Under the pieces are notes generated by a model. That model had not been told where the DNA came from and did no database searches. It saw only the letters and a list, made by a program, of their open reading frames with translations. A program made the translations under genes and the position numbers. A stretch of DNA of 58,193 nucleotides from an uncultured Lachnospiraceae bacterium. Lineage in GTDB: Bacteria > Bacillota > Clostridia > Lachnospirales > Lachnospiraceae. Where the stretch lies: contig CAMQZX010000001.1 of assembly GCA_947039785.1 (NCBI GenBank), positions 1 to 58,193 on the forward strand, read 5' to 3'. Below are positions 1 to 58,193 of this stretch, in pieces (within the stretch, counting starts at the first letter, position 1; every line of letters begins with the position of its first letter).

Positions 1-3000
1 TCATCTTTTATCTCCAGCTCGTTATTGATTTCCTGCTGGCGGATTAGTTTTTGTTTCAACTCCGATTCATAGGGGAATTCTTTATTAAACTCCCTTTTAG
101 ATTCCTCCATATTTCTTTTGTACTCTTCCAGTTTTTCTTTATGTGCGGCAACTCTCTTTTCCAAACTCCCCAACAGGTTCTCCATACGGACCATATTTCC
201 GGAAGCACTGCTGCTCATATCTGCCGAATAAGTCAGTTCCCCACTCAGCTTTATGATACAGTCAGAATACTTTTTTTCTACCACTACATCAAACCCCTTA
301 TAGCTGCCCACCGTCCTGCTTTCCATACTTTCAAGGGAATGTGCCATCTCTAAGATAACGCTGCCCGCCGCCTCACGTTCATCATATCTAAGGCCGTTCA
401 GAGTAACGAAAAAGTCCGGCTCCATACAGAGTGCCTGGTCACGTTTCCTGATATCTTTTTCCATAGCATACAATCGGTTCTCAGTCTTCTTAATCAATTC
501 TGGATATTTGAAAAGGAAATTATCCTGATGGACATAGCGCTGGCTCTCATAGCTTGCCTTCAAGACCTGCAGACGCGAAACTTCCGTGTCTACCTCGGTT
601 TTTTCCATAATCATAGGATTCCCAGACGCAATTGCCTTGATTTCCGCAAAGGATAAAATGGTTTCGTCTACGTCCTGACATTCCCTTTCAACCGTTTTGT
701 CTGTCATTATCTGGCTGATAAACCTCTGCTTATTTTCTACAATCCCCCAGAGGTAACTGTCAAATGTCTTTTTCGTGATATAGCGGTATATATTGACTTC
801 TTCATTATCATTTCCCTGGCGTATGATACGCCCTTCCCTCTGCTCAATATCCGAAGGTTTCCACGGGCAATCAATGTGATGAGCCGCGACAAGGCGTTTT
901 TGGATATTGGTTCCTGTTCCCATCATGGACGTGCTTCCCAGGAGGATTCGTTTCCTGCCGCTCCTCATGTCTGCAAATAATTCCTCTTTCTGCTTATCAC
1001 TATGGGCATCATGAATAAATGCAATTTCATCTTCTGGTATTCCTTTCCTGATCAACTCCTGTTTCAGAAAGTCATATACATTAAATTTCTTGTTTCCTGT
1101 GGGCGTGCCAATATCGCAAAAGACAGCTTGTGTCCCCTTAAACTCCTGGGAACCAATGTATTCCTGATAAATATTCTCTGCCGCCTGAAAGAGTTTGCCG
1201 TCACCATCTACTTCCGCATCTGGGTCAATCAGCCGGGGATCGGTGCCGAGCAACCTTGCTTCGTTGGTGATCTTGAGCATGTTATCGACCGTTGGATCTA
1301 CATTCCCTGCTCGTATTGCTTCCGCGCGTTTAGCCAGTTCCTGCATCATGTACTCAACACTCTCAGACGCCACGCTCTCCACAATTTTGTATTTCCCACC
1401 TTTTAACTTAGGTACATTCAGGTTCAGCATTGAAGGCAATTGGATATCAGCCACCTCCCGGAACATATTCATAAGCTCCGGCAGATTACAGAATTTATTG
1501 AACCGGCTCCGCATTCGGTATCCGCCCTCTGGTGACATTTCAAGCGAAGTGGTAACTTCGCCAAAATTGGCCGCCCAACTGTCAAAATGGTCAATCCCCT
1601 TCTCATGTAGTTTCTGTGACTGCAGATACAACTGCATGACATACATTTCACACATGGTATTGGAGATAGGCGTCCCGGTTGCAAGGATAACATTTCTTCC
1701 TCCGGTCAGTTCCTGGATATACTGGATCTTTTGGAACATATCCATAGCCCGCTGGGAACCATTGGTGGAAATACCTGCCACATTACGGATTTTTGAAAAG
1801 ATAGACAGGTTTTTAAACACATGCGCTTCATCTACAAACAATGCATCTATCCCTAACTGTTCAAAATCCAGAACATCATCCTTTTTTGCATCATTTCTCA
1901 GACTTAAAATTTGGGATTCCAGATTTTTCCGTTGACGCTCCATATCTTTTATCCCCCATTTAGCCCCCTGCTCCTCCTTCATCTCCGCAATGGCCCCCGA
2001 AATTCGTTCCACCTGATTTTCAAGAATTTCCGCACGCCTTTCCGCAGACAGGGGAATTCTCTCAAATTGAGAGTGTCCCAAAATCACGGCATCATAATTA
2101 TTTGCAGCAATCCTACACGTCAGCTTTCTTCTATTTTCACTTTTAAAATCTTCTTTCGATGTCACAAGTAGATTGGCACTGGGATATAAGTGCAGGAATT
2201 CTGCCGCCATCTGCCCCACAAGATGATTCGGTACGACAATCATTGCTTTATGCATCAGCTTCAGCCGTTTCAACTCCATACAGATAGCCGCAATTTCATA
2301 GGTTTTTCCAGCCCCAACCGCATGGGCCAGCAAAGTGCTTCCATGCAGTGCCCGGTCTACAACATTCCGTTGATGGTCCCGCATATTTATTTCCGGATTC
2401 ATACCGGGGAACGATAAATAAGAACCGTCATAAACCCGCAGACGGTTATCATTGAAGTTCTGATTGTAAAAATCCACATATTTTTTTCTACGCTGCGGAT
2501 CTTTCCATATCCACTCCTTAAAAGCATCTTTTATGAGGGTTGCCTTTTCCCTTGCCAGAGTTGTTTCTTTCTGATTTACTACATACCGTTCACTGTCCCC
2601 AACTTCAATCTTATCTTTGACGGTAATTACATTCTGGTTCAGTAACGCCTCTATGATGGAATATGCATCAATCCTTTTTGTTCCATATGTCTGGCTTGCC
2701 GCCACAGACGAATAATCACTGGACTTATTCGTAACCTTATATGACATGGTATATCGGTTTAATTGTACCTTGATTGCATAAGTCCCGTCCCTGTACAACA
2801 CCGGCGTATTCAGTGTTTCATAGATAAATGCTTCGTAATCCTCCAGGTCAATCCAGGAAGTTCCCAGCTTCACAGTGATTTCCGTTGCTGTCAGATCCTC
2901 TGGCTGTACCGCTTTCAAAGCTTCTACGTTTACCATATAGATAGGATTATCTTTTGCATACACTTCTGCGGTCTTTAGTTTATTCCGGACTGGACCACTC

Positions 3001-6000
3001 AGATACTCACTTGCAGTCTCCCACCCCTGATTAGGGTTTCCATCAGCCGCTTTGACTGGGTTCAAAAATATCTGCCCTTTTAATTCCTGCAGGAGCCGTT
3101 CCCGTTCTACCGGATAGACACTCAGCATATAGGGGATATGTACCTGCCCATATTCCGCCAGGCTGACTTGCAGCGCGTCCATGGCTGTATCCACCTTCTC
3201 AACTATGGAAACTGGCGCAATAGTCTGTTTATAAAAGATATCCGCCTTCTTTATATTCTTGTTTTCATCTTCCGTTTCCAGGCTGCATAACAGATAGTAG
3301 TCATTGTCCTCCCGGAATGCTAATTTGTTGGCACGGCTGGACAGATATCCATACTTCTTTACATAAGGATCATAAATCTTATTCAGCTTTTCCTGTGCCT
3401 CAACAAGTTGGTCTGTACTGCACCCATGTGTCTGAATATCAATCAGGTATCTGACCGACTGCCGGATAGCATGCATTCCAAGGATACGATTCCGTTGCGT
3501 CTCGTTTCCCGACCATCTCACCATGATATCATTATCCCGGTAATAGATTTCTCCCTCTATGACTGTATATGTGTTATTTGCTACATCTAAGAGGGCAGGT
3601 ATGGTATTGGGGAGTTCTTCCTTGCTGTTTACATCAGGGAACAGCGTTTTTTCCTCTGCCGGAAGATAATCGGCTGATAGAAAAGAAATTGCATGATTCA
3701 ATTCTTCTTCAAAATCAAAATTCCCCTCATCTTCTACGATCAGTTCTGTATAATTAGAGTTTTGACCATAGGTATGCCTGTCAAAAGCCATCTTTCCCAG
3801 CATCATTTCCGGATGGTTCATATAATACTCATTGACCGGCACCCCATCATCGGTATAGGCGATGTTCATCCATTCCTCTGATTTATTTGTGGACAGTACA
3901 CTTCCCTTCTTTTGAAGGAAGATAATGTCAGATGTCACTTCTGCTCCCGCGTCCTTTTTGAAGGCAATCCCTGGCAGACGTACCGCGCCGATAAAGTCTG
4001 CACGCTCCGCCAAGTATTTTCGTATTGTGGAATTTACTTTGTCCATAGTGAACTTTGCCGTGACAACCGCAATGATTCCGCCAGGGCGAAGCAGGTCTAA
4101 GGATTTTGCTAAAAAATAGTCGTGAATGCGGAAACCATATTTTTTATATTCGGGATCAAAAATTTTGTACGCGCCGAAAGGAACATTTCCCACAATAACA
4201 TCAAAGCTGTCCTTTTCAAACTTCGTCTTTTCAAATCCCTTGACTTCAATTGCGGCATGAGGGTGAAGCTGTTTTGCGATCCTTCCGCTGATGCTGTCCA
4301 GTTCAACGCCATAAAGACGAGAATCCCGCATATTTTCCGGCAGGACACTATAAAAGTTCCCGACGCCCATACTGGGTTCCAAGATGGAACCATTTGTGAA
4401 CCCAAACTGTTCCAATGCTTTATAGATTGACTTAGCGACAACGGGCGGCGTGTAAAATGCGGAATTAATACTTCCCCTGGCCTGCTCATATTCTTCCTCT
4501 GTCAACAGCGTCTGCAGTTCCTGATACTCGTTTGTCCAGTTTGAACTTTTAGGATTGAATACATTAGCAAGACCTCCCCAGCCTATGTATTTGGCCAGGA
4601 TATCCTGCTCCTCTGGTGTAGCCGGACGGGAGGACTGTTCCAGTTCCTTTAACAAACGGATTGCCGCGACATTACTCTTATACTTTGTCTTGTCACCGGA
4701 AGGAATTTCCCATCCTTCAGGGTAAAAAAAATCCGAAACCTGAATGACGTTTTGGTTTCGGTTACTCATTTCCTTATATAATAGGAAGGTTTCCTCCGGG
4801 CATAAGGCAAATTCTTCTTTGCGTGCCGCTTCATATTCCCCTGGCGGCAGATACTCTCCCACATCAATGGCAGCCTGGATTGCATGCGATACTTCCTGCA
4901 TGGTAAAAGCCCCATGCCCTTCATTTTCTCCATTCACAAGGCGGAATTCAACGGCTCCACTTTCGCCATATGTGTAATGAATCAATCCCCAGCTTGTATT
5001 CAGCGCAGATTTTCCATAGTCCCGTTTCGACTGAACTTTCAAAATTTTTGAAAGAAATTCCTGCTTTTCTTTTTCCCCTGCCTGTTCAAAGAACCTTTGA
5101 ATCAATGGTTTGGAGGGAATCAATGCCATGGAATGAAGGGCATATGCATTTGCAGCCTCTTCAAATACTGCCTTTAACCGTTCACTTCTTCCATCAGCCT
5201 GGGTCTCCTGTATTTCTTCTCCTGTATCCTCTGTTCTTTTGTCATCTTTCTCAATTACGGTATCCGCACTTAAATATGGTATTGTTACTGCCGGTGTCTC
5301 GCCGGCCTGTTCTAATAACCCCTGGTATTGGGACGCCAGATTTTGAAACCAGGGAATTCTTTTAATTTCCTCTACAGAGAAATCCTGGCTGGATTCAGGA
5401 TATTGATCTAATTCGATTATCCGGGCCAGAATGTCCCGGATCACACGCCACGGATAGGTCTGCACCTCATTACCGTCAAAAGAACAAGTAACCTCTCCAG
5501 CATGGAAGGTCAGTGTTGAGGTAAATATCCAATCCACATCTGAACCAAGCAGGGAAAGGAAACTCTGCCGTATAAATTCGGTTTCCTGCTGGGGCAGTAA
5601 GTTTATGGTCATTACATCATAAATCATGTCAAATACTATCCTGCCATCTGCCGTTGCCAGAAAGTTTTCTACTGTTTCGGCCAATGATTCCGGTATTTCC
5701 GCGTCCTTTTTTATTGGCTGATAGTATTCCCCGCTTTCGATTAATAACAGGATTTCTTCTGCCGCTGTCTTAAATGTAAGATACCCGCTTAGATACTGTC
5801 CCTGCTCATGCCAGTATAACTGGATTCCCGTATCGTCTGTTTCATATTCAAATTCAAGCCCTTCACCAGTAATAATGGTGTCTCCACCTTCGTAAATCTG
5901 ATAAAGAAATTCGATACGCTCCCCTATCCCTTCATTTAACTCAAAGAAATCATAGATTTTTTTCTTTAGGATAGGTTCCAGCGCGCCTGCTAAAACCACT

Positions 6001-7205
6001 TCTCTGCATAATTCATCTGTCACTTCTACAGGCACTGGTTCAACAGAAAAAGAAGGAACCGCAACAGCAGTTCCTTCCTCTATATCAGTTTCTATTACCT
6101 CGGCTTGCAGATTACTTCCTGCATCACGGTTTCTTGGGCTATCATCGCTGCTTCGTTCCGAAGTCTGGTCATCTCCATCGTATCCGCTGGATTGATGTTC
6201 CTCTCCGCCGCTTTCATCCTCACGTAGTCCTCCACGATCTGGTCGTGCAGCTCCCATGCTTCCGCCTCTATCTGTTTCAGCAGCTCCGGCAGTTTGCCCG
6301 TCCGCAGCAACAGGCTGTACCGGCTTTCGTCCTTCTCCAGCAGGTATTCCTGTGCCAGCTTCGCGTATCTGCCCAGCATCTCCAGCCCTTCCGCCTGTTG
6401 GCTCCCTGTCTCCAGCATCGGGTACAGCAGCCCGTCCTTTTCTTTCCTGTAATTCAGTTCTACCATCTTGATTTCTCCTTTCATCTTCCCGGATCTCTTT
6501 CGCAATCTCTGCAAATCTCCGCAACGTCCTCTCTGCAATATCCGATATGAGGATACCTATTTTGGATAGTATCACCTCTTCCTGGTAGTTTGTTATTGCA
6601 GACAGTCCTATGTCAAAAGTATCAATCCCGCATCGCCTTAATACCAAGTATGCGGTGCTCTGCAGGATGAATTCTTCAACTGGTGACATTTGATTATCGT
6701 CCAATTCATCCTTGCTGGTAAGAACTGCTATTTCATGAATCCTGTCGTTTTCCTCTTCCATTATAGCACGTACATATGTTCTCGTAAAGTTTTTTATTGC
6801 TATCCTGAAATTATTTTCTTCCTGATATTGTTCTGGAAATAGCCTCTTTGCAAAAGCAGAAGCATTTTCTTCATTGATTTCCCATATCCAAGGCATAACC
6901 CTTCCGCCGGTGCTTTTGATATCATAGACATACTGCGCACCTCCCAGCATCTCAATGGGAAATGTTGCGATTCCAATCTCACCGCCCCTGACATAACGCT
7001 TTGCTTTCTTCCAGTCTGAAAATCCCAGGAGGATTTCTGCCTCCGGGTATTGTTCGTAAATGATACATGTATTCAAAAAGTCAAAACGATATAAATTCCC
7101 CCTGGCAGAAAACTCCAGATATTTTCTCCACTGTTCGCCGTCACGCGAGATATCAAAAATTGCAATATCATACAAATCTGATACCTTCATGGTGTGCTGA
7201 TCCAT
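1..7205 (-). CDS. Giant polyvalent conjugative-element protein: ArdC-N-like domain, long low-complexity linker, N6-adenine DNA methyltransferase, SNF2/DEAD-type helicase. The C-terminus runs off the window edge.
   Basis: Absent from the ORF track because no stop lies inside the window. Hand translation of the minus strand from ATG 7205-7203 stays open to position 1. That ATG sits 4 nt after the TGA of the upstream gene, and the SD GAAGGTGA overlaps the upstream gene's stop. Motifs read directly: FSARGNLYRFDFLNTCIIYEQYPEAEILLGFSDWKKAKRYVRGGEIGI (ArdC-N-like); MTase motif I ILEPSMGVGNF (~4355-4385); MTase motif IV GNVPFG (4173-4190); helicase motif I AHAVGAGKT (~2301-2327); DEAH (1821-1832); motif VI QREGRIIRQGN (~811-846). 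Confidence 0.85.
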   Translation of the reverse strand, partial: MDQHTMKVSDLYDIAIFDISRDGEQWRKYLEFSARGNLYRFDFLNTCIIYEQYPEAEILLGFSDWKKAKRYVRGGEIGIATFPIEMLGGAQYVYDIKSTGGRVMPWIWEINEENASAFAKRLFPEQYQEENNFRIAIKNFTRTYVRAIMEEENDRIHEIAVLTSKDELDDNQMSPVEEFILQSTAYLVLRRCGIDTFDIGLSAITNYQEEVILSKIGILISDIAERTLRRFAEIAKEIREDERRNQDGRTELQERKGRAAVPDAGDREPTGGRAGDAGQIREAGTGIPAGEGRKPVQPVAADGQTAGAAETDRGGSMGAARPDRGGLREDESGGEEHQSSGYDGDDQTSERSSDDSPRNRDAGSNLQAEVIETDIEEGTAVAVPSFSVEPVPVEVTDELCREVVLAGALEPILKKKIYDFFELNEGIGERIEFLYQIYEGGDTIITGEGLEFEYETDDTGIQLYWHEQGQYLSGYLTFKTAAEEILLLIESGEYYQPIKKDAEIPESLAETVENFLATADGRIVFDMIYDVMTINLLPQQETEFIRQSFLSLLGSDVDWIFTSTLTFHAGEVTCSFDGNEVQTYPWRVIRDILARIIELDQYPESSQDFSVEEIKRIPWFQNLASQYQGLLEQAGETPAVTIPYLSADTVIEKDDKRTEDTGEEIQETQADGRSERLKAVFEEAANAYALHSMALIPSKPLIQRFFEQAGEKEKQEFLSKILKVQSKRDYGKSALNTSWGLIHYTYGESGAVEFRLVNGENEGHGAFTMQEVSHAIQAAIDVGEYLPPGEYEAARKEEFALCPEETFLLYKEMSNRNQNVIQVSDFFYPEGWEIPSGDKTKYKSNVAAIRLLKELEQSSRPATPEEQDILAKYIGWGGLANVFNPKSSNWTNEYQELQTLLTEEEYEQARGSINSAFYTPPVVAKSIYKALEQFGFTNGSILEPSMGVGNFYSVLPENMRDSRLYGVELDSISGRIAKQLHPHAAIEVKGFEKTKFEKDSFDVIVGNVPFGAYKIFDPEYKKYGFRIHDYFLAKSLDLLRPGGIIAVVTAKFTMDKVNSTIRKYLAERADFIGAVRLPGIAFKKDAGAEVTSDIIFLQKKGSVLSTNKSEEWMNIAYTDDGVPVNEYYMNHPEMMLGKMAFDRHTYGQNSNYTELIVEDEGNFDFEEELNHAISFLSADYLPAEEKTLFPDVNSKEELPNTIPALLDVANNTYTVIEGEIYYRDNDIMVRWSGNETQRNRILGMHAIRQSVRYLIDIQTHGCSTDQLVEAQEKLNKIYDPYVKKYGYLSSRANKLAFREDNDYYLLCSLETEDENKNIKKADIFYKQTIAPVSIVEKVDTAMDALQVSLAEYGQVHIPYMLSVYPVERERLLQELKGQIFLNPVKAADGNPNQGWETASEYLSGPVRNKLKTAEVYAKDNPIYMVNVEALKAVQPEDLTATEITVKLGTSWIDLEDYEAFIYETLNTPVLYRDGTYAIKVQLNRYTMSYKVTNKSSDYSSVAASQTYGTKRIDAYSIIEALLNQNVITVKDKIEVGDSERYVVNQKETTLAREKATLIKDAFKEWIWKDPQRRKKYVDFYNQNFNDNRLRVYDGSYLSFPGMNPEINMRDHQRNVVDRALHGSTLLAHAVGAGKTYEIAAICMELKRLKLMHKAMIVVPNHLVGQMAAEFLHLYPSANLLVTSKEDFKSENRRKLTCRIAANNYDAVILGHSQFERIPLSAERRAEILENQVERISGAIAEMKEEQGAKWGIKDMERQRKNLESQILSLRNDAKKDDVLDFEQLGIDALFVDEAHVFKNLSIFSKIRNVAGISTNGSQRAMDMFQKIQYIQELTGGRNVILATGTPISNTMCEMYVMQLYLQSQKLHEKGIDHFDSWAANFGEVTTSLEMSPEGGYRMRSRFNKFCNLPELMNMFREVADIQLPSMLNLNVPKLKGGKYKIVESVASESVEYMMQELAKRAEAIRAGNVDPTVDNMLKITNEARLLGTDPRLIDPDAEVDGDGKLFQAAENIYQEYIGSQEFKGTQAVFCDIGTPTGNKKFNVYDFLKQELIRKGIPEDEIAFIHDAHSDKQKEELFADMRSGRKRILLGSTSMMGTGTNIQKRLVAAHHIDCPWKPSDIEQREGRIIRQGNDNEEVNIYRYITKKTFDSYLWGIVENKQRFISQIMTDKTVERECQDVDETILSFAEIKAIASGNPMIMEKTEVDTEVSRLQVLKASYESQRYVHQDNFLFKYPELIKKTENRLYAMEKDIRKRDQALCMEPDFFVTLNGLRYDEREAAGSVILEMAHSLESMESRTVGSYKGFDVVVEKKYSDCIIKLSGELTYSADMSSSASGNMVRMENLLGSLEKRVAAHKEKLEEYKRNMEESKREFNKEFPYESELKQKLIRQQEINNELEIKD
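6095..6466 (-). CDS. tnpV: TnpV-like small protein (123 aa), nested out of frame inside the giant ORF
   Basis: The ORF track lists 6095..6538. An internal ATG at 6466 is preceded by AAAGGAG with an 8-nt spacer. The product (MVELNYRKEKDGLLYPMLE..LGRYAKLAQEYLLEKDESRYSLLLRTGKLPELLKQIEAEAWEL..NPADTMEMTRLRNEAAMIAQETVMQEVI) follows the motif order I remember for the transposon TnpV family. Family assignment is from memory, not from a search. Confidence 0.55.
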   Translation of the reverse strand: MVELNYRKEKDGLLYPMLETGSQQAEGLEMLGRYAKLAQEYLLEKDESRYSLLLRTGKLPELLKQIEAEAWELHDQIVEDYVRMKAAERNINPADTMEMTRLRNEAAMIAQETVMQEVICKPR

Positions 7206-7209
7206 AGGT

Positions 7210-7743
7210 TCACCTTCTTTCCCGGTCTGCCATAGTAAATAAACTCATCTGTTCCATTTTGGGTTCTATTTTCTCTGGGCTGCTTTCAATAATCTGTCTG
7301 TATTTTTTAAAATCAGGTATCTCACGGTGCCTTCTCATTATGACAAAATCCTGGTTCCTGATTGCATCCTCCAATTCCCTTACATTTCTTAATGCATTTC
7401 TGATTTCAAGCCCATTATCCATTTTAGGACTTAGTTCCAGTCCGCATAAATACTGATAGTCCTCATCGTCCCTACACTGACGGAAGATACCAACGGCTGT
7501 CCAATAAATCTTTTCCGCCTGTACCATAAAATGTTCCGGCAGCTTCTCCGGTGTCTTTCGGTGGTAAATTTCTGGAAAATCCCCTGCCTCCTTCATATCA
7601 TACTTCGCGCTAATGATATGGTTTCTTAACAGGTTCATATTTTGCCCGTCAGTATAATAAGGATCACTGCCTCCACTTAATAGTTCCTTGTCCCAGCGGC
7701 AAAAAGAGTCTTCCAGTCTTTCTTTTAATGTTTCCCTACTCAT
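7210..7743 (-). CDS. Hypothetical protein (177 aa)
   Basis: ORF track. Its start overlaps the stop of the upstream gene by 4 nt, and its stop lies 4 nt before the giant ORF start. No motif recognised. Confidence 0.6.
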   Translation of the reverse strand: MSRETLKERLEDSFCRWDKELLSGGSDPYYTDGQNMNLLRNHIISAKYDMKEAGDFPEIYHRKTPEKLPEHFMVQAEKIYWTAVGIFRQCRDDEDYQYLCGLELSPKMDNGLEIRNALRNVRELEDAIRNQDFVIMRRHREIPDFKKYRQIIESSPEKIEPKMEQMSLFTMADRERR

Positions 7744-8297
7744 CTCCCACCCATATTCCGCGGCTTTTCCCGATGGATACCCACCATTGACAAGGTTACA
7801 CCCCGCAGGTCGCTGTAATCCAATACATAACCACTTTTTGCGTCCGAATAATTGTCATGTGCCTCTGATAAGGATGATTCCATGCTCTGTGCCCTGACCG
7901 TCACTATTTTACTTAATGTTTCGGTTATGCGGATATCATAATCCTGTTCTTTGGTATCGCTTATATAAACAACTTGCTTCTCCCCACATTCTTCTATCCC
8001 AAAACGCCCATTCAATTCTTCCAGTAATGTATCTGCAGGCTTCCCTAGCATATCTCTGGATTTTATTTCTGGTATATAGAATTTACCATCATCACACTGG
8101 AAAAATGGGATTTTCTCTCCATCCTTTTCTACTCCCAAGACTAGCTGCCTGTTTATCATACCTTCCTGCAGACCGTCCAGAAACGCCTCCCGTGCCTCCC
8201 ACAGCCCCATCCAGGCTTTATACAGTATTACATGGTATTCCCCTTTCATCCTGACCTTTTCAAGATAATAAAAATTGTCCTCCATATAGTCAGACAT
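7740..8297 (-). CDS. Hypothetical protein (185 aa from the preferred start)
   Basis: The ORF track lists 7740..8408. I prefer ATG 8297 (MSDYMEDNFYYLEK) because AAGGAG (8305-8310) lies 7 nt upstream. The longer version would also run through the terminator hairpin at 8313-8337. Confidence 0.55.
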   Translation of the reverse strand: MSDYMEDNFYYLEKVRMKGEYHVILYKAWMGLWEAREAFLDGLQEGMINRQLVLGVEKDGEKIPFFQCDDGKFYIPEIKSRDMLGKPADTLLEELNGRFGIEECGEKQVVYISDTKEQDYDIRITETLSKIVTVRAQSMESSLSEAHDNYSDAKSGYVLDYSDLRGVTLSMVGIHREKPRNMGGR

Positions 8298-8312
8298 TGG
8301 CATTCTCCTTTC

Positions 8313-8337
8313 AAAAAGGCAGTCTTGCCGACTGCCC
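8313..8337 (-). terminator. Rho-independent terminator after the wall-hydrolase gene
   Basis: Sense-strand GGCAGTC-ggcaa-GACTGCC stem (7 bp) followed by TTTTT. Confidence 0.6.
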
Positions 8338-8461
8338 TCAATTTTTTCTTCATTTCTTATTGATTTCTTCTTTTCATTTACAGCATGTTTATCCCTCCTC
8401 AGTTTCATTACCTTTAAATTACATTACGGTTAGAACTTCAAAGCAAATTTGTATGCTGATG

Positions 8462-10495
8462 CTACCGACATGGCCTTCCGTACAAACCGATGTTAGACGG
8501 AACCAATGGCCGGTAAACCACGCCATATGCTGTCCCTCGTGCGTCCACCTGCATCCCATTTCCTACATAAATCGCCACATGCCCAATAGACATAAATTCC
8601 CCCGCATTTGTATCACGGGAATGGAAGATCAAATCTCCTGGCCGTAGTTCATTTTCACTAACCTGTAGACCATTGTCTACAATATACTGTCCCTGTGTTG
8701 ATGCAACGGATGGAAGGTTTATACCAAATTCTGCATATAACCTCTGTACCAGAGAACTGCAGTCATAATATCCTTCCTCATACCGCAAATCCTGGCTATA
8801 CTGGCAGCCAACCTTATCTAACGCCGCAAGTGCCACCTGCTCGCCAATGCCGCTTGCAGGCATACTGTGCAGGAATTCGTCACTCATGACCTCACGCAGC
8901 AACTTCTCCTGACTGGGTGTCAGTTTGCCAAGTTCAATATAATCTTCATAGGTAAGGTTGTACACATATAATGAGGTGTGTGTTACTTCCACCGTGTTGC
9001 TGCCATTGGAATCAGCCAAAAATACCTCCATATCCTGATGTCCAAAATTCTGGGCTGTCCCATGGTCTCCAAAATACATATCAAAGTCTACACCATAACG
9101 GTCAAAATCTCCGGTATCCTCCACCACATATTCCTTTCCGCCTGCTATGATATGTGTCCCCATAGGAAGCGTGGGATTATAAGCATCAACGGCCAGGGTG
9201 TGGTCTGCTTTCGGCATGACGCCGCTTGCCGTAGGACCTCCCGACCATTGGCCACAGCAGATAGAACAGTTGCAATAACCACTGAATGTCATGATTCCAA
9301 GGCTTTCACCGGCCCGGATCGTATCTGTCACTGTCTCAGATGCAAAGTGGTTCATTTCATCAAAAATCTCCTTTAAGTGCTTTTTATTCTTATCACTCAT
9401 GACGGTTGAGAAATTTCCCTGCCCGGTTCCATAACGCACCATATATACCATCATCACATCGGTAAAATTGCTACGAGCCACGCCATTCTGCATATTTTTG
9501 TAGGTTACATCCTCATCACTGTCCTCTTCCGCCGCCCTTACTTCCTCGTTAAATTCCCGGTAATACTCCGATAATACGCTTTGTACCGTATCCCCTTCCT
9601 GTAATGGCGGTAGAAAGAGAGCCAAAGGGGTGTTATACAGGATTACAATAATCAGGACAAAGGGCAAGGCAATCGTAACCAGCCCTCCCAATAACGGCCC
9701 CAACAGCCCCAGAAGATACAAAACAAGCTGTTTGACAACCAATCCAGCCCTCATGACGGCGATATCTTTTGCGGCTTTTGCAAAACTGTCCTTTTGTTCC
9801 TCACCACTTAGCTTGTTCACCATAAAAGCATACATGCGCCTCCGGATAGCTTTTTTCATCCGGGTATTTTCCTGTTCCTTTTTTACCCTTCCTCGCCTTA
9901 CTTCATTCTTTGAGGATATCTTCTCATCTTTTTTTCTGGTCTTTAATGTATCCCGGTCCTCTCCCGACATTTGTTGACTTTGAAATCTGTCCTCCGACTT
10001 CTGGTCCACTGCTTCGGGTCCCCGCTCCGTTCGTGTGAGGGTCACGGTATCTTTAAATCCAAAATCATAATCTTTCCGTTTAATATCCGGGCCGGAAACA
10101 TTGGCTAAGTGAAACTTAGGATCTTCTTTGCTGGCTTTTTGCTTCTGCTTTTCCCGGACAAAGTTCTCTTTTGGTTTCTCCTTCCGCTTCCGCCCTCCAT
10201 CATCTTCAAAATCTGCGTTCTTCTCACTTCCAGCCGAATATCTGGGATAAGTTTCTTTCCTTGATTCCTGGCGTGATTCCTGATCTGACTTCTTTTTCTC
10301 TTGTCTGGTTTGCCTTGTATTTTTATAATCCAGGGAACCCTCTTTCTTTCCTGGCTGCTTTCTAAACCCTGATACAGAATTCGCTGCAAGAACCGCACTT
10401 TTCTTATCTTCTTGTTCCTTCGGCTCTGATACAGGATGAATCTCCGTGGACTTCATGTGGATCTTTTTATCCGATAATGAGGCTTTTTCATCCAT
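8462..10495 (-). CDS. Conjugation-associated cell-wall hydrolase: K/E-rich N-terminal region, TM segment, 3D/lytic-transglycosylase-like domain, C-terminal NlpC/P60 peptidase
   Basis: ORF track. The C-terminus reads CQYSQDLRYEEGYYDCSSLVQRLY...GHVAIYVGNG (NlpC/P60 Cys-His signature). The middle reads GYCNCSICCGQWSGGPTASG...AVD...GGKEYVVEDTGDF (3D-domain-like). A hydrophobic segment reads LVLYLLGLLGPLLGGLVTIALPFVLIIVILY. The true start may lie upstream (see finding). Confidence 0.8.
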   Translation of the reverse strand: MDEKASLSDKKIHMKSTEIHPVSEPKEQEDKKSAVLAANSVSGFRKQPGKKEGSLDYKNTRQTRQEKKKSDQESRQESRKETYPRYSAGSEKNADFEDDGGRKRKEKPKENFVREKQKQKASKEDPKFHLANVSGPDIKRKDYDFGFKDTVTLTRTERGPEAVDQKSEDRFQSQQMSGEDRDTLKTRKKDEKISSKNEVRRGRVKKEQENTRMKKAIRRRMYAFMVNKLSGEEQKDSFAKAAKDIAVMRAGLVVKQLVLYLLGLLGPLLGGLVTIALPFVLIIVILYNTPLALFLPPLQEGDTVQSVLSEYYREFNEEVRAAEEDSDEDVTYKNMQNGVARSNFTDVMMVYMVRYGTGQGNFSTVMSDKNKKHLKEIFDEMNHFASETVTDTIRAGESLGIMTFSGYCNCSICCGQWSGGPTASGVMPKADHTLAVDAYNPTLPMGTHIIAGGKEYVVEDTGDFDRYGVDFDMYFGDHGTAQNFGHQDMEVFLADSNGSNTVEVTHTSLYVYNLTYEDYIELGKLTPSQEKLLREVMSDEFLHSMPASGIGEQVALAALDKVGCQYSQDLRYEEGYYDCSSLVQRLYAEFGINLPSVASTQGQYIVDNGLQVSENELRPGDLIFHSRDTNAGEFMSIGHVAIYVGNGMQVDARGTAYGVVYRPLVPSNIGLYGRPCR

Positions 10496-10667
10496 ACTCC
10501 CGGAGACAATCTTTTTTCCAAGAAGTCCAGATGTAGAACTTTTTTCAGTTCCCAGGTAATTATGCGTTTGTAATTTTACTTCCGCGTCTGCCTTCAGTTT
10601 TATCTGTGCTTCTTTTTTACTTTTAAATCGGTTGTCAATGATTCGTATTCCTCCCTTCAGCTATTAC

Positions 10668-11168
10668 TCATATCTTTTTCACCTGATAATAGAGGCTTTC
10701 AAAGTGGAATCCTTTTACACCCTTTAGTGCAGGACAGCAGAATCCAAAAGGAAGCTGATAACGTGGATCATACTTTTCTTTCAACATTTTGTATGCCTCC
10801 TCTACCGGCACATCCAGTTCCATGTATTCCGTTCCGTCAGGCATATACTTATCACTGAAAAGGACTACTTCTTCTAAAGTTCCTTTCTCAATCAGTTCAC
10901 TAACTTCCTCCGGAGTAAGTAAAGCTCCACACTTCTCATATACTTCATCCTTGAGTTTACGAAAATTGTATAACTCCCTGTCTTCCAGCATCATATAATC
11001 CCGTTCAAACAGGACGGCGATCTGATTTGGAAACACAATAGCCTCCACATTCATTTCCCTGCAGGCTGTCCGCGCTTCCCTTTCGGAACGGAATCGGTAT
11101 TCTCTCGGTATTTCGATTTCAACCTCCCACTCATACAATTGAAATCCAATACTGAATCCAAATCTCAT
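10668..11168 (-). CDS. Hypothetical protein (166 aa from the preferred start)
   Basis: The ORF track lists 10668..11279. The first 37 codons span two terminator hairpins. ATG 11168 (MRFGFSIGF) has the SD AAAGGTGGG upstream. Confidence 0.55.
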   Translation of the reverse strand: MRFGFSIGFQLYEWEVEIEIPREYRFRSEREARTACREMNVEAIVFPNQIAVLFERDYMMLEDRELYNFRKLKDEVYEKCGALLTPEEVSELIEKGTLEEVVLFSDKYMPDGTEYMELDVPVEEAYKMLKEKYDPRYQLPFGFCCPALKGVKGFHFESLYYQVKKI

Positions 11169-11189
11169 ATTCTCAACCCACCTTTCTGC

Positions 11190-11222
11190 AAAAAACGGCT
11201 GCAAATTTTCGCAGCCGTTTTT
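11190..11222 (-). terminator. Rho-independent (symmetrical, potentially bidirectional) terminator
   Basis: AAAAAA-CGGCTGC-aaattttc-GCAGCCG-TTTTT. Confidence 0.7.
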
Positions 11223-11227
11223 CCAAT

Positions 11228-11260
11228 AAAAAAAGTGGCCACTAGAAGCAACCACTTTTT
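11228..11260 (-). terminator. Second tandem terminator-like hairpin downstream of the HEPN gene
   Basis: An AAAAGTGG...CCACTTTT stem flanked by A and T runs. The loop contains the palindrome GTGGCCAC. Confidence 0.5.
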
Positions 11261-11345
11261 CTTGTAATACATTCTTCAATTTTTATTTATCCACAGACCG
11301 TTTTCCAGACAGCCACAACGTACTGGTGCGCCTGTATTTTATCTC

Positions 11346-11744
11346 CTATAGAACATTTTTATCCTTTAAATATCTTTCAATCTCACAGATAAACTCCTTT
11401 GCCTTTTCAATCTGTTCCTCTGCGTCTTGCCTTGAGGCAATGAAAAAATCCGAGTAATCCGATTGTTCACGCATGATAGAGGCATTTTTGATTATTTTAG
11501 AAGTCTCCTTCGCAAAAATCCCAGTTTTCACGAAATTTTGGTTAAAATACGCAATTACGCCGCTATGTTTACTGGAATCAAATCCTTCCAGTGCTGTAAT
11601 GGCACGCATGGCATGAAAAATAGAATAGTAGGAACGGTTCAGCGATGGTTTATACATACCGCCTGACAACATTTCTTTTGCCGCAGCTAAATCCTCTAAC
11701 GCACGCTGGTGACGGTACTTTGCTAATGTCTCTAAGCTGCCCAC
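11346..11744 (-). CDS. HEPN-domain protein (toxin partner of a HEPN-MNT pair)
   Basis: ORF track. Contains SYYSIFHAMRAITALEGFDSSKHSG...REQSDYSDF, the typical HEPN (PF05168-type) pattern. It overlaps the upstream nucleotidyltransferase gene by 13 nt. Confidence 0.75.
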   Translation of the reverse strand: MGSLETLAKYRHQRALEDLAAAKEMLSGGMYKPSLNRSYYSIFHAMRAITALEGFDSSKHSGVIAYFNQNFVKTGIFAKETSKIIKNASIMREQSDYSDFFIASRQDAEEQIEKAKEFICEIERYLKDKNVL

Positions 11745-12061
11745 AGTACCACCCCTTCTTCCTTCACATTCTTATAGAATGGTAAAGTATCCTCCCACTC
11801 CAAAAAGTTTTTATAGTCAATATACAGAATGGAAAAGACCTGATCATATTCCAAATCCATATCCACCGCCAGGTCCACCATACGGTCATGCATCTCTTTT
11901 GTTTCTTTTCCGTTCAATAAAACTGCTATATCAATATCCGATTCCTTTGTATTGGTTTTACGGGCAAATGAACCATATAGTAAAATACTTACCAATTTAT
12001 CACCGTAAATATCACGCAGGCCCTTTACCAGCCTGTCAAACATTTCCTTATTCTTATCCAC
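11732..12061 (-). CDS. Minimal nucleotidyltransferase (MNT) antitoxin-type protein
   Basis: ORF track (GTG start, SD GGAGGG 7 nt upstream). Contains the LYGSFARKTNTKESDIDIAV nucleotidyltransferase signature (GS...DxD). Confidence 0.75.
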   Translation of the reverse strand: MDKNKEMFDRLVKGLRDIYGDKLVSILLYGSFARKTNTKESDIDIAVLLNGKETKEMHDRMVDLAVDMDLEYDQVFSILYIDYKNFLEWEDTLPFYKNVKEEGVVLWAA

Positions 12062-12095
12062 GCCGATTCCCTCCTGTCTTATCTTTTATATGGAT

Positions 12096-12124
12096 ATTGT
12101 ACCGTATTTTTTTCTTTTATTCAA
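12096..12124 (-). promoter_or_regulatory. Sigma-A type promoter for the MNT-HEPN pair
   Basis: Sense-strand TTGAAT (12124-12119), a 17-nt spacer, then TACAAT (12101-12096), about 35 nt upstream of the MNT start. Confidence 0.55.
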
Positions 12125-12142
12125 TGCATATATGAAAGCCTG

Positions 12143-13012
12143 TTATCTGGCCTGCTTTCGCTCCTTTGGATTTTGTACCCCGTGCTGTACCGGTTCAATA
12201 ATCTTCACTTCCGGCATCAGTCGTTTGATATCCTCAATTGCTTTCTGTACCAATGGGCTGTCACGATAATATGGGATAGAGTTGATAATATCCACATCCA
12301 GCCGGTTTGCTGACACCAGATCAAACTCACCGGAATAGATAGATTCATCGTCCTTGATTGTGAATCCAATCCCATTCCCCATGCACGCCATTTCTTCCGG
12401 GAGATTCCTGTATCGTTTCACAGCTTGTTCCAGGCTCCTGCACTGATACACTTTCCCCAACGAGTGAAACTCCATACATTCCGCCACGTAAAATGATATT
12501 GTGGGAATCGGCTTCTTTCCATACTCTACTCTGTTTTCTGCAGCTATTTCATTATATATTTTCTTCCCATCGGGCATCATATTCGCCTCCTTCATACTTA
12601 AATAGGTTCCCTTTCCTAATATAACGTGGTCTAACACAGTGATACCAATCAGTTCTCCACAAGCCACAAGCCTTTTAGTCACTGAAACATCCTGTTTGGA
12701 AGGTGTGCAGTCCCCTGATGGATGATTATGCATTAATATAACACTGGCCGCATTGGAAAGGATACTGGCTTTAAAGATTTCCCTCGGAGAGAGTATGCAG
12801 CTATTTAGCGTCCCCATGCTGGCAATATTTACGTTGATCACCTGCCCATTGGTCTGCATGTTAAGGACGAAAAATAATTCCCTGTCAACAGAATCGAATT
12901 CCTTTAATAAGAGTTGGACTGCATCATTCGGATTTTGGATTTTATCCTCACTGTATATGGGTGGATCATCAACCAGCCGAATACTTACCATTTTCAGCCC
13001 ATTTGCCTTCAT
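12143..13012 (-). CDS. radC: RadC-like JAB/MPN metalloprotein with a C-terminal extension
   Basis: ORF track. Contains the JAMM motif VILMHNHPSGDCTPSKQD. The C-terminal ~140 aa (ISFYVAECMEFHSLGKVYQCRSLEQAVKRYRNLPEE...GNGIGF) resembles modules seen in polyvalent mobile-element proteins. Confidence 0.75.
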   Translation of the reverse strand: MKANGLKMVSIRLVDDPPIYSEDKIQNPNDAVQLLLKEFDSVDRELFFVLNMQTNGQVINVNIASMGTLNSCILSPREIFKASILSNAASVILMHNHPSGDCTPSKQDVSVTKRLVACGELIGITVLDHVILGKGTYLSMKEANMMPDGKKIYNEIAAENRVEYGKKPIPTISFYVAECMEFHSLGKVYQCRSLEQAVKRYRNLPEEMACMGNGIGFTIKDDESIYSGEFDLVSANRLDVDIINSIPYYRDSPLVQKAIEDIKRLMPEVKIIEPVQHGVQNPKERKQAR

Positions 13013-13124
13013 CCGCTCCCCTCCAATCTATCACCAGTAACTCACCATCTTCAATACAGTTTATACGCATAGTAAGTTCGCTCTGTTTCAGTATTTCCAC
13101 ATTATTGTTATCCTGGCTATCCAT

Positions 13125-13814
13125 CTATCTTTTTGCCTCCTTATGTGTTTGTATCTGTGTGCTACCGTATATTTTGTCCAGATACTTTTCTGCCGCTTCA
13201 TCTATGGAAGAGTGAATATGGCGAGACACGGCAGAATACAGACTCAAACTGCCCTCGAAGGAATCTCCCCAATCGCGCCCATCGCGCACGGCCGACAATA
13301 TTAAATCTGCTCTACTGGGTGGTATATCCGGATCAAAGTAAATTTTATCCTCTAAGTACCCTATTTTGTTGTCACTCACAAATTTCTCCATAGCATCAAA
13401 CTTTTGTTCCCAATCCCGTAAAGTTTCCATATTAAGAAGCTGCTTAGAGAAAAGTGGAATACTGCCATACTGTCTGACTGCCATGTACAGCCAGTCCATC
13501 TTTTCATTTTCTATGCGTATCACTTCAAATTCATCCCTTCCAGCCTCATTCTTCAGTATTTTTCGTTTCCTGCCATATACCTGGCTTACGAAGGGATAGT
13601 CGTGCGAATTAAGGCCGCGGTAACACAATCTGTCAAAATCCCGGTCTGCAAGTTCAACCGTTGCAACTACACTGGCTTTGACTTCCTCAAAACGATCATG
13701 TTTCAAATCATCCAGATTAACAGATATCCATCTGCTTCTGTTTCCTGTCTTCAAAACCCTACACTCTATTGGAGGGAATAACTTTTGTACCTCGTTTACT
13801 TTCATTTCAGGCAT
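13125..13814 (-). CDS. Hypothetical protein (229 aa)
   Basis: ORF track. Tightly packed in the operon. No motif recognised. Confidence 0.55.
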   Translation of the reverse strand: MPEMKVNEVQKLFPPIECRVLKTGNRSRWISVNLDDLKHDRFEEVKASVVATVELADRDFDRLCYRGLNSHDYPFVSQVYGRKRKILKNEAGRDEFEVIRIENEKMDWLYMAVRQYGSIPLFSKQLLNMETLRDWEQKFDAMEKFVSDNKIGYLEDKIYFDPDIPPSRADLILSAVRDGRDWGDSFEGSLSLYSAVSRHIHSSIDEAAEKYLDKIYGSTQIQTHKEAKR

Positions 13815-13819
13815 GATGT

Positions 13820-14587
13820 TTATCTTCCTTTCCCATGTCCAGCCAATTTCATCTTTTCTTCCACACTGTCAGGGACTTTACTATCCCGTCCGGCTCTGTT
13901 ATCCAAAGCCCTCTGCGTAAAACCGTCCAATGATTTCTGCATATTTTCTGTGTACCCTGCCATACTTTTCACGATTTTCCCACAAAATTCTATGGCTTGC
14001 CTGATCTTTGCCACAATACCCTTATCGTAGTCATACTCAAAAACATCCGCTGCCTCTTTCCCCATAAGAAGATTTTTAGCATTTTTCCGGTGTCCCTTCG
14101 CTGCGCTAAGTTCCATCCCAATATCCCCCATGGTCCGTGCTCCATCTTCCAAGTTCTTGGCAGAATGTTCCAGGTGCTCATGAATTACCGACAGCGCCCT
14201 GCCTGCTTTTGATTTATCAATAAACGTGTATAGTGCCTGATCTCCATAATACTTTACATGCCCCACTGCCTGTTTAATACCTTCCGATACCTCATTTCTT
14301 AAAGCTCCCAGCCATACTTTCGCTGCGTGCACTCTATCTCCGGACGCCTTAACAAAATTGTCTATTTTAGCTTTCAGGGTTTTATCATTTAATTCGTCTA
14401 ACTGCCCGCGCAGATACAGCAATTCGTCCTGCATATCCTCAAAATACTTTTCCATCTGGTTAAAATACTGTAAAAAATCCTCCAGGTTCTGCGCCTGCGC
14501 GTCCATGCGGTTTTCCTCCATCATGGCAAACATTTCTTTTAAATGTGCCTGTTCTCCTAACGGAACATTCAACGATACCTCCATCAT
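13820..14587 (-). CDS. Hypothetical helical/coiled-coil protein (255 aa)
   Basis: ORF track. Heptad-like E/K/L-rich sequence. Confidence 0.55.
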   Translation of the reverse strand: MMEVSLNVPLGEQAHLKEMFAMMEENRMDAQAQNLEDFLQYFNQMEKYFEDMQDELLYLRGQLDELNDKTLKAKIDNFVKASGDRVHAAKVWLGALRNEVSEGIKQAVGHVKYYGDQALYTFIDKSKAGRALSVIHEHLEHSAKNLEDGARTMGDIGMELSAAKGHRKNAKNLLMGKEAADVFEYDYDKGIVAKIRQAIEFCGKIVKSMAGYTENMQKSLDGFTQRALDNRAGRDSKVPDSVEEKMKLAGHGKGR

Positions 14588-14599
14588 AGCTGCCTCCTG

Positions 14600-15382
14600 T
14601 TATCTCTTTTTTTCTGATTTTCCTGAAATACTGCTTACCTTTTCCTTTTTATCCCGATTCTCTGCTTCAATCATACGTTCATTTATTTTTGCATCGTTAA
14701 AACACTCAAAGATTGCATCCAGGTCAATATCTTCCGGTTCAAGGACCTGGTAAGAGTTTACGAGGAAAAAAGCATGTTCGGATATCAAATCATAATCGGA
14801 TTTTGGAATTGATGTTATCTCAAATTCATACTGTAACAGCTCCAAACAGGCGTTGAAAAGCTGTTCTGCCAGGGAATCCCCACGCTTATACAAAAGAGGG
14901 ATTTCCAGATTCTCCTGCCAGGTCCGCACACTCCGCAGGATACAGTCCAATGTTTCTGTATTGCAGGACCATGTATCCGCTTCTTCTATCTTTCCCTTCT
15001 CGCAATGTTCTGGCACAACGGGTTCTGGATCTTCCAATGTTCCTTCGACAATCATCTGCAAAATATCCTTTCCTGTCCCTCCAGCCTTAAGGACCCGTGC
15101 CGCTGCCCGCATCTCATACGGATACAAGCACAATTTCTCTTGTGATAAATTCATGACCTTAATGGCCGTTTCCTTGCCGAACTCATACTGAATAGCAGAA
15201 AAAACATGATAATAGGAATCCAGCCACTTCTCTACCGCTTTATTTTGCGGTAGCTCCCTAAAACCAGCATACTGTCCCATTGCCACACAGTCCTCTGCCC
15301 ATTTCACCCAGGTCCTAAGTTCCCCCTCTGTTGGCAGTTCCAGCAGATGTTTTACTACTAACACAAAGATATCTCTATTCAA
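14600..15382 (-). CDS. Hypothetical protein (260 aa)
   Basis: ORF track. No motif recognised. Confidence 0.55.
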   Translation of the reverse strand: MNRDIFVLVVKHLLELPTEGELRTWVKWAEDCVAMGQYAGFRELPQNKAVEKWLDSYYHVFSAIQYEFGKETAIKVMNLSQEKLCLYPYEMRAAARVLKAGGTGKDILQMIVEGTLEDPEPVVPEHCEKGKIEEADTWSCNTETLDCILRSVRTWQENLEIPLLYKRGDSLAEQLFNACLELLQYEFEITSIPKSDYDLISEHAFFLVNSYQVLEPEDIDLDAIFECFNDAKINERMIEAENRDKKEKVSSISGKSEKKR

Positions 15383-15401
15383 CGATGTTCCTCCAATCTT
15401 T

Positions 15402-15842
15402 CTACCTCGTCTTTGGTGGTTTTTTATTTGCCTTTGTCTGCTCTGGTTTTGCTATCTCATTGATGGCGCAGTATCTCTCTACTCCTGCCTTGTCAAATTC
15501 CTGCAGGCGTTTAAGGTCAAACGCCACCTTATAATAACTTTCCATGCCCGAATAACCCATTTCCGGAAGCACCTTTCCAAGTTTGTGCTTTTTAATAAAG
15601 TCCAGTTTGCTTTTACTGGCAAAGGCGTCAATGTATGCCTCATTTCTTTCGACAGGCATATGAGCCAAATTGATGGTCAGATCAGCAAAAGATTCCTCAT
15701 ATCCCTCCTCCATATGGGTAAGACCGATATACAGTCTGTTATCATAACGATAGGCATCAACTTCAAGCATCAGCTCCTCATGCCCAAATTCCCAATCATA
15801 ACCCAGTGTTTTTTTCTCTTCTTCCATTTCCTTACCTCTCAT
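15402..15842 (-). CDS. DUF4313-like protein
   Basis: ORF track. LTINLAHMPVERNEAYIDAF...KKHKLGKVLPEMGYSGMESYYKVAFDLKRL matches my recollection of the DUF4313 pattern. The alternative start ATG 15827 has a better SD (GAGAGGTAAGGA). Confidence 0.55.
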   Translation of the reverse strand: MRGKEMEEEKKTLGYDWEFGHEELMLEVDAYRYDNRLYIGLTHMEEGYEESFADLTINLAHMPVERNEAYIDAFASKSKLDFIKKHKLGKVLPEMGYSGMESYYKVAFDLKRLQEFDKAGVERYCAINEIAKPEQTKANKKPPKTR

Positions 15843-15844
15843 AA

Positions 15845-18241
15845 TTATGAATACTGGTCATCCGTCTTTATTCCCTGTTTGTTTTTTTCATGAAGATTTG
15901 TATTGAACAAATCATATATGATGTTATTCTTCTTTACCCTGGCATCAAAAGGAATAATGACTTCACCGTGTTTCAGGATTCCCATACCGGAATTACAGCC
16001 GTTCACGTATTTCAACTGTGCTTCCGGAATCCCCGCTACCCGTGAAAGTTCCTGGCTGTCCACATTTGCCTGTTTTAACAAAGCAATAAATTCAGAGTTC
16101 GCCAGCATGGTTACGGCTGTATAGTTCTGTAACATATCAGAAATATTCTGGGTGATGGCGGTGCACAAGCCGCCTTGTTTCCTTACTTTCTTCCACAGGG
16201 AATAGAGAAATTTCCCCGAATATTCACTGCGTCCAGAATGTTCCCCGGTTCCCAGCAACACATGGCACTCATCTATGTAAAGCCATGTTGCTCTTCCTTT
16301 TTCTGCATTTCTGGCAATCCGCGCCCGGACATTTTCCAGCATGACCAGCATCGCAATCGCACTCAACTCTTTTCCAAGGTCACGGATTCCGTAAACAATG
16401 AACCGGTTGTCTACGTCTAAATTGGTTTGATGGTTGAAAATATTCAAGGAACCGCTTACAAACAGCTCAAGCCCCAGGGCAATATCCCTGGCTTCCTCCT
16501 CTGGCTGCTTCATCAGCAGGTCATAAAAATCCGACATGACCGGCACATATTTTTCCTTACTCATGGCAATATCCAGATACAGCTTACGGATACAACGGTC
16601 AATGATGGATTTATGCCGGCTGTTTAGCATTTCCGACATCGCCTGCTCACACAGGCCAAGCATAAATTCTCCTTTATCCCGGATCAGCCCTTTGCTGTCG
16701 GCAAGATCCAACTCGTCCACATCAAGCCAGAGTGGATTGATATAGTTCTGGGTATAATTTGACAGGTTGATGCATACACCCCCTAAGTTCTGGGCGATGT
16801 CAAAATACTCCAGTGTCGGGTCGATAACGATGATATCATCACCGGTCTGCAAATATACCCCCAACATTTCGGACTTACAGAAAAAGGATTTTCCACTGCC
16901 GGGTACGCCAAATACCATAGCGTTTCCATTGGTCAGTTTTTTCCGGTCTGCCACGCACAGGTTTTTAGAAATCCGATTCGTTCCATAACATAAGCCCGTG
17001 GGTTCATAAATCTCCTGCACATTAAAAGGCATTAAAGCCGCGATATCCCGTGTAAGCATGGTGCGCATGGTTTCGACTTGTCGCACCCCTACAGGCAGAG
17101 CAGTATTTAATGCCTCTCGCTGTTGGAGATGATGTACCTCCATATTACAGAGATATTTGTTTCCTATCGTCTGGATTGTCTCTGTGATACTGTTAAGTTC
17201 TTCCCTGGTATCCGCAATCAGTACCATATTTACACCTGCAAAGAACAGGTTCTGGTCATTCTCCCGTACATCGTCCATCAGCGCTTCCAGGGTTTTCTTT
17301 TCCACTTTCTTTCCATAACTGATGTCACTTGCAAAGTCATTGTTTTTATTACGGACACGCTGCTGGCGTAAAATATCCGACTCCACACCCAGATATTTTT
17401 TCTGCAATGTTCTTGTTGTCAGATCCTTTGGCACAGGCACAATATCTATAGAGGTAATACTGTGTACAGGAACATTGGTAAGTTCATTGATAAAGGTGTC
17501 CGGCAGGCTTGTCGGATATCTTCTGATGAATACAGCCCTGCAGATTTTCCGTTCTGTTTCAAAATCATTCGGGGAATACTTAATCATGGAACCGCAGATA
17601 TCATTTTTGTAATCTGTTTTACTTTGTACATACGCATCAAAATCAAAAGAAAATGTTTCTTCGTCACCAATGCGGTAAAAATTATACAGAACCCGGAGCC
17701 GTTCCGCTGCGTCAAGCGGCTCCAACTTTGAGCCTATTGCATGGAATTCCTGCTGCATCCCACCTTCAAAGGTATTGAAAAATGCTTTTGCCTGTTCATA
17801 ATCTTTCCGTTCCACAGTAACCGTAAGAAAGCGTTCTTGTTCAATCCCCTGTTTTCCCGCTACAATCCGTTCCTCTACGATATCATTGTAAACGTCCCGA
17901 AGATGGTCATAGCCATCATCTTTATCTGGTATCAGGACATTCTCCCTAAACTGGCTCATGTTCCTGTTTTTGTTGTATATTGTAATCTTAAAAGCAACAT
18001 CAATCGCATTAACCAGCTTGCAATACTGCTTTAAGATTTCATACTGGTCTCCCTCCGACACCGTGACATAATTTATGTCAGCAAAACGGTATACCCTGCT
18101 GTACCGGTTCTTTGTATTCTCAAAAATACCATCCTTTGCAATCCTCAGAATCTCAATCTGCTGCTGAACACTCTTCGGGACTGCAAACAATGGTTTGTCC
18201 GCTTTTTTTAACTGTATGAAACGATCTGTAAAAATTCCCAC
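15845..18241 (-). CDS. virB4: VirB4-family T4SS ATPase (Firmicutes CD1110/PrgJ type)
   Basis: ORF track (GTG start, SD AAAGGAGG). Walker A is GVPGSGKSF; Walker B region is LYIDECHVLL; 798 aa. Confidence 0.85.
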   Translation of the reverse strand: MGIFTDRFIQLKKADKPLFAVPKSVQQQIEILRIAKDGIFENTKNRYSRVYRFADINYVTVSEGDQYEILKQYCKLVNAIDVAFKITIYNKNRNMSQFRENVLIPDKDDGYDHLRDVYNDIVEERIVAGKQGIEQERFLTVTVERKDYEQAKAFFNTFEGGMQQEFHAIGSKLEPLDAAERLRVLYNFYRIGDEETFSFDFDAYVQSKTDYKNDICGSMIKYSPNDFETERKICRAVFIRRYPTSLPDTFINELTNVPVHSITSIDIVPVPKDLTTRTLQKKYLGVESDILRQQRVRNKNNDFASDISYGKKVEKKTLEALMDDVRENDQNLFFAGVNMVLIADTREELNSITETIQTIGNKYLCNMEVHHLQQREALNTALPVGVRQVETMRTMLTRDIAALMPFNVQEIYEPTGLCYGTNRISKNLCVADRKKLTNGNAMVFGVPGSGKSFFCKSEMLGVYLQTGDDIIVIDPTLEYFDIAQNLGGVCINLSNYTQNYINPLWLDVDELDLADSKGLIRDKGEFMLGLCEQAMSEMLNSRHKSIIDRCIRKLYLDIAMSKEKYVPVMSDFYDLLMKQPEEEARDIALGLELFVSGSLNIFNHQTNLDVDNRFIVYGIRDLGKELSAIAMLVMLENVRARIARNAEKGRATWLYIDECHVLLGTGEHSGRSEYSGKFLYSLWKKVRKQGGLCTAITQNISDMLQNYTAVTMLANSEFIALLKQANVDSQELSRVAGIPEAQLKYVNGCNSGMGILKHGEVIIPFDARVKKNNIIYDLFNTNLHEKNKQGIKTDDQYS

Positions 18242-18266
18242 TTCCGTAAACCTCCTTTAATCCAAG

Positions 18267-18337
18267 GCAGGCTACGGGAAGTAGTTTAGCGAATCCCGTA
18301 ACCTGCTGGTCGCTAAACTACTTCCCACATATGTGGG
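18267..18337 (-). promoter_or_regulatory. Compound RNA/DNA structure with mutually exclusive hairpins in the prgI-virB4 spacer
   Basis: Three overlapping structures. A 17-bp perfect stem 18276-18292 / 18310-18326. A competing 12-bp stem 18267-18278 / 18295-18306 (one G-U in RNA). A 14-bp palindrome CCCACATATGTGGG at 18324-18337. Confidence 0.5.
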
Positions 18338-18352
18338 ATTATTTCATATCTT

Positions 18353-18847
18353 TTATTTCATGAACCTAAAGGCAAGTATCCCTGCCACGGCCACAACTAA
18401 AGCCCCCACTGTCAGTAGGATCATGCGCTTTGCTTTTTTCTTTACCATGTTAAAATCCTCCTGTCCGTCAGACAGTCCTTTTTTTTCTTTTTTCTGCTGC
18501 TGTGTAGCAATTTTCTGCTCTTCTCCATAAGCGTCCTTTATCCAATCCACATTTTCCGTGGACTGGTATAAACAGGGCTTATTGAAAAAAGACATCTGGA
18601 CCATTCTCCTCACCGTCTGCCAGAAACTAAGCCCATTGTGATTATAAAATCCCGTGAGTGCAATCGGCACCACAACTGGCGTTGCCAGATAGCACGCTAA
18701 TGTCATGCCGATTTTATCGTACAGACCGAGTACAATTCCCGCTCCCGCCCCCAGGGACAGTACACTGAATGTAAATTGCTTCACGGTCAGTCCCATCAGG
18801 AAGCTCTCCTTATAGTGCTGTAAATCCCTGCTGATTTCGATATCCAT
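18353..18847 (-). CDS. PrgI-family (VirB3-like) T4SS membrane protein
   Basis: ORF track. N-terminal pattern DIEISRDLQHYKESFLMGLTVKQF followed by two TM segments, and a position directly upstream of virB4. Confidence 0.65.
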   Translation of the reverse strand: MDIEISRDLQHYKESFLMGLTVKQFTFSVLSLGAGAGIVLGLYDKIGMTLACYLATPVVVPIALTGFYNHNGLSFWQTVRRMVQMSFFNKPCLYQSTENVDWIKDAYGEEQKIATQQQKKEKKGLSDGQEDFNMVKKKAKRMILLTVGALVVAVAGILAFRFMK

Positions 18848-19822
18848 TTATCTCACCTTACCTTTCTTTACATTTTCAATCCTCTTTTTCCCCTCTTCAA
18901 AATAATCCTGACTGATCTCAATTGAGATGGAATCCCGTTCTGATTCAAGGGCAGCTTCCGCAAGGGCAAAGGAACCAGCATATTGGTCCAATACCAGTTC
19001 TTTTTTATCTGTAACAAATTCCAGTATCTGTTTTAGCAGTTCCACCGGCTTCTCCGATTGATGAACCCTATCAGCTTTTGAGATTGGCTGAATGTCAAAA
19101 GCCGTAGGAAGCATCCCTTTCGCTCCGGACATATAGTGTTTCATCTCCGGTTCTGCCTTGTCCTTCTTTGTGTTCGGCCGCATATCACGCGCACGTCCTT
19201 TTGAAAAGAACAGAATATCCTCTGTATTTTTTGCCTTCCGCCCCGTATTGGCAACGAATGTCCCCTTCCGCCAAGCCACCTTCGCGTAATATTCAAAGCC
19301 GCTTTCCTTCGCCATGGCCTTCACCTGGTAAAGATATTCGTAATTATCACCGTTTTCCTCCGGCAGAAACTCCACGAGAAAGTGCCCCTTCTTTAGAACA
19401 CGGAATTTTTCGTCCAAATCCTGCTGTGTGTACTGGAACAAATCATAGGAGGCAAAGTCCCGGTTTCCCCCTTTTAAACTTTTTTTCAGCAGATATGGGT
19501 GGTCAGTGATAATTGCGTCAATGCTGTTATCCTCAAGGAAACTCAGATCACGTCCATTTCCCTGTATGAGCATGCAGGTAATATCCTCATTCTCTGCATT
19601 TTTCTTCGTAACCGTATAGACGCCTTTGGCAACCCGTTTAAAAAGGCCCTTATTAATCCCTTCATAGATCCGCGCCCGGATGCTGGGTTCCTTCACCTCT
19701 TTTTCCGCATACTGGTATACACATTCCTTTGCATCTTTCAGAGAAAATTGGTTCACATCCGCAAAATACTCAAATAGCGTCATTTGTATGCTTTTATCCT
19801 GCACCGCTGTTTCCAAACCCAA
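18848..19822 (-). CDS. Beta-class DNA methyltransferase-like protein with divergent motifs
   Basis: ORF track. Motif IV-like AIITDHPY lies N-terminal to a motif I-like VLDQYAGSFALAEAAL. This order is typical of N4C/N6A beta-class enzymes. Confidence 0.55.
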   Translation of the reverse strand: MGLETAVQDKSIQMTLFEYFADVNQFSLKDAKECVYQYAEKEVKEPSIRARIYEGINKGLFKRVAKGVYTVTKKNAENEDITCMLIQGNGRDLSFLEDNSIDAIITDHPYLLKKSLKGGNRDFASYDLFQYTQQDLDEKFRVLKKGHFLVEFLPEENGDNYEYLYQVKAMAKESGFEYYAKVAWRKGTFVANTGRKAKNTEDILFFSKGRARDMRPNTKKDKAEPEMKHYMSGAKGMLPTAFDIQPISKADRVHQSEKPVELLKQILEFVTDKKELVLDQYAGSFALAEAALESERDSISIEISQDYFEEGKKRIENVKKGKVR

Positions 19823-19834
19823 AGCCTCCTTTGC

Positions 19835-20677
19835 TTACAGCCCCAGGGCCTTGCTCGTCAGGCTCTGGGCGCCCTTTACACTTCCCACAGTCAGGGCAAC
19901 CGTGAATGTCATTTCTCCCAGATAGATCAAAGTCTTTGTCCAATCTGCATAGTCTCCTGTAAATTGTGGTAATCCTGAACTGATAAACGTATTACAAAGA
20001 ATAATCGCCAAAGCCATAGTCACCGCCTCAAAAACTACGCTTATGAAATACTTCGTAAACTGTACGCTTGTGGCACTCACTCCCCGATTTCCTGCAACCG
20101 TTGCATAAGCGATACTGCCAAACGGTACGATTACAAGTATTTTTAAAAATCGGAAATAAACATTATAAATAAGGAAAAATCCGCAGATCAAAATAATCAG
20201 GCTTAAAAATACCGCCAGGATTAAAAATACAAGGCTTTCCACAAATCCCAGATTCTTGATAATATCTGCCTGCGCCGGGTCTATCGTAACCTGTGTGGCC
20301 TCACTCCCTCCAATCAGTCCGACAAGATTCCCAACACTTGTAAATATGGCTTTCATAATATCGACGTTGTATACCACCAGCCACTGCGCGATTCCAATCC
20401 TGATCAACATACGGAGAATCACTTCAAACCGCATCTCTTCCCGCACATCTACACTTTCCGAACAAAAACCAATCACAAAAAATAAAACAACCAGGCTTGA
20501 ACCAACAGCAACGAAAATCGGTTCAATCCCGGTTATAACTCCCCATGGGCCGCCTCCTTTGAAAGAAGTCGGGGACTGTCCCAGCAGTTCAAACACCATG
20601 TTCACCTGCCCGTTCCAAAAGCCGAACACGACCTCAAGAAGCGAAAGGATTGCCTCGCCCAAATTAAAAATATCCAT
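19835..20677 (-). CDS. VirB6/TrbL-like polytopic T4SS membrane protein (CD0415/CD1112-type)
   Basis: ORF track. Six or more hydrophobic segments and a position within the T4SS block. Confidence 0.6.
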   Translation of the reverse strand: MDIFNLGEAILSLLEVVFGFWNGQVNMVFELLGQSPTSFKGGGPWGVITGIEPIFVAVGSSLVVLFFVIGFCSESVDVREEMRFEVILRMLIRIGIAQWLVVYNVDIMKAIFTSVGNLVGLIGGSEATQVTIDPAQADIIKNLGFVESLVFLILAVFLSLIILICGFFLIYNVYFRFLKILVIVPFGSIAYATVAGNRGVSATSVQFTKYFISVVFEAVTMALAIILCNTFISSGLPQFTGDYADWTKTLIYLGEMTFTVALTVGSVKGAQSLTSKALGL

Positions 20678-20778
20678 TTACCATCACCTCATTTCCGTAT
20701 TTGGATATTATGATTACTAGAGTATCATTTAAAATAATTCTTTTAAAAGAACAAAAGCCTTGAAATTTGTTTGCATCA

Positions 20779-21447
20779 CTACCTCCTTAGATGCGGCAGC
20801 TTATATTTACCCGTCTCCGTGTAAAACTCCGGAAGTGCATACCCCGGTGCGAGCAGTGAATTGTCCGATTTAATTAATCCTTTATCCAACATATCATTGA
20901 TAACTTCAGCCGTTTTCAAATGAAAAAAACTAATGGCATCATAACCAACACAGATAAGAATATCCTCCTTAAATTCAGCCATAGGATTGTAAAACCATGT
21001 TTTTTCACACTTTTCGTGATTTAATTTCATGGCTTCGATTACCTTTTCCTCGTATGCTTCCAGGTTTTTCTCATAATAATCTTTCGCTTCAAGTTCAGTA
21101 AGAATATAGGCTGCTTGCAAATCAATGGCCCCTTTATAGTGAAAGGTTTTACCGTTCCGCAATTTATTCGCTATATCAGCCAGTGAGTCAGGATATATAT
21201 TACCCGATATCTCCAAATCCCTTATCCGCAAATGTTCCTCTCCCTTTGCAACATAAAACTCGTTTGCATGATATCCTAATTGAGTATAGAAATTTGGGGT
21301 TTTTTCTTTGTAATCGGTATCCACCTGGAATCCCAGGCTTATGAATAAATTTTTACACTCTTCTCTACATTCCTGACTGGCTTTTGCCATTTCAAGTAAA
21401 TTGTCTCCTATATCAACAAAAAAACCTACGCGCCTTAACTCCAGCAT
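20779..21447 (-). CDS. Hypothetical cytoplasmic protein (222 aa)
   Basis: ORF track. No TM segment and no motif recognised. Confidence 0.5.
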   Translation of the reverse strand: MLELRRVGFFVDIGDNLLEMAKASQECREECKNLFISLGFQVDTDYKEKTPNFYTQLGYHANEFYVAKGEEHLRIRDLEISGNIYPDSLADIANKLRNGKTFHYKGAIDLQAAYILTELEAKDYYEKNLEAYEEKVIEAMKLNHEKCEKTWFYNPMAEFKEDILICVGYDAISFFHLKTAEVINDMLDKGLIKSDNSLLAPGYALPEFYTETGKYKLPHLRR

Positions 21448-21482
21448 AGTGTTCCCTCCACGTTTTCATTAAAACAGCACAA

Positions 21483-21821
21483 TCAACTGATGCCCAGGAA
21501 CGTGAGGACTGTACTAATCCCCGCCATAATCAAGCCGGCAACGATGCCCTTTATCGCAGAATTCATGGAACTCGAATCCTGCTGCTGGTAAGACTGGGCA
21601 AACTCCATTACGTTTTTTGCAAGGATAATCACGCCAACGGCACCTATGATGGCAATTACGAGATTCTTCAGATTATTCAAAGGTGCCGTCACCACTTCCG
21701 CGCCTGACGCATATACATTTGTTGTATATAACATGGTTGCCATGGCTGCCCCAGCGGTTATACTGCTGATTCTGTTAATCATTTTTTTTGCTTTTTGCTT
21801 TTTTTCAGTCAAATTCTTCAC
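21483..21821 (-). CDS. Maff2-family / VirB2-like small T4SS membrane protein
   Basis: ORF track (GTG start, SD AAAGGAG). A signal-like N-terminus ending VYASGAEV, two hydrophobic helices, and a QQQD loop. Confidence 0.6.
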   Translation of the reverse strand: MKNLTEKKQKAKKMINRISSITAGAAMATMLYTTNVYASGAEVVTAPLNNLKNLVIAIIGAVGVIILAKNVMEFAQSYQQQDSSSMNSAIKGIVAGLIMAGISTVLTFLGIS

Positions 21822-21840
21822 TTAAAATCTCCTTTTCTTT

Positions 21841-21891
21841 AAAAAAGGGCGCAAAAATAGCAGGTATAAAAGAACCTGCTGCGTGCGCCCT
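21841..21891 (-). terminator. Strong compound rho-independent terminator between the coupling-protein gene and the Maff2-like gene
   Basis: Outer stem AGGGCGCA/TGCGCCCT and inner stem AGCAGGT/ACCTGCT, followed on the sense strand by TTTTTT. Confidence 0.7.
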
Positions 21892-21952
21892 CTATTTTTT
21901 GCAACAGATTCCCATATATCTGCCATCTTAGGCATAAGAAATATAGGGAAAA

Positions 21953-22830
21953 TTAAGATTCTTGATGGCCGGTCAGTTGTTCGCGTATTTCACGCATTTG
22001 TCCGGCACTTTTATCTGATTTAAAGTAAGTCAATATATCCTGGTAGGAAAGACCTCCTACCAATCCAAGACGTATTTCTTCTAACTGCTCTAATGTATAA
22101 TCATTATTTATTAGCATTTCATTAAACTGCTCTTCTGTAATCTGTCCCAAATCCTGCTTTTCTATATTCTCGATTTCAGTTATTTTGCGGTTCTTTTTCA
22201 GTTCATCTTCTGAAAATATCTTTGCCGGCATATCAGGTTCCTGCAATGATAGCAATTCGTCCAGTGTTATTTCATCTATCTGAACATTCAGCCCCTGGTT
22301 CCTCTGGCGTTCATAATATTCAAAAGACTGCCGGTTCAGCAATTCGCAGGTTGGCACTGTACTTTTCTCACGGATTGGTGTATGATGATATGGTGGTGCG
22401 CCGCCATCAAACGTCTCCTTGAAAAGAGGATGCGCCGGGGTATTGTATTTTGAATCTACAATCGGGTCAAATCCCCGGATAAAGATCAGGCACTTTTTAT
22501 TATCCAGCTTTCTGGCCTCATCCGGTGTCAGTAGTTCCCTTCCCAGCACATCAAAGTTTCGGCTGCTGCTGCCATTTTTTCCTCTTGTTTCACCAGAACT
22601 CCGCTTATCTACCGTAGCCTTCCCGAGCATCTTAGAAATATAATCGTGTGTACTCTGTTCATTCCCGCCAAGGTAGACCAAAGTGTCACAGTTCCCTGGG
22701 ATGACCTCCCATGTCTTTTCAAACAATGCTTTAATCTGCGCAAGGTTCTGTATAATAATGATCGATGAAATTTCTCGTGACCTCATGGTACTAAGTAAAC
22801 CGCAATAATCATCCGGTAATGCAAATGGCA
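21953..22830 (-). CDS. T4SS coupling protein (VirD4/TraG family), exon 2
   Basis: The ORF track lists 21953..22903, whose first ~24 codons are intron domain V/VI sequence. From 22830 the frame reads (V)PFALPDDYCGLLSTMRSREISSIIIIQNLAQIKALF, the canonical continuation after the DEFAN Walker B region. Confidence 0.8.
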
Positions 22831-23623
22831 ATAGGTAAACCTCTGGCACTGCCGCCTCGGGTTTTTCCCCTGCCCCGCACCGTGCATGATAGTTTCCCAT
22901 CACACGGCGCTCCCCCGACTAAGAACATAATCTCTTAGTATCGGCTTGAGGCTATCCCTCCACCGCTTATTATCACGGTTTCCCTGGTACTGTGCCTCTA
23001 CTCTCACAACCACTAATGCACTTATTATAGAAGTTTTTCTCCCCCTTCCTTTTCGCTGCAACTACGGTACTTTGTCGCTGATACAGTCAGCTCCCGTATT
23101 GGCTGCTTTCCACGTTCCACATAACTTAGGATTGCTACCACTTAGGCCGCTCCTTTAGCCCTGCAAGCATTATCTTCAAGGTAAATCCTCAAGATACCTA
23201 TACCCTATAAGCACAGAAGGCATTTCATACTAACAAATTTTACTTTGCCCCGCCTGCGTACCCCTGGTACACCTGCATTTCTACAGGCTATTTGTTTAGA
23301 GCCGTACATTCGGAACTTTGTCAGACCTCCTTTGGGTCATTCTAGCCATATGGCAGCCCCACCCGCACTGTCACACACAACTCATACCTCTATGAATCTT
23401 TCCTCGCCTTTCAGCGTTAGGGTGTGCTTCGCACGACTTCCCCGCGCTTATAACCCCAACCATCTGTATCTGGCTGACGCTACGTGGAGTATCAGTGAAT
23501 CCCCTTCCGGGCGTTACCCCATCATTTGAGATTTCAGTTATGCAGTTCTCCAAAGCCATTCATGGCTTTAGGCTGCGGTTTTGTCGGTTATTTCCACCGT
23601 TTTGGACGCAGAACGTGTCACAC
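22831..23623 (-). mobile_element. ORF-less group II intron (793 nt) interrupting the coupling-protein gene
   Basis: The 5' end is GUGUGACACG. A domain V-like 36-nt hairpin lies at 22877-22912: GAGCGCCGUGUGAUGG-GAAA-CUAUCAUGCACGGUGC, with an AGC triad, a GAAA loop and a 2-nt bulge. It sits 46 nt from a 3' end ...UUUACCUAU. Removing the segment restores the frame (AAT G|TG CCA = N V P). No reverse-transcriptase ORF is present. Boundaries are +/- a few nt. Confidence 0.75.
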
Positions 23624-24860
23624 CATTAGCAAACTCATCAAGCATAAAGGCCACATGGATTGGTAATCTTCCTTCGTAAATAAAGTCAGCCTGGAAGTAC
23701 AGTTCCTGGAATATCTGGCTGTAAAGCAGCCCTACAATGCTGTTGAACGATTTATCGGAATCCGGAATCACACAAAAAAGAGCTGTTTTTGTCTTTCCAT
23801 CACCATTTCTTCCCACCCCTATCTCCGGGATATTGATATCATCATGGTCCAGGATACGGAGGATTTGTGGATTTTCCAAAAAAGCCAGTCTGGAATTTGC
23901 ACTGATAACAATACTCCGGACCGTATCAGCCGCTCCTCTGATTACTTTATAATACTGTTTGACTGCTGGATGATTGCTGCCCTTTTTACGCTCCAGGCGC
24001 TTAATCCTGCGGTCTAAGTCCGATGGCGAGCCATCATCACGTACCTCTGCTTCTCCCAGTAATTTCAGTACCGTGGAAAAGTTCTGTTCACTTTTGGGGC
24101 ATTCCAGCCAAACATAGTAGAACAGCGCCTGCAGGTATAGCGACTCTGCTTTCTCCCAGAAGGGATCGCTGCTCTGGGAGTTTTTCGGGGTTGTATTGGC
24201 GATCAGGTTTGTAATTAATTTTACGACATCTGATTCCTTCCGGATATACATAAATGGATTATAGCAGTCAGACTCTTCCATGTTCAGCAGATTCAGGACT
24301 TTGACAACATAACCGTGTTTCTGTAAGAATCCCCCGCAGGCTTTTAAAATTTCCCCTTTCGGGTCAGTGATTATATAAGAAGAACGGTTAAGCTGTAACA
24401 AATTAGGCTTACAAAAGAAGAAACTCTTTCCCGCTCCACTTCCCCCGATGACCAAAGTATTCAAGTTCAGCTTCGTTTTACGCGAATCCATCCTCATACG
24501 GACATTTTGGCTTAGTATGCGGTTCTCTGTCTCGTCCTTCTCGGCTAACACCTGATTCACCTGTTTGATATCTGCAAATTTGGCTGTACCATATTCTTTT
24601 CCCGGCATATAGTTTTTTCTGCTGGTCAGATACATGGCAATCGCAATCATATATACGAATTCTGCTAGTAATATCCCCTTAAAAGTTGTATCATTGAAGT
24701 AATTTCCAAATGGGCGGGCCATAACCATGTTAAGACGCTCCATAAAGGTATTGATATCAATCCCCTGTTCCCAGATGCCATTAAGAAGATACCCGCCATA
24801 TGCCGCCAGCACACCACCAAGTACAATCAGCCAGACAGAAGTTTTTTTCTTATTTTCCAT
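23624..24860 (-). CDS. T4SS coupling protein (VirD4/TraG family), exon 1
   Basis: The ORF track lists 23568..24860. N-terminal TM segments, Walker A VIGGSGAGKSFF, and a Walker B region HVAFMLDEFAN. After this the listed ORF runs into the intron and stops. Confidence 0.85.
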
Positions 24861-26074
24861 TACCTTCCTCCCCGCTTTTTTAGTTGGCCTGCCATCTGCA
24901 GTTTCCGGTTTTCTTCTTTTTTCTTGTGCAGCATGTCTCTGGTTTCTTTCAAGACTGGATCATAGCTCTGGTTGTATAACTCTTCCCCGGTACGTTTTCC
25001 AATTACCTGCCCCTCATTATTCACCACGCTGTATTCTTTATCCTTTCGAAGATTAGTAAATATTGTTCTCTTCTCCTCACTGATATGGGATATGGAATTT
25101 TTATCTATCCACAGGTACTCATTCTTTTTGAACGGAATCCGTGTGAGAATTCTCTTTTCAGTCTCTTCCACCGCAAGGCTCCTGGCAATAAAAATCTGAT
25201 GGATATTTGGATCGTCTCTGACAGCTTCCTTTGCATGCTGCAGTACCTTCCTCTGGCGGCTATTCATCTCAGACATCTGCTTCTGTGCAGCCTCTGCCTT
25301 ATGCGGCTGCTCCATCCCCCGCACAATAGGCTCCATGTCCTCCGCATGCTGCCATTTCCCCTGTTTCTCATACGCAGCAAACTCCTGTTTGTCCATTTTA
25401 AAGGCCATGCTGCCATCGTCATTGATCTCCAGGATTCCCAGGCTTTCCATATGTTTCAGTACAGGCTCTACTTCCGCCCATGGCATATCTATGGCATTAC
25501 TGATTTCCCCAACACCCGCCCCTGGTGTCTGTGCCAGATATGTCCCAACTGCCTTAAATCCCCATGGAGAGATGGACTGTTCTTTAGGGGCGCTCTGCTT
25601 GTTTGGGTCCGACATATCCTTCTTGTCTATCCCGTAAGTCTCTTTCAGTTCCTTCTCCTCCCCGTTATCCAGATAATCCTGGATTGATTCAATCTTGCTC
25701 CCCTCGATGTCCCCCATGATTTGATTCACTCTGGGTGTAGCATCAGAATGAAAAAGGATTTCACTTTTACCATCCGCTTTATTGATATCTGGGAGGAGTG
25801 CATAGCGGATTTTATATTTATCAGCCAGCTTTTTCACCTTATTAATATCAGTCGTATCAAAACGGAAAACCTGCAAATCGCCTCCTGTTTTAAGAAGGTC
25901 TTTTACGGTTGTCCTTCCGGATAAACGTTCCATCTCCACCAACCTGCCAACGAATTTTCCAATATCCTTAGCCGTATGAAGCCCGCCTCCGACAATTTTC
26001 ATGAATATCTCAATTCCCTCAAATGATACCCGCAGGATTTGGGTAGCTTCCTGTATTTCTCCCATAGAACTCAC
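24860..26074 (-). CDS. pcfB: PcfB-family (DUF3801) conjugal transfer protein
   Basis: ORF track. N-terminal pattern ...SFEGIEIFMKIVGGG...LLKTGGDLQVFRF...KKLADKYKIRYALLPD, and a position directly upstream of the coupling protein (TAATG overlap). Confidence 0.65.
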   Translation of the reverse strand: MSSMGEIQEATQILRVSFEGIEIFMKIVGGGLHTAKDIGKFVGRLVEMERLSGRTTVKDLLKTGGDLQVFRFDTTDINKVKKLADKYKIRYALLPDINKADGKSEILFHSDATPRVNQIMGDIEGSKIESIQDYLDNGEEKELKETYGIDKKDMSDPNKQSAPKEQSISPWGFKAVGTYLAQTPGAGVGEISNAIDMPWAEVEPVLKHMESLGILEINDDGSMAFKMDKQEFAAYEKQGKWQHAEDMEPIVRGMEQPHKAEAAQKQMSEMNSRQRKVLQHAKEAVRDDPNIHQIFIARSLAVEETEKRILTRIPFKKNEYLWIDKNSISHISEEKRTIFTNLRKDKEYSVVNNEGQVIGKRTGEELYNQSYDPVLKETRDMLHKKKEENRKLQMAGQLKKRGGR

Positions 26075-26520
26075 CTCCTGACTGCTTCATTCTCTTTTTT
26101 CTTTTCATCTTCGCGTTTCCGCAGCTCCTCCAGCATCCGGTCCAATTCATAGTCCACATTCTTATCCTGCAGGATTTTCACAAGTAACCGATTTGCTATT
26201 TCCTGATTGATATTTGCCACCTCTAACTGTATGATATACTCTTTGATTCTCTCCTGCAGTTCGCTTCCGCCCCGGATGGCATACTGCTCTATAATCCCAG
26301 CCTCCAGGTTCCCCTGGGATTTTTCCTTTTCCCTGACCGCAGCGATGTGAATGACCGCATCATGCACACAGTCTAAGTCCTGCTGATGGAACGCATATCT
26401 TAAAAGTATCCTTTTATCCTCCTGGGTAAATACAAAGTCCTGCTTTTCCATTAAATCTATCATTTGATAGCACTCGCGAACCATTCTGATATTTAATGAC
26501 ACAACACCAGCCTCACGCAT
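26071..26520 (-). CDS. Hypothetical protein (149 aa from the preferred start)
   Basis: The ORF track lists 26071..26559. ATG 26520 has AAAGGAGG 7 nt upstream and overlaps the upstream stop by 8 nt. Confidence 0.5.
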   Translation of the reverse strand: MREAGVVSLNIRMVRECYQMIDLMEKQDFVFTQEDKRILLRYAFHQQDLDCVHDAVIHIAAVREKEKSQGNLEAGIIEQYAIRGGSELQERIKEYIIQLEVANINQEIANRLLVKILQDKNVDYELDRMLEELRKREDEKKKENEAVRR

Positions 26521-27484
26521 CTGTATGCCTCCTTTCCCGTACCAGCAGCATAATCTCACGCATTTTCCGCATTTTATCAGCAGTCAATTCCTTTTTGATA
26601 ATCCGCTTTACTTCGTCGTCGGCCAGTCCTGAATCAAAGGCAGACCTGACTTCTTCAAGCTGTTCTGACGATAATCCTTCCGCAGCGATTTTATCCAATA
26701 TATCCGATGTCTTCTGCGGGAACAGCTTCTCAAGAATAGTTTTTTTTGTCTGCGGCGGCTGCGGTCTCCAATAAGATGGAGGAACGATAGATGCAGTTAC
26801 CTTCTCTGTCTTTCCCTCAACCACTTCGGCATTTGATCGTGTTCTTGCCGCTGTAAGTTCCTCCTCCAGCTTCTTTATCTGTGTTTCCCGCGCCGCAGCT
26901 TCTTCCTGCAGTTTTTTGATCAAACCGTCTTTATCTTTTAGGTTCTCATATAAGTCCTTAATCTCCTGATTTTTCTCGTCCAGGACGTGTTCTTTCACCA
27001 GTGTTGAGAGCACCTCAAACTTCTCGTTATTCTCTTTAAACTGCTGCAGGGACGTCTCCATCATTTTTATCAGATTTTCTGTATACTCCTTAAACGCCGC
27101 GCCTTCTGCTGAATCACCTGCATTTTTTTTGGCCTCAATCAATTGCGTTCTCATTTTTTTCATCCGGCTCGCCGGCAGATCCGGTGTCGCATAGGACATG
27201 ATTTCTTCCTTCGTAAGCCCAGAGACGGAACCGGACACAATTTCCGGTATCTGGTACTGGTCAAATGTGCCCTGACAGCACAAATCAACCAGTTCCCCGT
27301 CTACATCTTCAAGCATTGCAAAAACGGTCTGACGCATCTGCTCCGCATTAAGCTTTGGGATTGCAACCCGCCGCACGTCTTTAATGCCCAGCCCGTATTG
27401 GAAAGCCATCTGTATTACTTCAATCTGGTCCGCCCCCAGCTTTTTACGGCACTCTTCTAAATATTTCTGCTCTTCTATTGTCAT
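26513..27484 (-). CDS. Hypothetical coiled-coil protein carrying two copies of a ~40-aa helical motif shared with the coupling-protein tail
   Basis: The ORF track lists 26513..27517. ATG 27484 has GGAGG 5 nt upstream. Motif copies: DQIEVIQMAFQYGLGIKDVRRVAIPKLNAEQMRQ and EQLEEVRSAFDSGLADDEVKRIIKKELTADKMRKMREI. Confidence 0.55.
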   Translation of the reverse strand: MTIEEQKYLEECRKKLGADQIEVIQMAFQYGLGIKDVRRVAIPKLNAEQMRQTVFAMLEDVDGELVDLCCQGTFDQYQIPEIVSGSVSGLTKEEIMSYATPDLPASRMKKMRTQLIEAKKNAGDSAEGAAFKEYTENLIKMMETSLQQFKENNEKFEVLSTLVKEHVLDEKNQEIKDLYENLKDKDGLIKKLQEEAAARETQIKKLEEELTAARTRSNAEVVEGKTEKVTASIVPPSYWRPQPPQTKKTILEKLFPQKTSDILDKIAAEGLSSEQLEEVRSAFDSGLADDEVKRIIKKELTADKMRKMREIMLLVRERRHTDA

Positions 27485-27540
27485 ATCTGCCTCCTGCAAT
27501 AAAAAAAGACAAACCAATCGGCTGCCTCTCGATTCATTTC

Positions 27541-27963
27541 TTATCTTACGGAATTTGCTTTATTTTTCTGTTTTTCCGCCTTACCTTCCTGCTGAACCTG
27601 GGATACTGGTTCAAACTCGCTTTTTCCATGTTCCTCAAGCCATCCCATAATATCGTCAATCGGTGTTACAATAATTTTTTTCATGAAATCATTCGCAGCT
27701 ATGGCCTGATATCCTGCGCCCTGGTTCAAGATAATCATTTTTTCTGCATATTCCGAAATCTTACTATACTGGGTGTGGCTTTCCAGCAATTTGATTTTTT
27801 CCCGAAAAGACGCAATGAATAGCTCATATGGCATGGATAGGCATGTAATGCCTCGCTCCTCTGCAAATTTTAGTGCGTCTGTATAACTTTTTTGTTCTGA
27901 TTCAGTCACTTTCCCATCATTATCGAAAAATTGATACTTCAAATTATTCCTCCTATATATCAA
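27541..27963 (-). CDS. Hypothetical protein (140 aa)
   Basis: ORF track. Confidence 0.5.
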   Translation of the reverse strand: MIYRRNNLKYQFFDNDGKVTESEQKSYTDALKFAEERGITCLSMPYELFIASFREKIKLLESHTQYSKISEYAEKMIILNQGAGYQAIAANDFMKKIIVTPIDDIMGWLEEHGKSEFEPVSQVQQEGKAEKQKNKANSVR

Positions 27964-27971
27964 GCAATCCC

Positions 27972-28529
27972 CTACCGTACCTTTCCTGATCGGGCCGGAA
28001 CCTTATCCGTTATATTCTCTAAAGAAGAAATAAGAGCCATAATCTTTTCACTGTGACCTTTTTCCAAAACAGTCTCTAAATAGTCTATGATGTCCTGGCG
28101 CTTTTCCCGGTCTCCAATATCCCTGTAGAGGCGTCTTACCGGATCGGACTGGTTGTCCCCGGCTCTCATGTATCCCGCATCAAGATACTGGATAAAGTCT
28201 GTTTCCTTCATCACATCGTTCAGTTCCCATGCCAATTCCGCCATTTCTTCCTTCTTATCTGCTTTCCTGACAGCTCCGACCTCATCTAATTTATCTGCCA
28301 GGTTCACTCCCTGCTTCCTGTCCCGGTCAGGTAAGAGCGAAGAACGGTACATCAAAAAGCAGGTTAGATGGTCCCTCAATCTATGATTGTCTAAGACCGC
28401 TCTAATCCCAGGTATTTTCCCCCCTGCTGGTACTAAATCACGGAAGCTCTCAATATATGCGTCTCCCAGCTTACATTCCAAAAGATATTTTTTTATTTCA
28501 GAAGCCAGTTTATCCTGCTCATAGATCAC
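27972..28529 (-). CDS. Hypothetical protein (185 aa)
   Basis: ORF track. Overlaps the relaxase 3' end by 11 nt. Confidence 0.5.
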   Translation of the reverse strand: MIYEQDKLASEIKKYLLECKLGDAYIESFRDLVPAGGKIPGIRAVLDNHRLRDHLTCFLMYRSSLLPDRDRKQGVNLADKLDEVGAVRKADKKEEMAELAWELNDVMKETDFIQYLDAGYMRAGDNQSDPVRRLYRDIGDREKRQDIIDYLETVLEKGHSEKIMALISSLENITDKVPARSGKVR

Positions 28530-29973
28530 GACTTTCTCCTCCTCTTTCCCTGCTTTTCTGCTTGTCTCTGCTCTGCATTCTCTCCTTTTGCTCCTGCATA
28601 ATTTTCTTCCCTATCCTCTGCTGTCGCCTTACCTCCGCAAGAACCTCATTGAGCCGGCGATTTTTCTCCTGGAAATTCAGGTACAACTGCTCTGCTGAAT
28701 CAAATGTGTACCCCATATCCAACAACTGCGTTTTTAGCTGCTCTGCCTGCAGGTATTCTTCCTTAAATTCCTCATATCCCTCCTCATATAAAGAAACCTC
28801 AACCTTCAGTTCCTGGAGCTTTTCCCAAAGTTCAAATATCTCTGTATTGGCTTCACGGTTCTCTTTTTGGTTCTTTTTCTCCTGCCTAAGCGATTTTGCC
28901 TGTTCAGCCAATGCTTTCCTGATATTTTCCAAGTCCCTGTCTGTATGTATCTGATAAGCCGAAATGAAATTATATTTCTCCTGTATCTCATGAAGTTTCC
29001 GGATATCTTCTTTATATTTCCATGCATCGGAATAAGGCTGTTTTTTTAGGACGCCCAGCCGGTATAACTTTGTAAAATACATCTTCTGGTATCCAGTCAA
29101 TGGGGACTTTCTTCTGGGAATATAACCAGTCACTTTTTTGACTCTGGGCGGCAGTTCCAATACTGGCTCCGGCAGTTCCTTTTCCCTTGCAGATATGGGG
29201 ATACTTAGCCGTTCGCGTATTTTTTCTTCTGTGTAATCGCCACCAAGGGTATCCAGCCTGCGCCCCTTATCCATACCTGGCGGCTTTAACAGAATATGCG
29301 CTCCCTGTTTTATCTCATATCCCCGTTCTTCTACTCCAATAAGGAACTCATCCCAGTTTTCCGCCTCGGCCGCCACCTGGTCGATGTCACGGCGGATCAT
29401 ATCATTCCAACTAAATTTACCATCTTTACCCTGATCCCAGATGCGTTCCTTTTTTTTCTTTCTGTTCTGGCGTACTTTATCCATATCCAGTGTTGCCATA
29501 TGGTACTCTTCACAGATTTTGTTGACAAGCGGCTGTATGATTTTGTCCCAATCACCATTTCGGTAATCATATTTCTTCCCTTCTCCAATACAGCGGACAC
29601 TATTAAATGCAATATGGCCGTGGATATGATCGGTATCATCATGAAGCGCATAGACTGCCTCAAACTCTTTTCCAAGGTACTCCTCTACAAATTTCCCTAT
29701 AATCTTCATGGCAACATCTTTATCAACGGTATCTGCTGCCTCTTCAAATGAGATAATGATATGGTATCCCTGGCGTCCCCCCATCTTATCGTACCTTCGC
29801 TTAGTGTTCAGCATTTGTTTCAGTGCAGTCTCCGGCAGACAGTTATGGCCTGATACATACAGCCCATTTTCAGTTTTGCTGTCCTTCGTAATATAATTAA
29901 TCGTATTTGCGAGATGCTTTGCCTGAAATCCCGATTTTGCACATCCCATATGCAATATTTTACTGATAGCCAT
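28519..29973 (-). CDS. Relaxase / mobilisation nuclease (MobA/VirD2-type, PF03432-like)
   Basis: ORF track. Histidine triad HDDTDHIHGHIAFNSV, an N-terminal region ending ...GYHIIISF, and a long coiled-coil C-terminus. Confidence 0.85.
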   Translation of the reverse strand: MAISKILHMGCAKSGFQAKHLANTINYITKDSKTENGLYVSGHNCLPETALKQMLNTKRRYDKMGGRQGYHIIISFEEAADTVDKDVAMKIIGKFVEEYLGKEFEAVYALHDDTDHIHGHIAFNSVRCIGEGKKYDYRNGDWDKIIQPLVNKICEEYHMATLDMDKVRQNRKKKKERIWDQGKDGKFSWNDMIRRDIDQVAAEAENWDEFLIGVEERGYEIKQGAHILLKPPGMDKGRRLDTLGGDYTEEKIRERLSIPISAREKELPEPVLELPPRVKKVTGYIPRRKSPLTGYQKMYFTKLYRLGVLKKQPYSDAWKYKEDIRKLHEIQEKYNFISAYQIHTDRDLENIRKALAEQAKSLRQEKKNQKENREANTEIFELWEKLQELKVEVSLYEEGYEEFKEEYLQAEQLKTQLLDMGYTFDSAEQLYLNFQEKNRRLNEVLAEVRRQQRIGKKIMQEQKERMQSRDKQKSRERGGESRDL

Positions 29974-29975
29974 AC

Positions 29976-30299
29976 TTAATTACCCGCTATGTCCAAATGG
30001 CTGACTACCTGCATGACTGCCTCCTTGATCTGCTTCATATAAACATACAGACGTTTTTTATCGGATTCATGGTATAAGCCGCTGTTGTTGTTTTTGACAA
30101 TCTGGTTGATGTTTATCCCAATATGGTTTATCTCATTCGTGAGATTCTGCAATGCTTCAAGAAGTTCCGGATAATCTCTGGGGCGGTTGGTTATCAGCAT
30201 CCTCAAATACTGCGAATCGGATAGCCCTCTCTCTTTTGCCTTTCTGTTCAGCTCCTCCAATTCTTCGCATGACAGCCGAATTTCCTTCCGGCAGTTCAT
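29976..30299 (-). CDS. mobC: MobC-family relaxosome accessory protein
   Basis: ORF track. Reads IRLSCEELEELNRKAKERGLSDSQYLRMLI...NEINHIGININQIV. Lies immediately upstream of the relaxase (2-nt gap). Confidence 0.75.
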   Translation of the reverse strand: MNCRKEIRLSCEELEELNRKAKERGLSDSQYLRMLITNRPRDYPELLEALQNLTNEINHIGININQIVKNNNSGLYHESDKKRLYVYMKQIKEAVMQVVSHLDIAGN

Positions 30300-30411
30300 C
30301 TTTTTTACGCTTCTCAGTCTCTACTCACATCCTTTCATCGAATAAACAGCAAAAGAAAAGGAAGGAACCACAGCAATCAGCTATATTCCTTCCCTCTTGA
30401 TACTTTACTTA
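30300..30411 (-). promoter_or_regulatory. Candidate oriT / mobC promoter region
   Basis: A 112-bp non-coding spacer upstream of mobC-relaxase containing the inverted repeat GGAAGGAA (30360-30367) / TTCCTTCC (30386-30393) with an 18-nt loop. No nic consensus recognised. Confidence 0.4.
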
Positions 30412-30879
30412 TCATCTTACTAATCTCCGCCCAGCCGTGATATCCACGGGAGGCCGGATTTCCTGTATCTTTCCACGCAGCTCCTTTTGATAATAGGTCC
30501 TCTGGAAAGCGGCATTTAGTATTTTCTCGTCCGCTTTCAATCCTTCCAGGGTTTTATGAAGAACTTGCCATTCAGAGTGTCTGCTTAACTTAAAATAGTC
30601 CCTGGTATCAGATATCATCTTGTAGTTCTGCTCACACGCAGCATCAATCACCTGGTCAATATCAGTCTCCAGAGAATCACCAGTTTCCATGTCCACCTTA
30701 TACAATTGCCCGTGGCCGTCTGTTTCCAATGTATAGCCACTTTTAGTTGTATACCCCACTACCTGTTCAGCCTCCGCGCGGGTAAGAGGAAAAAGTATAT
30801 CAAACTCATCAAGATATTCCATTAATTTTCCAGATGTTTCAATTCGTCCCAAAATCATCCCCTTCTTTCCATAATTCAT
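30412..30879 (-). CDS. Hypothetical protein, paralogue R2 of a two-gene family
   Basis: ORF track. Aligns by eye with 30884..31300: KLMEYLDEFDILFPL..GYT..SGYTLETDGHGQLYKVD against ELLAYLDDFSIPFSL..GYMEGSAYGLYADEKGQLYWVD. The start codon is uncertain (an internal ATG or TTG is possible). Confidence 0.55.
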   Translation of the reverse strand: MNYGKKGMILGRIETSGKLMEYLDEFDILFPLTRAEAEQVVGYTTKSGYTLETDGHGQLYKVDMETGDSLETDIDQVIDAACEQNYKMISDTRDYFKLSRHSEWQVLHKTLEGLKADEKILNAAFQRTYYQKELRGKIQEIRPPVDITAGRRLVR

Positions 30880-30883
30880 ACTA

Positions 30884-31300
30884 TCAACGGGAATTTTTCT
30901 TCGCCGGTGTCGCTTTTTGATTTACCTGTTTCCATAAGGAGGTCTGTTCAAATATCTCGTCTAACAGCCTCTCATCTTTTTTCAGCTGCTTTATCCTGTC
31001 TATGATTTCCCTCGCTTCACTGGTTCCAGCTTTCTCTTCCAGTCTCTGTCTGGAATCTAAGATGAATTCATTGTTCCATTCACAGGCAAGGAATGTAACC
31101 TCGTCCATGGTGATTTCTTCTATTTGATCTCCCTCTAAATCCACCCAATAGAGCTGCCCTTTTTCATCTGCATACAGCCCGTAGGCACTTCCTTCCATGT
31201 AACCCAACAGAACCTGGGCATGTTCCTCATTCAGTGAAAATGGTATAGAAAAGTCATCGAGATAGGCCAGCAGTTCCGTGGCCGTATTCAATTGTTTCAA
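30884..31300 (-). CDS. Hypothetical protein, paralogue R1
   Basis: ORF track (TTG start with AAGGAGG 7 nt upstream). Confidence 0.6.
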   Translation of the reverse strand: MKQLNTATELLAYLDDFSIPFSLNEEHAQVLLGYMEGSAYGLYADEKGQLYWVDLEGDQIEEITMDEVTFLACEWNNEFILDSRQRLEEKAGTSEAREIIDRIKQLKKDERLLDEIFEQTSLWKQVNQKATPAKKNSR

Positions 31301-31323
31301 ATAATGCCTCCTTGCCCGGTATC

Positions 31324-32238
31324 CTACCGGCTATGTCCTGATGGCGGCTTCTTATCCTTGTTTTCATACTTTTTTAATACCGCCAGAATCTCACTTATTT
31401 TTTTACGGGCCGTCTCCGGAAGTTCCCCCATCTCAGCATTTCGCAGAAACTGCGTTTCGGTCTTCCTTCCATATAATGTTGCCAGCCCGCCGTATGTCTC
31501 TTTTGCTAGGTCAGCTTCGGTATTTCCAGACTGCAGCTTTTCCGCCCAAACCTCTGGCATATAATCCCGGACTAAAATACAGATATCGCAGGCAGCCTGT
31601 TGTAGATCCGTGCGCTTTAAAATAGGTTCCTTTTGATCAATAGACCATATACTATTCAGCATGTCCTGCGCCAATCTCAAATCACGCTCATCTGTTCCAT
31701 TTAGGATTGTATCTACAACCTTCTGTAGCTGCTGGTACTCCTCATCCATTCCCTGTAAAGGAATACTCTTATTTTTATCCAGTCTCTCCATAATGTCGCA
31801 CACCTCCAAGCCAACAGCTTTTTGTATGGATTCCTTTGTAATGTTATTTTCCCTGCAATATTCCAGATAGGTTTCCAGTCCCCCTAAATATGTAATTTCC
31901 TCCAATGGGGTGTCAGCCAGTTCCTCCCATGTTTCATAATGGCCTTCCATTGTCATGGCTGCTATCGTACAATCATCAAATTCCAAGTCATAGAACAGGT
32001 CATCATCTGTACTGCACATTCCAATCCGGTAAATATCAGGTTTGTCTTCCTTAGCGTACACATTGAAAAATAACCTAGCTTCATCGGTGCTCGCAACTGC
32101 TGCATATTGATATGGGCTGCCCTTCACCCTGTCCTTGTTCAAGATATACAGCAGGGTGTATTCTCCAAAGTGGTTTCGTTTCAGATACTCCTTACTGTCA
32201 TAGATCAATCTCTCAATTTCTGTCTGTTTTGCTTCCAT
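31324..32238 (-). CDS. Hypothetical protein, paralogue Q3 (shares one module with Q1 and Q2)
   Basis: The ORF track lists 31324..32250; ATG 32238 is preferred (SD GGTGAGGTGG). Shared module: IAAMTMEGHYETWEEL...YLEYCRENNITKESIQKAVGLEVCD. Confidence 0.55.
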   Translation of the reverse strand: MEAKQTEIERLIYDSKEYLKRNHFGEYTLLYILNKDRVKGSPYQYAAVASTDEARLFFNVYAKEDKPDIYRIGMCSTDDDLFYDLEFDDCTIAAMTMEGHYETWEELADTPLEEITYLGGLETYLEYCRENNITKESIQKAVGLEVCDIMERLDKNKSIPLQGMDEEYQQLQKVVDTILNGTDERDLRLAQDMLNSIWSIDQKEPILKRTDLQQAACDICILVRDYMPEVWAEKLQSGNTEADLAKETYGGLATLYGRKTETQFLRNAEMGELPETARKKISEILAVLKKYENKDKKPPSGHSR

Positions 32239-32261
32239 ATTCCACCTCACCTATTTCTTTA

Positions 32262-33086
32262 TCAACGGCTGTTGTGTCTGCTCTCCAGGTGCGGCTTATA
32301 GGCAGAATCCTGTTTTTCCAGTTCTGCCATCTTAAATAAATCTAATACCTCCCACCCAGTAGCAGCCTTAATAGCCGCTGCTGAAATGTTGTTCTCTTTA
32401 CAGTATTCCAGGTAATCCGCTACCCCCTTCTTATGGGGAATTGCTCCAATGCCCCACCTGCTCAGTTCCTCCCAGGCGTCTAAATGTCCATTTATTGTCA
32501 TTGCAGCAATTTCATACCCCTCCTCCAGCATCCCAAACAGATATTTATCTGTATATGCATACCCAATATTAAACTCAACAGTCTTATGCGCAGATGGAAA
32601 AAAACTAACTGCCCTGTCAGGTCCATATTCTGCCAATCCCTGATAAGTGTCCTTTCCGTGCGCCTCCATTTTTAAAATATGATAGATAATGGCTCCCTGG
32701 TACTTTTGCGAATCCAAAAACTCTTTGTTTTCACAAAGCACTTTGAGTTCATCCATCTGGGGGTTTTGTATCTTTGGGGGCAGACTATTTAATTCCGTCA
32801 GGACTCTTGCAATCTGTATTTCCAGCCCATATTCTGGCTGCTTGCGTTTCAGATAGTCAAGCCAGAACTGCATAAATTCCTGTTTCTTCTCTGGATTATT
32901 TATTTCCCTGCACATTCTTTCCACCGCATGTGCTTCTGATTCTCCTGGTAAGCGCGCTACATTCCATTCCCCACCCCCAACAGCGTTCAGCATATTACAG
33001 ATATCCCTGGATAAATCCTTCTCCATTCCCAGTTCTCTCTCCACACGTTCCCCTGATGATTCAAACTTTTCCGGTTCATATTTCAA
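32262..33086 (-). CDS. Hypothetical protein, paralogue Q2
   Basis: ORF track (TTG start, SD AAGAGGAG). Roughly half the residues are identical to Q1 by eye over RLPGESE...NPEK..EFMQFW.DYL...FLDSQKY...EEGYEIA..T..GH...W.EL...YL.YCKE.NI. Confidence 0.6.
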   Translation of the reverse strand: MKYEPEKFESSGERVERELGMEKDLSRDICNMLNAVGGGEWNVARLPGESEAHAVERMCREINNPEKKQEFMQFWLDYLKRKQPEYGLEIQIARVLTELNSLPPKIQNPQMDELKVLCENKEFLDSQKYQGAIIYHILKMEAHGKDTYQGLAEYGPDRAVSFFPSAHKTVEFNIGYAYTDKYLFGMLEEGYEIAAMTINGHLDAWEELSRWGIGAIPHKKGVADYLEYCKENNISAAAIKAATGWEVLDLFKMAELEKQDSAYKPHLESRHNSR

Positions 33087-33177
33087 TATCTTGTCTCCTC
33101 TTTTCTAAAAACCGTTATGGTGAGTTTCCTTACCCTGCTCTTTAAATGGCGGTTTATCTGCCATTCCAGTTTTTTCA

Positions 33178-34230
33178 CTATCTAGTTCTTTTTTTGTCTG
33201 TCTGGTTCACATGATTCTTATAATCCTGCATCTGTGATTCTGCCTCACCAATCAAATCTCCCACACTCCATCCGATAGACGCTGTAATAGATGCCGCTGT
33301 GATATTTCTTTCTTTACAGTAAATAAGGTAATCCTCGAACCCTTCTCTATAGGGCAACGTGTCGAGGCCCTCCCTGTCAAGTTCGTCCCAGACATTAAAG
33401 TGACCGTCCATCGTAACCACCGCTATTTCATAGCCTTCTTCCAACGGTTTAAACAGATCCTCATGAACAGATGTATCACCTATATAAATTTCAGTAACTT
33501 CTTCCTCAGAAACAGAAAAATAGACTGCCATTTCCTGCTCATATTCAGCAACCCCTTTGTAACTGATGGTCCCATCCTGTTCTTTTTTTAGGATATAGTA
33601 AATACTGGCATCATGATACTTTTGAGAATCCAAAAAGTTTTTATTTTCTACGAGTACAGTGATTCTCTCCATAAAAGGAGTTTCCATGTGCGTAAAACCT
33701 TTGTTCAGTCTTGTTAAAACTTCCGCAGCCTGTATTTCCAGTTCATATTTTGGTCTCATACGTTCCAAATAGTCAATCCAGAATTGCATGAACTCACGCC
33801 GCTTCTCCGGATTCTTTATTTCCTGATAGGTACGTCTCACTACGTCCGACTCCGATTCTCCTGGTAAACGCATCGCTTCCCATTGCCAGTAATCAACAGA
33901 TTTTGTCATTCTACAGATATCCCAGGCCAGATTTTTCAAAAAGTCCGGCTCTCTATTTTTGTCAGGATATCCATATTCCCACAGTTCTCCGATCAAGCCT
34001 TCTGTCTGCCTTGTAACCTCAATGCTTTTTGCACGGCTGACCTTATATAAGTAATCAATAAGCAGCTTTCTGGCGTCCGCAAACCGGAGCGTATCCAGAA
34101 CATTTTCGGTTTGGTTGTAAGGATACGGCTTATAGAAAAATGGGGTAAAAATGTCTCCCAATGGTCCTCTCTTCATGAATTCGTCCACGTAATCTTTTAA
34201 TCGTTCAAATTCCTCTGGTTCATACCTCAA
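33178..34230 (-). CDS. Hypothetical protein, paralogue Q1
   Basis: The ORF track lists 33178..34353, but that version overlaps the DUF5049-like gene by 98 nt. TTG 34230 has AAAGGAG 8 nt upstream and gives M-RYEPEEFERL, parallel to MKYEPEKFE in Q2. Confidence 0.6.
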   Translation of the reverse strand: MRYEPEEFERLKDYVDEFMKRGPLGDIFTPFFYKPYPYNQTENVLDTLRFADARKLLIDYLYKVSRAKSIEVTRQTEGLIGELWEYGYPDKNREPDFLKNLAWDICRMTKSVDYWQWEAMRLPGESESDVVRRTYQEIKNPEKRREFMQFWIDYLERMRPKYELEIQAAEVLTRLNKGFTHMETPFMERITVLVENKNFLDSQKYHDASIYYILKKEQDGTISYKGVAEYEQEMAVYFSVSEEEVTEIYIGDTSVHEDLFKPLEEGYEIAVVTMDGHFNVWDELDREGLDTLPYREGFEDYLIYCKERNITAASITASIGWSVGDLIGEAESQMQDYKNHVNQTDKKRTR

Positions 34231-34255
34231 TACTCTGTCTCCTTTACATTCTGTA

Positions 34256-34480
34256 TTATCTATTTTTCTGTCTGTCCTGTTTGGGAATGTCCTCCTTTTT
34301 CTGCTGTTCTTGTTCGGAAGTTTTCCCCCATATAATAAAATGGCAATATTCACTTTTATGGTTCTGCAAATATTCCGCCAGTTCGAGAAATCCCATTTTT
34401 AATGCAATTTTCGTAACTGCAATCACATCAAACATATTGGTTTCACCAGTATCCCTGACCACCAATATCTGCTCTTTCAC
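34256..34480 (-). CDS. DUF5049-like small protein
   Basis: ORF track (GTG start). KEQILVVRDTGETNMFDVIAVTKIALKMGFLELAEYL matches my recollection of the DUF5049 pattern. Confidence 0.55.
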   Translation of the reverse strand: MKEQILVVRDTGETNMFDVIAVTKIALKMGFLELAEYLQNHKSEYCHFIIWGKTSEQEQQKKEDIPKQDRQKNR

Positions 34481-34537
34481 AATCGGTTCTATTACAGTTC
34501 CAGCTCCTTCCTTTTTCTAAATCTAAGGGGCCGGTCC

Positions 34538-34644
34538 GGACTGGCTTTGCCAGTCCTCTGCAAGATACGGATTTTGCCGTACAAAATCCATCTTGTTAGG
34601 GGAGATCCCCTAATACCCCCATATCAGCCTCAAAAAGCTGATAT
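34538..34644. repeat. Four consecutive perfect hairpins in non-coding DNA
   Basis: Four stems. GGACTGGC-ttt-GCCAGTCC (34538-34556). CAAGAT..GGATTTTG-ccgta-CAAAATCC-ATCTTG (34561-34595). TTAGGGG-agat-CCCCTAA (34596-34613). ATATCAGC-ctcaaaaa-GCTGATAT (34621-34644). Confidence 0.8.
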
Positions 34645-34659
34645 CATTCACAATTTTTT

Positions 34660-34902
34660 GCTATCAATTCCGCGGATATTACGCGAAAATCTGATAGCAG
34701 AAAAGGGAAACTGACAGCAGTTTCCCCTCAAATCACATACTGCCTGCTATCAGCTTCATATATCTGATAGCAGGCAGTATGGAGTATGATATCATCAAAG
34801 GCTTTGTGATATCACATTCCAAGGTTATCTGCTATCAGTCAATTAAACCTGATAGCAGAATTCCACTTTTGTTTTTGATACTAGGTTGCCGCATTTGATA
34901 GC
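34660..34902. repeat. Iteron/operator-like array: seven copies of GCTATCA(G) in alternating orientation, plus further palindromes
   Basis: GCTATCA at 34660, 34747 and 34831. TGATAGC at 34692, 34765, 34850 and 34896. Two copies form 15-bp (34739-34753/34764-34778) and 11-bp (34828-34838/34849-34859) perfect inverted repeats with 10-nt loops. Also present: GGGAAACTG-acag-CAGTTTCCC (34705-34726), ATGATATCAT (34786-34795) and TGTGATATCACA (34805-34816). Confidence 0.8.
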
Positions 34903-34988
34903 ATCCCTTGACCTGCTGTTTAAAATAGTTCTGTTTTTCCCAATCCATTCTGCATTGATGTTCTTTATATTAAGATTTTATATCTCTG

Positions 34989-36503
34989 TCATTGACGGTT
35001 CCCATAAAATCGTTCCAGTGCTTTCTCGAAGGCACCTATCCCGGAAAAAAAGCTTCCTATCTTTACATCTTCAAACAGGTAAGGCATAGCGCTATATAAA
35101 GCTTCAAAAATACTGGTTAAGACATTCACTACAATCGAATTTCCTGCCTGCTTATATGCCTGGCTGTTACTGATGCCCGCTTCCAGGACCTTCTGGTAAT
35201 CTTCATCATCAAAACCCATCAGCCTGAAGCACTCTAATGGTGTAAGCCGCCTGATACGAAGGATTGATTCCAGCCTGCACAGGGAATTTCCCTGCGCAGT
35301 GATTGTCGGGCAGATGGTCCCATGTCCCTGTACCCGGCCCCGTTTTCCGGCAGCATTCGGATAGGCGATATTTACAACTCCCTCTGCCATACATTCCTCG
35401 TAGCCTTTTACGGTGTCCTGCCGCACCAGAATGATGTTATCCTTCTGTACGGAGGTAATCGCATAGCTGCACCAAGGCTTATCCTTTAGTTCCAGGTGCT
35501 GTTCGACTCTTCCCTCTTCATTATATCTTCCACGGATTGCCCCCACTTGCAAAATCTTTGTCTGGTCGTGGCTCGCAAGCTGGGTATTGGCAGTTCCCAT
35601 CCCTGATAGTATAACACTCTGTTGGGAATTTCCAATACTTCCGACCACGGCTATTTTATTTCTTCCGGCACCGCTTGCCAGCAAAGTAGGGCTGGAACCG
35701 ATTGCAGAGTATACCCTGCCAGTCTGGGGATCGCCAAGATACCCCTGAACCTGTCCAACTTTATACAGTTTATTTTCCCACTGTTTCAGTTCCTCTTCCC
35801 CAGGCATATACAGAAGCGCTTTCCGCTCCTTCATGTCTGTAATCAGTTTCTGCACTTTATCATCTGACAGATAATATTTCTCATCTACCTCATCTTCAAG
35901 GATATCCATCAGCCGCCTCCCGTTTTCCATTGGCTCTGGGAATACGAATTTTCCATTATCACATTCCTTTTTAATCAGGACGAGGTATACCCGTTCCCGG
36001 TTTTGCGGAATCCCATAATTTTTCGCGTTCAATATCTTCCAATAGGTGTTGTATCCATATTCCTGCAATTCCTGCTCAAATAGACGGAATGTGCTGTTTA
36101 GAAACCTTGCCTGAACAATATTTTTTACATTCTCATAAATTCCAAACATCGGCTTTACTTCCCGGATAACCCGAAGCCACTCTACAAGGAGAGAGGACCT
36201 TGTTTTATCCAGATTCTTTGAGCCGCATTTTTCACAAAAATCCCGTTTGCTCCAATGTACCTGCAGCGGGTTTACCTCATGCCCGCAATCTCTGCACCTC
36301 CAGACGGAACCGGCCAGCTTCCCACTTAGGGAGAAATCCTGACACGGGCTTCCACCGCAGATAAAGTTGAAATAAGGTAGCTTTTTCTCATCAACTTTCG
36401 TAATATCCCCAAGGTTGGCACTCTCGTCAACCCCATGTATGGCGCAATAACTTTTTACTGCATATTTGTCAAACTCACAAAAATTTATTAATTTATAATC
36501 CAA
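34989..36503 (-). CDS. dcm: DNA (cytosine-5)-methyltransferase with an inserted CxxC...CxxC zinc-ribbon
   Basis: ORF track (TTG start). Motif I region FCEFDKYA, motif IV GGSPCQDFS, motif VI ENVKNI, motif VIII QNRERVY. The insertion WRCRDCGHEV...FCEKCG lies between motifs IV and VI. Confidence 0.85.
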   Translation of the reverse strand: MDYKLINFCEFDKYAVKSYCAIHGVDESANLGDITKVDEKKLPYFNFICGGSPCQDFSLSGKLAGSVWRCRDCGHEVNPLQVHWSKRDFCEKCGSKNLDKTRSSLLVEWLRVIREVKPMFGIYENVKNIVQARFLNSTFRLFEQELQEYGYNTYWKILNAKNYGIPQNRERVYLVLIKKECDNGKFVFPEPMENGRRLMDILEDEVDEKYYLSDDKVQKLITDMKERKALLYMPGEEELKQWENKLYKVGQVQGYLGDPQTGRVYSAIGSSPTLLASGAGRNKIAVVGSIGNSQQSVILSGMGTANTQLASHDQTKILQVGAIRGRYNEEGRVEQHLELKDKPWCSYAITSVQKDNIILVRQDTVKGYEECMAEGVVNIAYPNAAGKRGRVQGHGTICPTITAQGNSLCRLESILRIRRLTPLECFRLMGFDDEDYQKVLEAGISNSQAYKQAGNSIVVNVLTSIFEALYSAMPYLFEDVKIGSFFSGIGAFEKALERFYGNRQ

Positions 36504-36686
36504 TTCCCTTCTTAGAGGGTGTAGCTACACATTTTACCCGGGATTACCTCTTACCTCCTTTCAAATGTTTGAATGTAATCAGTTTCCGAATAAGTTACGA
36601 GCTACTGGTACAAATTAAATTTCTATGACTGCTGAATTTTTATTGGATTGGGCTTAACCACCCCCTTTCAAAGATTTGCCTTCATC

Positions 36687-37592
36687 TTATCTTGCCTTAT
36701 GTCTCGTTTTTTTCTCTATCTGTGCCGCCGGTTGGATTGCAAGGCTTTCGGCATCAAACTGGAACACCATATTAGAGACCTGGACAGGGAACACTTCTGC
36801 TCTTTTATCCATCTCATTGCTCTTTTTTACTATTTCCTGCAAAGTTTCCAAACTGTGTCCTGATATTGGACAGACAAGGATTTTATCATTTGATAACGGC
36901 ATAACATACAGGTCATCATCCAAACGCCTTGAGATTTCACTCAAACCCTCGGGATAGAACATGATTGCAATCCCATTCTCGCTGTACACCCCGTAATAGT
37001 CTTTTGTGTCTGGAAGCGCCCCGCTTAATGCCCCTAATGTATGAGCCAGAACAGCTCTGCTCGTATCCAAAACCGTCTGAAAGCGTTCATTCATATCGAA
37101 ATATTTGACTTTATCAAATAATTCCTGTACCGTAAGTCCCCACTGCTTTAAATGTTCATTTTGGACAGGTCTTTTATAATCCAGAGGCCACTGTTCATCC
37201 TCGTCATAGACTTCATCAAAGAACTGAAAATATACAGCCATATCCCCAACAGGCAGATATGGTATATCATTCCCTTCCAGCTTTTCGGCTGCCTTTTCAA
37301 AATTAGCCGCCCAAATCGTAACATTTTCTAACTGCTCAATCGTTTCAATAGCACGCTTTTTTTCAAAATAATCGCAGATACTGCTTACCTGGGCCGTTAA
37401 TTCGCCTTCTTTCCACTGTCTATATAAGCTATGGATTGACAATGACTGGCTACACACAGGCGGCTGCATAAGTTCAAGGGCTATTTCCTCATTGTCCGTA
37501 CCTTCTGCTATTACTATCAATCTCTGATGCTCTTCATCAATGTGACGCCCAAGTTCTGTAATCAGTCCCTGTTTATATTCTTCATATGTCAT
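36687..37592 (-). CDS. Paralogue P8 of the eight-gene ~300-aa family (subfamily C, closest to P4)
   Basis: ORF track. Family motifs: GNDIPYLPVGDMAVYFQF, NEHLKQWGLTVQELF, YGVYSENGIAIMFYPE, LYVMPLS. Basic tail KKTRHKAR. Confidence 0.65.
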   Translation of the reverse strand: MTYEEYKQGLITELGRHIDEEHQRLIVIAEGTDNEEIALELMQPPVCSQSLSIHSLYRQWKEGELTAQVSSICDYFEKKRAIETIEQLENVTIWAANFEKAAEKLEGNDIPYLPVGDMAVYFQFFDEVYDEDEQWPLDYKRPVQNEHLKQWGLTVQELFDKVKYFDMNERFQTVLDTSRAVLAHTLGALSGALPDTKDYYGVYSENGIAIMFYPEGLSEISRRLDDDLYVMPLSNDKILVCPISGHSLETLQEIVKKSNEMDKRAEVFPVQVSNMVFQFDAESLAIQPAAQIEKKTRHKAR

Positions 37593-38530
37593 TCATTTAC
37601 ACCCTTCAACCATTCGCGTATGGTCAGCAATTTGTTCTTGTTCTCCGATGGTGAATAGTGGAAACCATGACTTGATATGGCATACCCAGCCAAGCTGTGT
37701 CGAACCTGACGGTTCCCATTCTTGTGGACATCTTCAATGGAAAATGCTGGTGCCAGTGCTCCCATAGTATCAGGCAGGATATAAGCCTCCCTCTCTGAAT
37801 ATGGCAAAATATAAAAGCTATCCGGCATCAGGCGGCTAAGTTCCTGTAAGGTATCCCAGTATAATACACTTGCCGCTCCTCCAGGTCCCGTGACCACATA
37901 ACCAAGGCTATCCTCTGCCTCTCCATTGTTCAGACAGCACGAAATACCTTCCAGCACGTTTTCAATCTTCTCACACAACGGATAGATTTTGCTCTCCATG
38001 GATACCAGCGAATGTTCCAGTACAAAATTATGAAAATCACTTTTTCTCATTTTCCAGGATGCCAGATGTTTATTGGTTACTTCTGCCTGATAATAACGCC
38101 CGTCTCCCAGCGGTGCGTGAAACATATAGTAGAGCACCATGTCCCCCATAACCTGGTAAGGCATATCATTCTTTTTCAGGGCTTCCAGGTCACTTCTATG
38201 GTTTGCGGCATATACTGCCACATATTCCGGCTGTTCCAACTGGCCTACTGCAATACGCAGATCTTCCGCTTCCGCATCAGAGAACACTTCCATCGCCCGG
38301 TCTGCCAATTCCTCTTCCCAGGTGTCAAACATCTCCGCTCTCAAAAAAGCCTCCCTTACCGGAATGACGGGGCAGTACCGCCCCTCCTGCTCAAATAAAA
38401 TTGTGATTCCCTCGGTCGGGAGACCCCTAGCCACCGTTCTAACTTCCCCGCGAATTGCGGAATCCTCAAAAGCGGAACGAATACATTGCTGGTAAGCATC
38501 TGAAAACTGTTTATATAATTTGAGGTTCAT
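37589..38530 (-). CDS. Paralogue P7 (subfamily A, closest to P1)
   Basis: The ORF track lists 37589..38596; ATG 38530 is preferred (AAGGAG 10 nt upstream). Motifs: RYCPVIPV, NDMPYQVMGDMVLYYMF, VTNKHLASW, VTGPGGAASVLYW, FYILPYS. Confidence 0.65.
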   Translation of the reverse strand: MNLKLYKQFSDAYQQCIRSAFEDSAIRGEVRTVARGLPTEGITILFEQEGRYCPVIPVREAFLRAEMFDTWEEELADRAMEVFSDAEAEDLRIAVGQLEQPEYVAVYAANHRSDLEALKKNDMPYQVMGDMVLYYMFHAPLGDGRYYQAEVTNKHLASWKMRKSDFHNFVLEHSLVSMESKIYPLCEKIENVLEGISCCLNNGEAEDSLGYVVTGPGGAASVLYWDTLQELSRLMPDSFYILPYSEREAYILPDTMGALAPAFSIEDVHKNGNRQVRHSLAGYAISSHGFHYSPSENKNKLLTIREWLKGVNE

Positions 38531-38592
38531 ATTCTTATCTCCTTTATGATTAAATGAAAAAAGCAGGTTCTTTTCTGAATCGCTCTGAAAAG

Positions 38593-39525
38593 TCACCTGC
38601 TATGGTTTTTATTCACTTTTGGCTTCTGCCGCATCCTTTGACTTGTTTTACGGATCTCATCTGTTTTCCGGCTATAAACATAAATATAATCGGATAAATC
38701 TTTTTCCCTCTGCTGAAAACCATTTTGTTTAGAGTCGTAGAGGGTTTCCTGAATCCATTTTCTTCCGTCCCTGTTTTTATTTGATAATGCCACGCATTGA
38801 TTGATACTTGTAGGAAATAGTATCATATCGCCACCCAGTTTATCTGACAGCTCGTGTACTTTTTCTTTGTATAAAAAAGCAGAAGCACCCCAGTAAAAGC
38901 TCTCTGTTGTCATAATGTAGATATCCTTCTTTTCCGGTTCTGTCCCAAACGGTTCCACGGAAACAGCCCTTTGATTTTCCGGATTATCAAGCGACCACTG
39001 ATAAAGGGTATCAAAATCCATTCCAAACTCATTCAGCATTTCACTTGTCACTCTTAAATTAAGGTGCATATCTTCAAGCAAACAATCTGTTGAATGATAA
39101 ATAATCCTCAATACAATGGCAAGGTCCCCGTCTCCATATAGCTTATGTGGGAAATTGTCCAATACCTCTTGATTTCTTTTCGCGTTCATCAATGTCGGAA
39201 CTACTAGATTTGGCGATAACACCCCCATCTCTTTAAATGCGGCTTTGGTGATCCGGTCATCCCGCAATAAAAACTCTAGCGAATTCCTGACTACCAGCCA
39301 CAGGGGTTCTCCCAACTGTGTATGACGGTTATATGCTACAAAAGGAAATATTTCTGAGCCTTTCTCTGGGCTGCCCTGTAAACTGATCACACAGCCATCC
39401 GAAATATGGTCAGGCAGCACCACCTTCCACCCTAATCCCATCTTTTGTAAATTATTGTTTAATTCATATACAAAGGTTTCATAAAATTCCCTTTTCTCTA
39501 TGATTGAATATCTATCGTTTCTCAA
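38593..39525 (-). CDS. Paralogue P6 (subfamily D, closest to P5)
   Basis: ORF track (TTG start). Motifs: VVPTLMNAKRNQEVL, DLAIVLRIIY, VTSEMLNEFGMDFDTLY, WGASAFLYKE, ILFPTS. Tail KVNKNHSR. Confidence 0.6.
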   Translation of the reverse strand: MRNDRYSIIEKREFYETFVYELNNNLQKMGLGWKVVLPDHISDGCVISLQGSPEKGSEIFPFVAYNRHTQLGEPLWLVVRNSLEFLLRDDRITKAAFKEMGVLSPNLVVPTLMNAKRNQEVLDNFPHKLYGDGDLAIVLRIIYHSTDCLLEDMHLNLRVTSEMLNEFGMDFDTLYQWSLDNPENQRAVSVEPFGTEPEKKDIYIMTTESFYWGASAFLYKEKVHELSDKLGGDMILFPTSINQCVALSNKNRDGRKWIQETLYDSKQNGFQQREKDLSDYIYVYSRKTDEIRKTSQRMRQKPKVNKNHSR

Positions 39526-39534
39526 ACCCTCCCC

Positions 39535-40440
39535 CTATCTGCCTCGTTTTTTCGTTTCTTTTAACTGGCTGGGAGTAATCATACGAAACTGTGCGGTTTC
39601 ACAATTATAGTGGTATAGATTCCCAGACAGGGGCTTTATACTTCCAGTGATTACCTCTTTACTACTGTGTAGTGCATTAGATATATAATCTATGCCCTTT
39701 TGGTCTAAAAGCGGCATTGCCAAAAAATGGTCAACGCTCATAGGAACCAATAAGATATCATCCCCCATAGTTTCTGCAAGTTCATACATTCTGGTTTTGT
39801 AAAGAATACCTGCAGCGCCTAAATGTTGACCAGTATTCGTTACCACATAGAAGGGAGGTAAATCCTCTACTGTTTCATCGGGTGATATAATATCTATCAT
39901 CTTGTGCAACTCTATCATCTGTACAGACTCAACATTCCTCGGATTATCCAGGGCCATTTGATAAAGTTCATCATACCTCAGCCCCCATCCCTGTAAGATA
40001 TCGTCTGTTACCACAAGGTTGAGATTGATACCGCCCAGGGACTGATATGCAATTTGAAGTATAACTGCTAAATCTTCAAACCTTGAATATGGAACGGTTT
40101 TCAATAGTTCCTCATTTTCCTCTGTGTTCATAAAAGTGGGAATTACCATATCTGCATGAAAAAGCCCCATATCCATCAGTGCACATTTTGTGCTCTCATC
40201 ATCAAAGAAATCCTGTGTTGCTTTCCGTGCAGCGACTCCCCAGGGCATCCCCTGCAAAAACTCCTGGTAATAATCGTGAACTTTAATCGGAGGAAAATCA
40301 TGCCCTCCACCATGGATTACCACCAAAACTTCTTCTCTGCCGCCTGTGTTCTCATACTTAGCCCGCCATGGAACACCCAGCATTTTTAAATTATAGTTGA
40401 CTTCATGGGTAAAAAACTGGATGAATTCTTCATATTCCAT
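39535..40440 (-). CDS. Paralogue P5 (subfamily D)
   Basis: ORF track (SD AAGGAGG). Motifs: VIPTFMNTEENEELL, DLAVILQIAY, VTDDILQGWGLRYDELY, LGAAGILYKT, ILLVPMS. Tail KETKKRGR. Confidence 0.65.
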   Translation of the reverse strand: MEYEEFIQFFTHEVNYNLKMLGVPWRAKYENTGGREEVLVVIHGGGHDFPPIKVHDYYQEFLQGMPWGVAARKATQDFFDDESTKCALMDMGLFHADMVIPTFMNTEENEELLKTVPYSRFEDLAVILQIAYQSLGGINLNLVVTDDILQGWGLRYDELYQMALDNPRNVESVQMIELHKMIDIISPDETVEDLPPFYVVTNTGQHLGAAGILYKTRMYELAETMGDDILLVPMSVDHFLAMPLLDQKGIDYISNALHSSKEVITGSIKPLSGNLYHYNCETAQFRMITPSQLKETKKRGR

Positions 40441-40463
40441 CTTTGTCTGTCCTCCTTGAGATT

Positions 40464-41429
40464 TTATCTGCTTTGCTTTTTACCGACCAGTGTTTTCTCA
40501 TGATTCATAGTTGTCTCCAATTTCTGATCAATGACAGCCTGTAATTGTTCTATACCACCCTTGAGCCTGTAAAACTTCCCCTCTGTATACGAATAAACCT
40601 GCCTGGACAAAAATAACCGCGCGTCCGTATCCTCCGTATACTCCCGGATTTTTCTTTGTACCCACATATCCTGTATACGGCTTTCCGGTAATATGGCCGC
40701 TTTTCGTTCTGAATACGGTACGATTATGACCCGCTCATGAAAAGCCTCTTCAAATTGACGCAGCACTTCGGGGTAAAGTATCGCCCCGGCACCGTTCAAT
40801 CCATACAGCTCATATGGCGCATTGTAGATATCTTCTGCTCTTGCAATCACAGGTATATGGCCAAAATCATATGGTTGAAGGCTTTCCACCCAGTCATAAG
40901 CACAGGCACCGATTTTCTGTGCCTCGCATTGCCTAACAATATTGAATAATTCTTCGGCTGAAAACTTCCATTTTAGGAGATGGTCTTTTGTTACAATACT
41001 TTCCATTGTACCGCCGAAAGGCAGCTCATAATCAAACCTGAAATATACTGCCATGTCACCTACTGCCAAATATGGTATACCCTTACCCCGCAGGATTTCT
41101 TTGCTTTTCTCAAAGTTTGTTACACAGGCTAAAACACTTTCTATGCATTCCACCTGTTCTCTTTGTACTGTACCAAACTCCCGGAAACAATCCAATGTAT
41201 CCTTCACAATAGAAAACATTGGTCTAGCATTTTTGCAATAATCCGAATAAATTTCCTGAAGGTCTATGCAATGACAGATTTTATCGCCTAAATCCAGGGT
41301 TGCCTTTTCCAGCGATAACCCTTCCCCTATCACGACCGGTCTGATGGAATAACCATGCTGGTCTAAAAGTTCTGCTATTTTTTGTAGATAAGCAACCTTA
41401 AATTGGTCATAGTTTATTAAGTTCATCAA
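40464..41429 (-). CDS. Paralogue P4 (subfamily C)
   Basis: ORF track. Motifs: GKGIPYLAVGDMAVYFRF, VTKDHLLKWKFSAEELF, YGLNGAGAILYPE, VIIVPYS. Tail VGKKQSR. The start is either TTG 41429 or ATG 41426. Confidence 0.65.
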   Translation of the reverse strand: MMNLINYDQFKVAYLQKIAELLDQHGYSIRPVVIGEGLSLEKATLDLGDKICHCIDLQEIYSDYCKNARPMFSIVKDTLDCFREFGTVQREQVECIESVLACVTNFEKSKEILRGKGIPYLAVGDMAVYFRFDYELPFGGTMESIVTKDHLLKWKFSAEELFNIVRQCEAQKIGACAYDWVESLQPYDFGHIPVIARAEDIYNAPYELYGLNGAGAILYPEVLRQFEEAFHERVIIVPYSERKAAILPESRIQDMWVQRKIREYTEDTDARLFLSRQVYSYTEGKFYRLKGGIEQLQAVIDQKLETTMNHEKTLVGKKQSR

Positions 41430-41446
41430 TCCACTAACCCACCTAC

Positions 41447-42391
41447 CTATCTCAATTTTTGTTTCTCAATTTTCGGAGGAACTGCATGAATCAGGTTTCT
41501 GCTTTCCAGATCGTATTTAAAAACCCGCTCAGATAGTTTATGGCGTATTTCCCCTGTTTCTTCTTTCATTATATTCTCACTGGTCAGGCTCTCATATAAG
41601 TCTGACAGATTCCCAACACTTTGCGCATGGACATAAGCACCAAAGGCATCATTGGGAACAATCAGCATCTCGTCCCCTAATTTATCATACACCAGTTCCA
41701 TAACTTTCGGATAGAAGATTGCACCAAAGCCATTCACACCATAGACATTGTAGACTTGCTTCAGTTCCAATGGCACACCATCCGCCGGCCTAAAAAGGAT
41801 TGTTTTATCATTTTCATATCTGTTTGTAAGTGAATCGTACATATTTACGATACCCACTCCTATTTCATTTGCATCCTTGTATCTGACTTTCTCAAAAAGT
41901 TCCTCCACACCGATTCCCCATTTTTCCAAATGCTCTTTTGTAACATCTCCGCAGTACGATCTCTCCCCTCTTTCAATACAGAATTGGAAAGTGACCGCCA
42001 TATCCTGATATGGCATATATGCAATGTTTCCCTCCACCAGTTTATCCTCATATTCTGCCAAATTCATAGGATATATAAGTACATGCTCTATCTGCTCAAA
42101 TTGTTCGCGCGGTATCCACTCATCCCCATCAAATATACCCAGAATCTGCGTGACCGCCTCGTCTAACTCGTTGTTCTCAGCAACATAGCAGTTAAGATAC
42201 ACCAATTCCATCGGAATACTGGGGCAAACTAACTCCCCTCCACCTTTCAGCATAATGGCTTCAAATGGCGTGCCTTCAGCTATCAGCTTCAGTTCCTCCC
42301 CTCTGTCTCTTTCTTGTAGCTGGTCTTGAAATTCATCAATAAAATCCTCTCGTAATTCGTCATATGCTTCGTTCTCACTATAATAATACAT
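41447..42391 (-). CDS. Paralogue P3 (subfamily B, closest to P2)
   Basis: ORF track. Motifs: LIAEGTPFEA, VCPSIPMELVY, GNIAYMPYQDMAVTFQF, VTKEHLEKWGIGVEELFEKVRYKD, YGVNGFGAIFYPKVM, MLIVPND. Tail IEKQKLR. Confidence 0.65.
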   Translation of the reverse strand: MYYYSENEAYDELREDFIDEFQDQLQERDRGEELKLIAEGTPFEAIMLKGGGELVCPSIPMELVYLNCYVAENNELDEAVTQILGIFDGDEWIPREQFEQIEHVLIYPMNLAEYEDKLVEGNIAYMPYQDMAVTFQFCIERGERSYCGDVTKEHLEKWGIGVEELFEKVRYKDANEIGVGIVNMYDSLTNRYENDKTILFRPADGVPLELKQVYNVYGVNGFGAIFYPKVMELVYDKLGDEMLIVPNDAFGAYVHAQSVGNLSDLYESLTSENIMKEETGEIRHKLSERVFKYDLESRNLIHAVPPKIEKQKLR

Positions 42392-42441
42392 CTATCTCCT
42401 TCCCTTCTGGCCGTCTGCGCTTCTCCCGATTAAAGCGGTTT

Positions 42442-43335
42442 TCATTTCACTCTATGCTTTTCAATGGTATGTTCCATTGCCGGGACCAGGTTTTTCCTGC
42501 CGGTATCGTACTTAAATATCTTCCCAGAAAGTACAAGGTGCCTATCGCCAGTCACCAGTTTCACACGATTGTCCTCCTGTAATTCTTCTTGCAGTTTTGC
42601 AGCACTCATAATATCCGGTGTCTGAATATAAGCCGTATAGGTTTCTTCAGGTACAATCAGCACTTCACTGCCCATTTTTTTTACTACCTGCTCCATCACT
42701 TTTGGATAAAGGGCAGCACCAAAGCCATTGACGCCATACAAAGCAGCCTGCTGTGAATCCTCTGATTTTTTTCCCACCTGCTCTATGGTTTTAATTTCGC
42801 CCCAAATTTGCTCCAGGTCTTTATACCTTACTTTTTCAAAGAGTTCCTTTGCATTTATCCCCTGCCTATTCAGCCATTCCCTTGTAACATCCCTGCGATA
42901 CGACCTCTCATTGTCCTCAATGCAGAATTGATAAGTGATCGCCATATCTTCGAAGAGAAAATATGCAATATCATTTTCTTCCAGCTTATCCCTGCAATGT
43001 GATAGATTTACCGGAAACACTATTACATGTTCCAGTTGTTCCAGCCGCTCCGGGGATATCCATTCTGCCTCATCCTGAATCTCCAAGATAGTAGATACGG
43101 CCTCATCAATCTCTCGAATGGCAAAAATATAGCAATTTCTGTACACCAGTTCCATAGAGATACTGGTACATAATAAAGGTCCATTCCCTTTGTATGTAAA
43201 GGATTCAAAAGGAGTACCTTCCGCCACTATTTCCAACTTCTCCCCATTTCCTCTGCGTTCTAGCTGTGCCTTATATTCTTTAATGAAATCCTCCCGGACT
43301 TCCTCATATGCATGGTTTTCATCATATTCGCGCAT
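42442..43335 (-). CDS. Paralogue P2 (subfamily B)
   Basis: ORF track. Motifs: IVAEGTPFES, NDIAYFLFEDMAITYQF, VTREWLNRQGINAKELFEKVRYKD, YGVNGFGAALYPKVM, VLIVPEE. Tail IEKHRVK. Confidence 0.65.
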   Translation of the reverse strand: MREYDENHAYEEVREDFIKEYKAQLERRGNGEKLEIVAEGTPFESFTYKGNGPLLCTSISMELVYRNCYIFAIREIDEAVSTILEIQDEAEWISPERLEQLEHVIVFPVNLSHCRDKLEENDIAYFLFEDMAITYQFCIEDNERSYRRDVTREWLNRQGINAKELFEKVRYKDLEQIWGEIKTIEQVGKKSEDSQQAALYGVNGFGAALYPKVMEQVVKKMGSEVLIVPEETYTAYIQTPDIMSAAKLQEELQEDNRVKLVTGDRHLVLSGKIFKYDTGRKNLVPAMEHTIEKHRVK

Positions 43336-43395
43336 TTTGGTTCTCCTCTTCGTCTATTTACCATTTCCTGCATCTGTAGACTCCCGTACCGACTC

Positions 43396-44310
43396 TTAGA
43401 CCAGGGTTTTTTTCACCAATGAAGACTGGTGCACCGTCAGGGTTTTACTCTTGAGACTATAATACAAAACCGACTCTGACAACGGATGGCTTACAAATCC
43501 CTTTAAGGATTTTTTTCTTTCGAGACGCATCTGAAGGTCAGCAGGTGTATACTGGTCGGCGGCATATATAGCGGTTTCCTCTGCTGTTACTGGAAGCAGG
43601 TACAGATCCGTGTTGACCATTTCTGCAAATTCATCCAGAATATTCCTATAAAGCATGCCTGCCGCGCCTCCCGGACCTGTCAGCCGCCAGGCACTTGCGC
43701 GTTCATTTGTAATCTTTCCTCTCCCAAGCGTAAAGCCTGCCTCCAAGCCTTCCCGTATAACGGCTGCAACCGGTTCAATCTGCACACTATACTGGGAGAA
43801 AGCATTGTCTGACACGCACGCATGCAGTTGATCTACATGCATTCCCCACCGCTGTAAGTCCTCTTCATCTACGGGCATGGTGTATACAAGTTTTTCACTT
43901 TCCTCTTTCACACGGAACCGATAAAAGATACACATATCTCCCAGTCTGGTATACGGCAGCTCCAATTCTTCCAGCCTCATCTGGTATTTGTTTGCATTCA
44001 CTGCATGGAACTCTACAAACAATGGATTCTTGACCGTATCCATCTTCAATCGGATACCTCCGGTTTCCGCCGTCTGAAATTCCTGCAGTGTCTCCGAAGC
44101 CAATATCCTGACTGGCAGCATTTCATACTGGCTTCTCAAAAACAGTTCCTCTATGCTGACCATAGGGCAGTACCTATCCTTGAAAGTCATTGTGATTGAT
44201 TCACCTGGTAGTCCTTCCATAACCAAGTTCAACGCTCCTAACGTTTTGCTTTTCTCCATCAGGTCAATGAACTGATAGAGAAACTCTTCTTTGAAATTAA
44301 AATAATCCAT
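43396..44310 (-). CDS. Paralogue P1 (subfamily A)
   Basis: ORF track (SD AAGGAG). Motifs: RYCPMVSIEELF, LELPYTRLGDMCIFYRF, VDEEDLQRWGMHVDQL, LTGPGGAAGMLYRN, LYLLPVT. Tail SLVKKTLV. Confidence 0.65.
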   Translation of the reverse strand: MDYFNFKEEFLYQFIDLMEKSKTLGALNLVMEGLPGESITMTFKDRYCPMVSIEELFLRSQYEMLPVRILASETLQEFQTAETGGIRLKMDTVKNPLFVEFHAVNANKYQMRLEELELPYTRLGDMCIFYRFRVKEESEKLVYTMPVDEEDLQRWGMHVDQLHACVSDNAFSQYSVQIEPVAAVIREGLEAGFTLGRGKITNERASAWRLTGPGGAAGMLYRNILDEFAEMVNTDLYLLPVTAEETAIYAADQYTPADLQMRLERKKSLKGFVSHPLSESVLYYSLKSKTLTVHQSSLVKKTLV

Positions 44311-44333
44311 ACTATCTCCTTGCTTTTATGAAA

Positions 44334-45338
44334 TTATCCGATTGCCTGTTTCCGGTCCAGATTGCTATTCCTGTTCAAATATTGAATCACTGCCTTTTTT
44401 CTTTCTGCAACAAGAAATTCATTCCAATCTTTCCCATATGGCGGGAACCGGACTTTAACGTGATATCCCATCTCTATATATTTCTTGCGTATAAGTGCCG
44501 CTGCTTTCCGGCCTGCCTTATCATTATCAAGATACAGGCTTATTCGTTTAATCTGTGGATTTTCTAGCAGGAACCGGTCCAATGCCCCGTCCCAGGTTGA
44601 CCCTAATGCCAACTTGTTTGACTGCCCATCACGCTTATAATCCATATAAGACATCAGGTCAATGGCTGCCTCAAATACCTTGACTTCTTTATTTTTCTTG
44701 TTTCTTACATTGAAACCATAGGTTTTATCGTTGTTCTCCACGTCCCCTTTAAACGGGTTTCCATAATTATCCACCGTTCCCCTCATACTGGCAAACCGTG
44801 CTGTACCAAAGGAATCCCTGCCAATAAAAACCACGTTATGATATCTGCGTGTTTCATAAATCAGCTTTTTTTTAACGAACCAGTCAACTACTTCTTTGCT
44901 CAGGCAGCGCGTTTTTAACAGATAGGCATATAACCTCCGATAATTGTCGTTTGGTTCGGGAAGCACAAACTCCCCTTTCCCTTCTTGTTCTTTATTTTGC
45001 TCTTCCTTTCTTCTCTCGTGGTTTTTCCTGCTTGTATCATCTTTAAATGATTTATCCTCATACCGATAACCGGCCTCGTTCAACAAATAGATAACCGCCT
45101 CACGAAAATCCATATAGCAAAATTGTCTCAGAAACTCAATGTTATCCCCGTTGTGACCGTCCTGGCCCTCGGGTACGGAAAAACGCAGCCAGCTCCTACG
45201 ATTTTTAATCCTTATAGAATCATGTTCTTTCAATGTATAGTAACTGCCTACCCGCTTCACCGTGAAGCCCTGCCTTTCAGCAATAGACACCAGGTCCACG
45301 CTTCTGGCTATCTCTAATTCTTCATCTGTAAACTTCAT
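44334..45338 (-). CDS. DUF3991 + Toprim domain protein (conjugative primase-like)
   Basis: ORF track. N-terminal region VDLVSIAERQGFTVKRVGSYYTLKEHDSIRI...GDNIEFL. C-terminal Toprim features EVKVFEAAIDLMSY and LYLDNDKAGRKAA (E...DxD). Confidence 0.75.
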   Translation of the reverse strand: MKFTDEELEIARSVDLVSIAERQGFTVKRVGSYYTLKEHDSIRIKNRRSWLRFSVPEGQDGHNGDNIEFLRQFCYMDFREAVIYLLNEAGYRYEDKSFKDDTSRKNHERRKEEQNKEQEGKGEFVLPEPNDNYRRLYAYLLKTRCLSKEVVDWFVKKKLIYETRRYHNVVFIGRDSFGTARFASMRGTVDNYGNPFKGDVENNDKTYGFNVRNKKNKEVKVFEAAIDLMSYMDYKRDGQSNKLALGSTWDGALDRFLLENPQIKRISLYLDNDKAGRKAAALIRKKYIEMGYHVKVRFPPYGKDWNEFLVAERKKAVIQYLNRNSNLDRKQAIG

Positions 45339-45361
45339 AGCACCACCTCCTGAATCAGAGT

Positions 45362-46417
45362 TTAAAATTTCATGTCAAAATAACTGCTGATTTCCGGAAA
45401 GTCTCTTTCATACTCCTCCAGATACGTTCTGCAGGCGCTCCCTTCTTTTGACAAGTGGCAAAATTCACGGAAGCTCATCTGCTTATACATCTGGGGCTGG
45501 TTACACCACCTGGACAGGTTTACATACATTCCCCGGTAAGGTGATTCCTGATATTTCTCATACCGCATGATATATGGATACGCACGCACCCCCATTAGAA
45601 TCCGGATACGCTCAAATGCCTGTAAGATATCCTGTTTCCAGAAAGTCCAGTCATATCTTCCATCTGCATCAAACCCAGTTAATACATAGAACTTGATCCT
45701 TTTTGATTCCTGGAATATTGGGTTTATGATCTTCATCTTTTCTATGACTGTTTCTTTATCCTTGATATTGTCAAAGGCAAATAATAAGTCGCCATCCAAT
45801 CTACAAGATGCCAGTTCCCTGGATTTTTGCCTGGTAATCAGCCTGATATCCAGTCCTTGCCGGAACTGGACCGGACGGCCGGTTTCCCGTAGTTGTCCCA
45901 ATAATGCACTCCACTCCCCACATGCCAGAAAATTATCATCCAGCAGACAGATCTTCTTTTTCTGTGGATTGTAAAATTCGTACACTGGGCTTGCAGGAAC
46001 GGATACCGTTTTATTTTTGTTCACACAAAAAGGGCATTGCCTAAAGCAGCCCCTTGTTAAAAACCCAATAGAATAATCCCGATAATACTTATACTTCTTA
46101 CTCTTTTTTCCTTCTTCTCCCTTACCTTTAAGCCAATCCGCATACAGACTGTAATCCGGCATGGCATGCTCTATTTCGTAGGGCAGCTCGGGAGCCTGGT
46201 CTAAATAAAACCCAGTACCTCCATATTCTACATTCTCCATCTTTAAGACTTCCGGCGGATACCTCGTAGCCGTAAAGACCTTTGACAGATATACCTTATC
46301 AAACTCATTGAAGCCTGAATACTCCGTCAGCAAATGTATCTGATCCCCCATCTGCTTATGGAATCCGCTGATCTTCATGCATGCCAGATTCGGCATGCGG
46401 TGCCTGTTCTTATCCAA
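45362..46417 (-). CDS. Radical SAM-like protein with a short N-terminal Rossmann/B12-binding-like module
   Basis: ORF track. The CX3CX2C cluster motif is TRGCFRQCPFCV. The N-terminus MPNLACMKISGFHKQMGDQIHLL resembles the N-terminal module of B12-binding-type radical SAM enzymes. Confidence 0.7.
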   Translation of the reverse strand: MDKNRHRMPNLACMKISGFHKQMGDQIHLLTEYSGFNEFDKVYLSKVFTATRYPPEVLKMENVEYGGTGFYLDQAPELPYEIEHAMPDYSLYADWLKGKGEEGKKSKKYKYYRDYSIGFLTRGCFRQCPFCVNKNKTVSVPASPVYEFYNPQKKKICLLDDNFLACGEWSALLGQLRETGRPVQFRQGLDIRLITRQKSRELASCRLDGDLLFAFDNIKDKETVIEKMKIINPIFQESKRIKFYVLTGFDADGRYDWTFWKQDILQAFERIRILMGVRAYPYIMRYEKYQESPYRGMYVNLSRWCNQPQMYKQMSFREFCHLSKEGSACRTYLEEYERDFPEISSYFDMKF

Positions 46418-46428
46418 TAAATCAGCAT

Positions 46429-46905
46429 CTATAATTCCGATTCTCGACTCTCATCACCTTCTTTACACAAATTTTTCATCCATCTTTGCTTTTTACATTG
46501 CGGTGCTGTTGTATGTCTGCGCCTGGCAGGTGTATCCCAGGAGCCGCCCCCTGCAATCTCTTTCTCACATTCCCACCCTGCCGCTTTTAAGGAAGCACCG
46601 GATTCAGAGATAAGGATATAAGTGATAATCCGCTCATATCCCATCTCTTTTGCAATCCGGGCTACCCGCCCGTATAGGAAGCTACAGGCATTGGCTGTAC
46701 CGTCTGTGCAGCAACGCGTTACTTCCAGCGTTTTTCCATCGTCTAAATGCCTGGATACTGGCCTGCCGCACTGTATCACGCCACATATTCTGCCATGCTC
46801 AGTACATGCGACACGGAATTTGTCCCGGTATACAGGGCTATGATGCCTATGATTCTGCGCGACATATTCATTTGCCGCCTTTAACTCAATCGGTACTGCT
46901 TTCAT
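46429..46905 (-). CDS. GNAT-fold-like small protein of a phage/ICE family (HHRHH ... GRPV.R.LDDG ... TDG..NACS signature)
   Basis: ORF track. NHRHHSPVYRDKF..GVIQCGRPVSRHLDDGKTLEVTRCCTDGTANACSFLYGRVARIAKEMGYERIITY...GASLKAAGW matches a conserved mobile-element family I recall, possibly named the XF1762 family. Function unknown. Confidence 0.55.
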   Translation of the reverse strand: MKAVPIELKAANEYVAQNHRHHSPVYRDKFRVACTEHGRICGVIQCGRPVSRHLDDGKTLEVTRCCTDGTANACSFLYGRVARIAKEMGYERIITYILISESGASLKAAGWECEKEIAGGGSWDTPARRRHTTAPQCKKQRWMKNLCKEGDESRESEL

Positions 46906-46967
46906 TCACTTTTTTATATAAATTAGTTCCGGTTGGAACGTAAACCTCCTGTTGTTGATTTATTGTT

Positions 46968-47828
46968 TTAGTCTGGTCCCATGTCCATAAAATCCGCGAG
47001 GCACAACTGTCCCTCTACATTTTTATCCTCCATCCACCACCGGAACACGTCCTCTCCGTTCTTCCACTTAGTAGGTTTCCCCGCCGCATGGATTGCCACT
47101 AACATTTTATCAAACGCCCGGATATAAGCTGCCTTATACTTTGGGAAGTCAGCAAACTCTTTGTAGCGGTTTTTTCCAGCCATCGGGCACCCTACACAGC
47201 CAACTCTTTTATAACCCATATCATAAAGCGGATTATAAGGCATATGGTTGGAACGGATATAATCCCAGATGTCTTTATGTGTCCAGTCAATGATTGGGTT
47301 GGACACTACCCTGCCACGGATTGCACACCGCTCAATAACCAGCCGCTTATCATCGTTGTCGTTCATCAGAGTAATCCTATTCTCGACTTTTGGGGCAGCC
47401 GCTTCTAACTGTCCCCTTTTGGACCGTTTGGTGCTTTCGTCCCAGCGCACACCTGTTGATACCAGTCTGTCCGGTGTTGTGTTCTCTTTTAGGATTTCAC
47501 AACAGTAACGCTGCATCCTGGTGGGCGGCATCTTCTTTTTGACAATCAACTGCCACATGCTCAGTGGCGGCATATGGATAATACATGGGATTCCCTTTTC
47601 TTTTAAACCTCGAAATTTCTCCCTGATATAGTACACCGTATCGGGAGCATCGACTGTTGTATGAGAATTGTGGGCCTCAAATTCAACTCCTGACCGGATA
47701 AACAAATCCAGAAGTACGTCAGAATCCTTGCCCCCACTGTAAGTACAGATTATGGGGGCATCATAGTACCTCTTTGACATTTCACTTGCTAATTTAATCC
47801 GTTCAATGCTCTTCGTCTCTAAATCCAA
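46968..47828 (-). CDS. PAPS reductase-like PP-loop ATPase family protein
   Basis: ORF track (TTG start, no clear SD). PP-loop motif CTYSGGKDSDVLLDL. C-terminal Cys pair VGCVGCP. Confidence 0.75.
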   Translation of the reverse strand: MDLETKSIERIKLASEMSKRYYDAPIICTYSGGKDSDVLLDLFIRSGVEFEAHNSHTTVDAPDTVYYIREKFRGLKEKGIPCIIHMPPLSMWQLIVKKKMPPTRMQRYCCEILKENTTPDRLVSTGVRWDESTKRSKRGQLEAAAPKVENRITLMNDNDDKRLVIERCAIRGRVVSNPIIDWTHKDIWDYIRSNHMPYNPLYDMGYKRVGCVGCPMAGKNRYKEFADFPKYKAAYIRAFDKMLVAIHAAGKPTKWKNGEDVFRWWMEDKNVEGQLCLADFMDMGPD

Positions 47829-47989
47829 TAAGCGTCGAAGAGACTATCGTTTTACGTGGCCACAACTTCTTATCCCTCCTTTTTGCATTTCTATTTAGAT
47901 TTTTACCAGAGGAATCTATGAAACCTCTCTACTTGAAGGGATTCTGTTTCCTTAATCTGTCCTATATTATGGACATATCCAGGCCCTGG

Positions 47990-48319
47990 TCATCTGCGAC
48001 AGCTGGGACTGTTTCTAACAGTTACTTTTTCTTTCCATGGCTTTATTTCCTGGACCTTATGGATTCTTTCACATATATCAGCGATTCTTTGATACTCTGC
48101 GTCCGTCTTATCCAGTATTGCAAGCAATTCCTTAAAATACTCGGACGCTTCTTTACAGCCCTTTGGTTCGGACAGCCATTGATATGTCTCATGTATCCGG
48201 TCCTGCGGTGTTTTTTTTACTTCATCTTCGTCCGTAAGCCCAAATGGTCCAAGGTCCATCACAAGGCTGCTTACATCCTCTGCCAATCGCAGGATATCTT
48301 CCATTGCTTCTTTCTCCAT
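47990..48319 (-). CDS. Hypothetical protein (109 aa from the preferred start)
   Basis: The ORF track lists 47990..48337; ATG 48319 has AAAGGA 8 nt upstream. Confidence 0.45.
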   Translation of the reverse strand: MEKEAMEDILRLAEDVSSLVMDLGPFGLTDEDEVKKTPQDRIHETYQWLSEPKGCKEASEYFKELLAILDKTDAEYQRIADICERIHKVQEIKPWKEKVTVRNSPSCRR

Positions 48320-48339
48320 GTGTTTATCCTTTCTCACGA

Positions 48340-48993
48340 TTACAGATTGGATTTCTTTGTTTTACCGCGCTGTGCTACTATCTTTCTAATCTCCTGGCGC
48401 ATTTTCTTTGTGTTATTACTGGGTAAAGCAAATATTGCCGCCTCCTCCACTGTCAGATTATCGTACAGAAACGCCCTTTTTATGGTCCGCATCTGGTAAC
48501 AATCAAATTCTTCTTTCGCATAAAATGCCACCTGTTCATAGGCAAGCCCATAGCGAAAACCCGACAGGATTTCTTCAATCTGCTCTTCATCAAACCGGTT
48601 ATCTGTTGCCAGTTCCATTTCCTGTATGCTTCTGCCAGTATAAAACCCATAAAACACTAAATCCATTTGTCTGTAATCGTGTTTTCCATCTGCCACAATC
48701 TGAATTTTCTGGATTTCCAGTTTCCGTTCCAGTGCCCCAGCTATTGACCTGATTTCCTCCGGGCCGTCTGAATCATGTACAAGACCGATAAGGTTGTCAA
48801 AATTTACACCCATCAAATACGCTTTGCGCAAAGCATTTATTTTATTTCTATATCCTCCAACCTCCATAATCTTCTTTACCGTTTCATAGGGTATCTGATC
48901 AGAATTTAACGCTTCCTCCGCTAGATACAGGTTGTCTTTTGACAAGAAGATTTCATTTTTCAGGGTATCCAAAGTTTTGTTTTTATCGTACAT
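48340..48993 (-). CDS. Hypothetical protein carrying the ~40-aa helical motif shared with the coupling-protein tail
   Basis: ORF track. Motif copy: EEQIEEILSGFRYGLAYEQVAFYAKEEFDCYQMRTIKRAF. First gene after the terminator at 49017-49049. Confidence 0.55.
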   Translation of the reverse strand: MYDKNKTLDTLKNEIFLSKDNLYLAEEALNSDQIPYETVKKIMEVGGYRNKINALRKAYLMGVNFDNLIGLVHDSDGPEEIRSIAGALERKLEIQKIQIVADGKHDYRQMDLVFYGFYTGRSIQEMELATDNRFDEEQIEEILSGFRYGLAYEQVAFYAKEEFDCYQMRTIKRAFLYDNLTVEEAAIFALPSNNTKKMRQEIRKIVAQRGKTKKSNL

Positions 48994-49016
48994 GCCACTT
49001 CATTCCTTCCTAATAA

Positions 49017-49049
49017 CAAAAAGAGGAAGATCTCTGCGTCTCCCTCTTT
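49017..49049 (-). terminator. Rho-independent terminator ending the Tad / secreted-protein operon
   Basis: Sense-strand AAAGAGGGAGA-cgcagaga-TCTTCCTCTTT (11 bp, one G-U) followed by TTG; the 3' arm ends in a T run. Confidence 0.6.
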
Positions 49050-49080
49050 GGTAACTGTTTATTTATTTTTACTTTATTTT

Positions 49081-50820
49081 TTAATCTAGTCTCTGTGGTG
49101 CGATATGCCAGTCCGTCCACAAATTACCGCTGATTGTCAGATTATCGGTCAGGTTTAGTGATAACATTCCTGCTGGTGTCCAGGCATCTATTAACCATGT
49201 ATAGGGTGTATATTTGCCATCTGGCATCCATATCGGAGTGAAATGTGTCCTCCGCTTAAATGTACTGTATTGATTTTTTTTGAACTCAAATTCGGAATGA
49301 TACCCACCCGACATCCGCTCCAATAAACGCCAGTATTTCTTGTATTGAAACTCCGGAAAATACGTCACGGCATTTTGGGCTCCAGTCACGGCACTGGACT
49401 GATTCGTGCTCACAGAACTGTTCACATATTCGTTAAATCCGTATCCGCTTTTTAATGTTTTGCCATGGGCCGTAGGGGATTTATCATCTGGCTGGACGCG
49501 CATTGTTGCGTTCAAACTTGCATGATATCTATCAATATTGAACTTCCACCAGCCATGATCACACCAGTATCCATCATCATCATCGTCACCACTATGCCAT
49601 ACCCAGTAAGAATACCAGTATGGTCGCCAAATACTCCAATCAGCGGACGTTTGCTGACTCTTTGATGGAACTGCCGGCCTCGCATAACTGTCATTACGGT
49701 CATCTGCAACTGGATTCGGCGGTGGATTCTTGTCCAGGTTTACTATCTTAACCCGTATAGTCCCTTTGTCTGTACGGCCACCACCTCTTACTGTTACTGG
49801 AATTTCCATAGTCTGCTCTGTAGATGGTGTTGTCCACCGAACCCAGGCAAGCTGACTTCCTCCCTCGGGATAATATACGCTGTCCACCTTATAATTTCTC
49901 CCTTGTATTTTAAATGTCACAGATACCTTATGGTCCGGATCACTTTGACCGCCACTCACGCGGATACTGGTGATAACCTCCGTGTTAGTGCGGTATTCAT
50001 AATCAAAAGTCGTAACCTCCGGTGATGGTTCTGGCAACTCCCCATTAAAACGTATGATTCCAAGTCCCAACGAAGTTTTGATTTCCTGATGTGAACGCAA
50101 TCCGGTAGTTGGACCGTTCCACGCAGGATATCCTAAATCAGATTTTTCGAGAAACATTGCAAGGGGCAGATTTTGAAAGGTAACTGAACGTAACCAGGAA
50201 TATACCACCCCGCCTGCAACCTCATCATATAAAGCCGCTTCCGTTGCTGTCATAGCAACTCTTACTCCCTGCAATGTCACATACGCAATCGGCTCTATCA
50301 TAATTCTGTACTCGCCGCTGATAAGTATATCAAAATCTATTCCCATATAACCTGCTATCCCACGTATCGTCTGCTCGTCCGTAAAGTACCGCTTTATTTC
50401 CGCAATACTTGATGGTCCCAGACTTTGTGAACTTATAATTATAGGAAGTCTCTGTGCTGGTCTTATGTACTGGTATCTTGAACCGGATATACCAATTCCA
50501 TGACCTGATGTATAAGACATCTTGCTCACCTTTCCAAAATGAAGCCTAATATCAGATGGGCTTTTATTGGTAAGGTCAATAGGCGTGCCTACTACTTTAT
50601 GGTCACTTGTACTTATCACCGATACACGTACCCCTTCATCACCTGGGGACCAAAAATTTTGCGAAGAACCTTGTCCCATGCTGCCGCCTCCGCCGTCCAC
50701 ATTACCTTCCCCTGCCGCATACGCTGGAACCGACATGATCAAAAAACACAGGCTGAACAGTACAATCCTTGTCAGCCAACTTATTCTGCTTTTCAAATTC
50801 CCAAATGTTCTCCTTTCCAA
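49081..50820 (-). CDS. Large secreted protein of unknown function (possible pilus-associated or adhesin protein)
   Basis: ORF track. Signal peptide KSRISWLTRIVLFSLCFLIMSVPAYA-AGEG, a Gly-rich stretch, and a W/Y/D-rich segment. The true start may be the in-frame TTG 24 nt downstream. Confidence 0.65.
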   Translation of the reverse strand: MERRTFGNLKSRISWLTRIVLFSLCFLIMSVPAYAAGEGNVDGGGGSMGQGSSQNFWSPGDEGVRVSVISTSDHKVVGTPIDLTNKSPSDIRLHFGKVSKMSYTSGHGIGISGSRYQYIRPAQRLPIIISSQSLGPSSIAEIKRYFTDEQTIRGIAGYMGIDFDILISGEYRIMIEPIAYVTLQGVRVAMTATEAALYDEVAGGVVYSWLRSVTFQNLPLAMFLEKSDLGYPAWNGPTTGLRSHQEIKTSLGLGIIRFNGELPEPSPEVTTFDYEYRTNTEVITSIRVSGGQSDPDHKVSVTFKIQGRNYKVDSVYYPEGGSQLAWVRWTTPSTEQTMEIPVTVRGGGRTDKGTIRVKIVNLDKNPPPNPVADDRNDSYARPAVPSKSQQTSADWSIWRPYWYSYWVWHSGDDDDDGYWCDHGWWKFNIDRYHASLNATMRVQPDDKSPTAHGKTLKSGYGFNEYVNSSVSTNQSSAVTGAQNAVTYFPEFQYKKYWRLLERMSGGYHSEFEFKKNQYSTFKRRTHFTPIWMPDGKYTPYTWLIDAWTPAGMLSLNLTDNLTISGNLWTDWHIAPQRLD

Positions 50821-50822
50821 TG

Positions 50823-50850
50823 AAAAAGCACAGCCATAAATAGCTGTGCC
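50823..50850 (-). terminator. Terminator/attenuator hairpin immediately upstream of the secreted-protein gene
   Basis: Sense-strand GCACAGC-tatttatg-GCTGTGC followed by TTTTT, ending 2 nt before the listed start. Confidence 0.55.
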
Positions 50851-50953
50851 GAACGATAAAATTTATATCTTTGATTTCTCTCTATGCTTAGCAGGAGGGC
50901 GCTACAATTCATAGCCTTTCTGTCATGCATCTATTTAACCAACCTATTGATAA

Positions 50954-51544
50954 TTAATCCATTATCCCAATTTTATTACCGTTTTCATAAATGTTACTGT
51001 CTTCAATGCCTTCCCCTTCCCCAATGTCATCAATCCATCCAAAGCCTGGGGCATATATTTTTCCTTCCTGTGACTCACCTTCTGGTGCGGCTCCAGGAAC
51101 CGTGTCTGTCTCCGGCTGTTTTACTTCATCATGGTTTTCCGGAACCGGCGTGCCCTGCACGCTCTCCCCATCTGGTTTCTGATTAGGATTTTTTAATACT
51201 TCTGGATCTGGTTCTTCCGGTTTAGTCACTCTGGGCTGAATATTCTGTACAGGCTGCCCGTTGTCCTTATTTCCCTCTTTTTCCTCCTCTGATTCTTTCT
51301 GCTCCTCCGTAGTCTCCGGTTCTTTCTTCGATTCCTCTTCTTTACTTTCAGTCTCTTTTGACTTCTTGTCTAATTCGGACTTTTTGATTTCCGGTTTCAC
51401 TTCTATTTCTGTAGACTGGCTCTCTGCTAATTTATCCTTTGTTTTTGCTGGCTTTCTGAAATTACTTGCAATCATCACTGCAAGAATAACACAACACACC
51501 ACGCAACCCGCAATAATCATACCTTTTTTCACTTTATCATTCAT
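50954..51544 (-). CDS. Membrane-anchored E/K/P-rich low-complexity protein with a conserved C-terminal YAPGFGW module
   Basis: ORF track. N-terminal TM segment GMIIAGCVVCCVILAVMIA, a long acidic/lysine-rich spacer, and the C-terminus GKIYAPGFGWIDDIGEGEG. Possibly the DUF6550 family, from memory. Confidence 0.55.
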   Translation of the reverse strand: MNDKVKKGMIIAGCVVCCVILAVMIASNFRKPAKTKDKLAESQSTEIEVKPEIKKSELDKKSKETESKEEESKKEPETTEEQKESEEEKEGNKDNGQPVQNIQPRVTKPEEPDPEVLKNPNQKPDGESVQGTPVPENHDEVKQPETDTVPGAAPEGESQEGKIYAPGFGWIDDIGEGEGIEDSNIYENGNKIGIMD

Positions 51545-51616
51545 ATAGTTCTCCTTCCTGGTTCACATTCTGTCGCATCAAACATACTACATTTTTCCAA
51601 TTCTGTCTATTGAATT

Positions 51617-52162
51617 CTAAAACACTTCTATATATCCAGCCTGCACTTTTAGCCTGATTTTCATTTCAGGTAGACGTTTTCCCGCAAACTGGACCGGTAC
51701 TTTTAATGTTACGATTGCATCAATTTCAAATCTCTGTTCATTTTCCGGTGTTCCAGGTGCAAGCGGCGCATTACGTGCAGTAACACTTAAATCCGATATG
51801 CTATATTCCAGAACCCCACCTGTATATTTTACATGCCGCCCGGATTCAACTTTTGTTCCAAGGATTTTATCCATTTTTGACAGCACATTTCCTTTATCTA
51901 CACTATACTTAAAACCTCCATTATTGGGCTGATATCCTCCACTGTATCCTTCCCTGACACCGTGATAAACGTTTGCATAATTATCATTTACAGTTATCAT
52001 GATAGCCTCCTGTGCCGCGTCCCTTACGCCATTGGCTATGATCTTTAGCCGATAAAACTCCAAAAATCCGCACATTATTAACATCAATACCAATGTAACC
52101 GCAATCACAAATGGGAAAGAGGAACCACGCCTATCTTTTAAACAGCAAATCAGGCGCTTCAT
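51617..52162 (-). CDS. TadE/TadG-like pseudopilin-type protein
   Basis: ORF track. N-terminal GSSFPFVIAVTLVLMLIMCGFLEF (prepilin-like hydrophobic segment). Located in the Tad locus. Confidence 0.55.
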   Translation of the reverse strand: MKRLICCLKDRRGSSFPFVIAVTLVLMLIMCGFLEFYRLKIIANGVRDAAQEAIMITVNDNYANVYHGVREGYSGGYQPNNGGFKYSVDKGNVLSKMDKILGTKVESGRHVKYTGGVLEYSISDLSVTARNAPLAPGTPENEQRFEIDAIVTLKVPVQFAGKRLPEMKIRLKVQAGYIEVF

Positions 52163-52554
52163 TTATGATATACCTCACTCTTTCCTGTAGCACTAGCCCT
52201 TAAGGTAATTGGAAAGGAACCAAAATTCCCAAATAACCCAAGGTCCCGCTGCAACGTCAATTTTACAGTAATCTCCTGATTTAGTTGGATATTACCCTTT
52301 TTTGACCACTCAACTTTAGGATTTAGTCCGGTCCTTTCTCGTAATACCTGTTCCCGCCTAGTGGTCTCAGTTCCGACTCTGCCACTCATTTCAGCCTCAC
52401 GGCACAATTCCACAGCAAATGTATCTAACTGATTCTTAGCCAAAAAAACCGGAAATACGCTGACCGCCAATGCAATCACCAGCATGGCACACAATACCAG
52501 TACGCATATGTCTATATATCCCTCTCCACGATTAGTTTTTAATATTTTTTTCAA
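52159..52554 (-). CDS. TadE-like / DUF4320-like pseudopilin-type protein
   Basis: ORF track. N-terminal NRGEGYIDICVLVLCAMLVIALAV. Located in the Tad locus. Confidence 0.55.
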   Translation of the reverse strand: MKKILKTNRGEGYIDICVLVLCAMLVIALAVSVFPVFLAKNQLDTFAVELCREAEMSGRVGTETTRREQVLRERTGLNPKVEWSKKGNIQLNQEITVKLTLQRDLGLFGNFGSFPITLRASATGKSEVYHK

Positions 52555-52580
52555 GTTCCTTGACCTCCTTTCATTTGGAG

Positions 52581-53456
52581 CTAGAACATACCTCCTAATG
52601 ACTTAATGATTTCAAACACGATAATCGCAAGGTAAGTCAATAAGAAGCACATAAGCATGAGAAACGAAAAAACCCTGATTTTAGGCGGTATTTTCTGGGC
52701 CTCACTTTTTAATTTCTGTAATTCAAGCTGTTTAAAATCATGAGCAAGCATCTGGAAATATACCACGCTGTTATCTCCACGCAAAACCCCAATCAGTCCT
52801 CTGACAACATCAGACAACATTGGAGAGTTTAACCGTGCTTCAAATCGAGTAAGTGCCGCCTCATAACTGGAGGATCTCATGTCTGCCACAAGTACACCTA
52901 GCTCCTCCCCAAATTCCGCACCGGCATTTTTTCTAAAATTCTCTACCATTGAAAGCACATCACGGTTATTCTGCAGCTCCTGTTCAAGATTAGCAACAAA
53001 ACGTGGCAGTTCGTCTTCAATTGACTTTCTTTTCGTCTTTAACATCTCGTCTGCGCGCTGAATTTCCTTAAAGTAAACCATGACAGCAAGAAACACAATA
53101 ACAGGTGTTAGGAGCGGAAAAAGAAACAAACACGGAATAATGCCAGCCATCAGTAAACCAGCTTTTGTAAGTGCATACGCCTGATATACTTCCGGTGTCA
53201 TATTAATCCCTGTTGCTTTCAGCACATTTTTCATTCGGCTTTTCCGATATTCGTCCATTCGGATTACATGAGACAATCTCATGGCTCCTTGCAGTAAAAA
53301 CGTATCTAACGCCGCCGACCCTTTTTTACTATTTCTTCCCCTGTCCAGTAATGCCTTTTCTGTCTTCATATATGGCATTTTTAACAAATCCGCTGCCAGG
53401 AAGAACATTCCCAGAAAGAGAAATCCTCCAAATAATAACAGTAATAACACTGACAT
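52581..53456 (-). CDS. tadC: TadC-like type II secretion system F-family membrane protein
   Basis: ORF track. Polytopic membrane protein; the second of two adjacent T2SSF-like genes downstream of the CpaF ATPase. Confidence 0.65.
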   Translation of the reverse strand: MSVLLLLLFGGFLFLGMFFLAADLLKMPYMKTEKALLDRGRNSKKGSAALDTFLLQGAMRLSHVIRMDEYRKSRMKNVLKATGINMTPEVYQAYALTKAGLLMAGIIPCLFLFPLLTPVIVFLAVMVYFKEIQRADEMLKTKRKSIEDELPRFVANLEQELQNNRDVLSMVENFRKNAGAEFGEELGVLVADMRSSSYEAALTRFEARLNSPMLSDVVRGLIGVLRGDNSVVYFQMLAHDFKQLELQKLKSEAQKIPPKIRVFSFLMLMCFLLTYLAIIVFEIIKSLGGMF

Positions 53457-53460
53457 CTCC

Positions 53461-54390
53461 CTACCTCCTGTATTCTATCGGTTTTGTCAGCCTGACAACG
53501 ACCGCAGTAGAGACAAAGATGATTGCCGCAGTAATGGCAAGTATCACCTGTCCCATTGGTGTGTGCATCAAAGTGTCATACCAGCTCTTGTTGAGAAAAT
53601 AAAGCAGCGGGATATTACCAATCACAAAGATTGCCATCGTGATAAATTCTTTCCTCGGCTCCACAATCAAATATTCCAGTTCAGCATTGACGATACGGAT
53701 ATCGCTTAATTTTGTTACGATTGGTGTCAATGTTGTCTTCAAACTCCGATCATACTGACAATCACACAGGGCATCGCACCATTCGCGGAATACATCATTA
53801 TCAATTTTCTCCCTCAACTCCTTTAGTGCTTCATGAACATCCGGATTTACTAAGTTGATCCGCACAATAAAATCCTGGAATACCCTCTGGACTGGCGGAT
53901 TCAAATACTGAATATTTTCCTCTATCGCAGTTAGAATGTCCTCCGTCCGCAGATAGCCCGTCGTAATAACGCTTAATGCTGTCTCCAGCTCTGCGGCTAC
54001 ATTTTTTTTGTAATTACTGGCTGACAGAATTACATACCAAAAAGGGAAGAACATAAATCCAACAGCCATCACCGGAGCCAGAAAAAAATTTCCAATCATG
54101 ATGGCAACCGAGGCCCCCACAGCAAACAACACCAGGGCGGCAGCACAAATAACCGAAAATTGCTTTTCCCTACCCGTCATTTTAAGTACCTGCTGTGCCT
54201 CAATGATTGCCTTTTTCAGAAATCTTGCTTTTTTCCTTTTTGTTACTGTATGGATTTCATTCCGAATATTCTCAGGTTCTTTTGCCAGAAAGCCGAACAG
54301 TCCATCTGTAAATTCTATTGGTCGAATCCCCAAAAGAAGAAATCCACCCACTATCATACCAAGGCATGCAAGAAGCTGTATACTTGTCAA
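53461..54390 (-). CDS. tadB: TadB-like type II secretion system F-family membrane protein
   Basis: ORF track. Polytopic; overlaps the CpaF stop by 4 nt. Confidence 0.65.
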   Translation of the reverse strand: MTSIQLLACLGMIVGGFLLLGIRPIEFTDGLFGFLAKEPENIRNEIHTVTKRKKARFLKKAIIEAQQVLKMTGREKQFSVICAAALVLFAVGASVAIMIGNFFLAPVMAVGFMFFPFWYVILSASNYKKNVAAELETALSVITTGYLRTEDILTAIEENIQYLNPPVQRVFQDFIVRINLVNPDVHEALKELREKIDNDVFREWCDALCDCQYDRSLKTTLTPIVTKLSDIRIVNAELEYLIVEPRKEFITMAIFVIGNIPLLYFLNKSWYDTLMHTPMGQVILAITAAIIFVSTAVVVRLTKPIEYRR

Positions 54391-55880
54391 GATTCCTCTC
54401 CTCCCTCTCCCTTTGAACGGAACCGGTTAAGTGTCTCCATTGGCATCCCATTCTCCAGCAAACGCTTATAAAGCCCATCCGAAATGGAATTCATTACCCT
54501 GTGTTTCCCATTAACCACAAAATAATCTCCTTCCAACTGGTTCTCCATGATCTCGTACTGATACAGTGGACGATATCTCCGTGTACCGTCAGGCTTTATC
54601 TCGCATTCCATAATCTCCATGATTACCCTCTGCCGGTTTTCCAACTGCTTACAAAAGACTATGATAGGGTATGCTTCGGTCACATATCCCATCAATGTCT
54701 CGTCCGACATATCCACGGCACGCTTACACAAGGACACCATACGGCGGTATGTAGCCTCACACGAATTGGAATGGATGGTTGTAACCACCGCCACACCAGT
54801 TCTTGCAGCTTCCTGGGCGGCGTTTGCTTCCGCCCCTCTCATTTCTCCGACCACCAGAATATCAGGATTAAATCGAAGCGCAATATCCAAAAGGGCAATC
54901 TGGTCAATTCGCTGCCGGTCATTCTCACTGTCTCTTGTAAGAGTGTGGACAACGGAATTTAACACTTTTCCACTTTCCTCCCTTATTAGATCAAGTTCAC
55001 GGCTACCATTTTCAATAGTAAAAATTCTTTTCCGGTCAGGGATTGTAGTAAGCAACCAGCCGGCCACCGTTGTTTTTCCGGAACTTGTAGCACCTGCAAC
55101 ACACACCGAAATTCCATACCGAATACATTCACTCAAAAAGTCTAACATCTCTCCCGTGGCAGTTCCACCAGAAATAAAATCCTCCTTTTTCATACTCTGG
55201 GGATTTACGATTCGGATTGAAGCGGCAAGACCTACCTCTTCATCTACAACTGGAGTTTTTAACACCGCTATACGGATATTTTTAGCCAGTGTTCCAGTCA
55301 CCACAGGACTTGCATCATCAAGGATAGTTCCTGAAACATGGAGCATCCTGCGGATCACATTAATAGCATGAGAAGGGCTGTCAAAATGTTCTTCCAACTT
55401 TTCAGTCCCACCACCGCTGTACTGGATCTCAATATCCTTCCAGCTATTAATGTCTATTTCTTCCACTCCCTCTCCAAAAATGTACTTTGTTAGAAAAGAA
55501 AACTCCGCCATTTCCGTGTATAGGTTGTCAACAAGTTCCTGATTTGACATTCCCTGAACTGCAACCCGGTTTTCCTGAACATATTTAGTAATGTAACGCT
55601 TCATCTGCCTTTTTACATCATCATTATTTCCATCAGTCAAAAGGGAGCTGTAACGGCTGGCAATGTGTTCCTGTACCTCCTGTAGCACCGTTGCAAAATC
55701 TTTCCCCTCCACGGCTGCAAAAAAGAGGTCATCTGCACTCTTACTCACCACTTCTACCGGCTCTCTTGCAACCGGCTCCACTGGGGCTGCCTGTGTTGGC
55801 ATAAGTTCCTGCATCCGCGAACCCCACTCTGAATTTTTTCCCTCATTAAATACTCCTCGCGTCTTTCTTTCCCCTAACAT
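54387..55880 (-). CDS. cpaF: CpaF/TadA-type pilus assembly ATPase
   Basis: ORF track. Walker A GATSSGKTT, Walker B ILVVGEMRG, His box TTIHSNS. Confidence 0.85.
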   Translation of the reverse strand: MLGERKTRGVFNEGKNSEWGSRMQELMPTQAAPVEPVAREPVEVVSKSADDLFFAAVEGKDFATVLQEVQEHIASRYSSLLTDGNNDDVKRQMKRYITKYVQENRVAVQGMSNQELVDNLYTEMAEFSFLTKYIFGEGVEEIDINSWKDIEIQYSGGGTEKLEEHFDSPSHAINVIRRMLHVSGTILDDASPVVTGTLAKNIRIAVLKTPVVDEEVGLAASIRIVNPQSMKKEDFISGGTATGEMLDFLSECIRYGISVCVAGATSSGKTTVAGWLLTTIPDRKRIFTIENGSRELDLIREESGKVLNSVVHTLTRDSENDRQRIDQIALLDIALRFNPDILVVGEMRGAEANAAQEAARTGVAVVTTIHSNSCEATYRRMVSLCKRAVDMSDETLMGYVTEAYPIIVFCKQLENRQRVIMEIMECEIKPDGTRRYRPLYQYEIMENQLEGDYFVVNGKHRVMNSISDGLYKRLLENGMPMETLNRFRSKGEGGEES

Positions 55881-56686
55881 CCATATACCTCCTTAACAAT
55901 CTTATCTATTTCATTTTTAAAACCACGGCTTTTTTTCCCCTCCAGACCAATCAACAAATTCCCAGCCATCCCCTGTTCCGTAACTTCGGATGCAGACGGA
56001 ATCTGAAAACTTACTTTTCCAAGCACCTGTTCCATATGGTTAATGGCTTCCTGCCCCTTTATGTTGTTGATCGTTTTTAAATGCCTCTCTATTCTCCATT
56101 TTGGTTCCTGAAGTAACGGTAACTGACTTGCCAGGTAACTGATAGATTTAAGGTCGCAATTTACTATCTGCAGAACAGCATCTGCTTCCATTAGAGAAAC
56201 TGCCGATAAAATATCGTTAGATATATAACTGCTACAGTCAATAATAATGTATGAGGACAATTCCCGCAGCCCTGTAAGAAATTCCAAAGCCTGTTCCGCT
56301 TCATAGGGGGCATAGCTGTATTCATTTTCCCCTCTTAACATGCCAAGCATTGCCAGATACTTTATTTTTTTGTGGACAATACAGTTTTCTTCTATAAGCC
56401 CTTTTGTAACATGTGGCGCTGCCAGTACATTGCCAAGGGACCATATGTTTTCTAACTCGTCCATTGGACAGATACAAGGCATCATGGGTAAAGTCATATC
56501 GGACAGCACAAGAATTACATTTTTCTTCTTTTCCGCTAAGTGTTTTGCAATCTTCACAGAAACCGTAGTCTTTCCGCATCCAGGGCTACCCCAGACAGCC
56601 AGTATCTGGGCCTGATGTTTTCCCACCTCATGCACTTCCTCGCTCTCAGGCTGATTTGCGCGCTTTTTGATTTTAAAGTTCAGCAT
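55874..56686 (-). CDS. TadZ/CpaE-like ParA/MinD-family ATPase
   Basis: ORF track. Deviant Walker A WGSPGCGKTT. Confidence 0.7.
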   Translation of the reverse strand: MLNFKIKKRANQPESEEVHEVGKHQAQILAVWGSPGCGKTTVSVKIAKHLAEKKKNVILVLSDMTLPMMPCICPMDELENIWSLGNVLAAPHVTKGLIEENCIVHKKIKYLAMLGMLRGENEYSYAPYEAEQALEFLTGLRELSSYIIIDCSSYISNDILSAVSLMEADAVLQIVNCDLKSISYLASQLPLLQEPKWRIERHLKTINNIKGQEAINHMEQVLGKVSFQIPSASEVTEQGMAGNLLIGLEGKKSRGFKNEIDKIVKEVYGC

Positions 56687-57478
56687 TTATTCTGCACTCC
56701 CTTCTATCTGTTCCTCGGGCTGTCCAGTTTCCGCTTCCGCCGCCTCCGTTTCCGGCGGGTAAAGTTCCTGCAAAGCATGTTCCTGCTCTGTAATAAACTT
56801 TGCTGCATTTTCTTTTGTTCCCCTGTATACAAGAGATATGTGCAGGTTCCCGTCCTTCTCCATCATGGCGAGTATCCTGCTCTGTTCCGGTGTTGCCAAG
56901 AGTGTCACCGTACTGGGCAGTTCCTTTTCCTCCGGGTCTTCTTCTCCTGTATTGGCATCGTAGCCACTGCCTGCAGTTACAGCAATAACTTCGACATATT
57001 TGAGTTCGGGAGGAATCACTGTTTCGCCTTGCTTCTGGTAGTCCGGTGCAATCACAGATACAATATCACCAGATTTGAGTTTTCCGGATAACCCCGTTGC
57101 AAAAGATTTGACCGACACGGATATTGCCTGTTTCTCTCCTGATAAATTATATAAGTAGGCATTCTCCGCAGCCGGTTCGTCTGCGACCTTGCTATTAATG
57201 ATATAATCGCCTGGAGCCATATCTGCAGATGCATATTTCCCAATGACATTTTCTTTATTTTTCATGACTTCAGACGGCAGATTTAAACTTCCCACCTCAA
57301 CAGTCCTGACCATATCGCCAGTGATTTTATCCCCGATTTTTATATCCTTTACCACCCGCACGATTTCTACCTTTTTACTGACCTCTTTATTAAATAAAGG
57401 GGTAACTCCGAAGCAAATGAGCAGTGATACCACAATGCATATTACTCCAAGCACGGTACGGCTTTTTAATATTTTCAT
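56687..57478 (-). CDS. cpaB: CpaB/RcpC-like Flp pilus assembly protein (SAF domain)
   Basis: ORF track. N-terminal TM segment, a SAF-like VVKDIKIGDKITGDMV, and an acidic C-terminal tail. Confidence 0.7.
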   Translation of the reverse strand: MKILKSRTVLGVICIVVSLLICFGVTPLFNKEVSKKVEIVRVVKDIKIGDKITGDMVRTVEVGSLNLPSEVMKNKENVIGKYASADMAPGDYIINSKVADEPAAENAYLYNLSGEKQAISVSVKSFATGLSGKLKSGDIVSVIAPDYQKQGETVIPPELKYVEVIAVTAGSGYDANTGEEDPEEKELPSTVTLLATPEQSRILAMMEKDGNLHISLVYRGTKENAAKFITEQEHALQELYPPETEAAEAETGQPEEQIEGSAE

Positions 57479-57525
57479 ACTTATTATCCATTCCTTTCAA
57501 TCAAATCAAAATTATCGTTTTAAAT

Positions 57526-57546
57526 GCGGCAGGGAATACCTGCCGC
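57526..57546 (-). terminator. Hairpin (weak terminator or processing site) after the pilin-peptidase-small ORF unit
   Basis: GCGGCAGG-gaata-CCTGCCGC, a perfect 8-bp stem. The sense-strand downstream sequence is AUUUAAAA, a poor U run. Confidence 0.35.
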
Positions 57547-57551
57547 CGTGA

Positions 57552-57662
57552 TTACCTCACTAAGTATCTCTTTTTCCTCCGGCATCTGTAAAATGCCAGG
57601 ACAGCACCCACAAAGGTAATTGGAGCCGCTACACAAATACAATAAAATGCTTTTCTTTTCAT
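57552..57662 (-). CDS. Small membrane peptide (36 aa)
   Basis: Below the ORF-track size cutoff. ATG 57662 has AGGAGG 5 nt upstream. The product is MKRKAFYCICVAAPITFVGAVLAFYRCRRKKRYLVR: one TM helix flanked by basic residues. Confidence 0.45.
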   Translation of the reverse strand: MKRKAFYCICVAAPITFVGAVLAFYRCRRKKRYLVR

Positions 57663-57671
57663 TCCATCCTC

Positions 57672-58079
57672 CTATCCAATCAAATACCCCGCTGCACACC
57701 CAGCCGATAAAAAGGGTACTAACGGCACTGCGATAACCTGGGTTTTCTTACATATTTTCAAAAACACAGAATAAGCAAGTACCAGTAATAATCCCAAAAT
57801 AGTTGCAAAAATCCCTGCTGGAAGTCCCAGGACAAGTCCTGCGGCTGCCATCAGTTTGATATCACCGCCCCCCATTCCTCCGCAAAAAACTGCTGCAAGA
57901 AGAAATGGGAGTGCGCTGAAAATCCCCCATAACTGTTCTGGACGAAAAGAAATAGCGGCGGTTAATGCAATTAGCATACATAACAGATCCGGCACGATTC
58001 TCTTCTTTAAGTCCGTGACAGATGCCAGCAAAAGCAACAGCAAAAATACAATTGTTTGAACTGCCTTTCTATCCAGCAT
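57672..58079 (-). CDS. Prepilin peptidase CpaA/TadV (A24 aspartic peptidase family)
   Basis: ORF track. Aspartate motifs SVTDLKKRIVPD and GGMGGGDIKLM. Polytopic. Confidence 0.8.
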   Translation of the reverse strand: MLDRKAVQTIVFLLLLLLASVTDLKKRIVPDLLCMLIALTAAISFRPEQLWGIFSALPFLLAAVFCGGMGGGDIKLMAAAGLVLGLPAGIFATILGLLLVLAYSVFLKICKKTQVIAVPLVPFLSAGCAAGYLIG

Positions 58080-58193
58080 AGTTAAACATTTCAGTAATAC
58101 GCCGTGTTAATGTTGGCAGCACTGTATCACCAAACAGTGCATACAGCCCTGCCAGAAGCAGCGCTCCAATCACAACAGCCATTAAAATTTTGA
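58069..58193 (-). CDS. Flp-family pilin, C-terminal part (N-terminus beyond the window edge)
   Basis: The hand-translated minus strand reads ...KILMAVVIGALLLAGLYALFGDTVLPTLTRRITEMFNYAG-stop (TAG 58069-58071). This is the hydrophobic core plus short tail typical of Flp pilins. The stop overlaps the peptidase start. Confidence 0.6.
   Translation of the reverse strand, partial: KILMAVVIGALLLAGLYALFGDTVLPTLTRRITEMFNYAG

Follow-up and report, generated by a model that had tools for sequence, protein, structure and literature searches.

A tnpV gene nested out of frame in the linker of a giant polyvalent-protein gene: a probable dual-coding segment conserved among relatives

Long nested genes that lie on the same strand and persist over large evolutionary distances are rare in bacteria and often disputed. 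The Rz/Rz1 spanin genes of phage lambda and the nested genes of phiX174 are fully embedded in the +1 frame, and both products are made. The comS gene has 46 codons, is restricted to the B. subtilis group and overlaps a catalytically constrained NRPS module, and it looks like the younger gene. The layout in which comS is nested in srfAB of Bacillus subtilis has been described (PMC12915044), and tnpV of the Tn4451 type is a stand-alone gene that adjoins a large serine recombinase (PMC3158075). Here we describe a tnpV gene that lies out of frame inside the gene of a giant polyvalent protein. A full-text literature search, with subscription-only literature outside its reach, found no report of a nested tnpV.

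The window, by which we mean the whole 58,193-nucleotide stretch of DNA analysed, carries a giant polyvalent-protein ORF on the minus strand (1..7205) that starts with an ATG at 7205 and exceeds 2401 codons, its 3′ end lying beyond the start of the window. Translation of the minus strand from 7205 to 1 indeed gave 0 stops across 2401 codons, as an earlier, sequence-only reading of this DNA had claimed for the 2 mod 3 frame, and the homologue in locus L001 is 96% identical and complete at 2421 aa. The same reading had placed ArdC-N-like, methylase and helicase domains in this frame, and Pfam clearly supported the last two, namely an Eco57I-type N6-adenine methylase motif region (aa 989-1069; 3999..4241, minus strand; PF07669, E 9.7e-8), an SNF2-related/ResIII helicase N-lobe (aa 1606-1801; 1803..2390, minus strand; PF00176, E 5e-9; PF04851, E 2e-8) and a helicase C-terminal domain, Helicase_C (aa 2051-2131; 813..1055, minus strand; PF00271, E 6e-9). 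Several unrelated effector domains are thus present in one giant ORF, the arrangement by which polyvalent proteins are recognized. The ArdC-N part of the claim fared less well. The N-terminal domain (aa 1-245; 6471..7205, minus strand) matched Pfam ArdcN with 15.8 bits and an E of 0.017, short of the 22.6 gathering score; three of four family members, namely the window protein and two of three distant homologues, gave such sub-threshold matches over the same part of the profile (15.8-18.7 bits, E 0.002-0.017). These matches weakly support an ArdC-N label for residues 1-245, and a profile search of the domain against the PDB returned no match. The domain belongs to a conserved family with 1541 representative clusters at E<=1e-3, and nearly all among the 150 matches listed start a few residues from the first residue of the protein. 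A relaxase, a coupling protein and a VirB4-like ATPase are encoded on the same strand as the giant ORF within the window. The giant gene forms the promoter-distal end of the window's same-strand run of conjugative-transfer genes.

Nested in the +1 frame relative to this ORF is tnpV (6095..6466, minus strand), which comprises 123 codons plus TAA, with the ATG at 6466-6464, the stop at 6097-6095 and a product of 123 aa; a longer, TTG-start version of the same ORF spans 6095..6538. The assignment to the TnpV family, previously made from motif order, was confirmed when the translation of 6095-6466 was compared with Pfam PF14198, which it matched over its full length (profile positions 3-111 of 111; E 8.7e-20; 71.2 bits, cut-off 27). 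PF14198 was also matched by all 26 diverse nested or stand-alone TnpV homologues, and the closest database protein, 94% identical, bears the NCBI name 'TnpV protein'. Nested TnpV proteins are 111-124 aa long in 49 non-redundant homologues. AlphaFold predicts a largely helical protein, with pLDDT of 85-92 over residues 30-120. Comparison with the PDB by sequence gave nothing meaningful and no solved homologue, and the best Foldseek match of the model in the PDB had an E of 0.77, hence no fold was assigned. In searches for function, NCBIfam returned no family and PADLOC no match, while PHROGs contains TnpV as one family to which no function is assigned there.

The start of tnpV carries its own signals of translation initiation. 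The proposed AAAGGAG-N8-ATG arrangement was borne out, with AAAGGAG at 6475..6481 (minus strand), which the giant frame reads as part of E-R-R, followed by 8 nt and the ATG. Of the 49 non-redundant homologues, 44 have a Shine-Dalgarno 5-mer ahead of the tnpV ATG, 40 of them with a spacing of 8 or 11 nt, whereas the background among the remaining ATG triplets of these ORFs is 1.7%; the start codon is ATG in all 84 loci. Most lineages have a stop in the tnpV frame 3-30 nt before the ATG, and in several it is just one codon away. RNA folding predicts the Shine-Dalgarno site to be unpaired, and no RNA structure beyond chance was found around it and the ATG (z = -0.58). A search for an internal promoter gave one good -35/-10 match at 6788-6760 (minus strand), the number of matches in the region not being above that in shuffled sequences. 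These comparisons show that tnpV retains its own ATG and a Shine-Dalgarno sequence at initiation distance. The same data bear on programmed +1 frameshifting, in which the N-domain and TnpV would be joined in a fusion of ~365 aa and the Shine-Dalgarno-like element would act as a stimulator, as in prfB. Such a mechanism would fit the position of tnpV directly after the N-domain in the +1 frame, the conservation of a strong Shine-Dalgarno-like sequence and the occurrence of N-domain/TnpV hybrid proteins in databases (P0012, P0017 and P0002, with P0026 in a distant lineage). However, in most lineages the tnpV-frame stop lies so close before the ATG that it leaves no room for a shift site and the tnpV frame is not open back to one, and both the invariant ATG and its spacing from the Shine-Dalgarno sequence fit initiation. 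The hybrids result from single-base deletions at differing places on single short metagenome contigs and therefore look like assembly errors or pseudogenes. We consider frameshifting very unlikely.

The nested arrangement is general among relatives. Eighty loci from other species were retrieved via the N-terminal domain alone, their N-domains being 25-31% identical to that of the window. A complete tnpV was found in 71 of them, in every case in the same +1 frame relative to the N-domain, with an ATG start and with 0 giant-frame stops versus 7-25 stops in the third frame; nearly every one of these genes has a GAAAGGAG-type Shine-Dalgarno sequence. Likewise, across the overlap both the giant and the tnpV frame are free of stops in all 84 loci, compared with 7-25 stops in the third. 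In 46 loci the N-domain ORF is present in full, with 2015-3142 aa; in 20 it extends past the contig end, and in five it ends 721-1459 aa past tnpV. A scan of IMG/VR with a degenerate DNA pattern for GDYLIPDL, in which the N-domain was not used, gave 39 matches, of which 25 were chance matches without TnpV; all 14 TnpV-containing loci were nested. The same nesting was seen on plasmids of Clostridium, Listeria, Enterococcus and Bacillus. The suspicion that the nested frame is general in homologues was therefore correct for all 71 informative loci and all 14 loci of the pattern scan. The companion suggestion, that it goes unannotated, holds for records that list the giant gene alone but not for others, which list tnpV and truncate or drop the giant gene.

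Gene calls of the latter kind would be expected if the N-domain, tnpV and the methylase-helicase part, the last with an internal GTG/ATG start after tnpV, were three ordinary genes mis-joined into one ORF. In L001 and L104-L107 the calls comprise tnpV and a ~2000-aa protein starting after it, and in L013 a single in-frame stop separates the N-domain from tnpV, with a 2017-aa ORF called from an ATG inside tnpV. These calls, however, reflect rules against long overlaps and leave the conserved N-domain uncalled, whereas RefSeq plasmid records call the entire giant ORF. Without a stop, ribosomes from the N-domain ATG must read through, and the active maintenance of the stop-free state described below makes sense only if read-through matters. 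L013 was considered as an ancestral three-gene state and rejected: its N-domain and downstream 2017-aa ORF share one frame and are split by one nonsense codon, and the giant frame is stop-free across tnpV, so that a single nonsense change accounts for it. We find it very unlikely that these are three separate genes. The fused state is nevertheless not obligatory in every copy, since it is broken in L013, in L007 and L008, where the ORF ends 41 nt past tnpV at the contig end, in the five short loci mentioned above and in L009-L012.

The last four are the only relatives without tnpV. They retain the Shine-Dalgarno sequence, the ATG and the first tnpV codons, which identifies them as carrying a 481-nt deletion in a decayed element, and no tnpV-free 'empty' linker was found among the homologues examined. 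Moreover, pairwise identities of TnpV and the N-domain are correlated (Pearson 0.93), which argues that the two were inherited together and not repeatedly captured. The sequence-only reading had left the choice between genuine dual coding and a captured cassette; the shared phase and the conserved Shine-Dalgarno-ATG unit favour the former, and the correlation and the lack of an empty linker speak against a recent form of the latter. In such a capture, a stop-free tnpV with a length that is a multiple of three would have been inserted into a tolerant linker, and the overlap would be a local accident. The segment is indeed richer in G+C than its flanks, many plasmids and transposons carry tnpV as a mobile gene standing by itself, and giant genes of the snf2 type are known hot spots of integration (PMC9815147, PMC12942858). 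Nesting, phase and start site are, however, common to all informative loci despite the low identity of their N-domains, and the G+C excess has another explanation, given below. Recent capture is thus highly improbable.

In the giant frame, the overlap is read as a linker of 125 codons (6093..6467, minus strand), that is, the tnpV DNA read one base earlier (DGRTELQERKGRAAVPDAGD...DAGSNLQAEVI). Giant-frame codons lie at coordinates 2 mod 3 and tnpV codons at 1 mod 3, so each giant codon consists of the third base of one tnpV codon and the first two bases of the next. Because of this phasing, a giant-frame stop arises only where a codon NNT is followed by AA, AG or GA. This rule, and the count of four T-ending codons in the window tnpV, had already been stated correctly; four of 123 codons (0.033) compares with 0.285 in the rest of the giant ORF. 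The reported G+C enrichment was also reproduced by a G+C plot (0.57-0.60 over 6150-6450 versus about 0.40-0.45 in the flanks; by gene, 0.556 for tnpV versus 0.433), and we attribute it to the avoidance of T-ending codons. Hydrophobic residues make up 12.6% of the linker versus 35% of the flanking domain, R/G/D/E/P/S/T account for 65%, and the linker looks like a disordered spacer. The R/G/D-rich linkers that the earlier reading ascribed to homologous giant proteins are the shadow of tnpV, for example GTDLH..GRLP over ELTY..GDYL.

The absence of giant-frame stops is far from what the tnpV code would give by itself. When the codons of the window tnpV were resampled according to codon usage elsewhere in the gene, the giant frame acquired 7.85 stops on average, and 0 of 2000 resampled sequences were open. 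Synonymous resampling of the 49 non-redundant genes gave 7.8 expected giant-frame stops per gene and a probability of being open of 0.003 on average and 0.03 at most, per-locus values that cannot simply be multiplied as the loci share descent. Most locus pairs are <60% identical in nucleotides, and at such divergence synonymous positions have turned over many times. T-ending codons occur at 21.7% in harmless contexts versus 0 of 1212 in stop-creating contexts (Fisher 2e-104), whereas seven stand-alone tnpV genes have 3-14 stops in the giant-equivalent (-1) frame, with T3 of 0.16-0.38. A further intended stand-alone control, L102 (Cohnella), was dropped when it proved nested. These results show that, in the compared genes, stops are excluded by barring T-ending tnpV codons before AA, AG or GA.

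Consistent with a coding role for the nested frame, the substitution rate by tnpV codon position followed the order 3 > 1 > 2 at all divergence levels, amino-acid identity was higher in the TnpV frame than in the giant frame (e.g. 0.72 versus 0.50), and an OLGenie-style count gave dN/dS of ~0.26 for the TnpV frame versus ~1.06 for the giant frame. These substitution patterns demonstrate that the TnpV amino-acid sequence is under selection and that TnpV is the constrained protein of the two; together with the codon statistics, they show that selection on the giant frame in the overlap acts against stop codons only, leaving the R/G/D/S-rich linker otherwise free. Chance or composition, by which a G+C-rich linker or a tnpV with G/C-ending codons would leave the other frame open with only one frame read, has a negligible probability, for although off-frame ORFs are frequent in G+C-rich DNA and the probability of being open reaches 0.01-0.03 in the most G+C-rich relatives, none of the 49 non-redundant genes has a closed frame, not even AT-rich ones with 10-16 expected stops, stand-alone tnpV of similar composition has 3-6 stops, T-ending codons are normal except precisely where a stop would result, and the nested frame matches a curated family and evolves under constraint.

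Taken together, we propose that 6095-6466 (minus strand) genuinely codes in two frames and has been passed on with the giant gene ever since this gene family arose, a reading to which we assign a probability of roughly 0.85. In frame A, a hydrophilic, sequence-unconstrained linker of ~125 residues would join the ArdC-N-like domain to the methylase-SNF2 helicase body, and frame B (+1) would encode the conserved TnpV, which is 111-124 aa long and mostly helical. TnpV would be made by internal initiation on the giant-gene mRNA, and ribosomes started at 7205 would read through the same DNA to give the fused giant protein. With initiation on a shared mRNA, the overlap would tie the transcription and inheritance of tnpV to those of the giant gene. 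The arrangement probably originated by extension of the N-domain frame across a tnpV that already existed and on into the next gene, given that the frame with structure and under selection is that of TnpV, whereas the linker is neutral. As for its role, TnpV may be an accessory to large serine recombinases, which the stand-alone copies in L100, L101, L108 and L141 adjoin, or a partner of the giant protein. More tentatively, and at somewhat less than even odds, the two may form a functionally coupled pair of proteins, of ancient origin, in the conjugative plasmids and ICEs of Bacillota, in which TnpV, made from inside the mRNA, works with the giant anti-restriction/helicase protein or links excision of the element to transfer-operon expression; much of the TnpV Pfam family would then consist of nested genes, and the linker would have been born from second-frame reading of an existing gene. 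If this is true, overprinting has served here to join two proteins and not to create a novel one.

The dual-coding reading has several implications. Since the overlap combines a recognisable family, dozens of deeply diverged copies and clean frame-specific statistics, it may serve as a natural model of DNA sharing. It would also represent an unusual route of protein fusion, in which an inter-domain linker is another gene read out of frame under the sole rule that there be no stop codons. Annotation pipelines that forbid long overlaps either drop tnpV, or call it and truncate the giant protein, losing the N-terminal domain. The seemingly conserved linker motifs such as the GTDLH..GRLP noted above are shadows of TnpV and not to be taken for functional motifs of the giant protein. 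Finally, the locus offers a testable context for TnpV, as single-base changes can remove either product and leave the other unaltered.

Among known systems, comS/srfAB is similar in that a small out-of-frame gene with its own ribosome-binding site lies on the same strand within a multidomain gene of very large size in a Gram-positive bacterium. Transcription of comS is tied to the large srfAB-containing operon, as that of tnpV would be to the giant gene. Unlike comS, tnpV has 111-124 codons, belongs to a large Pfam family, is conserved in both Bacilli and Clostridia and is itself the constrained frame, and its host frame is a neutral linker. With Rz/Rz1 and the phiX174 genes it shares full embedding in the +1 frame on a mobile genome. 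Those, however, are either phage genes whose products are related in function (spanin subunits) or genes of extremely compact genomes, whereas the host gene of tnpV is at least 7 kb long and lies on conjugative elements of tens of kb or more (the window alone spans 58 kb). TnpV of Tn4451/Tn4453 (PF14198) is homologous and of the same length, with a full-length HMM match. In contrast to the Tn4451-type genes, the window tnpV is nested, and a large serine recombinase was found within the fetched flanks (up to 9 kb on each side) in just one of the 80 related loci, being absent from the other 79; the window gene thus lacks the Tn4451-like context, in which a stand-alone gene adjoins a large serine recombinase of the TnpX type, and this leaves the homology unaffected. 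The giant protein resembles the polyvalent proteins of Iyer et al. 2017 (PMC5512222) in combining an N6-adenine methylase, an SNF2 helicase and a putative ArdC-N-like domain in a conjugation cluster. In that article TnpV, overlaps, frameshifts and linkers do not occur, and 'reading frame' appears once, in an unrelated passage. What the present locus appears to add to these proteins is an inter-domain linker whose DNA would code for a second protein.

The giant ORF, a minus-strand gene for a polyvalent protein, starts with an ATG at position 7205 and runs off the start of the window, 2401 codons without a stop. Pfam places an Eco57I-type N6-adenine methylase at residues 989-1069 of its product, an SNF2-related/ResIII region at residues 1606-1801 and Helicase_C at residues 2051-2131. 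Residues 1-245 form a conserved N-terminal domain (N-domain), whose score against Pfam ArdcN (15.8 bits) is below the gathering score of 22.6, as it is for two of three distant homologues that score alike. Behind the N-domain lies tnpV, a 123-codon ORF on the same minus strand and one base out of phase with the giant ORF, running from an ATG at 6466 to a TAA at 6097-6095 and preceded, 8 nt ahead of the ATG, by the Shine-Dalgarno (SD) sequence AAAGGAG (6481-6475). Its product matches Pfam PF14198 from end to end (E 8.7e-20) and includes MVELNYR at the N-terminus, LAQEYLLEK and NINPADTMEMTR; the giant-frame product of the overlap, hereafter the linker, includes AAVPDAGDREPTGGR. Sliding G+C is 0.57-0.60 within the tnpV interval versus about 0.40-0.45 outside it, and 4 of the 123 tnpV codons end in T, compared with 28.5% across the remaining giant gene. 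The factual statements of the earlier sequence-only reading, on the open frame, the SD-ATG start, the TnpV family, the G+C content and the few T-ending codons, all hold. On the same strand, the neighbours of the giant gene are genes for a relaxase, a VirD4-type coupling protein, a VirB4/TraG-like ATPase and an NlpC/P60 hydrolase; it therefore closes this run of conjugative-transfer genes as far as the window extends.

That reading had weighed dual coding against a captured cassette, and dual coding proved to be both right and general. Using a profile of the N-domain only (A1), we fetched 80 loci from one-genome-per-species contigs of Paenibacillus, Clostridium, Lachnospiraceae, Oscillospiraceae, Butyrivibrio, Christensenella and others, with N-domains 25-31% identical to that of the window, and searched the three forward frames with an HMM built from four TnpV sequences. 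A complete TnpV homologue was found right behind the N-domain in 71 of the 80 loci; tnpV is cut by the contig end in two more, and in the other seven the contig ends, or is interrupted near its end, ahead of the tnpV site. All 71 complete genes start with ATG in the +1 frame relative to the N-domain, and across each of them the giant frame has no stop and the third frame 7-25. In 46 of these loci the N-domain ORF is complete, with 2015-3142 aa; in 20 it is still open at the contig edge, and in the other five it stops 721-1459 aa past tnpV. A second sample, independent of the N-domain, came from IMG/VR, which was scanned with a degenerate DNA pattern encoding GDYLIPDL, a TnpV motif. In 14/14 of the TnpV loci obtained, tnpV lay inside a giant ORF whose N-domain stood upstream of it. 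In addition, tblastn with the window TnpV matched plasmids of Clostridium botulinum, C. perfringens, Listeria, Enterococcus faecalis and Bacillus, 11 records in all, each time within an annotated CDS. The name given to that CDS is 'SNF2-related protein', 'helicase SNF2' or 'helicase-related protein' in 10 records and 'pentapeptide repeat-containing protein' in one, and none of the 11 has an annotated tnpV. PF14198 was matched by all 26 diverse TnpV sequences.

We then compared the open giant frame with chance expectation by redrawing the tnpV codons at the frequencies with which the remainder of each giant ORF uses them, with the TnpV protein held fixed. In a non-redundant set of 49 nested genes (mutual similarity under about 90%, from phylogenetically related loci), the resampled giant frame contained 3.2-16.2 stops (mean 7.8) and was open in 0-3% of trials (mean 0.3%), whereas it is open in 49/49 real genes. 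T-ending codons make up 9.9% of tnpV in this set versus 28.5% elsewhere in the gene; their use is 21.7% where the next codon does not begin with AA, AG or GA, and 0/1212 where it does (Fisher P = 2e-104, computed over related loci). The raised G+C of the interval is therefore a side effect of avoiding stops. The seven stand-alone tnpV genes used as controls, three of them second copies within the fetched loci and the other four plasmid-borne, have 3-14 stops in the -1 frame, with T3 of 0.16-0.38. A Cohnella plasmid with only a 'TnpV protein' annotated was considered as an exception and rejected, as its tnpV turned out to lie inside a giant ORF that the annotation does not list.

Differences in the codon alignment follow the order tnpV position 3 > 1 > 2 at all divergence levels. 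Consistently higher amino-acid identity was found for TnpV than for the giant frame, 0.83 versus 0.67 at 80-90% nucleotide identity and 0.41 versus 0.26 at 50-60%. With changes classed OLGenie-style by their effect in both frames (219 pairs, 3-25% divergence), dN/dS was about 0.26 in the TnpV frame (dNN/dSN) and about 1.06 in the giant frame (dNN/dNS); these values are uncorrected, come from non-independent pairs and are indicative, not exact. The linker has 12.6% hydrophobic residues compared with 35% in the N-domain, with R/G/D/E/P/S/T accounting for 65%, and its few 'conserved' columns sit beneath conserved TnpV columns (GTDLH..GRLP under ELTY..GDYL). Taken together, the frame-specific rates, identities and linker composition indicate that TnpV is the constrained protein and that the linker varies freely provided that no stop arises. 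We put the probability that both frames are kept by selection at roughly 0.85.

The tnpV ATG is invariant (84/84 loci). Of the 49 non-redundant genes, 44 have an AGGAG, AGGGG or GGAGG 5-mer in the 20 nt before it, 40 of them at a spacing of 8 or 11 nt, compared with just 1.7% of the remaining ATG triplets in these giant ORFs. In the window, the stretch from SD to ATG is predicted to be unpaired. The most economical reading is that TnpV would be made by internal initiation on the giant-gene mRNA. We also considered an N-domain/TnpV fusion produced by a frameshift farther upstream, which is ruled out by a tnpV-frame stop 3-30 nt ahead of the ATG in most lineages. A sigma-70-like promoter match (TTTACG, 17 nt, TG-TATAAT; 10/12) at 6788-6760 (-), inside the N-domain coding region and ~300 nt upstream of the tnpV ATG, could offer tnpV a separate transcript; promoter-like matches around this site are no more frequent than in shuffled sequence. 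That both frames are translated exactly as proposed is probable, with somewhat less confidence than their maintenance by selection.

The nearest database TnpV, 94% identical and named 'TnpV protein' by NCBI, is from Enterocloster clostridioformis, where a 2421-aa ORF runs across the same nested tnpV (locus L001); the recorded gene calls there comprise tnpV and a 2031-aa protein from a GTG after tnpV, leaving the N-domain uncalled. Besides this species, Clostridium perfringens with an NZ_CP102305-type plasmid and Enterococcus faecalis with an NZ_CP143581-type plasmid are candidate cultivable carriers. A minority of loci lack the fusion or tnpV, namely L013, the pair L007 and L008, the group L009-L012 and five loci with shorter ORFs. 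In L007 and L008 (82% identical DNA) both frames are open across the entire overlap. Homology to the window ends exactly at the tnpV stop codon (10109-10188 in L007), the N-domain ORF terminates 41 nt past tnpV and both contigs break within 100 nt, which suggests a repeat or inserted element just after tnpV. L009-L012 lack window positions 5962-6442, a 481-nt deletion comprising most of tnpV and 134 nt beyond. What remains of tnpV in them is its SD and ATG together with its opening codons, and the element, next to an NRPS cluster, has an already fragmented methylase-helicase gene. This is a secondary deletion and not an empty site. Their N-domain persists as a 262-aa ORF, on at least 45 contigs. 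Several entries in public protein sets (P0002, P0011, P0012 and P0017, close relatives of window 6095-7205, and the distant P0026 from locus L014) are chimeras that pass from the giant frame into the TnpV frame at varying points. Each chimera is accounted for by the loss of one base in a short metagenome contig; with both frames open, an indel at this place yields a long, plausible 'protein' and not a truncation.

As to the history of the overlap, the TnpV family is large (more than 7900 clusters, a lower bound), with many stand-alone members, Tn4451-type copies adjoin large serine recombinases, and the AlphaFold model of TnpV is mostly helical with pLDDT 85-92 over residues 30-120. A large family with stand-alone members, together with a folded and selected frame, argues that tnpV is the older coding frame and that the reverse order, with tnpV younger than the giant frame, is the less likely one. 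The linker would then have arisen once the N-domain ORF read through tnpV into the downstream gene. Repeated or recent capture of tnpV is disfavoured by the tight covariation of TnpV and N-domain identities (Pearson 0.93, Spearman 0.83, similar magnitude), which points instead to joint evolution in one gene since the family ancestor. Searches of NCBIfam, PADLOC and PDB for a TnpV function gave no match, nor was there a fold match. The giant ORF is accompanied, at its end or just past it, by a second, stand-alone tnpV in L037 (17682-18035), L055 (16397-16771), L071 (16514-16888), L111 (8983-9318), L108 and L141. The loci L037, L108 and L141 also encode a large serine recombinase; the L055 copy is 100% identical to one on Campylobacter, Enterococcus and Salmonella resistance plasmids. 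These second copies fit published accounts of snf2-type giant genes in ICEs as hot spots where TnpV-bearing elements integrate (PMC9815147, PMC12942858).

Elsewhere on the element, the VirD4-type coupling-protein gene is split into ORFs at 23568-24860 and 21953-22903 (-), one matching T4SS-DNA_transf profile positions 31-313 and the other positions 324-441 plus TraG-D_C (Pfam), separated by about 665 nt without a long ORF. Here Rfam recognises a group II intron, with D1-D4 matched at 23352-23550 (-; 152.6 bits) and domains 5-6 at 22825-22912 (-; 58.7 bits); judged by these matches, 22825-23550 (-) is an ORF-less group II intron within an essential transfer gene. Eight consecutive ORFs of about 300-335 aa at 36687-44310 (-), apparent paralogues sharing motifs such as GDMAVYFQF and YG(V/L)NG.GA.(L/F)YP, precede a 334-aa ORF at 44334-45338. 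A C-5 cytosine DNA methylase is encoded at 34989-36503 (-), and a nucleotidyltransferase/HEPN pair lies upstream of the transfer genes and of the NlpC/P60 gene in L001, L002, L003 and L007; both are candidates for anti-restriction or toxin-antitoxin cargo.

Nested genes of this layout are familiar from phage lambda, in which Rz1, a small gene with its own start signals, lies in another frame fully inside Rz, as tnpV does in the giant gene. The arrangement likewise resembles comS, a small gene with its own start signals wholly within srfAB of Bacillus subtilis in a different frame (PMC12915044). The reference survey of polyvalent proteins (PMC5512222) makes no mention of TnpV, overlaps or linkers, papers on TnpV describe a stand-alone gene of transposons with a postulated Xis-like product, and our full-text literature search, with subscription-only literature outside its scope, found no description of a nested tnpV. 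The tnpV/giant pair is a real, general case of nested overlapping genes, a kind already known. Three features set it apart from comS and Rz1: the length of tnpV and its membership in a large Pfam family of wide distribution, the conservation of the pair in two classes of Bacillota, and a host frame that is a neutral linker and not a constrained domain.

What the first reader, a model, noticed from the sequence alone, without database searches (positions are those of the whole stretch)
22831..23623. The coupling-protein (VirD4/TraG) gene is split by an ORF-less group II intron
The T4CP reading frame breaks straight after the Walker B region ...MLDEFAN (exon 1 ends at 23624). It resumes 793 nt later as (V)PFALPDDYCGLLSTMRSREIS.

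The intervening RNA has group II hallmarks:
- It begins GUGUG.
- It contains a domain V-like hairpin with an AGC triad, a 2-nt bulge and a GAAA tetraloop (22877-22912), 46 nt from the 3' end.
- It ends ...CCUAU.
- Removing it restores the frame exactly, giving a 704-aa T4CP.

No reverse-transcriptase/maturase ORF is present in the intron or anywhere else in the window. Production of the essential coupling protein, and so conjugation itself, would then depend on self-splicing or on a maturase supplied in trans by the host or another element. This echoes the Ll.LtrB intron in a lactococcal relaxase gene, but here the intron has no ORF and sits in the T4CP gene.
Basis: partly seen in the sequence, partly recalled or inferred. 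Interest (0 to 1): 0.7.

Follow-up and report, generated by a model that had tools for sequence, protein, structure and literature searches.

The report
ORF-less group II intron in T4CP gene
The conjugation coupling-protein gene of this gut-Firmicute mobile element is split by a real 799-nt self-splicing-type (group II) intron that has lost its own maturase gene, but the same arrangement has been described before, so it is a well-characterised new example, not a new phenomenon.

Summary
Rfam finds a group II intron on the minus strand: D1 at 152.6 bits (E 5e-34) and D5-D6 at 58.7 bits. The 5' end is GUGUG at 23623. The 3' end is 22825, not 22831. Intron-less homologues read DEFAN-V-ALPDD, and the branch A (22832) lies 7 nt from the end. 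The intron is therefore 799 nt and the spliced T4CP is 702 aa. By helix register the D5 triad is CGC, not AGC.

No reverse transcriptase is encoded in the window. The intron is a clean D4 deletion derivative of full-length (~2.8 kb) introns that are up to ~90% identical across D1-D3. These relatives sit at exactly this Walker-B "DEFAN" codon position in many different Firmicute T4CP genes.

Covariation across about 100 relatives fixes EBS1, EBS2 and EBS3, so exon recognition is IIB-type. The ribozyme core is intact and the exons are under purifying selection. The same split allele occurs on hundreds of contigs, including Blautia schinkii and a Robinsoniella MAG. The ORF was lost at least five times independently at this site.

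Precedents are the ORF-less B.th.I2 in the pAW63 VirD4 gene (2005) and DEFAN-targeting introns in S. suis ICEs (2025). Verdict: new member of a known kind, of moderate interest. Whether it splices, and whether that needs a maturase in trans, is untested.

The parts
23624..24860 (-). T4CP exon 1 (ATG at 24860; ends ...GAU GAG UUU GCU AAU G, i.e. DEFAN plus the first base of the next codon). If unspliced it reads through into the intron, giving a 430-aa product with the tail GVTRSASKTVEITDKTAA.
   Evidence: Pfam T4SS-DNA_transf, TraG-D_C and TrwB_AAD_bind on the spliced protein. The 430-aa read-through product is in public databases: P0098, and P0121 on 329 contigs.
22825..23623 (-). ORF-less group II intron, 799 nt, IIB-type (GUGUG ... 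UUGCCAU).
   Evidence: Rfam hits. Boundaries come from intron-less homologues. Copies 98-99% identical occur in L004, L115, L061 and 8 metagenome contigs.
21953..22824 (-). T4CP exon 2 (UU GCA UUA CCG ... = (V)ALPDDYCGLLSTMRSREIS... to the stop). The 316-aa 'ORF' called from GTG 22903 is an artefact that starts inside D5.
23624..23630 (-). IBS1, GCUAAUG (exon positions -7..-1).
   Evidence: Pairs with EBS1 (4 Watson-Crick + 3 G.U pairs). Covariation in relatives.
23630..23634 (-). IBS2, GUUUG (exon positions -11..-7; shares G-7 with IBS1).
   Evidence: Pairs with EBS2. Compensatory changes in L053, L055 and L062.
23111..23617 (-). Domain I (closing stem: intron 7-14 with 506-513).
   Evidence: The stem is conserved and covaries (C-G to A-U in the Enterococcus relative). 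RF02004 covers 23352-23550.
23290..23294 (-). EBS2, CAAAU (intron 330-334), in the loop of hairpin 321-338.
   Evidence: Relatives have A opposite exon U-8 and G opposite exon C-8. Own-exon pairing averages 4.65/5 in the DEFAN lineage.
23229..23235 (-). EBS1, UGUUAGU (intron 389-395), in the loop of the stem GGCA/UGCC.
   Evidence: Across 105 introns of the class, the homologous 7-mer forms 6.22/7 pairs with its own exon and 3.6/7 with other exons. Compensatory changes in L053, L055, L086 and L130.
23155..23155 (-). EBS3, A469, pairing with IBS3 (the first exon-2 nucleotide, U at 22824).
   Evidence: Across 83 introns this column is Watson-Crick complementary to the first 3'-exon base in 98% of cases (U:A 44, A:U 24, C:G 12, G:C 1). 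Mutual information is 1.36 bits, against 0.46 for the next best column.
23010..23107 (-). Domain II (approximate limits, intron ~517-614).
   Evidence: Placed between the D1 closing stem and the conserved D3. Limits were not tested individually.
22945..23009 (-). Domain III (approximate, intron ~615-679), the most conserved stretch of the class (GUGAGAGUAG.G.CACAGUACC ... GGAGGGAUAG).
22915..22944 (-). Domain IV reduced to a hairpin: CCGAUACUAAGA-GAUUAUGU-UCUUAGUCGG. This is the basal D4 stem of the full-length relatives. About 2,020 nt have been removed (the conserved segment upstream of the IEP start codon plus the IEP ORF).
22877..22910 (-). Domain V (34 nt; triad CGC at 22909-22907, GAAA loop, 2-nt bulge).
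   Evidence: The first base pair shows a compensatory A-U to G-C change relative to the ORF-containing relatives.
22827..22873 (-). Domain VI with the bulged branch-point A at 22832 (7 nt from the 3' splice site).
   Evidence: Two compensatory pair changes relative to the relatives.

Best explanation
Window 23623..22825 (minus strand) is a IIB-type group II intron that has lost its intron-encoded protein.

Origin. It belongs to a lineage of Firmicute introns whose homing site is the Walker-B codons GAY GAR UUY GCN AAY R (DEFAN + 1 nt) of VirD4/TraG-type coupling-protein genes. It arose from a ~2.8-kb ORF-containing member by a clean deletion of the interior of domain IV.

Exon recognition. The intron recognises its exons through three pairings:
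- EBS1 (UGUUAGU) with IBS1 (GCUAAUG).
- EBS2 (CAAAU) with IBS2 (GUUUG).
- EBS3 (A469) with IBS3 (U+1).
EBS1 places G opposite the Y wobble base and U opposite the R base. Synonymous variants of the target codons therefore stay paired.

Splicing. Branching at A792 (window 22832) and exon ligation at 23624|22824 would restore a 702-aa T4CP reading ...MLDEFANVALPDD....

Shown: identity, boundaries, pairings, ancestry, intactness of the core, and purifying selection on the exons.

Inferred: the intron still splices in vivo. Because bacterial group II introns generally need a maturase at physiological Mg2+ (established knowledge), splicing is most likely assisted by an IEP supplied in trans by a related full-length intron elsewhere in the host or on another mobile element. 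Unspliced mRNA would yield only a 430-aa truncated T4CP. Coupling-protein level, and hence transfer, would then be limited by splicing efficiency.
For: Identity and boundaries:
- Rfam D1 and D5-D6 hits.
- Exact junction from six intron-less homologues, and a DNA comparison with L005/L006.

Ancestry:
- Full-length relatives align on both sides of D4 with ~2,020 nt inserted: L087 at 87% over intron 1-691 and 86% over 700-799, L081 at 88.7%, L057 at 86%, S. suis at 84.5%.
- At least 25 of 129 class members sit at DEFAN|, in T4CPs of S. suis, Eubacterium uniforme, Butyrivibrio fibrisolvens, Ruminococcus flavefaciens, Lachnospiraceae and others.

Exon-binding sites by covariation.

Core intact:
- The window intron deviates at only 3 of 208 columns that are invariant in 21 ORF-containing or partly deleted relatives. 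This is within their own leave-one-out range, and one deviation improves the EBS2 pairing.
- Three compensatory pair changes in D5/D6.

Selection:
- dN/dS is 0.145 between two intron-bearing alleles (13 synonymous, 7 nonsynonymous changes).
- Intron divergence is 1.1% against dS of 2.9%.

Spread:
- The read-through exon-1 product is on 329 contigs.
- The same intron and exons, 98-99% identical, are in Blautia schinkii DSM 10518, a Robinsoniella MAG and 8 gut metagenome contigs.
- The rest of the transfer module is intact: relaxase, NikA, DUF3801, PrgI, VirB4-like, NlpC/P60.

Action in trans:
- The identical D4 deletion hairpin occurs in an intron 93% identical over D1-D3 inside a quite different T4CP (DEFPN|IGVVPDF), with unadapted EBS (L140). 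This implies the intron moved after the ORF was lost.

Precedent: pAW63 B.th.I2 (PMC1196294; PMC9673590).
Against: - No splicing data exist for this intron.
- No IEP is in the 58-kb window, and the host genome could not be examined.
- The deletion removed the conserved segment just upstream of the IEP start codon. In Ll.LtrB the corresponding DIVa is the high-affinity maturase-binding site (established knowledge), so help in trans could be inefficient.
- IEPs are usually intron-specific. The only IEPs seen near this allele (L138, L132) are 42% identical to the lineage's IEP or of another type.
- Several full-length relatives have disrupted IEPs (L057, L087, L098), so decay is common in the lineage.
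- The selection test rests on only 20 substitutions.
- L140 is a short metagenome contig whose intron carries a D1 deletion (RF02004 only 87.6 bits).
Confidence: 0.6

Rival explanations
1. The intron splices on its own, or with general host RNA chaperones, without any maturase. The ORF became dispensable, which is why it was lost repeatedly.
For: - At least five independent D4 deletions at the same T4CP site, each leaving a neat hairpin.
- The presumed IEP-binding part of D4 is gone too.
- No IEP is on the element.
- The ribozyme core is fully conserved.
- The allele is common and is found in different genera.
Against: - From established knowledge, bacterial group II introns studied so far need their IEP for efficient splicing in vivo, and self-splicing needs high Mg2+ and salt.
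- The apparent move of the deleted intron into another T4CP (L140) needs a reverse transcriptase from somewhere, so compatible IEPs do meet this RNA.
Confidence: 0.2
2. The intron no longer splices. The T4CP gene is a pseudogene, and the element is a decaying ICE or one that is only mobilised by others.
For: - No maturase is in the window.
- The upstream part of D4 is deleted.
- IEP decay is frequent in the lineage.
- Annotation pipelines call two truncated genes.
Against: - Exon 2 (872 nt) is open and 96-99% conserved in all copies.
- dN/dS is 0.145.
- The intron core, EBS-IBS pairings, branch site and D5 are intact, with compensatory changes.
- Near-identical element segments occur in different genera, which implies recent transfer.
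- The rest of the transfer genes are intact.
Confidence: 0.15
3. One reading: a 793-nt intron ending ...CCUAU at 22831, giving a 704-aa protein with DEFANVPFALPDD.
For: It also restores the reading frame, and CCUAU resembles a group II 3' end.
Against: - No homologue has the PF insertion.
- This boundary would place the bulged A 1 nt from the splice site instead of 7.
- All relatives end CCUAU-N4-AU.
Confidence: 0.02

Closest known systems
B.th.I2, the ORF-less group II intron in the VirD4-like coupling-protein gene (CDS 14/15) of Bacillus thuringiensis conjugative plasmid pAW63 (Van der Auwera et al. 2005, PMC1196294; review PMC9673590)
   Same: An ORF-less group II intron of under 1 kb splits the T4CP gene of a Gram-positive conjugative element. 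It has a higher G+C content than its surroundings (here 0.49 against 0.43). It was interpreted as a derivative of an RT-encoding intron, possibly served in trans.
   Different: - pAW63 carries a related RT-encoding intron (B.th.I1) on the same plasmid. This window encodes no RT.
- The host is different (gut Lachnospiraceae-type element).
- I could not retrieve pAW63, so whether B.th.I2 sits at the DEFAN site or belongs to the same RNA lineage is untested.
DEFAN-targeting group II intron family of Streptococcus suis Tn5252-type ICEs (PMC12479173, 2025)
   Same: - Same insertion site: the DEFAN motif of the PF02534 domain of the coupling protein.
- The S. suis copies found here (L071, L080, L098) are 84-85% identical in RNA to the window intron and share EBS1.
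   Different: - The S. suis introns found here are ~2.8 kb and carry a ~636-aa IEP ORF, intact in L071 and truncated in L098. The window intron has D4 reduced to a 30-nt hairpin.
- That paper did not describe ORF-less forms, the EBS/IBS code, or the spread across Clostridia.
Ll.LtrB in the relaxase gene ltrB of Lactococcus pRS01/sex factor
   Same: A group II intron sits in an essential conjugation gene at a conserved catalytic motif. Conjugation requires splicing, and the intron rides the element it interrupts (established knowledge; PMC7947834 introduction).
   Different: - Ll.LtrB is a IIA intron with its own LtrA, in the relaxase gene.
- This one is IIB-type (EBS3 is remote from EBS1), has no ORF, and sits in the T4CP gene.
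Naturally ORF-less bacterial group II introns served in trans (B.c.I7 copies on pE33L466, PMC2504315; cyanobacterial examples cited there)
   Same: D4-deleted derivatives of full-length introns, with evidence of mobility after the deletion (here L140).
   Different: Those cases have a full-length copy in the same genome. Here a co-resident source of IEP could not be checked.

Membership tests
Group II intron (ribozyme) | 5' GUGYG and 3' AY ends | tested here: met
   GUGUG at 23623-23619...CCAU ending at 22825.
Group II intron (ribozyme) | Domain V: 34-nt helix with catalytic triad, G.U pair, 2-nt bulge and GNRA loop | tested here: met
   RF00029 at 58.7 bits (gathering score 40). D5 is 22910-22877, with triad CGC and a GAAA loop.
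Group II intron (ribozyme) | Domain VI with a bulged branch-point A 7-8 nt from the 3' splice site | tested here: met
   A at 22832, 7 nt from the end.
Group II intron (ribozyme) | Domain I core structure | tested here: met
   RF02004 at 152.6 bits, full model 1-201, E 5e-34. The D1 closing stem covaries.
Group II intron (ribozyme) | EBS1-IBS1 and EBS2-IBS2 pairing with the 5' exon | tested here: met
   Covariation across 105 introns for EBS1. Compensatory changes for EBS1 and EBS2.
Group II intron (ribozyme) | Splicing (lariat formation, exon ligation) | not testable with these tools
   Needs RT-PCR or in vitro assays.
IIB structural class | EBS3 in D1, remote from EBS1, pairs with the first 3'-exon base (not a delta base adjacent to EBS1 as in IIA); EBS2 is present (unlike IIC) | tested here: met
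   The column of A469 is complementary to IBS3 in 98% of 83 introns. The base 5' of EBS1 is U opposite U+1, so there is no IIA-type pair. EBS2 is supported. The formal IEP-based phylogenetic class was not assigned, because this intron has no IEP and the relatives' IEP hits only RVT_1.
ORF-less group II introns (D4-deletion derivatives) | No IEP ORF in D4; clear descent from ORF-containing relatives | tested here: met
   D4 is a 30-nt hairpin. Relatives carry ~2,020 nt between the same stem strands.
ORF-less group II introns (D4-deletion derivatives) | A related IEP in the same genome able to act in trans | tested here: inconclusive
   None is in the 58-kb window.
DEFAN-site T4CP intron lineage (S. 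suis family, PMC12479173) | Insertion after the first base of the codon following DEFAN in the PF02534 domain | tested here: met
DEFAN-site T4CP intron lineage (S. suis family, PMC12479173) | Homologous intron RNA | tested here: met
   84-85% identity to the S. suis copies and up to 90% to Lachnospiraceae copies over D1-D3.
DEFAN-site T4CP intron lineage (S. suis family, PMC12479173) | Encodes the family's IEP | tested here: not met
   The ORF is deleted.
VirD4/TraG-type T4CP (NCBI 'CD1115 family') | T4SS-DNA_transf / TraG-D_C domains with Walker A and Walker B, as one continuous protein after splicing | tested here: met
   Pfam on the spliced 702-aa product. 90% identity over 100% of its length to the uninterrupted P0001.

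The most novel reading that the evidence does not exclude
The recurrent, clean loss of the maturase gene from T4CP-resident introns may be selected rather than mere decay. An ORF-less intron in the coupling-protein gene would make transfer of the element conditional on a maturase supplied by another intron-bearing element in the same cell. That would be an inter-element dependency, or licensing switch, that gates conjugation by host or mobilome context. The truncated 430-aa exon-1 product might also act as a brake.
Probability: 0.12. Interest if true: 0.6.

Novelty: new member of a known kind. Interest (0 to 1): 0.32.

Why it matters
For annotation: split T4CP genes such as this one are called as two truncated genes or as pseudogenes. 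That makes intact ICEs look defective, a point the S. suis study also made. The corrected junction, together with the EBS1/2/3-IBS rules derived here, lets such introns be recognised and removed in silico.

For biology: the coupling protein is essential for conjugation, so the splicing efficiency of a maturase-less intron could set the transfer rate of a widespread gut-Firmicute element. The comparative data go beyond what the two prior reports describe, and they are testable in a cultured carrier, Blautia schinkii DSM 10518:
- A whole intron lineage is specialised on the Walker-B codons.
- Its EBS1 tolerates wobble-position variation in the target.
- The ORF was lost at least five times independently.
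- There is a hint that the intron moved after losing its ORF.

None of this changes the known picture of group II introns in conjugative elements.

Tried and rejected
1. Rejected on homologue junctions and D6 geometry.

2. 'AGC triad'. The letters AGC occur, but they are out of register with the D5 helix. The triad is CGC, as in all relatives.

3. An EBS1/EBS2 pair in domain II.
   - Intron 606-612 (CAUUAGU) is perfectly complementary to IBS1, and 588-593 (AAACUU) matches exon positions -13..-8. This looked attractive.
   - The C. perfringens relative even has a complementary 7-mer in the same alignment columns.
   - However, the segment lies outside D1, is conserved whatever the exon, and does not covary. 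I rejected it as the EBS and leave it as an unexplained coincidence.

4. The minimum-free-energy fold of the whole intron did not reproduce the D1 architecture. I did not use it for domain limits.

5. Retrieving pAW63 (DQ025752, CP004071) to compare B.th.I2 directly failed, because it is not in the plasmid collection.

6. dN/dS against L115 was distorted because that contig ends inside a second intron in exon 1. I discarded it.

7. Assigning a formal IEP-based intron class. The relatives' IEP hits only RVT_1 in Pfam, and its best PDB matches are IIC-type RTs and LtrA with similar scores. This was not decisive.

8. Looking for a co-resident IEP in the carrier genomes.
Full report
**Observation**

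Reading the minus strand, the T4CP frame runs from ATG 24860 to ...AUG CUU GAU GAG UUU GCU AAU G, followed by GUGUGACACG... A stop follows 18 codons later, so gene callers report a 430-aa protein.

Rfam at gathering thresholds finds exactly two RNA features in the 58 kb, both here:
- RF02004 (group-II-D1D4-5): 152.6 bits, E 5e-34, full model, at 23550..23352.
- RF00029 (group II D5-D6): 58.7 bits at 22912..22825.

The intron is real and far beyond chance.

**Boundaries**

The 3' end is not.
- The Rfam D6 alignment ends at 22825 (...CCUA-UUGC-c-AU), with the bulged A at 22832, 7 nt from the end.
- Splicing at either 22831 or 22825 keeps the frame. Only 22825 gives the sequence found in uninterrupted homologues.
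- P0001 (90% identical, 706 aa, named VirD4-like, CD1115 family, Hungatella), P0003, P0004, P0031 and P0080 all read DEFANVALPDD, and P0010 reads DEFSNVALPDD.
- At the DNA level the intron-less allele L005/L006 reads GCAAACG|TCGCGTTACCGGAT. The window, once spliced, reads GCTAATG|TTGCATTACCGGAT.

The intron is therefore 23623..22825, 799 nt. The product is 702 aa and carries T4SS-DNA_transf, TraG-D_C and TrwB_AAD_bind domains.

D5 is the 34-nt helix 22910..22877. In that register the triad is CGC with the canonical G.U pair. Relatives read ACGCC and have no AGC at all.

**No maturase**

- tblastn of a class-matched IEP (Enterococcus ltrA from L001) against the window gives nothing better than E = 1.4.
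- No YADD motif lies in any sizeable ORF.
- A Pfam scan of 66 ORFs shows no RVT_1.
- D4 is only a 30-nt hairpin.

**Surroundings**

All neighbouring genes lie on the same strand and are intact:
- NikA-like protein and relaxase (28522-29973).
- DUF3801 protein (24863-26074).
- The split T4CP.
- N6/N4 methylase, PrgI, and a VirB4-like ATPase (15848-18241).
- NlpC/P60 hydrolase (8465-10495).
- Upstream, a C-5 methylase, an array of DUF5688 paralogues and a Tad-like pilus module.

This is a Firmicute conjugative element whose transfer module is otherwise complete.

**Relatives and ancestry**

A blastn search of plasmids found the class in three forms:
- In Enterococcus, with ltrA.
- In C. perfringens pJFP838A, as a 737-nt ORF-less copy splitting dnaE at MPDIDV|DF.
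- In B. thuringiensis.

Parsing with nhmmer gave 129 introns.

At least 25 of them sit at exactly the same place as the window intron: after the first base of the codon following DEFAN. The host T4CP genes are otherwise very different and include S. suis, Eubacterium uniforme, Butyrivibrio fibrisolvens 16/4, Ruminococcus flavefaciens, several Lachnospiraceae and Anaerovoracaceae. Most of these introns are ~2.8 kb.

The closest full-length ones align with the window intron on both sides of D4:
- L087: 87% over intron 1-691 and 86% over 700-799.
- L081: 88.7%.
- L057: 86%.
- S. suis copies: 84.5%.

They read CCGAUACUAAGA-[~2,020 nt]-UCUUAGUCGG, where the window has CCGAUACUAAGA-GAUUAUGU-UCUUAGUCGG. 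The window intron is therefore a clean D4-interior deletion derivative.

Intact IEPs of 625-638 aa exist in L071, L028, L123 and L118. Those of L057, L087 and L098 are disrupted.

Other ORF-less introns at the DEFAN site (L042, L055, L062, L086) have different deletion junctions. Some are closest to different ORF-containing relatives; L086, for example, is 92-94% identical to L029, L084 and L110. The ORF was thus lost at least five times independently.

**Exon recognition**

A tempting perfect match to IBS1 at intron 606-612, with an adjacent match to positions -13..-8, lies in domain II. It is conserved regardless of exon, so I rejected it.

The true sites emerge from covariation:
- **EBS1** is UGUUAGU (intron 389-395, window 23235-23229), pairing with GCUAAUG (exon -7..-1).
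  - Across 105 introns of the class, the homologous 7-mer forms 6.22 of 7 pairs with its own exon and 3.6 of 7 with other exons.
  - Within the DEFAN lineage, exon variants are matched by compensatory changes: UGUAACA with UGUUGCG in L053, CCGAAC with GUUCGG in L055, C-5 with G in L086, and C-1 with G in L130.
  - EBS1 puts G opposite the Y wobble base (-2) and U opposite the R base (-1). All synonymous AAY-R variants therefore remain paired.
- **EBS2** is CAAAU (intron 330-334, window 23294-23290), pairing with GUUUG (exon -11..-7).
  - Compensatory changes occur in L053, L055 and L062.
  - Relatives have A opposite exon U-8 and G opposite exon C-8.
- **EBS3** is A469 (window 23155). Across 83 introns this column is Watson-Crick complementary to the first 3'-exon base in 98% of cases. 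Its mutual information is 1.36 bits, against 0.46 for the next best column.

EBS3 is remote from EBS1 and EBS2 is present. Recognition is therefore IIB-type.

**Is it still functional?**

This is indirect evidence only.
- The window intron deviates at 3 of 208 columns that are invariant in 21 ORF-containing or partly deleted DEFAN-site relatives. This is within their own leave-one-out range, and one deviation improves the EBS2 pairing.
- D5 and D6 carry three compensatory base-pair changes relative to those relatives.
- Between two intron-bearing alleles (window and L004), dN/dS is 0.145 (13 synonymous, 7 nonsynonymous changes). The intron differs by 1.1% against dS of 2.9%.
- The read-through exon-1 product is on 329 contigs in NCBI, JGI, ENA and Logan data.
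- Essentially the same intron and exons (98-99%) occur in Blautia schinkii DSM 10518 (L061), a Robinsoniella MAG (L115), L004 and eight human-gut metagenome contigs.
- One metagenome contig (L140) has the identical D4 deletion hairpin in an intron 93% identical over D1-D3. That intron sits inside a quite different T4CP (DEFPN|IGVVPDF) whose exon pairs poorly with the unchanged EBS1 and EBS2. The simplest reading is that the already ORF-less intron moved, which requires an RT in trans.

Caveats are that L140 is a short contig and its intron carries a deletion in D1.

**Mechanism**

I commit to the following. The RNA is a competent IIB-type ribozyme that is excised from the T4CP mRNA and restores the 702-aa protein. 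In vivo it most likely relies on a maturase from a related full-length intron elsewhere in the cell.

- The first part (identity, ancestry, pairings) is shown.
- Splicing itself is inferred, at a probability of about 0.8.
- Trans-dependence against autonomy is open, at roughly 60:20 within the splicing readings.

Against help in trans, the deletion removed the conserved segment just upstream of the IEP start codon, which corresponds to the DIVa maturase-binding site of Ll.LtrB (established knowledge). The IEP-bearing introns found in the same gene in other copies are only 42% identical to the lineage IEP (L138) or are of another type (L132).

**Comparison with what is known**

[quoted passage not shown] The same trans-maturase question was raised then (PMC1196294). 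[quoted passage not shown] The S. suis loci found here belong to the same RNA lineage as the window intron.
- ORF-less bacterial introns with full-length relatives are also documented (PMC2504315).
- Full-text searches for group II intron with VirD4 and ORF-less, or with DEFAN, return only these papers.

The finding is therefore a new member of a known kind. What this analysis adds is the corrected anatomy, the EBS1/2/3 code, the breadth of the DEFAN-site lineage across Clostridia and Bacilli, the repeated ORF loss, and the hint of mobility after the deletion.

**Verdict**

Interest is 0.32.

Noticed in passing
window 36687-46417 (minus strand): Ten tandem ORFs of about 300 aa each. Eight of the window's ORFs match Pfam DUF5688, which I take to be members of this array; individual hits were not mapped. 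This is a large paralogue array inside the conjugative element, of unknown role.
   Followed up: no
window 54390-57478 (minus strand): A Tad/Flp-pilus-like module on the same element: RcpC/CpaB (56690-57478), an AAA_31 ATPase (55877-56686) and a T2SSE-type ATPase (54390-55880). A Peptidase_A24 hit lies elsewhere in the window.
   Followed up: partly
L132:9078-9811 (human gut metagenome contig): In another copy of this T4CP allele, a second group II intron of a different type ends only 4 nt upstream of the ORF-less intron. It has a D5-D6 hit at 9082-9178 and an IEP C-terminal ORF at 9197-9811. This leaves a 4-nt micro-exon, AATG, between two introns.
   Followed up: partly
L138:313-3059 in the reverse-complement orientation of the T4CP gene (as computed; about 2566-5312 in locus coordinates); L115 contig end: The same allele can also carry a full-length 2,745-nt intron (635-aa IEP, 42% identical to the DEFAN-lineage IEP) in exon 1 at DPFWE|K. 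In L115 the contig ends in the 3' end of yet another intron at that site, with about 45 extra nt between the D6-like CCUAUCG and the exon, possibly a 3' extension.
   Followed up: partly
L002:2937-3673 (C. perfringens plasmid pJFP838A): The dnaE gene, annotated as two CDS, is split by a 737-nt ORF-less intron of the same Rfam class at the PHP-domain motif MPDIDV|DF. Full-length relatives sit at the same motif in L051 and L054.
   Followed up: partly
loci L007-L131 (class-wide): Introns of this class recur at a few conserved protein motifs: EGYGNDN|RAKSQG (at least 13 loci; host gene not identified), NDPFW (a second T4CP site), MVWEN|AGAFSS (C-5 methylase-like), SDHHA|IPTE (topoisomerase-like) and YWMTFN (GH1-like).
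   Followed up: no
window 23012-23018 and 23031-23036 (intron 606-612 and 588-593, domain II): CAUUAGU is perfectly complementary to IBS1, and the nearby AAACUU is complementary to exon positions -13..-8. Yet the segment is conserved irrespective of exon and does not covary. It is probably coincidence, but it is unexplained.
   Followed up: yes

Follow-up and report, generated by a model that had tools for sequence, protein, structure and literature searches.

Eight consecutive, co-oriented minus-strand ORFs of 297-321 aa (P1 to P8, Table 1) lie at positions 36687-44310 of the window, the whole 58,193-nt stretch of Lachnospiraceae DNA analyzed here. They are well supported as a small, degenerate branch of the DUF5688 family (PF18941) that is specific to a T4SS conjugative element (ICE). 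The best overall explanation we can offer, possible but held tentatively, is that this conserved row of degenerate paralogues provides independent modules for establishment of the ICE, with C-terminal tails that may be delivery signals.

Table 1. The DUF5688 array and landmark genes of the element, in window coordinates
Feature	Position	Strand	Details
P1, DUF5688 paralogue	43396..44310	-	304 aa; PF18941 74.7 bits; pairs with P7
P2, DUF5688 paralogue	42442..43335	-	297 aa; Pfam 36.8 bits; pairs with P3
P3, DUF5688 paralogue	41447..42391	-	314 aa; Pfam 62.8 bits
P4, DUF5688 paralogue	40464..41429	-	321 aa; Pfam 75.4 bits; singleton, not the partner of P8
P5, DUF5688 paralogue	39535..40440	-	301 aa; Pfam 122.5 bits; nearest to core family
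P6, DUF5688 paralogue	38593..39525	-	310 aa; Pfam 83.1 bits; pairs with P5
P7, DUF5688 paralogue	37589..38533	-	314 aa from ATG; Pfam 57.7 bits; pairs with P1
P8, DUF5688 paralogue	36687..37592	-	301 aa; Pfam 67.3 bits; singleton
DUF3991 + Toprim primase-like gene	44334..45338	-	Pfam DUF3991 60.2 bits, Toprim_2 55.5 bits
Orphan C5 cytosine DNA methyltransferase	34989..36503	-	Pfam DNA_methylase 195 bits
NikA/MobC-like relaxosome accessory gene	29976..30299	-	Pfam NikA-like 45.2 bits, MobC 33.5 bits
MobA/VirD2-type relaxase	28519..29973	-	Pfam Relaxase 101.9 bits

Spacing within the array ranges from -4 to 60 nt, with a 4-nt overlap between the stop of P7 and the start of P8, and no minus-strand terminator-like sites were found inside it; co-transcription is therefore plausible. 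The start of P7 was placed at the ATG downstream of an AAAGGAG site (314 aa), while a start from the GTG at 38596 would give 335 aa. The collinear motif skeleton common to all eight proteins contains 11 invariant columns, and the proteins are acidic (pI 4.4-6.2, net charge -3 to -32). At the DNA level no meaningful repeats were found within the array, the sole match being 33 nt at 73%. The primase-like gene forms the 5' flank, 23 nt upstream of P1, and the C5 methyltransferase gene the 3' flank. A preliminary description of this DNA had reported the tight same-strand packing of ~300-aa genes, the common skeleton, the acidity, the lack of nucleotide repeats and both flanking genes, and all of these held up.

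The same description had suggested DUF5688 as a possible assignment, and the Pfam HMM bears this out: all copies score above the gathering threshold of 34.5 bits (36.8-122.5 bits), P2 scarcely so. DUF5688 comprises 13,134 clusters/representatives at 50% identity, and the sampled members are mostly single-copy proteins of ~300 aa from Clostridia, encoded on chromosomes (often right after efp) or on phage-like or conjugative contigs. We found the gene immediately 3' of efp in about 20 of 51 non-redundant loci, and the chromosomal form is very widespread in the sampled hosts (Lachnospiraceae-type gut metagenome contigs). Arrays common in chromosomes without mobile-element context had been named beforehand as evidence against an anti-defence role; the family is indeed common in such settings, yet as single copies.

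Core DUF5688 proteins carry a near-invariant polar signature (KNN, PTxYxN, NT and SSxHE) with the appearance of a site for catalysis or ligand binding. Its columns K, N, N, T, Y, N, S, S, H and E are 97-100% conserved in 118 core members but matched in only zero to two of the eight window copies, except for the second Ser of SSxHE (five of eight). The window copies retain 0-4 of 13 signature residues (two in P1, none in P2, four in P5), versus 9-13 in most representatives, and the H-E pair is replaced by EE (P1), YT (P2), FG (P3), RK (P4), DH (P5), NQ (P6), RE (P7) and DK (P8). The scaffold columns L, D, G, Y, P and S are present in all eight. The array thus resembles the core family in its full-length HMM matches, its order of secondary-structure elements, its overall acidity and its scaffold (L, the D of the DLA/DMA strand, the G and Y of the G.GA..LY loop, the P of the (L/V)P.S strand, and LS..Y.Y); it differs in lacking the polar signature, in its tandem arrangement of seven or eight copies where core members have one, and in a basic extension added at the C-terminus of five to seven of the copies. 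Since the fold and scaffold residues are kept and the polar site is lost, the array proteins are best read as non-catalytic derivatives, probably pseudoenzyme-like binders. The earlier statement that no catalytic motif is recognizable is true of these eight proteins and misses the signature that their parent family conserves. Loss of the polar signature is no proof that all activity is gone. Two-copy tandems with one degenerate copy, detected in loci L023 and L049, suggest a duplication-degeneration series.

In the tree, the array copies separate from the core members, to which they are ~13-21% identical, as their own clades. Identity between the paralogues is 20-46%, with the reciprocal best pairs P2/P3 (46%), P5/P6 (29%) and P1/P7 (27%) corresponding to three of four two-member subfamilies proposed previously. 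The fourth, P4/P8, was rejected as a sister pair: the best match of P8 is P3 (102 bits), P4 matches P3 and P8 almost equally well (83.6 vs 83.2 bits), and the NJ tree groups P4 and P8 with different outside representatives (P0044 and P0039, respectively).

AlphaFold2 models of P5 (pLDDT 85.7, pTM 0.82) and of a core member (pLDDT 87.4) have an identical order of secondary-structure elements, and residues 293-301 of P5 are predicted to be disordered (pLDDT below 50). Foldseek comparison of these two confident models with PDB, a check suggested in the preliminary description, yielded no match to a solved structure (best E-values 0.16 and 0.45), and known anti-restriction proteins did not match the models structurally. 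A PDB sequence search and searches of PADLOC, PHROGs and NCBIfam also gave no match. Our literature search found no paper naming DUF5688, and the family is unmentioned in the searched text and supplements of Samuel et al. 2024 (PMC11541004).

Related elements with the array were identified in Enterocloster, Robinsoniella and Clostridioides difficile, with the same gene order and occasional loss of a single copy; the element is found in two families of Clostridia. The order P1 to P8 is kept in six loci (L001, L007, L008, L010, L106 and L107), and orthologues across related elements are 51-98% identical (65-98% for P1 in L001, L007, L008 and L010). Every copy is under purifying selection, with gene-wide dN/dS of 0.07-0.43; P7 is the most conserved (0.05-0.08), and P3 has a value of ~0.23 against L001 and L010. 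Positional orthologues in at least four diverged elements, all under purifying selection, support the earlier view of an ancient array whose diversification is old and retained, with no recent amplification. A repertoire engaged in a fast arms race would not be expected to show, as this array does, purifying selection across whole genes and no trace of positive selection. The P2 orthologue, the copy most often missing among relatives, is absent from L001 and L007, L008 lacks that of P5, and in L010 and L011 P4 is broken into a 233-aa product plus a fragment, while the remaining copies are intact, which argues for a modular array and against an obligate complex. A survey of genomic context, also proposed previously, showed that among the sampled loci arrays of this kind are confined to this one T4SS ICE lineage, with a copy number of seven or eight.

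Pfam matches, including those to the relaxase and the NikA-like protein, support the identification of the window as a T4SS conjugative element, as had been proposed. The array sits in an accessory block upstream of the NikA-like and relaxase genes and is transcribed towards both. The NikA/MobC-like gene marks the expected position of oriT, and the array and the transfer genes are on opposite sides of it. This geometry suggests that the array is in the leading region, in agreement with the preliminary description; the placement is a geometry argument only, built on a presumed oriT/nic position. The DUF3991-Toprim flank recurs in L001-L011 and L106-L107, the C5 methyltransferase is kept in all related loci, and further neighbors in the element are methyltransferases, PAPS-reductase-like and RadC proteins.

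With respect to the T-strand, leading-region anti-defence genes, methyltransferases and SSBs are all oriented alike, and the relaxase is located in the lagging region (PMC11541004). Like leading-region genes (ArdA, ArdC, PsiB, SSB and orphan methyltransferases; PMC11541004), the array lies across the presumed oriT from the relaxase, has one orientation, is transcribed towards the relaxosome genes, and neighbors a primase, orphan methyltransferases and a PAPS-reductase-like gene. DUF5688 in other elements likewise adjoins ArdC, TopB or SSB. Signature-intact copies in other T4SS loci, usually upstream of the relaxase, are adjacent to ArdC (seven loci), TopB (five) or DUF3991-Toprim (three), and neighbors on IMG/VR contigs include RadC, PAPS_reduct, DUF932, RecT/YqaJ and Tad3. 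Neither in sequence nor in structure, however, do the array proteins resemble a known anti-defence protein.

The position of the array suggests a role at the entry of the element into a new cell. The paralogues may help the incoming element to establish itself in the recipient, each as a separate module with a conserved specificity that the others do not duplicate, by binding various host or DNA-processing factors beside the primase, methyltransferases, PAPS-reductase-like and RadC proteins. Alternatively, they could be primosome or relaxosome helpers of the element's DNA-processing machinery, not directed at host factors, that partner with the DUF3991-Toprim primase in the donor or on the incoming strand, possibly as a hetero-oligomer. 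The 23-nt distance from the primase gene with no internal terminator-like site, the primase-array-methyltransferase order kept in every related element, and the proximity of DUF5688 elsewhere to DUF3991-Toprim, TopB, SSB or ArdC, all DNA-handling, are consistent with this, and a structural role is compatible with the strong purifying selection and the fixed order of the genes. We nevertheless consider it unlikely, since the loss or breakage of single paralogues while others persist is hard to square with an obligate hetero-oligomer, the net charge of -3 to -32 speaks against direct DNA binding, and most DUF5688 members are single-copy and far from any primase.

Retention of the fold with loss of the site would also suit decoys or dominant-negative mimics of the recipient's chromosomal DUF5688 protein, titrating its partner or forming dead heteromers, with eight diverged versions to cover host diversity. 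Chromosomal copies are very widespread among the hosts sampled, two Clostridia families harbor the element, and tandems of intact and degenerate copies are known in other elements; this idea is nonetheless improbable given the efp-linked, housekeeping-type context of the chromosomal protein, which offers no motive for inhibition, the low identity of the paralogues to core members, and the reliance on a hypothetical oligomerization. There is likewise little chance that the copies keep the ancestral DUF5688 activity in a remodelled site, supplying the element with extra or host-independent doses. All eight pass the Pfam threshold, and the activity is evidently useful to mobile elements, as many carry a single signature-intact copy; however, residues conserved at 97-100% are swapped for chemically unrelated ones, differently in each paralogue, and eight copies of one activity are not expected to stay individually conserved for so long. 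Immunity clusters typically consist of diversified paralogues in tandem, and from this general pattern the preliminary description had argued for an inhibitor, immunity or anti-defence repertoire; the orphan immunity arrays that accompany polymorphic toxins would be a comparable case. The argument was not upheld by the PADLOC, PHROGs, NCBIfam and anti-restriction structure comparisons or by dN/dS, which stays below 0.45, and the anti-defence reading draws its support from genomic context only. For an immunity or antitoxin-type repertoire against toxins from related elements, which we regard as very improbable, no adjoining toxin-like gene was found, so that the context already weakly refutes it; ~300 aa is large for immunity proteins, PADLOC gave no match, and immunity arrays turn over rapidly, unlike these copies with their strict positional orthology and low dN/dS.

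The favored reading of establishment modules extends to the C-terminal tails. Agrobacterium VirB/D4 substrates carry positively charged C-terminal signals, and we know of no defined translocation signal in Gram-positive conjugation systems. The known signals for T4SS translocation include positively charged C-terminal motifs, and 16 maintenance/leading-region proteins are translocated by an F-like system (PMC11288057). The array resembles T4SS-translocated proteins of this kind (the Agrobacterium substrates and the maintenance/leading-region proteins of pED208, PMC11288057) in its short, predicted-disordered, Arg/Lys-rich C-terminal extensions conserved among orthologues, and in the location of its genes within what is presumed to be the leading block of the T4SS element. 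Of seven basic tails described previously, those of P3, P4, P5, P6 and P8 are clear (+3 to +5, R at the end; ...EKKTRHKAR in P8) and those of P1 and P2 weak, and P7 (...EWLKGVNE, net charge 0) lacks one, as stated. The tails are conserved among orthologues only 55-65% identical overall, including ...PKIEKQKLR of P3 and SQRMRQKPKVNKNHSR of P6, and are not accounted for by overlap with the Shine-Dalgarno site of the next gene. Speculatively, the five Arg-terminated tails could be recognized by the coupling protein, in which case these proteins could travel with the DNA and be delivered together with it.

The basic tail is not specific to the DUF5688 family. Arg-terminated ORFs make up 28 of 61 in the window (46%) versus 6-7% in chromosomal control loci, and a similar tail is found on 41-46% of the element's ORFs, including an NlpC/P60 cell-wall hydrolase, which is unlikely to be exported to the recipient. 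The element's relaxase has no Arg tail. The tail may not be a secretion signal, because it occurs on proteins unlikely to be exported and is, in several element genes, a by-product of Shine-Dalgarno overlap. Among DUF5688 proteins, the basic extension was detected in none of 30 efp-linked copies and occurs in L022, L023 and L025 as well as in the array lineage; signature-intact, tailless copies are also encoded on conjugative elements (L048, L091, L095 and L100).

Eight consecutive minus-strand genes, numbered P1 to P8 along transcription, form a tandem array at 36687-44310 of the window, with intergenic gaps of -4 to 60 nt and no terminator-like site on the minus strand within the array. Their translations align collinearly with 11 invariant columns and are all acidic (pI 4.4-6.2). 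Mechanical ORF calling starts P7 at GTG 38596; we used ATG 38533 instead because it is preceded by AAAGGAG and agrees with the N-termini of the other copies. The preliminary description had named DUF5688 as a possible family, and this proved right: with the whole-protein HMM PF18941 all eight proteins score above the Pfam gathering threshold (36.8-122.5 bits; threshold 34.5), P2 being a marginal match at 36.8 bits. A local HMM search yields exactly eight DUF5688 copies in the window, which rules out further hidden copies. The array is a genuine, well-delimited and unpublished feature, and its family assignment is firm.

Genes and sequence features of the array and the surrounding element
Feature	Position	Strand	Length	Basis or remark
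P1	43396-44310	minus	304 aa	
P2	42442-43335	minus	297 aa	
P3	41447-42391	minus	314 aa	
P4	40464-41429	minus	321 aa	
P5	39535-40440	minus	301 aa	
P6	38593-39525	minus	310 aa	
P7	37589-38533	minus	314 aa	
P8	36687-37592	minus	301 aa	
Tad/Flp-like genes	52.5-57.5 kb (52581-57478)	minus		Pfam/NCBIfam
PAPS-reductase-like gene	46968-47828	minus		Pfam/NCBIfam
XF1762-family gene	46429-46905	minus		Pfam/NCBIfam
DUF3991-Toprim primase-like gene	44334-45338	minus		Pfam/NCBIfam
C5 methyltransferase	34989-36503	minus		Pfam/NCBIfam
Inverted-repeat cluster	34520-34960			non-coding
Perfect palindromic pair	34736-34753/34764-34781		18 nt	within the cluster
ORF	33178-34353			Arg-terminated
ORF	31324-32250			Arg-terminated
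ORF	30884-31300			Arg-terminated
NikA/MobC-like gene	29976-30299	minus		Pfam/NCBIfam
MobA/VirD2 relaxase	28519-29973	minus		Pfam/NCBIfam
DUF3801	24860-26074	minus		Pfam/NCBIfam
Coupling protein, two pieces	23568-24860 and 21953-22903	minus		Pfam/NCBIfam
Group II intron	22825-23550	minus	~730 nt	RF02004 23352-23550 (152.6 bits); RF00029 22825-22912 (58.7 bits)
N6 methyltransferase	18848-19822	minus		Pfam/NCBIfam; Arg-terminated
VirB4-like ATPase	15845-18241	minus		Pfam/NCBIfam
RadC	12143-13012	minus		Pfam/NCBIfam; Arg-terminated
NlpC/P60 hydrolase	8462-10495	minus		Pfam/NCBIfam; Arg-terminated
Very long ORF	1-7205	minus	at least 2401 aa	extends past the window's low-coordinate edge

The genes had been described as four subfamilies of two. 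Three of these pairs, P2/P3 (46% identity), P5/P6 (29%) and P1/P7 (27%), are reciprocal best matches. The fourth, P4/P8, is no pair: the best match of P8 is P3, P4 scores P3 and P8 near-equally, and when outside representatives are included in a neighbour-joining tree, the two join different outside sequences. In this tree both fall within a loose clade with P1, P7, P2 and P3, and P5 and P6 form a second clade.

At E <= 1e-3 a profile built from the eight proteins retrieved 13,134 cluster representatives (clustering at 50% identity), and at E <= 1e-10 it retrieved 8,223. About 20 of the best matches resemble the array proteins, and the remainder form a plateau of core members, by which we mean signature-intact and mostly single-copy DUF5688 proteins outside the array. 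An alignment of 118 core members contains polar columns conserved at 97-100%, namely K-N-N (at a hairpin turn), P-T-x-Y-x-N, N-T and S-S-x-H-E (at a strand end). These give a signature of 13 positions (K31, N32, N33, P51, T52, Y54, N56, N170, T171, S247, S248, H250 and E251 in core HMM numbering). At each position at most two of the eight window copies match, except at the second serine of S-S-x-H-E, which is found in five, and the lost positions are replaced differently from copy to copy. All eight copies retain the hydrophobic and glycine/proline positions of the scaffold. Most of 146 representatives score 9-13 of 13, and the window copies 0-4 (P5 highest). The conserved polar site is lost in the array proteins, which, as they reach the Pfam threshold but score so low for the signature, are homologous members of a degenerate sub-branch. 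An intact site in single-copy members versus a lost site in the array offers a clean experimental handle for telling enzyme from binder.

AlphaFold2 gave confident models for P5 (pLDDT 85.7, pTM 0.82) and for a widespread core member, P0253 (pLDDT 87.4, pTM 0.81), with helices and strands in identical succession (order compared, not superposed). At the level of these models the array proteins share the DUF5688 fold. Foldseek searches of PDB with both models returned no solved-structure match (best E 0.16 and 0.45, TM-scores <=0.2), and the best match in BFVD is an unnamed 139-aa viral protein (E 1.6e-3). Two profiles run against PDB sequences found nothing credible, and PHROGs, PADLOC and NCBIfam contain no match for the array proteins. 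We also considered DNA mimics of the ArdA/Ocr type. The array proteins are acidic, but Foldseek found no ArdA/Ocr match in PDB or BFVD, and the predicted fold is compact alpha/beta, unlike the elongated, acidic, DNA-like surface of those mimics. Among 93 family members searched at a permissive E-value, no second Pfam family recurs, the single weak match being to DUF1444 (E 0.0037). Full-text literature searches for DUF5688 and PF18941 returned no papers. With more than 13,000 sequence clusters lacking a published function or structural relative, any function assigned to the family would annotate much gut-microbiome dark matter.

Three core members were looked up and lie in ordinary chromosomal surroundings, two directly downstream of efp and the third between a GntR-type aminotransferase regulator and rluB/ligA. 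Among the metagenome loci found via the LPSSIHE motif, 79 of 80 are single-copy, and efp is the immediate upstream same-strand gene in about 20 of 51 non-redundant loci (efp-linked loci include L015-L019, L027, L032, L041, L054, L068, L072, L076, L077, L084, L090, L097, L102 and L104). The gene on the other side of the efp-linked DUF5688 varies, and the efp is Lys-type, with a VKPGKGAAF loop. This recurrent linkage is a lead of its own and may hint at a translation- or EF-P-related role of the core family. In IMG/VR the same motif search recovered 215 relatives. Eighty were retained, 78 of which have one copy and none of which is linked to efp. Genes next to them include RadC (six times), resolvase, DUF932, PAPS reductase, RecT, YqaJ, holin and the Thoeris inhibitor Tad3. 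At T4SS-marked loci the signature-intact DUF5688 gene is usually upstream of the relaxase and is found beside ArdC in seven, beside a TopB-type topoisomerase in five and near DUF3991-Toprim in three. The wider family is tied both to chromosomes and to the DNA-processing and early-gene neighbourhoods of mobile elements.

Among plasmids, a tblastn search with P5 found only the Butyrivibrio megaplasmid pCY186, which has a single copy; the other matches were seven 'Bacteriophage sp.' records. The two records inspected, both from human faeces and labelled 'UNVERIFIED: Bacteriophage sp.' in GenBank (L013, MT835504.1, and L015, MT835578.1), look like bacterial fragments. One carries an ABC transporter, glycogen synthase, SpoIVB and RecN, and the other citrate synthase, patatin and EF-P, with efp upstream of the DUF5688 gene.

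The block of primase, DUF5688 row, C5 methyltransferase, NikA and relaxase recurs elsewhere, as exact-sequence look-ups of homologues showed. It is present in an Enterocloster clostridioformis chromosome (L001), several metagenome contigs, an uncultured Robinsoniella genome (L007) and a Clostridioides difficile assembly (L107). The array-bearing element circulates among gut Clostridia, C. difficile included. Each row member in the related elements has one clear orthologue among P1-P8, in unchanged order, with 51-98% identity between orthologues versus 20-46% between paralogues. L001 and L007 lack P2, the related locus L008 lacks P5, and in L010 and L011 P4 is split. For all eight genes the pairwise dN/dS (Nei-Gojobori) lies at 0.07-0.43, and dN is 2-4 times as high as in the flanking primase, methyltransferase and PAPS-reductase genes. 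Selection maintains each of the eight, and one copy can drop out while the others persist. Given the orthologous rows in the same order and the identity and selection data, the array is older than the divergence of these elements, in line with the old, retained diversification of the preliminary description, which had also correctly seen no nucleotide-level repeat in the array. The lack of DNA repeats and the low paralogue identity rule out recent amplification, intact ORFs and dN/dS well below 1 rule out decaying duplicates, and selection excludes junk. Since 7.6 kb of the element has been kept intact through deep divergence, the array very probably adds to element fitness.

Among the loci sampled, arrays of seven or eight copies were seen only in the present ICE lineage. 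A contig profile search with the P4 family found one locus only, IMG/VR contains no relative of the array-type P4 family, and neither PLSDB plasmids nor INPHARED phages match the array by megablast. Two-copy DUF5688 tandems are present in other T4SS elements (L023, 9995-12011; L049, 9974-12057), where the first copy is signature-intact and the second largely lacks the signature; such tandems may be a step on the way to the degenerate array of eight.

The window is a conjugative element, whose genes, named by Pfam or NCBIfam, all lie on the minus strand. Between 47.8 and 28.5 kb every gene reads towards NikA and the relaxase. Along transcription, PAPS reductase is followed by primase, P1-P8, C5 methyltransferase, about six small uncharacterised genes, NikA, relaxase and then the transfer genes. 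We took as leading-region genes those within about the first 30 ORFs entering the recipient, across oriT from the relaxase. The array is separated from NikA/relaxase by 6-14 kb, or about 7-14 ORFs, on the upstream side, and would fall in such a region with oriT/nic at the presumed position. In known leading regions the genes share one orientation and the relaxase lies in the lagging region (PMC11541004), and the uniform orientation of the block agrees with this pattern if the T-strand is as presumed. From this geometry the block holding the array would be the leading region. The supplements of that study do not mention DUF5688. An oriT was not located in the window, the sole inverted repeat near nikA lying within an ORF. 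Downstream of the C5 methyltransferase, a non-coding inverted-repeat cluster of CTGATAGCAG/CTGCTATCAG and TGATATCA units is a candidate for an operator array, an oriT or a site of single-strand initiation.

Compared with the core HMM, the array proteins have 10-30 extra C-terminal residues that are rich in Lys/Arg and mostly end in Arg. A short basic tail had been described for seven of the eight. It is clear in P3, P4, P5, P6 and P8 (Arg-terminal, net charge +3 to +5 over the last 10-12 residues), weak in P1 and P2, and absent from P7, whose C-terminus is negative. In the P5 model pLDDT drops below 50 over the final nine residues, and P3, P4, P5, P6 and P8 have the positively charged, unstructured C-terminus looked for in T4SS-translocated proteins. 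Tail sequences (e.g., KETKKRGR in P5) are conserved among orthologues that are only 55-65% identical overall. None of 30 efp-linked copies carries the basic extension, which is found in three independent signature-intact conjugative lineages (L022, L023 and L025) and not in other conjugative copies.

The Arg tail is not specific to the DUF5688 family. Of the window ORFs of at least 100 aa, 28 of 61 (46%) end in Arg, 25 of these 28 with a basic tail; the frequency is 40-43% in the related elements L007 and L008, against 22% in other T4SS loci and 6-7% in chromosomal control loci (577 genes). Tailed proteins include RadC, the N6 methyltransferase, DUF3801, DUF6674, the NlpC/P60 hydrolase and the products of small genes that precede NikA. 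No such tail is present on the relaxase, coupling protein, VirB4, primase, C5 methyltransferase or Tad proteins. Several element genes end in AGG codons that overlap with the following gene's Shine-Dalgarno site. This origin is ruled out for the array tails, where the next Shine-Dalgarno site lies in the spacer and the Arg codons vary. Arg tails could serve in recognition by the coupling protein, shield against C-terminal proteolysis, or be partly a Shine-Dalgarno by-product. The known T4SS translocation signals include a class of positively charged C-terminal motifs, and 16 maintenance and leading-region proteins of an F-like plasmid are translocated by it (PMC11288057); with these precedents the tail as a delivery signal is a reasonable hypothesis, no more. 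The element-wide occurrence of Arg-terminated tails makes them a testable candidate translocation signal in Gram-positive conjugation. To our knowledge, no protein-translocation signal has been defined in Gram-positive conjugation.

The array proteins may be non-catalytic binders with separate specificities that act at establishment in the recipient, and some of them may be translocated. On a bolder reading, the array would be a panel of pseudoenzyme effectors derived from a housekeeping-type host protein, the efp-linked DUF5688. The T4SS of the ICE would inject them into the recipient by means of the Arg-terminated basic tail, a Gram-positive 'conjutome' mark on much of the element's proteome, and during establishment each would neutralise or hijack a different recipient factor. 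Taken whole, this is an unlikely conjunction. An anti-defence repertoire had been suggested at the outset; homology gives it no backing in PADLOC, PHROGs or the structural searches, and the label is a hypothesis that rests on the neighbourhood.

That the proteins instead work on the donor side, as machinery partners of the primase, is possible but doubtful, the dispensability of single copies arguing against an obligate complex. We consider it improbable that they are decoys of the host's own DUF5688, as there is no known reason to target that protein, and give equally little credence to retention of the ancestral DUF5688 activity, since the site is lost, and differently in each copy. An immunity repertoire, also raised in the preliminary description, is very improbable: the flanking genes encode no toxin domain, and strict positional orthology under purifying dN/dS leaves no sign of turnover.

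Elsewhere in the element, the coupling-protein gene is interrupted by a short group II intron, apparently without an ORF, and a very long ORF occupies the low-coordinate end of the window. The Tad/Flp-type pilus genes share their strand with the T4SS genes of this Gram-positive element; they comprise RcpC/CpaB, a ParA-like ATPase, a T2SSE/CpaF-like ATPase and a weak TadB/C-like gene. This upstream block, with DUF8193-8195, is also present in related loci.

Follow-up and report, generated by a model that had tools for sequence, protein, structure and literature searches.

Three modification-type genes on a Lachnospiraceae conjugative element: a likely lineage-specific juxtaposition of separately mobile cassettes around a radical SAM gene

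Three adjacent genes at positions 45362-47828 of contig CAMQZX010000001.1, from an uncultured Lachnospiraceae bacterium, encode a PAPS-reductase-like PP-loop ATPase, a compact GNAT-fold protein of the XF1762 family and a divergent radical SAM enzyme. The window, by which we mean the whole stretch of DNA that was analysed, is 58,193 nt long. On balance, the trio probably reflects three nucleic-acid-modification cassettes, each mobile on its own, that came to lie side by side in one lineage, in the establishment and anti-restriction part of a mobile element. It is not a conserved module, and related loci do not show an obligate three-gene system. The three genes usually occur apart, and they therefore look like separate add-on genes rather than one three-step pathway. 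The earlier note had proposed a single multi-step pathway or defined system; this idea was not supported, as co-occurrence is low and asymmetric and XF1762 is mostly solo and is absent or lost in sister elements. Our data nevertheless support the view that each of the three proteins falls in an enzyme class that acts on nucleic acids in mobile elements.

Results

Layout of the trio and its host element

An ORF check of the window placed all three genes on the minus strand with gaps of 62 and 11 nt, as previously described. The PAPS-reductase-family PP-loop ATPase (46968-47828, 286 aa) is followed in the direction of transcription by the XF1762-family GNAT-fold protein, a compact Mom-like protein (46429-46905, 158 aa), and by the radical SAM enzyme (45362-46417, 351 aa as listed). 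The primase-like gene reported next to the trio lies directly downstream on the same strand (44334-45338) and encodes DUF3991 and Toprim domains (PF13154 and PF13155). Further along the minus strand are eight tandem DUF5688 paralogs (36687-44310; PF18941 matched at 43396-44310 and a local HMM matched all eight ORFs) and a C5 cytosine DNA methyltransferase with an N-terminal zinc ribbon (34989-36503; PF00145, E=3e-57). Genes for a relaxase, a type IV coupling protein, a VirB4-like ATPase and a Tad-like pilus in the window identify the element as conjugative. It also encodes C5 and N6/N4 methyltransferases, of which two were confirmed rather than the three or four counted before. From gene orientation and the position of the relaxase, it is plausible that the trio lies in the leading region of the element. 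Within the window, neither tRNA genes nor other RNA-repair genes were found near the trio. Sulfur assimilation or small-molecule metabolism had been named as the competing home for these proteins; no such context was found for any of the three, and the window holds no cys genes. A promoter and terminator scan around the trio gave nothing exceeding shuffled expectation, a megablast of the region against plasmids gave no match, and literature searches for DUF5688/DUF3991 or for radical SAM plus PAPS-like genes in phages gave nothing on this combination.

The PAPS-reductase-like protein

Assignment of the first protein to the PAPS-reductase family on the basis of its SGGKDS motif was sound: it matched PF01507 (E=1e-25), phrog_424 (E=6e-44) and a BrxP-like profile (E=1e-21). 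Conserved columns in an alignment of 25 sequences comprise SGGKDS, a CC at 109-110 (RYCC), C168 and a CxxC at 211-214 (GCVGCP), the last of which aligns with GCAPC of PDB chain 7lhr. The motifs listed for this protein in the earlier note are present. The same alignment contains no conserved C-terminal catalytic Cys, the family consensus there being GQxSL. Assimilatory (P)APS reductases (CysH) combine a PP-loop with a catalytic Cys in an ECGLH-type C-terminal tail. The protein falls far short of every curated NCBIfam equivalog cut-off. CysH and sulfur assimilation were rejected on scores (TIGR00434, 48 vs 165 bits; TIGR02055, 49.7 vs 235) and on the lack of cys genes, and BREX type 4 BrxP because the match spans profile positions 113-257 of 779 and PglZ and BrxC genes are absent from the window. 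Analogies had also been drawn to Dnd phosphorothioation and to QueC/QueE deazapurine synthesis, and both fail on sequence scores and context. TIGR03183 reached 27.8 vs 290 bits, the PADLOC DndC match was partial (E=2e-7), and there are no DndA/D/E neighbours; the QueC match was negligible (E=0.007), no QueE-like match was obtained, and DpdA/TGT, QueD and FolE are absent nearby.

The XF1762 protein resembles Mu Mom

The second protein matched NCBIfam XF1762 (NF045478) over its full length (E=4e-65, 218 bits against a cut-off of 50) as well as phrog_1384, 'Mom-like DNA modification protein' (E=2e-37). Its motif string reads NHRHH...GRPVSRHLDDG...TDGTANACS, so that the motifs listed earlier are present but 'HHRHH' was slightly off, the sequence reading HRHH. 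A literature search for 'XF1762' found no paper. Searches of PDB sequences with the XF1762 protein, the XF1762 profile and the radical SAM protein returned only noise, and a structure-based search was therefore needed for both families. Using Foldseek, the top PDB fold match of the AF2 model (pLDDT 82.6) was Mu Mom (8bv8, chain 8bv8_B; E=7.9e-8, TM 0.72), which bears out the GNAT fold and the comparison with Mom made in the earlier note. Residues H19-R20-H21, E61, R64, S75 and Y78 are invariant among 31 sequences, and hhalign of the XF1762 alignment maps R64, S75 and H19 onto Mom R111, S124 and H58, with a probability (4%) that is low because the template was a single Mu Mom sequence. At 85-100% identity, the Mom relatives from IMG/VR were too similar to add depth to the Mom profile. 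Pfam PF25680 ('Mom') was matched by 13 of the 31 relatives (best E=9e-7, 29.2 bits), whereas the window protein scored 11.8 bits and did not reach the gathering cut-off of 27.1. Taken together, the modelled fold match and the tentative alignment of catalytic R111 and S124 with invariant R64 and S75 argue that this GNAT really is Mom-like.

Phage Mu Mom is a GNAT that moves glycine from Gly-tRNA(Gly) to the N6 of adenine in dsDNA, giving N6-carbamoylmethyl-dA. An HTH-like insertion in Mom (~residues 175-209) is essential for momylation (PMC13219725). XF1762 proteins end at about residue 145-158 and do not have this insertion, and their substrate may therefore differ from that of Mom. Between their last two strands lies a conserved basic loop of about 20 aa (119-138) that is modelled by AF2 with low confidence and predicted to be disordered. 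Among cultured phages, XF1762 is solo in most and elsewhere lies beside methyltransferase or ParB genes.

An uncharacterised radical SAM family

The radical SAM identity of the third protein held up well. It matched phrog_9298 'radical SAM domain protein' (E=6e-59), and its CFRQCPFC, a CX3CX2C motif at residues 124-131 (C124, C128 and C131), is nearly invariant among 61 relatives. The window protein matched no Pfam or NCBIfam model, and PF04055 was matched weakly by 47 of the 61 relatives (best E=6.9e-6). The family is uncharacterised; it forms about 5900 clusters when grouped at 90% identity, and neither Pfam nor NCBIfam has a model for it. The AF2 model (pLDDT 95.7) consists of a small N-terminal alpha/beta domain, a partial TIM-barrel core and a C-terminal helical domain. 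Its best PDB fold match was a weak one to the class B radical SAM methylase MgmA (9ccb; E=1e-4, TM 0.51, 11% identity); BlsE and a viperin-like enzyme were also matched, and the viral fold matches were radical SAM proteins. At the N-terminus, where a Rossmann/B12-like module had been suggested before, the model shows a short alpha/beta domain; the B12-binding domain PF02310 was matched by none of the 61 members. Long homologues gave only weak hints of fusion partners: a C5 methyltransferase fragment, a LAGLIDADG intein, a match resembling HhH (E=3e-4) and, at the C-terminus, a 'KYGENH' domain whose similarity to DUF7226 stayed below threshold. The listed TTG start leaves out a conserved N-terminal strand, IGIIDADLL, which is encoded in frame just upstream in a segment that has no canonical start codon. 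Judged from the sequence, the true 5′ end of the gene is probably near 46444.

The radical SAM gene is the hub of the neighbourhood

We compared 320 related loci, each set consisting of the 80 closest relatives per query with ±8 kb of flanking DNA. Partner frequencies within this distance ranged from 0 to 25%. Viral loci seeded with XF1762 contained the radical SAM gene in 8/80 cases and a PAPS-like gene in 14/80; loci seeded with the radical SAM gene contained XF1762 in 2/160 and a PAPS-like gene in 32/160; and viral loci seeded with the PAPS-like gene contained neither partner (0/80 each). This low, asymmetric pattern was unchanged after de-replication at 90%. The full trio was present only in the closest clade of the window (the window, L090, L330 and L332) and in one weak case, L083. 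Where two partners do co-occur, adjacency was compared with random placement. Adjacency far above random placement was found for XF1762 with radical SAM (6/7 loci and 3/5 clusters, p=0.004) and for PAPS-like with radical SAM (15/29 loci and 11/25 clusters, p=5e-5), but XF1762-PAPS adjacency was at chance level (p=0.36). Consistent co-occurrence of all three families, as the proposal in the earlier note would require, was not seen in these loci. XF1762 and radical SAM genes occur in both orders with spacings of 0-13 nt (methyltransferase-XF1762-radical SAM in L022, methyltransferase-radical SAM-XF1762 in L044 and radical SAM-XF1762 in L029), and two distinct PAPS subfamilies occur upstream of the radical SAM gene.

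The radical SAM gene is the hub of these neighbourhoods. It adjoins ParB–N6 methyltransferases, C5 methyltransferases, PAPS-like, Mom-like or DUF3991 primase genes far above chance, and its strong link to DNA methyltransferases is supported by a ParB_N+N6_N4 methyltransferase lying next to it in 38 of the 61 clusters that contain this methyltransferase (p=3e-20). A gene of DNA-modification type adjoins it in 50/69 viral loci; among genome loci with the radical SAM gene, 46/71 have no adjacent modification gene. In addition, a SAM-synthetase-like gene was found in 36/80 viral radical SAM loci, often two genes upstream, and independently annotated phages gave the same picture of neighbours. In one of these, LoVEphage, the radical SAM gene has an RtcB tRNA ligase gene at a distance of about 1 kb.

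Natural variants on a conserved backbone

The conserved backbone of the locus consists of the radical SAM gene, the DUF3991-Toprim primase, the DUF5688 array and the C5 methyltransferase. The primase is directly downstream of the radical SAM gene in 13 of the 14 genome loci that carry it, DUF5688 arrays are also present in L005, L090, L091 and L330-L332, and the C5 methyltransferase lies 1.5-5 kb downstream of the radical SAM gene in 10 of 15 radical SAM-DUF3991 loci. Both PAPS-like and XF1762 genes are missing from 12 of 15 more distant backbones of this kind. On the same backbone, L090, L330 and L332 carry the full trio, as does the window. Hungatella hathewayi (L091) has kept the PAPS-like and radical SAM genes with XF1762 cut down to a C-terminal remnant; XF1762 is absent from L331, which has the other two genes, and sits in another slot, after the primase, in L105. 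The PAPS-like and radical SAM genes are constant in the six closest relatives. Two of the variants are available as culture-collection strains, the full trio in Blautia schinkii DSM 10518 and the GNAT remnant in Hungatella hathewayi DSM 13479.

Discussion

If the trio is a juxtaposition of cassettes, the PAPS-like and XF1762 genes would be facultative insertions immediately upstream of the radical SAM gene. XF1762 alone probably acylates or aminoacylates a base in the DNA of the element, with aminoacyl-tRNA, as in Mom, or acyl-CoA as the likely activated donor. The radical SAM enzyme would use a [4Fe-4S] cluster, bound by CX3CX2C, to cleave SAM reductively and probably carries out radical C-H functionalisation or rearrangement on DNA, while the PAPS-like protein would be an Fe-S PP-loop ATPase that adenylates, and possibly thiolates, its substrate rather than a sulfonucleotide reductase. 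We infer DNA as the substrate only from the neighbouring genes and the relationship to Mom. All three would benefit the element by shielding its DNA from host restriction on entry or during replication.

The adjacency above random placement and the occurrence of both gene orders mean that facultative cooperation with the radical SAM enzyme may exist. A combinatorial pathway, in which this enzyme further processes a mark set by an adjacent N6 or C5 methyltransferase, Mom-like GNAT or PAPS-like ATPase, is a weakened form of the idea in the earlier note, and we consider it possible though rather improbable. Here, XF1762 would acylate or aminoacylate a base that the radical SAM enzyme then rearranges or alkylates, by analogy with phage M6 gp53. 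This precedent (PMC8989533), the non-random adjacency of the radical SAM gene to XF1762, PAPS-like and methyltransferase genes, the tight spacing in either XF1762 orientation, the two PAPS subfamilies upstream, the constancy of the PAPS-like and radical SAM pair in the closest relatives and the nearby SAM-synthetase-like gene in phages all favour such a pathway. However, the partners mostly occur without the radical SAM gene (72/80 XF1762 loci and 80/80 PAPS loci), most radical SAM genome loci have no modification gene next to them, XF1762 was lost while its neighbours stayed, and shared insertion hot-spots beside methyltransferase genes would give adjacency too. More broadly, and with comparable doubt, we speculate that, in the phages and conjugative elements of anaerobes, the radical SAM family could act on DNA as the second step shared across a combinatorial hypermodification toolkit. 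The enzyme may then elaborate marks made by the ParB-N6 or C5 methyltransferase, the XF1762 GNAT or the Fe-S PAPS-like ATPase, and in the window element XF1762 plus radical SAM, PAPS-like plus radical SAM, or both may make DNA bases not yet described.

Among the classic tRNA-modifying classes are PP-loop ATPases, GNATs and those radical SAM enzymes that have an N-terminal alpha/beta domain. The targets could accordingly be tRNA or rRNA, with host or element RNAs altered, for example, to evade anticodon nucleases; the third-best viral fold match of the radical SAM model is a tRNA methylthiotransferase-like protein, the RtcB gene of LoVEphage would fit, and Mom binds tRNA as a co-substrate (PMC13219725). 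We regard RNA targets as improbable, given that the predominant neighbouring genes encode DNA methyltransferases with ParB-like DNA-binding domains, primases and terminases, that the closest structure to XF1762 belongs to an enzyme modifying dsDNA, and that the window has no RNA genes of this type near the trio. Finally, it is very unlikely that the cluster is a set of partly non-functional, decaying passengers with a lost ancestral radical SAM start and a frame-dependent C-terminal extension of XF1762: one additional nucleotide relative to L090 does shift the ancestral GTG/ATG out of frame, and the remnant in L091 shows that decay happens in this lineage, but the upstream 'IG(I/V)IDADL' segment has kept its reading frame and is preserved intact across three lineages (72-100% identity), non-AUG initiation is suggested by a Shine-Dalgarno-like AGGTGA that precedes an ATH codon at constant spacing, no catalytic motif is damaged, and 225 sequences belong to the identical protein cluster.

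If the cassette reading is true, the trio itself is no new system and points instead to two large enzyme families in gut mobile elements. The Mom-like GNAT family is of interest as a miniature form without the insertion that Mom needs. The true lead is the radical SAM family, in view of its tight linkage with DNA methyltransferases, with a SAM-synthetase-like gene and with the primases of conjugative elements. To our knowledge, phage M6 gp53 is the sole radical SAM enzyme known to install a DNA modification. The present family, if it acts on DNA, would be a second and far more widespread one, broadening anti-restriction modification chemistry, and could help to explain restriction-resistant gut phage and plasmid DNA or unexplained kinetic signals in sequencing.

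Among known systems, Mu Mom is close to XF1762 in its GNAT fold, in the phrog_1384 grouping and in invariant residues that are putative equivalents of H58, R111 and S124. Mom is a single-enzyme pathway (PMC13219725), and XF1762 is likewise often solo in phages, frequently near methyltransferase or ParB genes. In contrast, XF1762 has about 145 aa compared with the 231-241 aa of Mom, and the basic loop replaces the essential HTH-like insertion. The PAPS-like protein shares the SGGKDS PP-loop with DndC, BrxP and APS/PAPS reductases, together with partial BrxP and DndC similarity, and the CC…CxxC cysteine set with Fe-S APS reductases; its gene differs from those of DndC, BrxP and CysH in having no DndA/D/E, BREX or cys genes near it in the window. 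With dpd-type QueC/QueE DNA modification, the likeness is limited to the two enzyme classes, PP-loop ATPase and radical SAM, being paired. Cobalamin-dependent MgmA resembles the window radical SAM protein in having CX3CX2C and a partial TIM-barrel after an alpha/beta domain, and differs in the weakness of the fold match and the lack of PF02310 in the family. Phage M6 gp53 acts on DNA, isomerising N-alpha-glycinyl-thymidine in hypermodified DNA, and the radical SAM family is similarly phage-borne among DNA-modification genes (PMC8989533). A tblastn search matched 17 phage records, of which M6 was not one, and so no relationship between the family and gp53 is detectable at this level. Plasmid leading regions typically carry orphan methyltransferases and genes that counter restriction (Samuel et al. 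2024, PMC11541004). Radical SAM, XF1762 and PAPS-like proteins are not among the functions discussed for those anti-defence islands, and the leading region of the window is putative; the block nevertheless resembles them as a run of co-oriented methyltransferase and other DNA-acting accessory genes next to a primase. Like them, it is carried by a conjugative element, and with respect to transcription it lies upstream of the relaxase.

The trio lies in a conjugative element

The three adjacent ORFs, all on the minus strand, encode a PAPS-reductase-family PP-loop ATPase (PAPS-like; 46968-47828, 286 aa), a GNAT-like protein of the XF1762 family (46429-46905, 158 aa) and a radical-SAM-like protein (rSAM; 45362-46417, 351 aa). 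Their coordinates and gaps of 62 nt and 11 nt matched exactly those of the earlier note. The trio sits within a long array of co-directional genes, and a promoter and terminator scan around it gave no signal above chance. A primase-like gene with DUF3991 and Toprim domains (44334-45338) follows 23 nt beyond the rSAM gene, then eight tandem DUF5688 paralogs of ~300 aa each (36687-44310, minus strand) and, after this array, a C5 methyltransferase (34989-36503). DUF5688 arrays of 2-7 copies also occur in related elements (L005, L090, L091 and L330-L332).

The window is a conjugative element, with genes for a MobA/VirD2 relaxase (28519-29973), a type IV coupling protein, a VirB4-like ATPase, an NlpC/P60 hydrolase, RadC and an N6/N4 methyltransferase (18848-19822). 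The VirB4, relaxase and coupling-protein set shares the element with a Tad/Flp-type pilus set (51617-57478, minus strand), consisting of RcpC/CpaB, a TadZ-like ATPase and a CpaF-type T2SSE ATPase (these three at 54.4-57.5 kb) and small pilin-like ORFs. The coupling protein gene is split by an ORF-less group II intron of ~730 nt (22825-23550, minus strand; Rfam RF02004 at 152.6 bits and RF00029 at 58.7 bits); the N- and C-terminal halves of its T4SS-DNA_transf domain lie in the flanking ORFs (21953-22903 and 23568-24860).

The three families occur mostly apart

The earlier note had suggested that the trio carries out a multi-step modification of DNA (or tRNA) and had called for co-occurrence statistics. 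These were obtained from four sets of 80 loci (±8 kb around the seed gene), in which all ORFs were scanned with family HMMs; the seeds were XF1762 in viral contigs, rSAM in species-representative genomes, rSAM in viral contigs and PAPS-like in viral contigs. The XF1762-seeded viral set contained rSAM in 8 loci and PAPS-superfamily genes in 14. Around rSAM, XF1762 was found in 2 and PAPS-superfamily genes in 20 of the 80 genome loci, with corresponding counts of 0 and 12 in the viral set, and neither rSAM nor XF1762 (0 of 80 each) accompanied PAPS-like in viral contigs. This pattern was unchanged after de-replication at 90% identity.

Across the four sets, the full trio was present only in Blautia schinkii DSM 10518 (L090), plus one weak case (L083). 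Within the closest clade of the window (rSAM identity 72-100%), the trio occurs in the window, L090, L330 and L332; L331 has PAPS and rSAM without XF1762, and Hungatella hathewayi (L091) has kept PAPS and rSAM with XF1762 reduced to a C-terminal remnant (residues 99-152). The remnant (L091 7808-7969, DSM 13479 chromosome, 57% identity) is flanked by PAPS-like and rSAM genes that are both intact; here a cultured strain has naturally lost part of the Mom-like gene. Among 15 rSAM-DUF3991 loci, all from the genome-seeded set and including L090 and L091, PAPS and XF1762 were both absent in 12, and a C5 methyltransferase lay 1.5-5 kb downstream in 10. At L105, XF1762 occupies another slot, behind the primase; in cultured phages it stands solo or next to methyltransferase or ParB genes. 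Given the low partner counts, the loss variants and the solo XF1762 genes of cultured phages, the three families are not components of one obligate system, and what was seen as a three-gene 'system' is a mosaic specific to this lineage. The theme of nucleic-acid modification stands; a three-step pathway is unsupported by families that meet in only 0-20 of 80 loci per set.

Neighbourhoods centre on the radical SAM gene

A DNA-modification-type gene adjoins rSAM in 50 of 69 viral cases. The commonest neighbour of rSAM, a ParB_N+N6_N4 methyltransferase fusion, occurs in 65/80 viral loci and directly adjoins rSAM in 42 of them, with both gene orders seen; C5 methyltransferases rank second. A SAM-synthetase-like gene (PF00438) was found in 36/80 rSAM-seeded viral loci, typically two genes upstream of rSAM. 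This gene is short (~276 aa, e.g. L173 4519-5346), matches the N-terminal MetK domain alone (PF00438, 37.7 bits) and is typically separated from rSAM by a ParB-N6 methyltransferase. In conjugative elements, the DUF3991 primase directly follows rSAM in 13/14 loci. Independent annotations show a methyltransferase followed by rSAM in Oscillospiraceae phage NatCom_21982, a PAPS reductase and, further along, DUF551, rSAM, a hypothetical gene and Dam in a Bacteroides LoVEphage, and a ParB-like gene adjoining rSAM in a Methanomassiliicoccales virus.

Adjacency was assessed where both families shared a locus, against random placement among ~16-26 genes; p values refer to clusters at 90% identity except where stated. 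rSAM adjoined the ParB methyltransferase in 38/61 clusters (p=3e-20), PAPS in 15/29 loci and 11/25 clusters (p=5e-5) and XF1762 in 6/7 loci and 3/5 clusters (p=0.004), the last pairs in either gene order at a spacing of 0-13 nt; XF1762 and PAPS were adjacent in 2/13 loci (p=0.36, locus level). The adjacency of rSAM with methyltransferase, PAPS and XF1762 keeps alive the main rival to separate cassettes, namely a facultative cooperation in which the rSAM enzyme elaborates marks made by its neighbours, although we consider this unlikely. Still lower probability is given to RNA as the target and to decay of the genes. A stronger lead than the trio is the rSAM family, with its links to methyltransferases, SAM-synthetase and primase.

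The 351-aa rSAM protein itself has no Pfam or NCBIfam match. Its family is very large, comprising 5937 clusters when grouped at 90% identity and 1936 representatives at 50%; the XF1762 and PAPS-like families number ~3200 and ~7400 clusters. In the rSAM family, PF04055 is matched weakly by 47/61 members and CX3CX2C is almost invariant. The structure model is very confident (pLDDT 95.7). In the PDB it is matched best by MgmA, a radical SAM methylase of class B (E=1e-4, TM 0.51), and its viral structural matches are radical SAM proteins, one of them methylthiotransferase-like. No cobalamin-binding domain was found by sequence in the 61 members.

The N-terminal segment IG(I/V)IDADL is conserved and in frame, yet the gene lacks a canonical start codon upstream of it (window 46380-46460, minus strand; L330 5900-6030; L331 1330-1450), an arrangement seen in three lineages at 72-100% identity; the GTG/ATG start of the B. 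schinkii gene is +1 nt out of frame in the window. An AGGTGA ~11-12 nt upstream of an ATC/ATA codon suggests that initiation may be non-AUG. Some homologues (P0252, P0276, P0283, P0290, P0293, P0312, P0332 and P0381) have a ~200-aa C-terminal extension in which the motif KYGENH(S/L)K is conserved; this domain is also encoded by its own gene just downstream of rSAM (L161 9127-9813, L165 9137-9844), and its sole match is a sub-threshold similarity to DUF7226. The LAGLIDADG domain of homologue P0289 (734 aa) is probably an intein, and in phage-like contig L006 (5183-7933) the C5 methyltransferase adjoining rSAM carries a Hint-type intein.

Proposed functions of the three proteins

The PAPS-like protein matches PF01507 (E=1e-25), phrog_424 and part of BrxP, and falls far under every curated NCBIfam cut-off (CysH 48 vs 165 bits, DndC 27.8 vs 290). 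Invariant across 25 relatives are SGGKDS, C28, the RYCC pair (109-110), C168 and GCxGCP (211-214), whose CxxC aligns opposite GCAPC of PDB chain 7lhr; the C-terminal cysteine of the window protein is not conserved among them. In APS reductases, CC…CxxC is the [4Fe-4S] ligand set, and in CysH-type enzymes the catalytic residue is the cysteine of a C-terminal ECGLH-type tail. Since the CC…CxxC set is kept, the C-terminal cysteine is unconserved and the cut-offs are missed, the protein is best assigned as a predicted Fe-S PP-loop ATPase. A sulfonucleotide reductase is excluded on the latter two grounds, and DndC or BrxP membership by the DndC score and the partial BrxP match.

Beyond the observed folds, motifs, conserved residues, gene neighbourhoods and natural loss variants, we propose that XF1762, solo like Mom, would attach an acyl or aminoacyl group to a base in DNA, and that the PAPS-like protein would adenylate, and possibly thiolate, its substrate. 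The rSAM enzyme may perform SAM-dependent radical chemistry on DNA; as precedent, phage M6 gp53 isomerises N-alpha-glycinyl-thymidine on DNA (PMC8989533), and a sequence search of phage records detected no relationship between gp53 and the rSAM family. The common payoff of the three genes could be escape from restriction, which would fit reports that the leading regions of plasmids contain orphan methyltransferases and anti-defence genes (PMC11541004).

Comparison with known systems

The defining features of Dnd, BREX, CysH and QueC/QueE were tested and place the cluster in none of them. The 158-aa protein matches the NCBIfam XF1762 family over its full length (218 bits, cut-off 50) and belongs to phrog_1384, 'Mom-like DNA modification protein', also the product name of Mu Mom in the phage collection; Pfam PF25680 'Mom' is matched by 13/31 relatives (best 29.2 bits). 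The best PDB match of its AlphaFold model (pLDDT 82.6) is phage Mu Mom (8bv8, E=8e-8, TM 0.72), with generic GNATs ranking behind. Five members of the alignment match MprF-type lysyl-phosphatidylglycerol synthase C-terminal domains and six match autoinducer synthases, all very weakly (E ~0.01-0.03), a similarity that can be taken only as a hint. In those enzymes the activated carrier is not CoA but aminoacyl-tRNA or acyl-ACP. Our literature search found no published assay of an XF1762 protein.

Mom works as a one-enzyme pathway, with Gly-tRNA(Gly) as donor and dsDNA as target (PMC13219725). A low-probability profile alignment places the invariant H19, R64 and S75 of XF1762 opposite Mom H58, R111 and S124, the latter two being essential for Mom (PMC13219725). 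Unlike Mom, XF1762 is without the essential HTH-like insertion; Mom homologues with demonstrated activity also carry an insertion (PMC13219725). In XF1762 the last two strands are joined only by a short basic loop (119-138) for which disorder is predicted. XF1762 represents a new variant of the Mom type, shorter than Mom itself.
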